The notes under the pieces: generated by a model | Databases searched by the model: none | What the model was told of the DNA's origin: nothing | The model's input: the letters and a program-made list of their open reading frames with translations, nothing else | Origin: a virus | Length of the DNA stretch: 17,046 nucleotides | IMG/VR virus record: IMGVR_UViG_3300045988_127000 | Coordinates: 1 to 17,046 of that record | Strand: one strand, 5' to 3' | In this document: positions 1-17,046 of the stretch, one piece after another | Layout: each line of letters begins with the position of its first letter | Position numbering within the stretch: position 1 is the stretch's first letter | Program-made: the position numbers and the translations under genes

Positions 1-415
1 GTTGCCCCCTTAGGGGTTCCCCAAGAGCTCGGCACCTGGAACACGCTCGCGATCTCGTCAACCGGTGCACGCTCGTCCACTCATGCGAGAAACCATTGCA
101 CCCTTACAGCCAACCTCACACCACCTATCACAAACCTCACATCGCCAAAATTCACAACCCTTGTAAAAAATTACCTCAACACGCCTAAAGAAATGGCATG
201 AGCCTATAACTACTCATACCATTTCTATAATATATTCAAGCGGTTCGACTTCTTCCGAAGTCCTTTCATCTATTCCTATCGCTTCGCGATCACCTGCGCC
301 TGTTATATATTTATAAGGTTCTGGCCCTACCAGGGTCGTTCAATCATTTGTGTCGCTATGCGATCTCATGGCCGATGGCTCATTCCATCGCTTGCGACCG
401 GCCCACCCTAAACCA
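1..415. repeat. Left inverted terminal repeat (ITR), 415 bp, non-coding
   Basis: Positions 1-415 are the exact reverse complement of 16632-17046, checked by eye across the whole block. Identity breaks after cctaaacca at 415. No ORF with an RBS is present. The segment is GC-rich relative to the rest of the window. Confidence 0.93.
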
Positions 416-426
416 AGAGTTCAAGC

Positions 427-1446
427 CTAGAAGAGGGCTAGATACCTATTAATAATATCCTTTGTGCTATGGTCGTTATAGTATACATTTCCTACCCTAT
501 AATTTCGAACGATCATAGATAGCACTCGATCATTTCGCCAGCCTTTCGAAAGAATCATATTTTCGCGCATATCTTTTCCAATCGAATACACAGCTGGATA
601 GTCCATGTTTACATTTCGATTGATGAAAATTTTTCCCTCTGTAAAATCGACATAACAACCAAAATAAATACCATCTGCGTATATTGTGCAAATATATTTA
701 GCATTTGGTGTCATACGCATGATAAAATCATTTGTATCATACGCAAATTCACCTGAATTATAATCACCATATCGTGTACCGCTTATCAGTTTTTGAAACG
801 ATGATTTTTCCTGCGATCCTTTATCATAATCATCACCACAATTTTGAATCAATATTTGTTCTTTCATCATGGACCCTTTAAAGGTATTAAATTCCTTTGC
901 CGGGTTCACACTGATATTAAAATAATTAAAATACGGGTTGGAAATACTTGTTTTATTGGCCAGTAAATACACATGGCCTTCACGCTGCCTGAAAATGGAA
1001 TCAATGGCATTTAAAAATAATTCTACTTCATTTGGTATGTATAAATTATATCCGCCTTTTTCCGGTAAAAACTCATCAAAAATAATGGTGTCCACGTTCA
1101 CGAAAGAGGAAGATTTTAATGTTTTATAGCGTGATAGTGGCATAGCATAGCCACAAATTTCATCATTGATATAAAATTTATTGTACTTCTTGCCACCTTT
1201 GACACTTAGTTCATCTTCTGGAAATTCATGTGCAATATCATTGAAAAATGTGTCTATAGTGCTCATGTCGGTCGTGTGTCTTTTAAAATAGAAAAACTGT
1301 TTTCCCGTCTTTTTGTAATGTTTGATACTGTCCACTTTAAAACCATACGTTTTACCAATTCCACGTCCGCCCACGATGAAATTGATAAATTTATTGTAGG
1401 ATTTCACTCTGGACGGAACGTAGAAATGAAAACGTTTTTCAGACAT
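427..1446 (-). CDS. DNA encapsidation (packaging) ATPase, phi29 gp16-like
   Basis: 339 aa. Walker A FIVGGRGIGKTYG and Walker B TIIFDEF. Strong colinear similarity to the phi29 gp16 N-terminal region that I recall (NFVIGARGIGKSY...FNDVAQEFPDHEL...STIVFDEFI...YIPNEV). The start overlaps the upstream stop (TAATG). Confidence 0.9.
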   Translation of the reverse strand: MSEKRFHFYVPSRVKSYNKFINFIVGGRGIGKTYGFKVDSIKHYKKTGKQFFYFKRHTTDMSTIDTFFNDIAHEFPEDELSVKGGKKYNKFYINDEICGYAMPLSRYKTLKSSSFVNVDTIIFDEFLPEKGGYNLYIPNEVELFLNAIDSIFRQREGHVYLLANKTSISNPYFNYFNISVNPAKEFNTFKGSMMKEQILIQNCGDDYDKGSQEKSSFQKLISGTRYGDYNSGEFAYDTNDFIMRMTPNAKYICTIYADGIYFGCYVDFTEGKIFINRNVNMDYPAVYSIGKDMRENMILSKGWRNDRVLSMIVRNYRVGNVYYNDHSTKDIINRYLALF

Positions 1447-2207
1447 TAGGCAACCTCAATCAAAGGCGGACAGTTTACCCAGATTCCATTTATTTTACAG
1501 CGATTGGTTGGTATATCAACCTTTTCAACACGTGAACGTGTCAGATACACACGTGCATTTGTGTTCATCAATACATTATCCAATGCACCATCGGAATGAT
1601 CATATTCTTCCACTAATGAAATTGGATACCAACCACCTAATTCTTTAAGATAGCAACACAAGGCACCTTCTTTTACCTGCAATCCTTGATCGCCAATTTT
1701 CATTGGAATGGATGTAACATAACTTCCAACGTGTAATATCTGATCAACTAATTCATTGACAGGTAAAATCTGATTACTACTGTTGTCAATGTTCTTCAGA
1801 CGGAACGCATAATAAAATGTCGCTGAATATGGTAGTTTTGCCAAGTTAAACGCGCCATTTTTTCCGCCCTGGTTCTGGCCTAAAAACCAGCCATACCCGT
1901 CACCATTGTCATGGTCGAAAATCGCCACATGGCTGTAGGGTGTCCAGTTTGGTGTTTCTTTGAAAAAACACAAGTCACCCGGCTGCATCGTATAGATCGC
2001 ATTGAAATATTTTAAAAGATTGTTTGAATTGCGATTATTGTATATATCTTTCACATATCCACTGACTGTACAATGATCATAAGGCACGCCATTTTCAACA
2101 CAAAACTTAACATAACCATCCCAGCACTGATATTTTTGATAGCTAGGAAAATTATCAAAATCAAATGCTTTTCCTATTACCAAATTTTTAAATTGTTCAT
2201 AGTTCAT
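1446..2207 (-). CDS. Endolysin with N-terminal CHAP domain plus C-terminal putative SH3-like cell-wall-binding domain
   Basis: 253 aa. CHAP catalytic Cys context [14 protein letters not shown] and His context [10 protein letters not shown]...[27 protein letters not shown] precedes the ATG. The CDS sits next to the packaging ATPase, where phi29-like phages keep their lysin. Confidence 0.65.
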   Translation of the reverse strand: [253 protein letters not shown]

Positions 2208-2221
2208 TGTCTCACCTTCTT

Positions 2222-2947
2222 TTAGTAAATGTTGTAAAATAAACCATAGTCCAGCATTTCATCATATAAATTGGTTTCCAGTGTTATGATCGCATCGCGT
2301 GAGCCTTGTAACACTTCGGCCAGAGTCTGCACACCAATGTTTCCCTCACGATGAAATTTATAGTCTTCATTCGCATCCGTTTCACTCTTGCTTCCAGGCT
2401 CACTAATTTGCTGGACGATACTGTCCACGTAGTTTGTTCCTTCAAGATCCAAACGGCCTTGCGGTGTCGAACTTGTCAAATTGGTTGCCTTGTCTTTTCC
2501 AGAGCTGGAAGAGCTTCCGGTATTCTGTCTTGTATATTCTTCATCATAGCTGGTATTAAAAGTAGGGTTTTCCTGATCCTGAAAAGGAATGGTTTTAAAC
2601 AAGCTGAAATAACGTGGCATGTTGATGATCATCCAGTGTTTTAATTCTCTATGCCAGTATGCATAGGTCTCTTGTCCGATTTCATCAAAGAAAAAATGAT
2701 TCAAGATACCGGTTTCCAGTTCTTTTTTTGATACATACCCTTTTTCATTGATCATATCCTCTGTATAGAATTGATAGTCAAAATCAAAAATTTTCGGCCT
2801 TGCCAATTCTAAGATCTCATCATCGCTCAATGTATACCCACTTTCAATGATTTCTTTATGACAGAGTGCATAGCATACCCCTTGTATTGTTTCTGTGTAT
2901 TTGGCGCCCGTCACAGGCACAAGGCACGGTTTAAATGGTTTATACAT
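2222..2947 (-). CDS. Putative lower collar / tail tube protein (gp11 position). The ATG start is set at 2947; the ORF track extends to a GTG at 2956.
   Basis: Immediately downstream of the connector gene in the conserved phi29 order 9-10-11. RBS [12 protein letters not shown] with an ATG 5 nt after it. No sequence-level match recalled, so the call rests on synteny and size. Confidence 0.5.
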   Translation of the reverse strand: MYKPFKPCLVPVTGAKYTETIQGVCYALCHKEIIESGYTLSDDEILELARPKIFDFDYQFYTEDMINEKGYVSKKELETGILNHFFFDEIGQETYAYWHRELKHWMIINMPRYFSLFKTIPFQDQENPTFNTSYDEEYTRQNTGSSSSSGKDKATNLTSSTPQGRLDLEGTNYVDSIVQQISEPGSKSETDANEDYKFHREGNIGVQTLAEVLQGSRDAIITLETNLYDEMLDYGLFYNIY

Positions 2948-3827
2948 TTTCATCACCTTCTTCCAGGCTTGCCATTTCTTCCAAACTCATGTCGTTTACT
3001 TCCATCATGTCCAGCATGTCATTATACGCTCGAAAACTTACTTTTACGTTGGTTCCAAATTTCTGATTGAATGCATCGACCGCTTTTTGACGTTCTGCAA
3101 GCCAAATGTTTCTCGATGCAATGATCTGTGTGTTGTTGGCATAGACTTCAGCACTCTGCACACGTTCTCTCTTGTCCTGGTTGGCATTGTCAATGCCTAA
3201 AAATGTCATGCATTCTCTTAGAATGGTTTGTTTGACATCGTTCACATCCATGGCCACAAATGGCGCCTGTGTCGGCAGCACTTGTAGCATGCTCATAATA
3301 TCTAAATTTTTAGCAGTGAATATCGCACGTACACCACTTCGCACCTTTTTTATAAAATTATTAAATTGGTTCAACATGCGTTTATCCCCTTGAATGATGT
3401 ACGGTGTCCATTGTGCATCCAGATTGACGTTGATTGTCTCGGATGCAAGCGCCAGCTGTTTGGCATAGTATTGCAATTGAGGTAGTAATGGCGCATATAA
3501 AGGGGAATTTTTAAACAATATTACATCTTCGGCGTTATAGGTTCCGGTCAATTCACCCGTTGGATCCACACCACGATAGGCGGTCGGCATGTAATAATGA
3601 TTCAGCTTACCACCGATCGTACATTCTAAAGCGGTCGGGCCAAAACGTTCATCATCAATGATGATGCATAGTCCTCTTGTCTGCATGATAAATTCCAAAT
3701 AAAACGTGTCTACGCTTTTTGGCATGTCTGTATATTCAAACATGTTCAATGCTATATTGAAAAGATAGCTCAAATATAGATGCTCAAGGCTTGTCTTTTC
3801 ATCGGAAATAAAATCTGTTGGTAACAT
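2940..3827 (-). CDS. Head-tail connector (upper collar / portal) protein, phi29 gp10-like
   Basis: 295 aa. The segment ...QTILRECMTFLGIDNANQDKRERVQSAEV... closely matches phi29 gp10 ...[25 protein letters not shown].... Overall length and position match. Confidence 0.88.
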   Translation of the reverse strand: MLPTDFISDEKTSLEHLYLSYLFNIALNMFEYTDMPKSVDTFYLEFIMQTRGLCIIIDDERFGPTALECTIGGKLNHYYMPTAYRGVDPTGELTGTYNAEDVILFKNSPLYAPLLPQLQYYAKQLALASETINVNLDAQWTPYIIQGDKRMLNQFNNFIKKVRSGVRAIFTAKNLDIMSMLQVLPTQAPFVAMDVNDVKQTILRECMTFLGIDNANQDKRERVQSAEVYANNTQIIASRNIWLAERQKAVDAFNQKFGTNVKVSFRAYNDMLDMMEVNDMSLEEMASLEEGDENV

Positions 3828-6029
3828 TTAAATATCCCCCTTTCGGTTTCCAAATTTATCATTGTCATGCGGGTCATTCAAAGGTCGATTGTTTTTTGTA
3901 TAATCGCAAATATCTTTCGTATGCCATAAGGTCACACCATTATCCAGACAACGCTTTATTTTTTCCAGATCTTGCGGGTCGATATCCCCGCCTTTCATAT
4001 TGACTTTCACAGTCTGTATATAGTTCCAGTATTGTCTGGTGTGCAAGTTTGGCATTTTGGTTAGATTGGTCGAATAACCACGAACATTGAATACTTGGCT
4101 GGCTCTTTCTATATATTCATCGGTTGGCGTGTAGATAAATAATATAGGTGTCTGCAAGCCTAAAGAAATCACGCGATAAATGTTTGAACCACCACAGACG
4201 ATGCTGTCGGCTGTCGCGTTGGCATCATGGATCTTCGCTTGATAACTTTCAATTGCATTTTGAATGTTTGTTTCAGCTTGGTATTTGGTTGTGGTGTTTC
4301 TTAATGCGTTCTGCACCGCTGTTATCTGACTGTTTGCATTGTTCTGTAAACTTGCATTGTTCATCGCATTGGCGTTCTGTGCCTGCATCGTCAAATTGTT
4401 GGCCTGCATCTGGGCGGCTGTGTTTGACACATTTGCAAAACCACCAATTAAGGATCCAACCGCTCCGCCAAGGTTTCCTGTTAGTAAATTTCCGGCTGCA
4501 CTTCCAAGACTTCCGGCAAGACCAGACCACATACCAACATTGGCCACTTGATTTTGAATGCCCGTTAGCTGACTGTTTAACATGTTATTGTTAGCAGTCA
4601 TTTGTGATCGCATAGCATTTTGAATACCGGTCTGCTGGCTCATTGCCTGTCCGGTTGCGCTGGCAATGCGCATGCTTGTCTCATTGCTTCGAATGGTATT
4701 CGACACACCCACATTCATGCTGTTTTTACTTGTCTGCATCAAAACCGCTGTGTAGTCCGAAACAATAGGCAAGGCTAGTTCGTAGCCATCTTCAAAGGCA
4801 TCATTCATTCCATTTAGGTTATTGTTGCCATAAAGATCTTGTTTTTTAACCTTGTAATTTTCTGGTATATAGTCGACTTTGGAAGTGTCAATACTTCCCA
4901 CGATCAGAAAACGTATATTTGTTAAATCGTCAAATAATTCATGTTGATACACTTTGGATGTTCCGTTCATATTCGATAAAATACTAAAACTGAAAGGGCT
5001 GAACATTAATTTTGTTTCTTTCAAAAAATCTAGGTTTAAAAGAATATTGAAAGGGTTGGTGTATTCTCTTTCAACATTGATAGACGCGTCATTTGAGTAG
5101 ACACTATTTAAAGGAAGGCTGGAAGGCCGCAAGAAAGTATAATCACCTTCTTTTACAACATTATATCCTTGTTTGGCTACGATTCGTTTATGCGTTCCAG
5201 CGTATTCAGAACGCAAGCCATATAATGCATTGGTTACGATGATACTTGAACATTTGTTCACAAAATTTTCATCATTTCGAATTAGATTATAAACTGTCTG
5301 GAAGGCGGTTAAATTGCTTTCCGTTCCATCTTTTAATACAACAAAACCGTCTTGAATACCGCCGCCGGTCGTCAAATCAAACGGAAAGATATAATGATAC
5401 AGCTGTGTAGGCACACCGTGTTCCAGTGTTGCACTATCCGCCTGATTAAAATGTTGGCTCATCGTGATAACGATGTAACTTATATCGGCTTGTGCGCTTT
5501 CTATATTTGCATTTCTTCGGCACACAAGATTATCACCAATTTCGATGTTTTCCGGTTGTGTATTGATGCATGGTAGTCTGGTTCCTTCATCATTGTAATA
5601 CCACAGCTCACGATGCTCATAGGCAACAAAACTAGGCAGTATATCCTTTTCGATCTCGAAACGCCATGTTTGCATGACATCCGTTTCAAATTGAATCGAT
5701 GTGACATTATCGGAAACGTATGCAATGGATGTGATAAAACAATATATCCATTTGGACCCGTTTCCCGTCTTTTTATTGCGATACATCATGTAGTTATAGG
5801 TACGAAGATCATCAAATGCACCATCTACCAGAACGACACCATTGGCGCGCTGGTAAGTATAATTATCATAGGTTATCTTTTGATTTTCAAAGTTATTCAT
5901 ATAAAAATTATACTGTTCTTCCGGCGTGCTGAAACATCCCCAGTACGTATTATTCATTGCGTCACACTCTACACCTTTCAATAATATAATGGTCGTGTCG
6001 GGTGTAAATTGACTGTTTAATATTGGCAT
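3828..6029 (-). CDS. Tail knob / distal tube protein, phi29 gp9-like, with internal Gly-zipper hydrophobic loop
   Basis: 733 aa. N-terminal region GSKWIYCFITSIAYVSDNVTSIQFETDVMQTWRFEIEKDILPSFVAYEHRELW matches phi29 gp9 [71 protein letters not shown]. Confidence 0.9.
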   Translation of the reverse strand: MPILNSQFTPDTTIILLKGVECDAMNNTYWGCFSTPEEQYNFYMNNFENQKITYDNYTYQRANGVVLVDGAFDDLRTYNYMMYRNKKTGNGSKWIYCFITSIAYVSDNVTSIQFETDVMQTWRFEIEKDILPSFVAYEHRELWYYNDEGTRLPCINTQPENIEIGDNLVCRRNANIESAQADISYIVITMSQHFNQADSATLEHGVPTQLYHYIFPFDLTTGGGIQDGFVVLKDGTESNLTAFQTVYNLIRNDENFVNKCSSIIVTNALYGLRSEYAGTHKRIVAKQGYNVVKEGDYTFLRPSSLPLNSVYSNDASINVEREYTNPFNILLNLDFLKETKLMFSPFSFSILSNMNGTSKVYQHELFDDLTNIRFLIVGSIDTSKVDYIPENYKVKKQDLYGNNNLNGMNDAFEDGYELALPIVSDYTAVLMQTSKNSMNVGVSNTIRSNETSMRIASATGQAMSQQTGIQNAMRSQMTANNNMLNSQLTGIQNQVANVGMWSGLAGSLGSAAGNLLTGNLGGAVGSLIGGFANVSNTAAQMQANNLTMQAQNANAMNNASLQNNANSQITAVQNALRNTTTKYQAETNIQNAIESYQAKIHDANATADSIVCGGSNIYRVISLGLQTPILFIYTPTDEYIERASQVFNVRGYSTNLTKMPNLHTRQYWNYIQTVKVNMKGGDIDPQDLEKIKRCLDNGVTLWHTKDICDYTKNNRPLNDPHDNDKFGNRKGDI

Positions 6030-6059
6030 GTTCTCACCTCTTTCTTTTATTTTATCACA

Positions 6060-7280
6060 CTATTCATATTGGAGTAAATAATTGTAAATGACACGTGCTG
6101 TGTCACCACGTTCCGGTTGGTTCGGGTCAAAAGGCCTTTCATAATTCGCTAAAAATTCAATCGCTAGATCGTATGGATCCCGTGATGACGTGCTGAACGC
6201 TCGAAAGCTCTCCGGGTATGCATTTGTTGCGATCCACTGTTGATTGTTTTCCATTTCCCATTGGATGCGATCACACTCGCTCTGTCCAAATTTTGAGACA
6301 TCCGGATAGACACCCTGCTCTTGTAGCCATGTGATAATTTTTGTATATGGCGTCCATTGTACAAGTCCATATCCCCAAGAATCCGGCGGTTGATGCCATG
6401 CATCATCACCCTGCCAGCGGTTTGGATTGACTGTACTTTCATGCCATGCATTGCCTAAAATTCCACATACAGCGTTTAAGCTCCATCCCTTGGCTTTAAA
6501 ATAGGCCCAGAATGCACGACAATTGTTATACGCTTCATCCTCTGTCAAAGGCCTTGTATTGTTGATGTCTCCCGGTATGATCCATGCAATTGGTGTCGGT
6601 TCGGGCGGACTTGGTTTTTCATCCTGTATTTGTACTGGCAACAATTCAATGCCAAAAGGATCTATTGGCAATAAAAACGTGTGATAGGTTGGCTCTGGTG
6701 TAGGTGGTTGGGTTCCATCGACAAAGGTTGAAAAGTTTAAGCCTTGGCTGTTTATGATCTGGGTATCATTGATAAAAAAGATCGTTTCGGGTGATACACT
6801 GTCTTGCAAAGCATAGCACAAGTTACCAAACGCACATGTTACGCCATAGCTAACGAGTTGTGCATTGGCAATCGGCGCTTGATCCAAGTGGCAATGATCA
6901 CCGGTTACCATGCCAGCGGTTCCGGTTGATGTGATTCGTTCGCCTTGTTTAAAGCTTGTCTGTGCTGGCGGGTTATTATTGTGTGTAAAAGAAAAACTAA
7001 CATAACCCTTTACCCATCCAGTGCCTAAAGGACTGGCATAATAGACTTCATTGTCGCTCGTATAACCGCGTGTATTTCCAACATTATCTCGATACACCTC
7101 ATGGCAGTCGCAAGGTGCGTACCCATCATAATGGACGGTTGGCCCTACACAGTCCACCGGGTTTCCACAGCAATGGCTCAAAGATCCTGGCCCGGATAGC
7201 TGTGTTATGTTCATGACTGGAAAAGGCCACAGCACAACTTGTGTGCCATCTTTAGCAACTAAAGTTTGTCCTGGCTGCAT
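6060..7280 (-). CDS. Tail-associated peptidoglycan hydrolase (phi29 gp13-like). N-terminal M23-like endopeptidase, Pro-rich linker, C-terminal phage-tail lysozyme-like domain.
   Basis: 406 aa. C-terminal AVCGILGNAWHESTVNPNRWQ...GYGLVQWTP...FLANYERPFDPNQPERGD is nearly colinear with the phi29 gp13 N-terminal lysozyme-like domain ([21 protein letters not shown]...GFGLVQWTP...FLASYERPANPNQPERGD). N-terminal STGTAGMVTGDHCHL resembles the M23 motif xTGxHLH. Linker PPTPEPT...PSPPEPTP. Confidence 0.88.
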   Translation of the reverse strand: MQPGQTLVAKDGTQVVLWPFPVMNITQLSGPGSLSHCCGNPVDCVGPTVHYDGYAPCDCHEVYRDNVGNTRGYTSDNEVYYASPLGTGWVKGYVSFSFTHNNNPPAQTSFKQGERITSTGTAGMVTGDHCHLDQAPIANAQLVSYGVTCAFGNLCYALQDSVSPETIFFINDTQIINSQGLNFSTFVDGTQPPTPEPTYHTFLLPIDPFGIELLPVQIQDEKPSPPEPTPIAWIIPGDINNTRPLTEDEAYNNCRAFWAYFKAKGWSLNAVCGILGNAWHESTVNPNRWQGDDAWHQPPDSWGYGLVQWTPYTKIITWLQEQGVYPDVSKFGQSECDRIQWEMENNQQWIATNAYPESFRAFSTSSRDPYDLAIEFLANYERPFDPNQPERGDTARVIYNYLLQYE

Positions 7281-7307
7281 TGTCTCACCTCTTTCTAAGA
7301 AAAAGAA

Positions 7308-7505
7308 CTAGGAAAATAATTCCCCTAGCTCTTTTAGTTTCTGTTCGCAAACATCCGCGCGTTCCTTCATCCCATGCGCATGAAAGATCTTGATGCAGCG
7401 CATGTAAAATTCTTGATAAAACTCTTTTTCGTGTCCTTCCGGCAAAGAATATGGAATATCTTCCGGTTTGTTCATATTTTCCAAGGCTTTAAATTGGCAT
7501 GTCAT
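7308..7505 (-). CDS. Hypothetical small protein (65 aa)
   Basis: ORF with ATGA start/stop overlap to the upstream gene. [17 protein letters not shown] in the gap to the lysin gene downstream (7281-7307). No recognisable domain. Confidence 0.45.
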   Translation of the reverse strand: MTCQFKALENMNKPEDIPYSLPEGHEKEFYQEFYMRCIKIFHAHGMKERADVCEQKLKELGELFS

Positions 7506-8125
7506 TCTGCAACCTCAAAATAGTTACCAACTAAACTAGCACAAGTTGCATATAAAGGCTGGCCAGAATCACGTATACATTTATAGATGATACCTTCTTC
7601 CAGATAATATTTACCATTGTATACGGTCATGGTCTGATCATATGGAATAGGATCGTCTATTGTTCCAGCGTTTTCTACATTGATCACTTCCCATAGGCTG
7701 GCTGTGTCGATAGATGGTTTCCAGTTTTCTTGTGATGTGTGCGCTTGACGACATTTCCACAACTTGTCATCACATAATACACGATCTCCCACTTTATACA
7801 CTGTATCTGTTTTCCAAGGATCGTAGCATAAAAGAAGTTTAGCCGCTTCCGTATCCGACAATTCAACCAAAAACGAAGCTCTAGCACTTGCGAACATCAT
7901 TTGTTCTAATGTTGCTTCCTGTTCTGATTTTTCTGTTTCTTTTGTGTGATAAAATTCTTCCTTTTCTTCGGGTGTAAGTTCTACTAATTTACCATCTTGA
8001 TATTTATAGTTGAAAATATCCATTACGTTGAAATCGTCATCAACTTCTACTTCAATACAATCTGAAAATTTAAAGCTCTCGACACTCAAAATTTTATTAT
8101 TTTCTTCTCGAACAAAAATAATCAT
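7502..8125 (-). CDS. Putative structural / receptor-binding protein with CBM5/12 (chitin-binding type 3-like) carbohydrate-binding domain
   Basis: 207 aa. DPWKTDTVYKVGDRVLCDDKLWKCRQAHTSQENWKPSIDTASLWEV fits the CBM5/12 consensus (AWxxxTxYxxGDxVxYxGxxYxCxQxHTSxxxWxPSxxxALW). A degenerate second copy is YDQTMTVYNGKYYLEEGIIYKCIRDSGQP. ATGA overlap with the upstream gene. Confidence 0.55.
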   Translation of the reverse strand: MIIFVREENNKILSVESFKFSDCIEVEVDDDFNVMDIFNYKYQDGKLVELTPEEKEEFYHTKETEKSEQEATLEQMMFASARASFLVELSDTEAAKLLLCYDPWKTDTVYKVGDRVLCDDKLWKCRQAHTSQENWKPSIDTASLWEVINVENAGTIDDPIPYDQTMTVYNGKYYLEEGIIYKCIRDSGQPLYATCASLVGNYFEVAE

Positions 8126-8583
8126 GGTGCTATTTCACCTTCCTCTGAATAAACAATTAAAAAGTTAAATCGACAACTTCCTATTGTTCCATTATCAACT
8201 CTAGCATACATAACGTCTCTTCTGTTATCATATGCCATGGCTGGTATATATGCATTATTGCTTGACCAATCGCCTGAAATAACCTGAAACCAAATTTTTT
8301 CATTAAATTTGTTGATCGTTCCAGATAAACCTAACAGTTCCATTAATTGCGCTTTTGTGTATAAATCTATAAAACCGCTGGCTGTTTGCAATTGAAAAAC
8401 TTTCGTTACATATCGCATTGATGTAATGTGTTTATTAATTTTTAGAATTTTATCATTCAAAACTTTTCCTTGTGCAGCACTCAAAGGCTTATTCGTATCA
8501 CTGGAAGTCAATGCATTGACAACGTCCGTATTTTCCAATAGATTACCAGCTAAAGTTCCATCATATTCATAAATTGGTAACAT
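8122..8583 (-). CDS. Putative fibre/appendage protein (153 aa) sharing an N-terminal module with the adjacent ORF
   Basis: N-terminus MLPIYEYDGTLAGNLLENTDVVNALTSSDTNKPLSAAQGKVLNDKI is paralogous to the N-terminus of 8595-8918. Located within the structural module. Confidence 0.5.
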   Translation of the reverse strand: MLPIYEYDGTLAGNLLENTDVVNALTSSDTNKPLSAAQGKVLNDKILKINKHITSMRYVTKVFQLQTASGFIDLYTKAQLMELLGLSGTINKFNEKIWFQVISGDWSSNNAYIPAMAYDNRRDVMYARVDNGTIGSCRFNFLIVYSEEGEIAP

Positions 8584-8594
8584 ACTACCACCAC

Positions 8595-8918
8595 CTATTT
8601 AGCTGGGTTTTCTAAGAACAATGCTTTTTTTAGTTTGGCCTGAAGTCCAGCGATGCTTGTATCTTGCTGTGTATTTTTCTGCTGTACTGATTGAATATCC
8701 GATTTTGCTTGTGTTATATCCGCTTGTGCCTGTTCCACATCACTAACAAGTTGGTCAAATCCATCTGGTGTAGATGTATCAATCAATTCCTTTAATGCTT
8801 TTCCTTGTTCGGCACTTAAAACCTTACTGGTACCACCTGTTGTCAGATTATTGACGATGTCCTTATCTTCTACTAAATTGGCTGCAACTGTACCTTCATA
8901 ATTATATGTCGTTTTCAT
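8595..8918 (-). CDS. Putative fibre/appendage protein (107 aa): shared N-terminal module plus coiled-coil tail
   Basis: MKTTYNYEGTVAANLVEDKDIVNNLTTGGTSKVLSAEQGKALKELI aligns with the N-terminus of the 153-aa neighbour. The C-terminus is Q/A/K-rich and looks like a coiled coil. [19 protein letters not shown]. Confidence 0.5.
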   Translation of the reverse strand: MKTTYNYEGTVAANLVEDKDIVNNLTTGGTSKVLSAEQGKALKELIDTSTPDGFDQLVSDVEQAQADITQAKSDIQSVQQKNTQQDTSIAGLQAKLKKALFLENPAK

Positions 8919-8960
8919 TTTTATTCCTCTCTTTCTAAATGAATTGGTATAGTATTTTCA

Positions 8961-9572
8961 TCATTTTTTTTTTATTTCCTGCAAAGGGTATGCATTGGTT
9001 AAAAAACCACATCGCTGAATCGTATCATTTAATGCATTGATAGAAGTAATAAGCGATTGAATATCTGATTTTAATGCGATCTCATTTTTTACACTTTCGC
9101 CATTTAACCAAACGGGTTTTTCTGACGATGCAATAACAGCATCCAGCGCATTATTTCCTAAAACAATATCCGTCCCATTTTTCTTCAAGATATTATCATC
9201 GTTTTCAAATCGAATGTCGGCATTGTTTCCTAGTTTAAGTGGGCCCGTCATCGTTCCGCCAGACTTGTCTAGTTTCTGATTCCATAAAGGATTTTGTGCA
9301 ATCAGATCGTTTAACGTGCCATCTTCAACCCATTGATTTAAAATTTTCTGTGTTTCTTCTGTAGCAATGTTGGAAATTTTTTCATTCAAAAACTCTTGAA
9401 AATTGTTCCAATCATCTAAAAGTGCATCCATATTTTCATAGACAATGGAAACATAACCTTGTAAATAATTGATGCACTGATATAAATTATATCCCTGATT
9501 GAACGCGGTTACGTTGTTTGATACCACATTTCCCACGTTTGGAAGTGGTTCAAATTTTGGAAGATCAGACAT
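8961..9572 (-). CDS. Tail fibre-like protein with KSGGTMTGPLKL motif. Start is uncertain; the ORF track extends to 9581.
   Basis: Contains LDKSGGTMTGPLKLGNN, the conserved G-x-M-T-G motif seen in phage tail fibres (for example T7 gp17 GGAMTGQLKL). C-terminal coiled-coil-like KSDIQSLITSINALNDTIQ. Ends in a KKK-stop encoded by an A10 run. Confidence 0.5.
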   Translation of the reverse strand: MSDLPKFEPLPNVGNVVSNNVTAFNQGYNLYQCINYLQGYVSIVYENMDALLDDWNNFQEFLNEKISNIATEETQKILNQWVEDGTLNDLIAQNPLWNQKLDKSGGTMTGPLKLGNNADIRFENDDNILKKNGTDIVLGNNALDAVIASSEKPVWLNGESVKNEIALKSDIQSLITSINALNDTIQRCGFLTNAYPLQEIKKK

Positions 9573-9819
9573 TTTCATCACTTCCTTTTAAATCTAAAAT
9601 GGTGTCAATTTTTGCGCTTAACTTTTCCATGACAATGGTATTGTTTTCAATGGTTGTCGTCAGCTTATCGACTTCATTCTTATGTTCATCATTAATTTTA
9701 GTTATTTCTTCTTTATGCGTGTCATTTAAATACTTGACATAATATCCCATGACGCCACACATAACAATTGGAAAACCAACGGTAGAAATTAATTGAACAA
9801 CTGCGTTTGCTGTTTCCAT
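9565..9819 (-). CDS. Putative holin, BhlA/UviB-like. One N-terminal TM followed by a charged coiled-coil; 85 aa from the internal start.
   Basis: METANAVVQLISTVGFPIVMCGVMGYYVKYL... forms a single hydrophobic TM, then a K/E-rich tail. A near-perfect [17 protein letters not shown] precedes the ATG at 9819. The 111-aa extension in the ORF track lacks an RBS and runs into the terminator. Confidence 0.45.
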   Translation of the reverse strand: METANAVVQLISTVGFPIVMCGVMGYYVKYLNDTHKEEITKINDEHKNEVDKLTTTIENNTIVMEKLSAKIDTILDLKGSDENV

Positions 9820-9850
9820 GGTATCACCTCTTTTTCTATACTTATAATAA

Positions 9851-9877
9851 ACAAAAAAGCCACTTTGTGCAAGTGGC
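9851..9877 (-). terminator. Rho-independent terminator (minus-strand transcripts), upstream of holin RBS
   Basis: 7-bp stem gccactt / aagtggc with a 5-nt loop, followed on the minus strand by TTTTTTGT. Confidence 0.5.
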
Positions 9878-9992
9878 TCTCTTGTTTTCCAATGGTTCAA
9901 AACCGATTAGAAAGAACTCAAATCTGTTAAAAAGAGTAAAAAGGAGGGTAAGTGTATCTATATGCCTGCTAGACCTTACACCCTTATTATAG

Positions 9993-10020
9993 AAAAGAAA
10001 AAAGGCTTTTGCAAGCCCTT
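9993..10020 (-). terminator. Rho-independent terminator immediately after major capsid gene
   Basis: Minus strand reads stem GGCTT-gcaa-AAGCC with flanking AA/TT pairs, followed by TTTTTTCTTTTC. Sits directly 3' of the capsid stop, the classic attenuation point after the most abundant late gene. Confidence 0.4.
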
Positions 10021-10029
10021 TCTCTGTAT

Positions 10030-11379
10030 TTACGCTACAACGACAACTTGAATCACACTCTGAACACTTGTTTCAACCGTGTCTTTGACAGTCACTGTTT
10101 TCAAGCCAGCTGTTGCACTTCCGTTAGCTGCGATCGTGATTTCTGTTTTGTCATCATTGATTGTTGCTGTCACATTTGGATCACTGGATGTTGCTGTTAC
10201 ATTAACCGATGCATCAATTCCAGATTTCTGGATGCTCATTTTTACCTTTTTGGTTTCATTTGCTTTTAATGTAATGGCATCCGGATTGACTGTGATCCCT
10301 GTAATTTTGTTTTCAGCGCTACCGCTTACAAAAGCGATCGCATTCGCGAAACGACTTGTAGCAATACCTTCCCAGTGATGTAACCAGTAATTCCAATACA
10401 AGCCTTCCCCGTTATACTGTGTATTTACATTGTATTTCTGATCGAATACGCGGTAGATCTCACGATCTACTAACATCGCTTCCACTTTTCCGTTGTCGGT
10501 TTCTGGAAGTGTTGGAATTACCAATACATGTGTTTTAAAGTTGGCAACGTCCAACTGGAATGTCTGTGACAACCATTCAATATTTAAGAAGCTGTTGGAT
10601 TCGGCTGTTAAAATGATATATAGATCATCCAATTCATTCTGTTTGGTCACGCCCATCCCGTTGTATTCATTATGCGGTTCTGTCAAAATGGATGCATACA
10701 TTGTCAATTGTCTTGCTAGATCCTTAGCACTTGCTGTGTCCGTGACAGCGTTTGCTAAGTTGATGATCTTCATATACCCATTTTCATAATGCGTTGTCAG
10801 TGCGGACTTCATATATTTGTAGTCGTCTCGATTGTCACCATTGTACAAGCTGTCCACGATCTTAGCAATCAAACTATTGACACCATCCCAAGTCACAAAA
10901 TAGCTGCGCAAATCATCGTCTGTCACAGTGCTCTTATAAAAGCTTTTTCGATTGACAGTGTAAAACACTGTCTTGATGTCTGGTAATTCGCGTTTAAATA
11001 CATTGGTTTCCGATGCCGCCTGATCATAAGCATGCTCTTTCGCTGCTTCCACAAAGTATTCTTCCATCGTGTAGCCTAAAGGCATGTTCTGCATCTTAAA
11101 TGGCGCTAGTCTGTTTGAAAGAATATTTTTGTGTGCAATGGTACGCCCGATGCGTGTTGCTAAAGTTACCCATTCAGTTGCAAGTTGTTCTGGGTATTCA
11201 AGTAAACCATTCATAAAATCCAAGGAATTGGTTTCTAAAGGATCCCCTACGCTTGCACGGAAATTTTCCGATGCCGCCATGTACATAGAATGTGCTACCT
11301 GCTGGCCAGTTGGTTCAGCTTCCAATCCTAAATTGGTCTGAATTGCCTTAGCCACGTCTTTTGCTGTTGTTTTAGCCAT
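10030..11379 (-). CDS. Major capsid protein, phi29 gp8-like, with C-terminal Big_2 (Ig-like) domain
   Basis: 449 aa. ...GLYWNYWLHHWEGIATSRFANAIAFVSGSAENKITGITVNPDAITL... matches phi29 gp8 ...[45 protein letters not shown].... Earlier blocks (NVFKRELPDIKTVF / VFEREMPNVKTLF) also match. RBS GGAGATGAAGAAAA. Confidence 0.95.
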   Translation of the reverse strand: MAKTTAKDVAKAIQTNLGLEAEPTGQQVAHSMYMAASENFRASVGDPLETNSLDFMNGLLEYPEQLATEWVTLATRIGRTIAHKNILSNRLAPFKMQNMPLGYTMEEYFVEAAKEHAYDQAASETNVFKRELPDIKTVFYTVNRKSFYKSTVTDDDLRSYFVTWDGVNSLIAKIVDSLYNGDNRDDYKYMKSALTTHYENGYMKIINLANAVTDTASAKDLARQLTMYASILTEPHNEYNGMGVTKQNELDDLYIILTAESNSFLNIEWLSQTFQLDVANFKTHVLVIPTLPETDNGKVEAMLVDREIYRVFDQKYNVNTQYNGEGLYWNYWLHHWEGIATSRFANAIAFVSGSAENKITGITVNPDAITLKANETKKVKMSIQKSGIDASVNVTATSSDPNVTATINDDKTEITIAANGSATAGLKTVTVKDTVETSVQSVIQVVVVA

Positions 11380-11401
11380 TTTTCTTCATCTCCATTCTTT
11401 T

Positions 11402-11680
11402 TTAAAACATTTTCTTGATGTTAAAATCACTCGTGTTCTTTTTCTCTTTTTCCTTTGCCTTTTCCGCATCAAATCCCACTTTCATAAATAAACTGGAATT
11501 CGCTTCTACAAGTCGCTCATTCTTGGCTTTCAAGTCGGTGTTTTCTGTTGTCAAAGTTTCGTTGCTTTCAAACAATGATCCTACTTCACCTCGCAATTGA
11601 TCCAACAATGTTGAGCGCTCGGCGCGGTCGTCCTGCTCCAGGACTTGGCCAATCAGAGTGTTCATTTCGTCTTGTGTCAT
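11402..11680 (-). CDS. Head scaffolding protein, phi29 gp7-like
   Basis: 92 aa. RSTLLDQLRGEVGSLFESNETLTTENTDLKAKNERLVEANSSLFMKVGF parallels phi29 gp7 [49 protein letters not shown]. Lies directly upstream of the capsid gene. [20 protein letters not shown]. Confidence 0.78.
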   Translation of the reverse strand: MTQDEMNTLIGQVLEQDDRAERSTLLDQLRGEVGSLFESNETLTTENTDLKAKNERLVEANSSLFMKVGFDAEKAKEKEKKNTSDFNIKKMF

Positions 11681-11689
11681 TCAGTAATC

Positions 11690-11737
11690 ACCTCTTTAAT
11701 TTAATAATATATCACAATTTCTATAAAAGCAAAACAA
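11690..11737 (-). promoter_or_regulatory. Candidate late promoter for the scaffold-capsid operon: -10-like TATATT (11711-11706) with TGTGA upstream and a poor -35
   Basis: Minus strand reads TTTTGCTTTTATAGAAATTGTGATATATTATTAAATTAAAGAGGTGATTACTGA-ATG, between the early terminator and the scaffold RBS. The lack of a good -35 suggests dependence on an activator, as with phi29 A3. Confidence 0.3.
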
Positions 11738-11756
11738 AAAGGCGTTTTCCGCCTTT
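11725..11756 (-). terminator. Rho-independent terminator ending the early (replication) transcript; partly bidirectional
   Basis: 7-bp stem aaaggcg / cgccttt (11738-11744 and 11750-11756) with loop ttttc. The minus strand follows with TTGTTTTGCTTTT. The plus strand also has CTGCTTTTTGG after the stem. Confidence 0.6.
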
Positions 11757-11922
11757 CTGCTTTTTGGTCTTAGAAAAACTAAGAAAGATGAGATTGAAAA
11801 GGATGCAATTAAATGAATGACACTGTATGAGGTGTAATTTTATTCCGGCATGTTTCACCATGATACGCCCGGAACAAGCAACCATTTTGAAATTGCTCCC
11901 CTTCGTGTTAACTATACTATGT

Positions 11923-12111
11923 TTATTTCATTTCGTCAATTTCAATTTGTCTTCGGATGCAAAGACGAACAAATTTTGAAAGCTGGTGCTTTTTCTTGTA
12001 TTCTTCCAGCTTTTCAATCAAAAGCGTGTCATCCTTTGGCACGATGATATTATATCGCTTATAGTGTTCTCTGGTAAATTGATTGATATAGTCGTAGGCT
12101 TTATTTTTCAT
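11923..12111 (-). CDS. Small ribbon-helix-helix-like DNA-binding protein, candidate transcriptional regulator of the early/late switch
   Basis: 62 aa. KRYNIIVPKDDTLLIEKLEEYKKKHQLSKFVRLCIRRQIE fits a beta-strand / helix / helix (RHH, CopG/Arc-like) pattern. It is the last gene of the early operon, just upstream of the late promoter region. Confidence 0.45.
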   Translation of the reverse strand: MKNKAYDYINQFTREHYKRYNIIVPKDDTLLIEKLEEYKKKHQLSKFVRLCIRRQIEIDEMK

Positions 12112-12126
12112 CCTGTCACCTCTTTC

Positions 12127-13941
12127 TTATCGTCTCTTGATCTTGAATTGTGCATCGTATAAAACCACACCGCCAGGCACATGGCTTTTTTTCAAACAGC
12201 CCGGCACGCTCGTTCCAACCTTGAACGTCTCAAATGTTATGTTCTGCTTGGCGCTTTCTGTCATGCCGGCGCATTTTACATTCAACCGGTATGCGATTCC
12301 CTCACGCAAATACACAAGATTGTCCTTCTTGTCATGGTCTTCGATAAAGGCACGCTGGCGTTCGTTATATTCATTGTAAGAAATTTCAATTTCTTCAATA
12401 TATGTTTTTGCACCTACAAAATAGGCACGTTTGAATACACTTTCCAGCCCCCAAAAACCAAGTTCTTTATCATCTATAACATCCTTTATTGCATCTGGTA
12501 CATCCGTTCCTACCAGATGGATGGAATCAGTGTCAATATACGCCACGCGGTCGATTCCTACTTTCTGGGCGGTTAAGATCGTATACTTTCGCGCATAGGC
12601 TGTTACAAATGTTGCGTAAGGCAAATAGATAGGGTCACGCATTTCTGTGTCAATTTCTTCCGTGATTTCGTCTGTTTCCGGATTCCACACCTTGATTTTT
12701 GGCTCGGCCATTCGCAGCACACCTTCTTCATCCAGATAAGGTATTTTTGGTGTCACATCCGGGTTTGTTGCAAACTTCCCATACACAGAGTTCATTTTTC
12801 TTTTCGCGATGAAACGTTTGGCACCTTTTTCCTTTTTCTTGACTTCCATGCATTCCTCAATAAAAGGTCGGGCAACGCCCACATTGCCACGAAAATAATA
12901 TCCGCCATTAAAAGAAACATCATACACATCGTATTGATGTTGTATGAGTTCCCAGTCCACACTGGTCAATGTCATGCTGACAACTTCTCCATTCGAGCTA
13001 TCAATATATTCTTTGGATCCGTTATAAATGGTCACCTTGTCCAGTGATATACAAGGTATATGATCCGGTTTGATATCAAACGCAAAATTGACGTTGGCAA
13101 CCCATAAAGGACGCGTTTTCAATATCTCTGGGTTTGGCTCCCCTTCAAAGATCGTAGGCAATCCATAAGGCAACAACTCCAGATACATACGTGAAGGATA
13201 TAAACTATTAACATCAAATACCATGCCATTTTGAATCAGCTTTTCATTGTGTCTTGGATTTGCCCATACAAAACCACCACTATAACTCTGGCGTATATCT
13301 GCATCGCTTTCTAGGCTCAATCCTGGATATAGTTTATTGAACGAATCGCCAAGGCTTTCTTTAAATGCCTTATAACTGGCACCTGTCGCTGTCATTTTGT
13401 TAAAGCCTTCATCAAACAACTGTTCCAGTGCCATTGCTACGATGTCAATGTCATTAAATAGGTATTCTTTTTCCTCTCTGGTTAAAAGGTGTCCGGGTTC
13501 TCGATTGGCATCATAGTCTAGGTGTAGCTTTCGAATCGGTAAATGGAAGTCATGCGCGATCTGTCGAACGCTAAAAGGAATCAACTTCAAACTATCCCAA
13601 ATGGTCGTCTTGATCGTATGCTTTTTTCGTACTTTCCAGTAGATTTCAATCGCATACCACTGCCCAAGATTGGAAATGATCGTGTGAAAACAGCCCTCTT
13701 TTGGGTGTTTGGAATACTTCCACCCGTTTTTAAGCAAATGGCTGATAATAAATTCCCCGTCAAAAGCCAGATTGTGAAAATAGCATTTTATATTTTTCCC
13801 TTGGATCCATTCTATAAACGTCTCAATGGAATTTCCAAAAAGTTTATGATCTGTCTTTCCTACTTCGCTGGCACCCCATGCCCACACTCTACAATCGTTT
13901 GGGTCTGTCGTGGTTTCAAAATCACAAGAATAAACTTGCAC
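12127..13941 (-). CDS. Protein-primed family-B DNA polymerase (phi29 gp2-like); initiates at GTG overlapping the upstream TAG
   Basis: 604 aa. Exo I VYSCDFETTTDPNDCRVWAWG (phi29 MYSCDFETTTKVEDCRVWAYG). Motif A DVNSLYPSRMY. Motif B KMNSVYGKFATNPDVTPKIPYL. Motif C RVAYIDTDSIHL. The start codon at 13941-13939 is GTG. Confidence 0.97.
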   Translation of the reverse strand: MQVYSCDFETTTDPNDCRVWAWGASEVGKTDHKLFGNSIETFIEWIQGKNIKCYFHNLAFDGEFIISHLLKNGWKYSKHPKEGCFHTIISNLGQWYAIEIYWKVRKKHTIKTTIWDSLKLIPFSVRQIAHDFHLPIRKLHLDYDANREPGHLLTREEKEYLFNDIDIVAMALEQLFDEGFNKMTATGASYKAFKESLGDSFNKLYPGLSLESDADIRQSYSGGFVWANPRHNEKLIQNGMVFDVNSLYPSRMYLELLPYGLPTIFEGEPNPEILKTRPLWVANVNFAFDIKPDHIPCISLDKVTIYNGSKEYIDSSNGEVVSMTLTSVDWELIQHQYDVYDVSFNGGYYFRGNVGVARPFIEECMEVKKKEKGAKRFIAKRKMNSVYGKFATNPDVTPKIPYLDEEGVLRMAEPKIKVWNPETDEITEEIDTEMRDPIYLPYATFVTAYARKYTILTAQKVGIDRVAYIDTDSIHLVGTDVPDAIKDVIDDKELGFWGLESVFKRAYFVGAKTYIEEIEISYNEYNERQRAFIEDHDKKDNLVYLREGIAYRLNVKCAGMTESAKQNITFETFKVGTSVPGCLKKSHVPGGVVLYDAQFKIKRR

Positions 13942-14738
13942 TAATTTTTGACAGTCCTTCTAACAAATTTGGAAAGACTTGTAGATACCTCTTGAAAGGA
14001 TTGTTTGATCTCGGATTCCATGAAATTGACATACCAAAGATTAAATGCATCCACACTGCTCTCTTCCTGATAAAACCACTTTGTAAAATCTGATACAGAA
14101 AGTCTCTTGATACTTTTTGACATTTCTCTGAATTGTTTGGAAGTCATAGCACCTTGTTTTCTCTGGTTTCGCAAGGCCTTTAAATAGTTGTCACGCAGTC
14201 TCTTGTTTTTTAGCTCCGGATTTCGAACATTTCTCTTTAAGCTTGAAATGCGCTTTTTTAATTGCTGTTCGGATGAGTAGCTTTCAATGTTGACCGGTCT
14301 TAAATCTTCAAAAATTCGCTCACGTTCATCTTTTACCACGCGCAGCGCCTTGTTCAATTTAACCGTATTATATTCACCGCCGATTGTCTGTTTCAAATTC
14401 GATATCTGTTTGCGCTGTTTTCTTCGAATTTTGTTTTCCTGCTTAATAAGCTCATTTGCCTTTTTTATGTCCTGCACTTTAAAGGCAACGCCTCTGCGAT
14501 TGACATAGTATCGATTTTCCCGGTTAAAACGTTTGATACTGTTGATATATTTATTAAATTCATCGCGCGAAGAAAAATCAGATAATGTTTTGACTTCGGT
14601 AAAATAAACTTCCTGACCTTGTTTTCTGGCAATTGTTGCGGTTCTACGTGCACTCTTGATATAGTTTTCTAGTTTTCTACGATCTTCATAGCTTTTCCTA
14701 AATTTTGGTTTTTTCTTTGCCAAATTGACCACCTCCAA
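13941..14738 (-). CDS. Putative terminal protein (TP, phi29 gp3 analogue)
   Basis: 265 aa, very K/R-rich. Immediately upstream of and translationally coupled to the protein-primed polymerase (TAGTG overlap), the same arrangement and size as phi29 TP (266 aa). No primary-sequence match recalled, so this is an inference from synteny and composition. Confidence 0.6.
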   Translation of the reverse strand: MEVVNLAKKKPKFRKSYEDRRKLENYIKSARRTATIARKQGQEVYFTEVKTLSDFSSRDEFNKYINSIKRFNRENRYYVNRRGVAFKVQDIKKANELIKQENKIRRKQRKQISNLKQTIGGEYNTVKLNKALRVVKDERERIFEDLRPVNIESYSSEQQLKKRISSLKRNVRNPELKNKRLRDNYLKALRNQRKQGAMTSKQFREMSKSIKRLSVSDFTKWFYQEESSVDAFNLWYVNFMESEIKQSFQEVSTSLSKFVRRTVKN

Positions 14739-14773
14739 ATTTTAAAAATAGGCAGAGTGTTTCTGCCTAAATT

Positions 14774-15124
14774 TTAAAATGGCAAGTCATCGTCTTGCAA
14801 GGATAATGTATCTTCTTTTGGTTCTTCTTTCTTGTCAAAGATCAATTCAACACGTTCTGCATTGATCTCGTGATTCACATATACTTTTCCTTTGCTCTCC
14901 GAATTACGAATGTCATAATGCCCTTCAATAATGGCACGCATGCCTTTCTGTCCGTATTTTTCGACATATTCAGCTTGTTTGTCCCATAAAATAATGGTTG
15001 GAAAAATAGCTTTTTCTTTGTCTTTTGACACAGCCAAAGCAAAGCGCATCACGCTTTTTCCTGATTTTGTTTTCATCAATTCGATTTCATTTGCAATTCG
15101 TCCGCTTAAAATAACTTTATTCAT
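14774..15124 (-). CDS. Single-stranded DNA-binding protein, bacterial SSB-type OB fold with conserved acidic C-terminal tail
   Basis: 116 aa. MNKVILSGRIANEIELMKTKSGKSVMRFALAV...ILWDKQAEYVEKYGQKGMRAIIEGHYDIRN parallels E. coli/B. subtilis SSB (MNRVILVGRL...TFTLAV...[32 protein letters not shown]). The C-terminus ...LQDDDLPF matches the SSB interaction tail DDDIPF. Confidence 0.82.
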   Translation of the reverse strand: MNKVILSGRIANEIELMKTKSGKSVMRFALAVSKDKEKAIFPTIILWDKQAEYVEKYGQKGMRAIIEGHYDIRNSESKGKVYVNHEINAERVELIFDKKEEPKEDTLSLQDDDLPF

Positions 15125-15192
15125 CTTGTTTCCTCTTCTTTCTATTTAAAAATACTCGGTACACTTATTTCCGCGTCTACATCAAATTCCCA

Positions 15193-15336
15193 TCAACTTG
15201 GAATAAAACCATCAGCACATACAGCACATTTAGACGCTTCATATTTAGAATGCAATCTACAATCTTCACATTTAGCTGTTTCCTGACAATGTCTTTTAAT
15301 CACTTCTAATGCTGATAAAACATCTGTAAAATCCAT
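15193..15336 (-). CDS. Small Cys-rich (zinc-ribbon-like) protein, 47 aa, not in the ORF track
   Basis: Strong RBS GGAAGGTGGTTATAAC precedes the ATG at 15336-15334. Sequence MDFTDVLSALEVIKRHCQETAKCEDCRLHSKYEASKCAVCADGFIPS has a CX5CX2C ... CX2C spacing. It exactly fills the gap between the membrane-protein gene and the SSB gene, with a TAACATG junction. Confidence 0.5.
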   Translation of the reverse strand: MDFTDVLSALEVIKRHCQETAKCEDCRLHSKYEASKCAVCADGFIPS

Positions 15337-15337
15337 G

Positions 15338-15766
15338 TTATAACCACCTTCCTATTTCTGCATCTAATAATGTGATCGTGCTGCCGCTTGGCAACGTTAA
15401 CAACCATCCTTGCGATATGCGTTCGGCGTTTGTGTAGGCAATTTGTCGGCCGTTTATGAGTTCGACATAACCCACTTGTCTTGCTTCTCTCATCTTCTCA
15501 CCTTCCTTTCTGTTTTCTCTAAATGAGTATATTATAACAGCCAGTGCATAGAAAAATACAAATATGCATAGATCTGTTATAAACTGAAGTAAATCAAATT
15601 GAAATTTGAGCCAGCTTACATCAACTTGCATATGCCTTAACTGGATTCGGAAAGCATCGTTCTGGATGCCCAGTGTAACCGCCAAGACACTGACTAAAAT
15701 GGCATAGATGATCAAAAATAGCATGGTACAATTTCGAATGTTGATTGTATGTTTAATCTTCTTCAT
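15338..15766 (-). CDS. Early membrane protein (N-terminal TM segments plus soluble C-terminal domain)
   Basis: 142 aa. Hydrophobic segments LFLIIYAILVSVLAVTLGI and LCIFVFFYALAVIIY. RBS AAGGGAGAATAAAC. Position and topology are reminiscent of the phi29 early membrane protein p16.7, but no sequence similarity is asserted. Confidence 0.5.
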   Translation of the reverse strand: MKKIKHTINIRNCTMLFLIIYAILVSVLAVTLGIQNDAFRIQLRHMQVDVSWLKFQFDLLQFITDLCIFVFFYALAVIIYSFRENRKEGEKMREARQVGYVELINGRQIAYTNAERISQGWLLTLPSGSTITLLDAEIGRWL

Positions 15767-16034
15767 GTTTATTCTCCCTTACTAGTCCACAACTCATCAA
15801 ATCAAACAATGTTTCCAGTTTTGTTTGCATCTGTAAAAAATCATAAATCGTTACTGGGTTATGATCATAATAATTTGACAGGCTTTCACGAACAAAATAA
15901 ATGCGTGCATGTGCATTGATATCACAATGATTCTTTTGTGATATGTAAATGCAATCCTCTGTCATCTGGAAAAGCTCGGCTTTTCTCTGTGCATTTGTTA
16001 GTTTTGCAATCTGGTAATGTGTAAAGTGTTTCAT
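15753..16034 (-). CDS. Hypothetical early protein (93 aa from the internal start; the ORF track extends to 16118)
   Basis: The internal start MKHFTHYQIAKL... has RBS AGAAAGGACAACTAATT. The longer version would overlap the upstream gene by 65 nt. Confidence 0.4.
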   Translation of the reverse strand: MKHFTHYQIAKLTNAQRKAELFQMTEDCIYISQKNHCDINAHARIYFVRESLSNYYDHNPVTIYDFLQMQTKLETLFDLMSCGLVRENKHEED

Positions 16035-16053
16035 AATTAGTTGTCCTTTCTGT

Positions 16054-16293
16054 TTAAAATAAATACTCCAATGCTCTGACACAACCGCAATGAAAGCTAA
16101 GAAATTTAATTGCTTCATCTGGCGATCCTATGAATAAATTTACTGTATAATTTCCATTATCTAAAAATAAACTAATTTCATCGCCAATCATTTCAAAGTT
16201 CATCCTGGCCGCCTCAAATTTTTCATCGTACACATAGTTTATTTTAACAATGAGCCTTTTAATTTGTTCAATTGTTTCTGTGTCTTGTTTCAT
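16054..16293 (-). CDS. Hypothetical small early protein (79 aa from the internal start; the ORF track extends to 16347)
   Basis: The internal ATG at 16293-16291 has GGTGAATAAC upstream and sits 1 nt after the previous stop (TAACATG). The longer version would overlap the upstream gene by 53 nt. Confidence 0.4.
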   Translation of the reverse strand: MKQDTETIEQIKRLIVKINYVYDEKFEAARMNFEMIGDEISLFLDNGNYTVNLFIGSPDEAIKFLSFHCGCVRALEYLF

Positions 16294-16294
16294 G

Positions 16295-16528
16295 TTATTC
16301 ACCACTTTCATGTAATTCAACAAAAGCATAAATAAAATTTTCAACATACATTAAAAATTTAAACATTTCATGTCTATCACTTTCAACAAGTAAGCAATAA
16401 CGTTCATTTCCTTTCACAAGATCTAAAATGCATCCATTTAACTCAATGTAATATCCCTTTTCCATTTCCGCTAATTTTAAATTCACTTGATTGATCATTT
16501 GGTTTAAAATACTAGTAGTTGTTTCCAT
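16295..16528 (-). CDS. First early gene: small acidic protein (77 aa)
   Basis: RBS AAAGAGGAGGACACATC precedes the ATG. Net acidic (E/D-rich). First ORF downstream of the right-end promoter region. Confidence 0.5.
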   Translation of the reverse strand: METTTSILNQMINQVNLKLAEMEKGYYIELNGCILDLVKGNERYCLLVESDRHEMFKFLMYVENFIYAFVELHESGE

Positions 16529-16550
16529 GATGTGTCCTCCTCTTTACACC

Positions 16551-16595
16551 ATTATATTACCACAATATATTGCATAATGAAACACCTATTTACAA
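16551..16595 (-). promoter_or_regulatory. Candidate early promoter(s) between the right ITR and the first early gene
   Basis: Minus strand reads TTGTAA-17nt-TGcAATATA, then a second perfect TATAAT (16556-16551) about 20 nt upstream of the RBS of the first early ORF. Confidence 0.4.
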
Positions 16596-16631
16596 TTTTT
16601 TGTACCTCACCTTATTCTAACCTTGGGCTTA

Positions 16632-17046
16632 TGGTTTAGGGTGGGCCGGTCGCAAGCGATGGAATGAGCCATCGGCCATGAGATCGCATAGCGACACAAA
16701 TGATTGAACGACCCTGGTAGGGCCAGAACCTTATAAATATATAACAGGCGCAGGTGATCGCGAAGCGATAGGAATAGATGAAAGGACTTCGGAAGAAGTC
16801 GAACCGCTTGAATATATTATAGAAATGGTATGAGTAGTTATAGGCTCATGCCATTTCTTTAGGCGTGTTGAGGTAATTTTTTACAAGGGTTGTGAATTTT
16901 GGCGATGTGAGGTTTGTGATAGGTGGTGTGAGGTTGGCTGTAAGGGTGCAATGGTTTCTCGCATGAGTGGACGAGCGTGCACCGGTTGACGAGATCGCGA
17001 GCGTGTTCCAGGTGCCGAGCTCTTGGGGAACCCCTAAGGGGGCAAC
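16632..17046. repeat. Right inverted terminal repeat (ITR), 415 bp
   Basis: Reverse complement of positions 1-415. Together with the protein-primed polymerase and candidate terminal protein, this marks the window as a complete linear genome. Confidence 0.93.

What the first reader, a model, noticed from the sequence alone, without database searches (positions are those of the whole stretch)
1..415. ITR is GC-rich, non-coding, and carries phased short repeats, a -10 box and stable hairpins: candidate origin, promoter and structured RNA
The terminal ~100 nt are visibly GC-rich (about 60% by hand count on the first 60 nt) against an AT-rich genome. Internal direct repeats include CACGCTCG (42-49 and 68-75), AACCTCACA (112-120 and 133-141, 21 bp apart, i.e. 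two helical turns) and GCGATCTC (49-56 and 360-367). An AT-rich block (161-235) holds TTGTAA and a perfect TATAAT (226-231) pointing inward. Downstream lies a perfect hairpin GACTTC-ttcc-GAAGTC (247-262). Nested stems follow at 352-398 (gtcgc...CGATGG-ctcatt-CCATCG...gcgac). Because the ITR is inverted, the same promoter-plus-structure unit reads inward at both ends. At the right end it would feed the early operon. At the left end it would transcribe antisense to the ATPase gene. Phased repeats near a protein-primed origin are the kind of signal bound by histone-like origin proteins (p6 in phi29). The extreme terminus GTTGCC... has no obvious short homopolymer like the AAA of phi29 or GGGG of PRD1 that the sliding-back mechanism uses, so the true 5' end may differ by a few nt or jump-back may use the GTTG repeat.
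Basis: partly seen in the sequence, partly recalled or inferred. Interest (0 to 1): 0.65.

Follow-up and report, generated by a model that had tools for sequence, protein, structure and literature searches.

The report
Terminal repeat of gut phi29-like phage
The 416-base repeat at both ends of this small gut phage genome is real and holds conserved hairpins, but they look like the terminator and structured tail of the late (packaging ATPase) transcript reading outward, not an inward promoter or a phi29-type packaging RNA, and most of the "phased repeats" are recent local insertions missing from close relatives.

Summary
The window is a complete 17,046-bp phi29-like podophage genome from the human gut. 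All its genes lie on the minus strand. An exact 416-bp ITR is present.

Three close relatives (about 90% nt identity) show a mosaic:
- The terminal 22-24 nt are conserved.
- The GC-rich block 25-111, which holds two of the three repeat pairs, is absent from all three.
- The AACCTCACA pair is shared with only one relative.
- The nested stems at 352-398 come from an insert found only in this genome.

Repeated 8-mers are not above chance (p about 0.08). TATAAT has no -35 and no TG, and occurs 25 times in the genome.

What is conserved:
- An invariant 22-mer (152-173).
- A hairpin at 193-222.
- Two small hairpins (H1, H2) with compensatory changes.

The 193-222 hairpin has G·U pairs and a U-tract only on the outward (ATPase-sense) strand. 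It is the first terminator after the ATPase gene.

In one relative the ITR runs 31 nt into the ATPase ORF, so the inner ITR is shared with the ATPase-proximal end.

Rfam's pRNA model does not match here, while the phi29 control scores 145 bits. The connector lacks phi29's basic RNA-binding N-terminus.

Verdict: an ordinary but dynamic ITR. A non-canonical packaging RNA is not excluded.

The parts
1..416 (.). Left inverted terminal repeat. The right copy is 16631-17046; position p maps to 17047-p.
   Evidence: Exact reverse-complement identity. Most relatives' contigs break at or within about 50 nt of this boundary, as expected of a repeat.
1..24 (.). Conserved terminal block GTTGCCCCCTTAGGGGTTCCCCAA, containing a CCCC-tta-GGGG mini-hairpin. 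Inferred core origin for protein-primed replication.
   Evidence: Positions 3-24 are 100% identical at the end of contig 145733 (L001). There is one substitution in L042 and a partial copy in L029. The origin function is inferred from position and from the PolB gene.
25..111 (.). GC-rich block (61% GC) found only in this genome. It contains an imperfect tandem duplication (25-49 and 51-75) and, at 96-106, a near-copy of the terminal sequence (TTGCACCCTTA against TTGCCCCCTTA).
   Evidence: Absent from L001, L029 and L042. Internal repeats D1 and D5. No source found in the loci, phages or plasmids.
112..141 (.). AACCTCACA-12 nt-AACCTCACA block.
   Evidence: Present in diverged form in L042 (CACCTCTCACCACCTATCAACAACCTCACA). 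Absent from L001 and L029.
152..173 (.). Invariant 22-mer CACAACCCTTGTAAAAAATTAC. It is the best-conserved internal ITR sequence. Function unknown; candidate protein-binding site.
   Evidence: Identical in all four ITRs, although the genomes are only about 89-91% identical overall. Found only in the ITRs. Its distance from the terminus varies from about 30 to 150 nt.
185..222 (-). Hairpin T (stem 213-222 / 193-202, loop 203-212) followed on the minus strand by the U-tract AUUUCUUU (about 192-185). Inferred intrinsic terminator of the late/ATPase transcript.
   Evidence: On the outward strand dG is -9 to -15 kcal/mol with 5-7 U in the next 9 nt, comparable to the genome's other terminators. On the inward strand dG is -4 to -7 with A·C mismatches. 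One compensatory AU-to-GC change and one AU-to-GU change in L042. No other terminator-like site lies between the ATPase stop and T.
226..231 (+).
   Evidence: No -35 and no TG. It lies in the AT-rich spacer between T and H1. Conserved in L001 and L029; reads TATTAT in L042. There are 25 TATAAT in the window against 18 expected.
225..299 (-). Module A. It comprises an AT-rich spacer, H1-A (247-262, GACTTC/GAAGTC), a 15-nt linker (263-277, purine-rich on the minus strand), H2-A (278-290, ATCGC-ttc-GCGAT), and the 5' arm of a possible closing helix P1 (291-296 with 239-244).
   Evidence: Module A alone is present in L029 and L042. The H1-A loop is GNRA on the outward strand (GGAA here, GUAA in both relatives). 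P1 pairs only on the outward strand.
300..398 (-). Module B, a diverged tandem paralogue of module A. H1-B is at 317-337 (core CTGG/CCAG). H2-B is at 352-364, or GTCGC 352-356 with GCGAC 394-398, enclosing an insert found only in this genome (about 357-393) that carries CGATGG-ctcatt-CCATCG.
   Evidence: Direct repeat 225-246 / 300-321. L001 has module B only and lacks the insert. The insert is 82% complementary to the T arm 188-204 (I2). The H1-B extension pairs through G·U only on the inward strand.
407..425 (-). Hairpin P0 immediately after the ATPase stop codon (427-429). It spans the ITR boundary.
   Evidence: It is 8-9 bp with G·U pairs, on the outward strand only. The diverged copy at the right end keeps the pairing through A-U to G-U changes. 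Weak evidence: it is not kept in L042.
427..1446 (-). gp16-type DNA packaging ATPase, the last gene of the genome-long minus-strand gene array. Its transcript runs into the ITR.
   Evidence: Pfam PF05894, E = 3e-65. In contig 102084 the ITR includes the last 31 nt of this ORF.
16551..16582 (-). Probable early promoter region outside the ITR (inferred): -35 TTTCAT (TTGCAT in relatives), TGgTAATAT / TATAAT, followed by the RBS and the first early ORF (ATG at 16528).
   Evidence: Read. Conserved in L029, L030 and L031. The consensus scan does not call it on the minus strand, but it does call outward-facing sites at 16543-16571 and 16589-16618 on the plus strand.

Best explanation
The ITR is a composite.

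(a) The first 22-24 nt are the conserved end used for protein-primed replication. This is inferred.

(b) Positions 25-141 are an indel-prone spacer. In this genome it has grown through local duplications and an insertion. This is where the GC-richness and the 'phased repeats' come from.

(c) A conserved core follows, made of three elements:
- an invariant 22-mer of unknown role, perhaps a protein-binding site;
- an intrinsic terminator T at 193-222 that works in the outward direction;
- one or two copies of a small structured module (hairpins H1 and H2 with a purine-rich linker) between the ATPase stop codon and T.

Proposed mechanism. At the left end, the late transcript that ends with the packaging ATPase reads on into the ITR. 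It folds P0, H2 and H1 and stops at T, about 190 nt from the terminus. The hairpins therefore belong to a structured 3' untranslated tail. Such a tail would stabilise the 3' end of the late mRNA, or could be released as a small stable RNA.

The same sequence sits at the right end because the two ends of a protein-primed linear genome are kept identical. There it may be a passenger.

What is shown:
- the anatomy of the ITR;
- conservation of the core blocks;
- compensatory pairs in the stems;
- the strand asymmetry of the pairing;
- extension of the ITR into the ATPase ORF in one relative.

What is inferred:
- transcription into the ITR;
- termination at T;
- the stabilising role of the hairpins;
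- the origin function of the terminal block.
For: - Genome type. It is a phi29-like podophage with every gene on the minus strand and the ATPase last.
- T hairpin energetics. On the outward strand dG is -9 to -15 kcal/mol with a U-tract, similar to the genome's other terminators. On the inward strand it is much weaker.
- T hairpin pairing. G·U pairs on the outward strand become A·C mismatches on the inward strand in all four genomes. There is one compensatory change.
- No other terminator-like site follows the ATPase stop.
- Whole-region folding. Outward RNA 185-430 has MFE -80.4 and z -4.5. Inward RNA has MFE -64.6 and z -3.8. Outward is lower by 10-19 kcal/mol in L001, L029 and L042 as well.
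- H2 occurs as three haplotypes (ATCGC/GCGAT, GTCAC/GTGAC, GTCGC/GCGAC). Each is perfectly paired, and the motif is found only in the ITRs.
- The H1-A loop is GNRA on the outward strand in three genomes (GGAA, GUAA, GUAA).
- The ITR of contig 102084 includes 31 nt of the ATPase ORF, and the window keeps a decayed copy of that stretch at its right end. The inner ITR is therefore shared with ATPase-proximal sequence.
- The flagged repeats and nested stems lie in blocks absent from relatives and look like local duplications.
- phi29 also has a bidirectional Rho-independent terminator just after gene 16 (annotation).
Against: - There are no transcript data. Termination at T and read-through from the ATPase gene are both inferred.
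- T lies about 205 nt beyond the stop codon, whereas the 57%-identity relatives terminate within about 40 nt. The intervening RNA may therefore have a function of its own.
- Only four ITRs could be compared, all about 90% identical, so covariation has little statistical power.
- Both strands give negative z-scores.
- The H1-B stem extension, and the U-rich tracts after H1, favour the inward strand.
- H1-A and H2 are strand-symmetric. They would fit DNA hairpins or palindromic protein sites equally well.
- The P0 and P1 helices were found by eye on the outward strand, which biases the strand count.
- Retention of P0 pairing in the diverged right-end copy hints that outward RNA, or a single-stranded DNA structure, may also matter at that end.
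Confidence: 0.5

Rival explanations
1. An inward-facing promoter (TATAAT at 226-231) drives a structured RNA (236-415) at both ends. It feeds the early operon on the right and runs antisense to the ATPase gene on the left.
For: - TATAAT is exact and is kept in L001 and L029.
- H1-B forms a 10-bp stem with G·U pairs only on the inward strand.
- Streptococcus phage Cp-1 has annotated promoters in and across its 236-bp ITR, including an inward one with a mapped start site.
Against: - There is no -35 and no TG, and the scan calls no promoter in 1-426.
- TATAAT is common in this genome, and L042 has TATTAT at that position.
- On the inward strand each H1 is followed by a U-rich tract. The scan terminator-like, so a transcript would tend to stop after about 40 nt.
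- Inward folding is weaker than outward in all four genomes.
- The early operon has its own conserved promoter region outside the ITR.
Confidence: 0.1
2. The outward RNA (about 140-240 nt, ending at T) is this lineage's packaging RNA. It would be a non-canonical counterpart of phi29 pRNA, encoded in both ITRs.
For: - Its position and orientation match the phi29 pRNA gene. That gene spans 147-320 and is transcribed toward the left end from promoter A1.
- The phage has a gp16-type ATPase and a phi29-type connector.
- The ITR is the only sizeable non-coding, structured region in the genome. The 15125-15337 gap holds a 47-aa ORF and is unstructured.
- Module A can close into a small three-way junction (P1, H2, H1) on the outward strand.
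- Promoter-like sites face outward just inside the right ITR.
Against: - There is no RF00044 hit even with lax filters, while phi29 scores 145 bits.
- H1 and H2 carry 3-4-nt loops, so there are no complementary loops for the ring-forming kissing interaction.
- There is no long 5'/3' A-helix.
- Module number (1 or 2) and type (A or B) differ between phages whose ATPases are 98% identical.
- The connector N-terminus is acidic (MLPTDFISDEKTSLEH) and lacks phi29's basic MARKRSNTYR...QRQKRNR segment.
- The 57%-identity relatives have no such region after the ATPase gene.
Confidence: 0.08
3. The conserved elements act as DNA, not RNA. The 22-mer and the palindromic H1/H2 sites would bind phage or host proteins that organise the replication origin, like the auxiliary region of the adenovirus ITR or p6 nucleation sites. 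Alternatively they form hairpins in displaced single strands during strand-displacement replication.
For: - H1-A and H2 are perfect palindromes, so they are strand-symmetric.
- The 22-mer is invariant, is ITR-specific, and is not part of any strong helix.
- Both ends carry the elements, as a replication function would require.
- G·T pairs are also tolerated in single-stranded DNA.
Against: - Spacing between the terminus and these elements varies from about 30 to about 150 nt among close relatives.
- Two H2 haplotypes coexist in one genome, which is awkward for a single sequence-specific protein.
- The T hairpin plus U-tract has the anatomy of a terminator.
- The ITR boundary wanders into the ATPase ORF, so not everything inside the ITR needs a two-ended function.
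Confidence: 0.17
4. Apart from the terminal 24 nt or so, the ITR content is incidental. It would be sequence that happened to be duplicated to both ends and is drifting, with hairpins created by local inverted and tandem duplications.
For: - Large indels occur among relatives at about 90% identity.
- Several local duplications are visible.
- Aligned ITR blocks are 85-91% identical, no better than the genome average of about 89%.
Against: - There are compensatory double substitutions in H2 and one in T.
- The 22-mer is invariant.
- GNRA is preserved across a loop substitution.
- Structure z-scores for the T region are among the lowest in the genome.
Confidence: 0.15

Closest known systems
Left end of Bacillus phage phi29 (origin, then pRNA gene 147-320 transcribed outward from promoter A1)
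   Same: - The order from the terminus is the same: origin, a spacer of about 140-190 nt, the 3' end of an outward-reading structured RNA, the body of that RNA, and then an upstream transcription source.
- The packaging ATPase and connector families are the same.
   Different: - The phi29 ITR is 6 bp, so its pRNA gene is single-copy and outside the repeat.
- Here there is no Rfam pRNA match, no kissing loops and no long A-helix.
- The connector lacks the basic N-terminus.
- Here the RNA is the continuation of the ATPase transcript, and no consensus promoter of its own is seen.
ITRs of Streptococcus phage Cp-1 (236 bp; NC_001825 annotation)
   Same: - It is a long ITR in a phi29-like phage whose early and late genes mostly share one strand.
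- The ITR carries transcription signals in both orientations, including an outward-facing promoter.
- A purine-rich outward stretch, AUAGAAACAGAUGAAAGGAUUUU, resembles window AUAGGAAUAGAUGAAAGGACUUC at 19 of 23 positions. The significance is borderline.
   Different: - Cp-1 has a consensus TTGACA-16-TATAAT promoter inside the ITR. The window has none.
- In Cp-1 the ATPase is not the terminal gene.
- The proteins are only distantly related.
Bidirectional Rho-independent terminator after gene 16 of phi29 (annotated at 17262-17301)
   Same: - It is a hairpin with A- and U-tracts placed after the packaging ATPase gene at the end of the late operon.
- T at 193-222 has the same anatomy and the same relative position.
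   Different: - In phi29 it lies about 20 nt after the stop codon, between convergent operons.
- Here it lies about 205 nt downstream, inside the ITR, so it is duplicated at the other end. It is much stronger in one direction.
Adenovirus-type ITR (core origin plus auxiliary protein-binding region)
   Same: A conserved extreme terminus is followed by a conserved internal block (the 22-mer). This comparison rests on general knowledge, not on a test here.
   Different: - Spacing to the terminus is not fixed.
- No binding protein is known.
- There is no relationship of descent.

Membership tests
Phage pRNA (Rfam RF00044) | Match to the covariance model at or above the gathering score (100 bits) | tested here: not met
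   No hit at E<=10 in the whole window or in a lax 520-nt scan. The phi29 positive control scores 145.4 bits. Cp-1 also gives no hit.
Phage pRNA (Rfam RF00044) | Two loops (CE and D) with mutual complementarity for ring formation | tested here: not met
   H2 has a 3-nt loop and H1-A a GNRA tetraloop. No complementary loop pair was found by inspection of the four sequences.
Phage pRNA (Rfam RF00044) | Three-way junction closed by a long A-helix formed by the 5' and 3' ends | tested here: inconclusive
   A 6-7-bp helix P1 can close H2 and H1 in module A on the outward strand. It is short, absent or different in module B, and RNAalifold prefers another partner for the same bases.
Phage pRNA (Rfam RF00044) | Gene close to a genome end and transcribed toward that end | tested here: inconclusive
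   Location is met: the structured region lies at 190-426 from the terminus. The strand evidence favours outward. Transcription itself is untested.
Phage pRNA (Rfam RF00044) | Partner proteins: gp16-type ATPase, and a connector with a basic N-terminal RNA-binding segment | tested here: not met
   The ATPase (PF05894) and connector (PF05352) are present. The connector N-terminus is acidic, and the alignment with phi29 gp10 starts only at residue 18 against 27. That the basic segment binds pRNA is taken from my knowledge of the phi29 literature.
Protein-primed linear genome ITR/origin (phi29, Cp-1 type) | Identical inverted repeats at both ends of a genome encoding a family-B protein-priming polymerase | tested here: met
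   Exact 416-bp ITR. PF03175 DNA_pol_B_2, E = 2e-64. The 265-aa ORF upstream of the polymerase gene is in the position of a terminal protein but has no Pfam hit.
Protein-primed linear genome ITR/origin (phi29, Cp-1 type) | Reiterated terminal bases allowing sliding-back (three identical bases in all phi29-like phages examined, PMC6266182) | tested here: not met
   The window starts GTTGCC. L001 stops 2 nt short, and the L042 end is rearranged. The true ends may be missing a few bases, so this does not exclude membership.
Intrinsic (Rho-independent) terminator | Stable stem-loop followed by a U-tract, downstream of an operon, on the transcribed strand | tested here: met
   T at 193-222 on the minus strand: dG -12 to -15 kcal/mol, tail AUUUCUUU. 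It is conserved with compensatory changes in relatives. Actual termination is not testable here.
   TATAAT at 226-231 is present. The bases at -35 read CCTATA and there is no TG. The scan reports nothing in 1-426.
phi29 p6-type phased binding array | Conserved, helically phased binding signals near the terminus | tested here: not met
   The repeats are not above chance and lie in blocks absent from close relatives. No p6 homologue was looked for.
CsrB/RsmZ-type GGA sponge RNA (RF00166) | Match at the gathering score (44 bits); several GGA motifs in loops | tested here: not met
   15.9 bits, E = 0.22 in the small scan. GGA motifs occur in module A linkers but not consistently in module B.

The most novel reading that the evidence does not exclude
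The outward-reading structured RNA inside the ITR (P0, H2, H1 and T; 140-240 nt) is a stable non-coding RNA made from both genome ends or from the tail of the late transcript. It would serve the gp16/connector packaging motor of this uncultured gut lineage, as a packaging RNA with an architecture unlike phi29 pRNA. A 2024 review still describes pRNA as unique to phi29 and related Bacillus phages (PMC11476376).
Probability: 0.08. Interest if true: 0.75.

Novelty: new member of a known kind. Interest (0 to 1): 0.3.

Why it matters
- Long ITRs of phi29-like phages are rarely assembled. Nearly every related metagenomic contig stops at the repeat. This window therefore gives one of the few complete looks at such an end in the abundant gut lineages.
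- The comparison shows how these ends evolve. A fixed tip of about 24 nt and a small conserved core are kept. Around them there are insertions, tandem and inverted duplications, and a boundary that moves into the neighbouring gene.
- The comparison also narrows the search for a packaging RNA in non-Bacillus phi29-like phages. If this phage has one, the inner ITR is the only place left for it. That is directly testable by strand-specific RNA-seq.
- Otherwise the finding is ordinary: a terminator and a structured 3' tail that have been copied to both ends.

Tried and rejected
- DNA searches. Megablast and blastn of the genome, the ITR and block 20-145 against the phage and plasmid collections gave no match.
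- Pattern scans of IMG/VR with the 22-mer, the terminal block and module A returned only the two contigs already known.
- The metagenome scan and the GTDB scan with the ATPase found many relatives. Almost all contigs break at the ITR, and no host was identified.
- Six look-ups of ATPase homologues in assemblies gave tails of only 7-50 nt, or different gene layouts.
- A whole-genome z-score scan at 150-nt windows timed out. It was repeated with smaller settings.
- The 15125-15337 gap was rejected as an alternative RNA gene. It holds a 47-aa ORF and has z +0.7.
- A small ORF in the outward linker (MKGLRKKSNRLNIL) was rejected. Its frame and start are not kept in L042, L001 or module B.
- The weak RsmZ hit was rejected as membership.
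- MAFFT alignment of modules A and B put H1 and P1 out of register. Pair counts were therefore made by hand-curated script, which carries observer bias.
- No covariance model was built, because four near-identical sequences would add nothing beyond BLAST.
- The Cp-1 genome paper (Martin et al. 1996) is not held in the library. Where Cp-1's proposed pRNA lies therefore rests on the GenBank annotation and on a citation in PMC6266182 only.

Full report
**What the window is.** The 17,046 bases are a complete linear phi29-like podophage genome.
- Pfam finds a gp16 packaging ATPase (427-1446), a CHAP lysin, a phi29-type connector (2940-3827), a tail knob, a phi29-type major capsid protein (10030-11379) and a protein-priming family-B polymerase (12127-13941). 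All are on the minus strand.
- The right end is therefore the early end, and the ATPase is the last gene.
- Related contigs come from human gut metagenomes.
- The nearest cultured phages share only about 35% identity in the ATPase or capsid protein.

**Checking the observation.** The ITR is exact over 416 bp, and every motif is at the stated coordinate.
- The first 100 nt are 61% GC, against 38% for the rest of the genome.
- The short direct repeats are not statistically remarkable. There are five repeated 8-mers against 1.8 expected (8% of shuffles), and a longest repeat of 9 nt (30% of shuffles).
- TATAAT occurs 25 times in the genome against 18 expected.
- TATAAT lies 59 bp from the TTGTAA and has no -35 or TG. 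The promoter scan calls nothing in 1-426.

**Relatives.** Nearly all related contigs stop at or within about 50 nt of the ITR boundary. Only three other ITRs could be read:
- IMG/VR contig 145733 (L001);
- IMG/VR contig 112758 (L029);
- ENA contig OQCP01001363 (L042). Its last 59 nt are inverted by an assembly fold-back, which I repaired.

All three are about 90% identical to the window in the ATPase gene.

**What the alignments show**.
- The terminal 22-24 nt are conserved.
- The GC-rich block 25-111 is unique to the window.
- Block 112-141, with the AACCTCACA pair, is shared only with L042.
- A core from 142 to about 236 is shared by all, including an invariant 22-mer, CACAACCCTTGTAAAAAATTAC.
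- The window carries two tandem paralogous modules, A (225-299) and B (300-398). L029 and L042 carry only A, and L001 only B.
- The nested stems at 352-398 come from an insert present only in the window.

The window-specific material looks like local duplication:
- 25-49 and 51-75 form an imperfect tandem repeat.
- 96-106 nearly repeats the terminal sequence.
- The insert is complementary to an arm of the 193-222 hairpin.

So the GC-richness, two of the three repeat pairs and the nested stems are recent features of one lineage.

**What is conserved and structured.**
- Hairpin T (193-222) dominates the structure signal of the ITR.
  - On the outward (minus) strand it has a 9-10-bp stem with a G·U pair. 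Its dG is -9 to -15 kcal/mol, and a U-tract follows. This is comparable to the genome's other terminators.
  - On the inward strand the same positions are A·C mismatches, and dG is -4 to -7.
  - L042 shows one compensatory AU-to-GC change and one AU-to-GU change.
  - No other terminator-like site follows the ATPase stop codon.
- H2 occurs as three perfectly paired haplotypes and only in the ITRs.
- The H1-A loop is GGAA or GUAA, which is GNRA on the outward strand.
- Outward RNA from the stop codon to T folds 10-19 kcal/mol better than inward RNA in all four genomes. The z-scores are -4.5, -2.8, -3.7 and -1.8 outward, against -3.8, -2.1, -2.5 and -1.6 inward.
- Against this, the H1-B extension pairs only on the inward strand, and each H1 is followed there by a U-rich tract.

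The strand assignment is therefore favoured, not proven.

**The ITR boundary.**
- In contig 102084 the two ends share an exact run that includes the last 31 nt of the ATPase ORF.
- In the window the same stretch survives at the right end as a decayed copy.
- The inner ITR is therefore sequence shared with the ATPase-proximal end, and not everything in it needs a function at both ends.
- The early operon has its own conserved promoter region and RBS at 16551-16582(-), outside the ITR.

**pRNA.**
- Rfam's pRNA model gives nothing in the window, even in a lax 520-nt scan. It scores 145 bits on phi29 at 201-318, on the outward strand.
- The hairpins have 3-4-nt loops, so there is no kissing-loop pair.
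- Module number and type differ between phages whose ATPases are 98% identical.
- The connector N-terminus is acidic and lacks the basic segment of phi29 gp10.
- In favour, the layout mirrors the phi29 left end.
- Also in favour, the ITR is the only non-coding structured region in the genome.
- A 2024 review states that pRNA is, as far as is known, unique to phi29 and related Bacillus phages (PMC11476376). A covariance model also failed on the proposed Cp-1 pRNA (PMC6266182).
- I put a non-canonical packaging RNA at about 8%.

**Closest precedent.**
- The Cp-1 ITR (236 bp) is annotated with promoters in both directions. The specific promoter proposed here lacks the required elements.
- phi29 itself places a bidirectional terminator directly after gene 16.

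**Conclusion.** The ITR is best read as three parts:
- a conserved replication end;
- an unstable spacer;
- the terminator and structured 3' tail of the late transcript, duplicated to the other end.

Confidence is about 0.5.

Noticed in passing
window 1321-1440 (minus strand), inside the 5' part of the ATPase ORF: A long imperfect hairpin of about 30 bp (MFE -36.4, z -4.7 to -7.1). It is the most structured 120-nt window in the genome and covers the Walker A coding region just after the lysin/ATPase gene overlap. It may have a translational or mRNA-stability role.
   Followed up: partly
L042 2687-2758 (ENA OQCP01001363, coverage 1.8x): The contig end carries the terminal 47 nt or so in inverted orientation between 12-nt inverted repeats (TGCAAGTGTGAG ... 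CTCACACTTGCA). This is a fold-back assembly artefact at a genome terminus. It had to be repaired before alignment.
   Followed up: yes
L099 2518-2563 and L100 2384-2433 (ATPase 63% identical): Directly after the ATPase stop, and in the same orientation, comes a sequence resembling the window's early promoter and leader: TGCTATACTAATTATGTAAAGAGTAGGTA against TGGTAATATAATGGTGTAAAGAGGAGGACA. Either another gene follows in that phage or the contig joins the two ends.
   Followed up: no
window 262-284 (minus strand) and Cp-1 (L115) 127-149 (minus strand): The purine-rich linker AUAGGAAUAGAUGAAAGGACUUC matches AUAGAAACAGAUGAAAGGAUUUU at 19 of 23 positions. The Cp-1 sequence lies at the start of the outward transcript predicted from the Cp-1 ITR promoter. 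My rough chance estimate is about 0.05 before allowing for purine bias.
   Followed up: partly
window 187-299 (minus strand): A weak Rfam hit to PrrB/RsmZ (15.9 bits, E = 0.22 in a 520-nt scan). It is driven by GGA motifs (AUAGGAAU, AAAGGACU, UCGGAAG) in module A plus the terminator. It is far below the gathering score.
   Followed up: partly
window 96-141 compared with the L042 terminus: Window 96-141 aligns with the L042 end (terminal block plus the CCTCACA block). This suggests a former terminus now buried about 95 nt inside, meaning the end has been extended and rebuilt in this lineage.
   Followed up: partly
window 16543-16571 and 16589-16618 (plus strand): Two promoter-like sites (TTTACA-17-TATATT, 10 of 12; TTTACA-18-TATTCT) face outward into the right ITR, back to back with the early promoter region. 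The first is conserved in L029 and L031, but it overlaps the early leader on the other strand.
   Followed up: partly
L096 3036-3080 and L097 3039-3085 (ATPase 57-58% identical): In these relatives a strong hairpin terminator follows the ATPase stop at once. Small genes on the opposite strand then fill the end, as at the phi29 right end. The L097 contig ends in two perfect palindromes (ACCCACGTGGGT and GTTTCACGTGAAAC).
   Followed up: no
window 14774-15124 and 15193-15336 (minus strand): A 116-aa ORF has an SSB-like N-terminus. Upstream of it in the early region lies a 47-aa cysteine-rich ORF (CQETAKCEDC...CAVC). Neither was analysed further.
   Followed up: no

Follow-up and report, generated by a model that had tools for sequence, protein, structure and literature searches.

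Prohead RNAs of phi29-like phages

In reviews, the prohead (packaging) RNA, or pRNA, is presented as something peculiar to phi29 and a small number of its Bacillus phage relatives (PMC11476376, PMC5066667). The phi29 pRNA, represented in Rfam by RF00044, is 174 nt long and is encoded at positions 147 to 320 of the phi29 genome; according to Xiao et al. 2005, as cited in PMC9965433, it is bound by the N-terminal 14 residues of the phi29 connector. The pRNA of Bacillus phage GA-1 is annotated as a misc_RNA at positions 1719 to 1879 on the minus strand of NC_002649. It putatively forms two kissing base pairs only and barely self-associates in vitro (PMC4201828). A putative pRNA has also been credited to the Streptococcus phage Cp-1 (Martin et al. 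1996, as cited in PMC6266182).

Judged from its sequence, the intergenic element described below, from an uncultured phage, is very probably the gene for that phage's prohead RNA, a divergent homologue of the pRNAs of GA-1, B103, and phi29. The initial annotation of this DNA had named the element a pRNA candidate, and that proposal is borne out by an architecture shared with the phi29 and GA-1 pRNAs, by covariation in both the helices and the kissing loops, by reciprocal detection with covariance models, and by a shared gene position.

Genome context and motor genes

The sequence examined was IMG/VR record IMGVR_UViG_3300045988_127000, positions 1 to 17,046; this whole stretch of 17,046 nt is referred to as the window. 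It represents a whole phi29-like genome (about 17 kb) bounded by inverted terminal repeats (ITRs) of 445 bp. PHROG and Pfam searches identified a motor and replication gene set comprising a protein-primed type-B polymerase (9.7e-149), a phi29-type scaffold (PF11418), a capsid protein encoded at 11379-10030, a connector, and a gp16-type ATPase. The polymerase is about 44% identical to those of cultured Bacillus phages, and no deposited phage has a capsid protein more than 36% identical to that of the window.

The coordinates of the motor genes and of the parts of the RNA locus are collected in Table 1.

Table 1. Predicted features of the RNA locus and associated genes, numbered along the window
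Feature	Position	Strand	Basis and remarks
RNA-gene promoter, sigma-70-type (sigma-A-type), TTGACG-17-TATAGT	11911-11939	minus	Consensus scan, 10 of 12 matches
-35 element TTGACG	11939-11934	minus	Inside the 3' end of the 62-aa gene
-10 element TATAGT	11916-11911	minus	17-nt spacer from -35; folded domain begins 6 nt on
Candidate pRNA domain I, 109 nt: three-way junction of helix A, C/E arm, and D hairpin	11796-11904	minus	MFE fold, covariance models, covariation
Helix A, 5' strand: 14 bp, 3-nt bulge UCA (11890-11888), 8 bp	11879-11904	minus	MFE fold; partner 11819-11796
Helix A, 3' strand	11796-11819	minus	MFE fold, cross-clade covariation
C helix, 5' strand UUGUUCCGG	11869-11877	minus	9 bp with CCGGAAUAA, including one G-U pair
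C helix, 3' strand CCGGAAUAA	11840-11848	minus	Fold and covariation
CE loop GCGUAU, bulge on the 5' side only	11863-11868	minus	GUAU (11866-11863) complementary to D loop
E hairpin, 4-bp CAUG/CAUG with 6-nt loop GUGAAA (11858-11853)	11849-11862	minus	MFE fold
D hairpin ACAC-CUCAUACA-GUGU, loop 11831-11824	11820-11835	minus	AUAC (11828-11825) pairs with CE-loop GUAU
Small 3' hairpin UCUUAG-UUUUU-CUAAGA	11768-11784	minus	Position of phi29 domain II
Intrinsic terminator, 14-pair stem (11763-11731) and U-run	11725-11763	minus	Predicted 3' end; stem core 11756-11738
Late promoter (predicted), extended -10 TGaTATATT	11706-11714	minus	Read from sequence; ahead of scaffolding gene
Scaffolding gene	11680-11402	minus	Downstream of predicted late promoter
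gp10-type connector	2940-3827	minus	PF05352, 2.6e-50; possible docking site of the RNA ring
gp16-type packaging ATPase	427-1446	minus	PF05894, 3.4e-65, full length; PHROG terminase

Structure and transcription signals of the element

The initial annotation had described the element as structured, and its fold is stable beyond chance. The 190 nt at positions 11721 to 11910 (minus strand) fold at -57.8 kcal/mol, compared with -35.8 +/- 4.5 kcal/mol for 200 dinucleotide shuffles (z = -4.95), and none of the 200 shuffles was equally stable. The repeats listed in that annotation are all present on the minus strand: TTCCGG (11874-11869) and CCGGAA (11848-11843); between them CATG (11862-11859), GTGAAA (11858-11853), and CATG (11852-11849); and, farther downstream, CTTAG-TTTTT-CTAAG (11783-11769) and a terminator at 11756-11738, which is the core of a longer stem in our scan and is followed by a T-run. 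The TTCCGG...CCGGAA repeat and the hairpin that it encloses are the inner arms (the C helix and the E hairpin) of a larger three-way junction. This domain is closed by helix A, a total of 22 bp with a 3-nt bulge, and its CE and D loops are complementary to each other. Conservation of the small 3' hairpin that lies beyond the domain was not found outside the closest relatives.

The element had further been placed at the 3' end of the early transcript. The terminator is indeed predicted to end early read-through transcripts as well, but the element is its own transcription unit and not only an early-transcript 3' end, because a sigma-70-type promoter lies directly upstream of it. The predicted transcript extends from about position 11904 to about position 11725 and would be about 180 nt long. 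At the position equivalent to that of the predicted late promoter, relatives carry TTGACT-17-TATATT.

A coarse, genome-wide sliding-window z-score scan under-scored the element because its windows cut helix A. The same scan exposed a structured ITR, which was considered as an alternative pRNA site; the ITR is strongly structured but has neither the pRNA architecture nor a match to any pRNA model, and similarity to its sequence was found in the closest relatives only. Scans of the window genome with Rfam and with the covariance models R1 and R3 described below yielded no other pRNA candidate.

Conservation and covariation among relatives

About 60 distinct sequences from relatives were compared. 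A cross-clade MAFFT alignment brought the 5' half and the E hairpin into register and scrambled the 3' half; it was replaced by alignments guided by covariance models. Within one clade (55 distinct sequences), 97.7% of the cells pair and nine pairs show compensatory changes, against at most 41% paired in slid controls. In the cross-clade comparison, the paired fraction is 97.8%, and compensatory changes occur in 29 of 33 pairs; adding the GA-1 and B103 pRNAs gives 94.2% paired cells and the same 29 of 33. The C helix shows such changes in 9 of its 10 pairs, and helix A exhibits G-C, G-U, and A-U covariation among the closest relatives. The E loop has the sequence GURAAA in most clades of the metagenomic family.

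The CE and D loops are complementary over 4 to 7 nt in every clade, and, just as in phi29, it is always the 3' end of the CE loop that anchors the complementary stretch. Nine such CE/D codes were found: GUAU/AUAC, GCAU/AUGC, UGCAU/AUGCA, UUCAUU/AAUGAA, AUUACU/AGUAAU, GUUUACU/AGUAAAC, UUGCU/AGCAA, UUUUC/GAAAA, and GAACAU/AUGUUC. When CE and D loops were permuted among 10 clade types, the matched sum of 52 (compared with 25.8 +/- 4.8 for the permutations) was reached in none of 100,000 permutations. The CE/D pairing is of the Watson-Crick type and is maintained by covariation, which from sequence fits pairing between molecules and pairing within one molecule alike. A pattern scan of IMG/VR matched at least 535 contigs encoding polymerase relatives, and at least eight of the nine kissing codes, including two distinct core specificities, occur among the contigs of a single IMG/VR dataset.

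The transcription signals are conserved together with the fold. Each of the 32 representative relatives has a -10 hexamer that ends 6 to 7 nt before helix A begins, and in each a terminator follows the domain at a distance of 33 to 81 nt.

Covariance-model and database searches

Three covariance models were used: R1, built without the window's own clade; R2, built from the metagenomic family only; and R3, built from the annotated GA-1 pRNA only. R1 found the domain over the full model length at 32.7 bits (E = 2e-4, rough like all E-values from these short-calibrated models) and matched nothing else in the window. When R3 was searched against 83.6 kb of sequence with filters off, its best match was the window element at 11794-11904 (minus strand; 29.6 bits, with a rough E of 6.2e-5), and the matches ranked next were the orthologous elements of two relatives (L005 and L010). 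In the reciprocal direction, R2 recovered the GA-1 pRNA at its annotated position (45.3 bits; rough E = 2.8e-9) and the B103 pRNA at its Rfam-confirmed position (21.4 bits; rough E = 0.0018). The phi29 pRNA was not detected with R1 or R2, and the element of Enterococcus phages described below was not detected with R1, R2, R3, or Rfam; a candidate in Cp-1 scored 13.7 bits with R2 (rough E = 2.7). The direct tie to known pRNAs therefore runs through GA-1 and B103, since phi29 and Enterococcus went undetected and Cp-1 reached only 13.7 bits.

The initial annotation had proposed an Rfam covariance-model scan as a check. RF00044 gave no match to the window, either at its gathering threshold (100 bits) or at E <= 10. 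In control searches the same model scored phi29 at 145 bits and B103 at 50 bits, which is below its own threshold, and did not find the GA-1 pRNA at E <= 1. The silence of RF00044 on the window says little, because the model also misses GA-1 and under-scores B103; it recognizes the phi29/B103 type only and is too narrow to decide the question. A weak match to Rfam ctRNA_p42d covers only the terminator hairpin and is a terminator look-alike. No match of the region to deposited phages was obtained with blastn. A generic structural descriptor matches both the phi29 pRNA and the window element; a strict descriptor, which gives a few false positives per genome and served as a lead only, recovered the phi29 pRNA and did not recover those of B103 and GA-1.

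Comparison with known and candidate pRNAs

The window element and the GA-1 pRNA, which detect each other through R2 (45.3 bits) and R3 (29.6 bits), are 42.7% identical over the model alignment; the host and the phage lineage of GA-1 differ from those of the window. In both, the 5' end (U/G)AAGG is paired with YUUU, a 6-nt CE bulge lies on the 5' side only, and a 4-bp E helix carries a GURAAA hexaloop (GUAAAA in GA-1 and GUGAAA in the window). Neither gene is located at a genome end. In both genomes the polymerase is followed by small ORFs and by a promoter that overlaps the ORF ahead of it; then come the pRNA (or pRNA candidate), a terminator, and the next promoter. The annotated promoter of the GA-1 pRNA, A1b, is laid out like that of the window. 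The two RNAs differ in the D helix, which has 8 bp and a 3-nt loop in the MFE fold of GA-1 but 4 bp and an 8-nt loop in the window, and in the kissing complementarity, which amounts to 4 to 7 nt in the metagenomic family compared with the two putative base pairs of GA-1.

Helix A is laid out identically in the window and in the Rfam consensus for phi29, with 14 bp, a 3-nt bulge, and 8 bp. Both RNAs form a three-way junction; in each, the C helix has 9 bp, the CE loop bulges from the 5' strand alone, the E hairpin consists of 4 bp and a 6-nt loop, and the D loop pairs with the 3'-terminal nucleotides of the CE loop. Domain I is 109 nt long in the window compared with 117 nt in phi29, where a linker and a 3' domain follow (PMC5066667). 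The CE loop has 6 nt in the window and 9 nt in phi29, whereas the D loop has 8 nt and 5 nt, respectively. The helix A bulge reads UCA in the window and CCA in phi29, in which it binds the ATPase (PMC5066667).

Each of the two RNA genes is preceded by the terminal protein-polymerase operon and is served by a promoter of its own, and the gene order terminal protein, polymerase, small ORF(s), and RNA is common to the window, phi29, and GA-1. Inversion of the early module places the phi29 RNA gene at the left end of its genome; in the window all genes are collinear, and the RNA gene is therefore in the middle of the genome.

Comparable elements were found in two further groups of phages. In Cp-1, an intergenic candidate absent from the RefSeq annotation lies between orf7 and orf8, just upstream of the scaffolding gene. 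Its promoter, TTGACA-17-TATGAT, is followed after 6 nt by a helix A starting with GUAAGG; the C helix has 11 bp, and the CE loop (AUGGUUA) and a D loop containing UAACCA provide 6 nt of loop complementarity. A bidirectional terminator follows, and the fold z-score is -4.43. Unlike the window element, the Cp-1 candidate is encoded on the strand opposite to its flanking genes. In the Enterococcus faecium phages vB_EfaP_2/Chl-5, CUB-FM, and Athos, as in the window, the polymerase gene is followed by a small ORF and then, across a gap of about 270 nt, by the scaffold gene. The gap contains a promoter and a terminator together with an unannotated 112-nt three-way-junction domain, bulged on the 5' side alone, and a hairpin. 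Helix A of this element shows a single compensatory change, from G-C to A-U; its E loop has 8 nt, and its loops are complementary over 3 to 4 nt only.

Alternative explanations

Several of these properties would also suit an RNA that has nothing to do with packaging, such as an early-to-late regulator, a protein-sequestering RNA, or an anti-defence decoy, in which the CE and D loops would form an intramolecular pseudoknot. The element has its own promoter and terminator, loop-loop covariation by itself fits cis as well as trans pairing, and the window connector lacks the pRNA-binding arm of phi29. We nevertheless consider this improbable in view of the reciprocal detection with the GA-1 and B103 pRNAs, the architecture and synteny matching those of known pRNAs, and the presence of phi29-type motor proteins in a genome with no second pRNA candidate. 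The position of a structured domain with pseudoknot-like loop pairing directly upstream of a terminator, at the boundary between early and late genes, is what a cis-acting, riboswitch-like leader or attenuator governing terminator read-through would show. Against such an attenuator, every relative has a dedicated promoter that makes the RNA begin precisely with helix A; the linker between the 3' strand of helix A and the terminator is 11 to 45 nt long and poorly conserved, with no alternative pairing of helix A and terminator seen by eye; and the late genes have their own promoter past the terminator. One relative (L016) has an inverted early module; as in phi29, its RNA is located past the polymerase, here where the contig ends, and no gene is called beyond it. 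The Cp-1 counterpart candidate is encoded opposite to its flanking genes. Attenuation is, on these grounds, very improbable.

The two other roles suggested in the initial annotation fared less well. The palindromic TTCCGG...CCGGAA arms, adjoining a gene for a 62-aa protein taken to be of the RHH type, had been put forward as operators through which that protein would control the late promoter. Any extension of the arms relies on G-U pairs alone, and in DNA these would be G-T mismatches; in relatives their sequence is wholly changed, to TATCAG/CTGATA, GGTGGG/CCCACC, or CCGGGG/CCCCGG, with pairing kept. More than 100 bp and a terminator also separate the repeats from the late promoter downstream, and the 62-aa protein has no RHH or other family match in Pfam or PHROG, all of which makes an operator extremely unlikely. 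The 54-aa ORF at 11721-11885 (minus strand) is present, starts with ATG, and has a purine-rich stretch upstream; there is next to no chance, however, that it is a protein-coding gene. The stretch GAAGGGGAG, read earlier as its ribosome binding site, is the 5' strand of the closing helix A, and both it and the ATG (11885-11883) are base paired within that helix. Among relatives with elements all about 95% identical, the frame is cut to 38 aa in three (L001, L002, and L004) and frameshifted in a fourth (L003), and it is absent in four more distant ones that keep the RNA fold (L005, L008, L010, and L013). Its sole family match was a sub-threshold chance match.

Proposed role and significance

The features by which a prohead RNA is known thus occur together at this locus: the motor-gene context, the domain I architecture, the CE/D pairing, and the similarity to a known pRNA, along with sequence signals for a promoter and a terminator of its own and a placement past the terminal protein-polymerase operon. 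By analogy with known pRNAs, we infer a packaging role with ring formation, in which the CE loop of one RNA copy would pair with the D loop of the next to build a ring at the prohead's connector vertex. The spokes formed by helix A would dock the gp16-type ATPase, presumably the RNA's partner at that helix, and the docked ATPase would pump the terminal-protein-capped genome into the head, after which the RNA would depart. This would be no new kind of mechanism but a known type of RNA in an uncultured lineage.

The contact with the connector may be a point of difference. The N terminus of the window connector, MLPTDFISDEKTSLEH, has one K/R in its first 30 residues, compared with eight in phi29, seven in the Enterococcus phage, and seven in Cp-1, and a basic N-terminal pRNA-binding segment corresponding to residues 1 to 14 of phi29 gp10 was not found in this comparison of N termini. 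Because the connector lacks the basic N-terminal arm that the phi29 connector has and that is also present in the Enterococcus connector, the mode of RNA docking may differ from that in phi29. The basic arm is a feature of the phi29 motor and not of the RNA; therefore, only confidence in an identical docking mode is lowered. The nonbasic N terminus points to another way of anchoring the RNA ring, one that experiments could test.

About 60 distinct natural sequences with covarying helices and nine kissing-loop codes offer the basis for a broader pRNA model, which would allow pRNAs to be annotated where the intergenic region of a phi29-like phage is now blank or called a hypothetical protein. 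They also show the position of the RNA gene to be tied to the polymerase operon rather than the genome end, and they supply new three-way junctions and kissing loops for RNA nanotechnology. A wider proposition, which we regard as tentative and rather doubtful, is that the metagenomic lineage, the Enterococcus faecium phages, and Cp-1 belong to a broad, unrecognized branch of pRNAs in phi29-like phages outside Bacillus, with a connector contact unlike that of phi29 in the window's lineage and with kissing codes that act as labels of assembly specificity. If this were true, diversified kissing codes could stop co-circulating phages from poisoning each other's motor rings.

Genomic context and structure of the RNA element

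The window spans a complete genome, ~17 kb long, of a phi29-like podovirus. Its inverted terminal repeats (ITRs) measure 445 bp (98% identity), and the minus strand carries all of its long open reading frames (ORFs). Read from the right, the genome presents small early genes, SSB, a 265-aa protein, the polymerase, a 62-aa ORF, and an intergenic region, beyond which are the genes for the scaffolding protein, major capsid protein, tail and lysis proteins, connector, and packaging ATPase. The intergenic region had no DNA-level match among deposited phages, and the nearest cultured phages have polymerases only 43 to 44% identical and capsid proteins at most 36% identical. The 62-aa ORF, labelled RHH in the initial annotation, had no match in Pfam or PHROG; small ORFs of 59 to 70 aa fill its position in relatives, and its last codons are overlapped by the -35 box of the pRNA promoter. 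Two more strong intrinsic-terminator-like sites suggest that the collinear genome may contain several transcription units.

Features of the window
Feature	Coordinates	Strand	Description
gp16-type packaging ATPase		minus	PF05894
gp10-type connector	2940-3827	minus	PF05352
Terminator-like site	9996-10025	minus	after capsid gene
phi29-type scaffolding protein		minus	PF11418
Intergenic region with RNA element			242 nt, between 62-aa ORF and scaffold gene
D hairpin (second arm)	11835-11820	minus	short, 8-nt loop
E hairpin		minus	same arm as CE bulge; 4 bp, loop GUGAAA
CE bulge	11868-11863	minus	GCGUAU, 6 nt, 5' side only of 9-bp arm
C helix	11877-11869 / 11848-11840	minus	9 bp
Helix A (closing helix)	11904-11879 / 11819-11796	minus	22 bp: 14 bp, 3-nt bulge UCA, 8 bp
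Promoter	11939-11911	minus	TTGACG-17-TATAGT; 6 nt between its end and first paired base
62-aa ORF	11923-12111	minus	between polymerase and intergenic region
Type-B protein-primed DNA polymerase	12127-13941	minus	PHROG, 9.7e-149
265-aa protein		minus	in terminal-protein position
Terminator-like site	14749-14769	minus	after SSB gene
SSB		minus	early side; PF00436
Promoter-like site	16543-16571	plus	TTTACA-17-TATATT, just outside right ITR
Structured ITR stretch	100-330 = 16717-16947 (plus)	minus	outward-reading strand

Positions 11721 to 11910 (minus) folded at -57.8 kcal/mol, versus -35.8 +/- 4.5 in shuffled controls (z = -4.95). The repeats, hairpins, terminator, and 54-aa ORF described from the sequence were all present where they had been placed, the repeats being the inner arms of a bigger three-way-junction fold. 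The terminator starts 33 nt past this domain and its final U-run starts 67 nt past it, giving a predicted RNA of ~180 nt.

Conservation and covariation among relatives

Polymerase homologues with 59 to 97% identity delimit a metagenomic clade, the loci of which were taken from Logan/ENA assemblies and IMG/VR. Most share the order polymerase, small ORF(s), gap of ~220 to 240 nt, scaffold, and capsid, and a descriptor scan with constrained folds identified the same three-way-junction domain (108 to 118 nt) in nearly all of them, with GURAAA as the E-arm hexaloop in most clades. The -10 box ends 6 to 7 nt ahead of helix A, and a terminator lies 33 to 81 nt past the domain, in 32/32 representatives, for which the predicted RNA length is 150 to 195 nt. 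At one locus (L016, ENA k141_360214, 7437-12106), the early module runs opposite to the late genes, which is the phi29-like layout, and the pRNA gene follows the polymerase, ~240 nt or less from where the contig ends; phi29 has its pRNA gene in the same place. The pRNA gene therefore travels with the polymerase operon, being mid-genome in the window only because that genome is collinear, and collinear and divergent layouts therefore interconvert inside this lineage.

For the 55 distinct sequences of one clade, aligned without gaps, 97.7% of cells were paired when loop-loop pairing was counted, versus at most 41% with a slid structure, and nine pairs showed compensatory changes. A covariance model built only from a single clade other than that of the window (R1) recovered elements of other clades and matched the full-length element as its sole hit in the window (32.7 bits, E = 2e-4). 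The cross-clade alignment had 97.8% of cells paired and compensatory changes in 29/33 pairs, counts that are biased towards the structure by the fitting to R1; its covariation score was 0.611, versus 0.198 after shuffling and no more than 0.099 for slid structures.

The loop of the second hairpin invariably complements the 3' end of the bulge loop, through a code that varies by clade: GUAU/AUAC in the window and GCAU/AUGC, UGCAU/AUGCA, UUCAUU/AAUGAA, AUUACU/AGUAAU, GUUUACU/AGUAAAC, UUGCU/AGCAA, UUUUC/GAAAA, or GAACAU/AUGUUC in other clades. Across 10 clade types, the complementarity sum was 52 for matched loops versus 25.8 +/- 4.8 for permuted ones, and 0 of 100,000 permutations reached 52.

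Most of the IMG/VR loci (74/80) come from dataset 3300045988, in which dozens of related phages have RNAs that are otherwise ~93% identical and several kissing-loop codes. One clade there combines AUUACU/AGUAAU and GUUUACU/AGUAAAC (common core UUACU/AGUAA), one locus (L029) has UUUUC/GAAAA, and the C helices of these relatives show swapped pairs. Such diversity in one dataset could reflect selection for assembly specificity.

Comparison with known pRNAs

Rfam draws phi29 pRNA with a helix A of 14 bp, a CCA bulge, and 8 bp, followed by a C helix of 9 bp and a CE loop of 9 nt confined to the 5' side. Its E helix measures 4 bp and is capped by a 6-nt loop, and the CE loop pairs through its 3' end with the D loop. 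The window RNA follows this plan, and a single generic descriptor retrieved both. The Rfam model RF00044 gave no match in the window even at E <= 10. It scored phi29 at 145 bits and the B103 pRNA at only 50 bits, under the gathering score of 100, and missed the annotated GA-1 pRNA at E <= 1; Rfam-based annotation will therefore overlook most non-phi29 pRNAs.

A model from the metagenomic family only (R2) found the annotated GA-1 pRNA (45.3 bits, E = 2.8e-9) and the B103 pRNA at its Rfam-confirmed position (21.4 bits, E = 0.0018). The best match of a model from the GA-1 pRNA alone (R3), in an 83.6-kb scan with no filters, was window 11794-11904 (minus; 29.6 bits, E = 6.2e-5), followed by the orthologous elements of two relatives (L005 and L010). 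Aligned jointly with the GA-1 and B103 pRNAs, 94.2% of cells were paired and 29/33 pairs were compensatory. The GA-1 and window RNAs have in common a (U/G)AAGG start, a 6-nt CE bulge, and a GURAAA E loop, and both genomes have the layout of polymerase, small ORFs, promoter overlapping the preceding ORF, pRNA, terminator, and next promoter. The suggestion in the initial annotation that the element might be a pRNA is supported by the phi29 plan, the covariation, and the R2 and R3 matches.

pRNA-like genes in Cp-1 and Enterococcus phages

Streptococcus phage Cp-1 (NC_001825) has a pRNA-like gene at ~4690-4836 (minus), between orf7 and the scaffold gene and on the strand opposite these flanking genes; the RefSeq record leaves it unannotated. 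Its promoter reads TTGACA-17-TATGAT, the RNA begins with GUAAGG, the C helix spans 11 bp, and the CE and D loops are complementary over 6 nt (UGGUUA/UAACCA). The fold has z = -4.43, and the terminator is bidirectional and shared. Enterococcus phages vB_EfaP_2/Chl-5 (L099, 4572-4838), CUB-FM (L101, 331-596), and Athos have the same synteny as the window. There a promoter, a three-way-junction RNA of 112 nt, and a terminator make up a unit without annotation, in which helix A shows one compensatory change. A "hypothetical protein" CDS (CUBFM_9) that the CUB-FM annotation places across the unit is probably a miscall.

Alternative explanations

The 54-aa ORF makes a protein-coding role conceivable, yet its proposed ribosome binding site and ATG both sit within the closing helix, and its frame is truncated, frameshifted, or missing in relatives, making this reading extremely improbable. 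The inverted repeats had also been proposed as operators for the 62-aa protein; stems that contain G-U pairs and are wholly and compensatorily replaced between relatives are at odds with this, and the protein lacks any family match, making an operator highly improbable. An attenuator is very unlikely, since the RNA has a dedicated promoter, the linker is not conserved, the late promoter is separate, the L016 arrangement conflicts, and the Cp-1 counterpart is on the opposite strand. A small RNA unrelated to packaging is the least improbable of these alternatives, although still unlikely.

The ITR also folds strongly on its outward-reading strand (-73.6 kcal/mol; z = -6.08, versus -4.33 on the opposite strand), with a 15-bp hairpin in the fold. 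A promoter-like site pointing outward into the ITR could drive transcription of this structured strand. Such a promoter is phi29's own pRNA arrangement, but the window's ITR fold lacks pRNA-like architecture, and the stretch was rejected as a pRNA. Sequence similarity to it was confined to the closest relatives; a replication-origin structure and an end-proximal RNA are both possibilities.

Implications for packaging

At the sequence level, the window combines a conserved small-RNA gene, a pRNA fold, covarying CE and D loops, and phi29-type motor proteins alongside. By analogy with phi29 (PMC5066667), the CE and D loops would pair from copy to copy to form an RNA ring on the prohead, helix A would dock the ATPase, and the RNA would be needed for packaging and then released. 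The window connector has a nonbasic N terminus, with 1 K/R in the first 30 residues versus 8 in phi29 (7 to 8 across phi29, the Enterococcus phage, and Cp-1), and the connectors of three relatives (L005, L010, and L015) resemble it. The N-terminal 14 residues of the phi29 connector bind pRNA (Xiao et al. 2005, as cited in PMC9965433), and ring anchoring in the window's phage may therefore differ from that in phi29.

The pRNA is a known class, of which the window element is a divergent member missed by the Rfam model. Reviews (PMC11476376, PMC5066667) treat pRNA as a feature confined to phi29 and its Bacillus phage relatives, and one older prediction concerns Cp-1 (Martin et al. 1996, as cited in PMC6266182); similar RNAs, not annotated as such, appear in Cp-1 as well as in Enterococcus phages that have been cultured.
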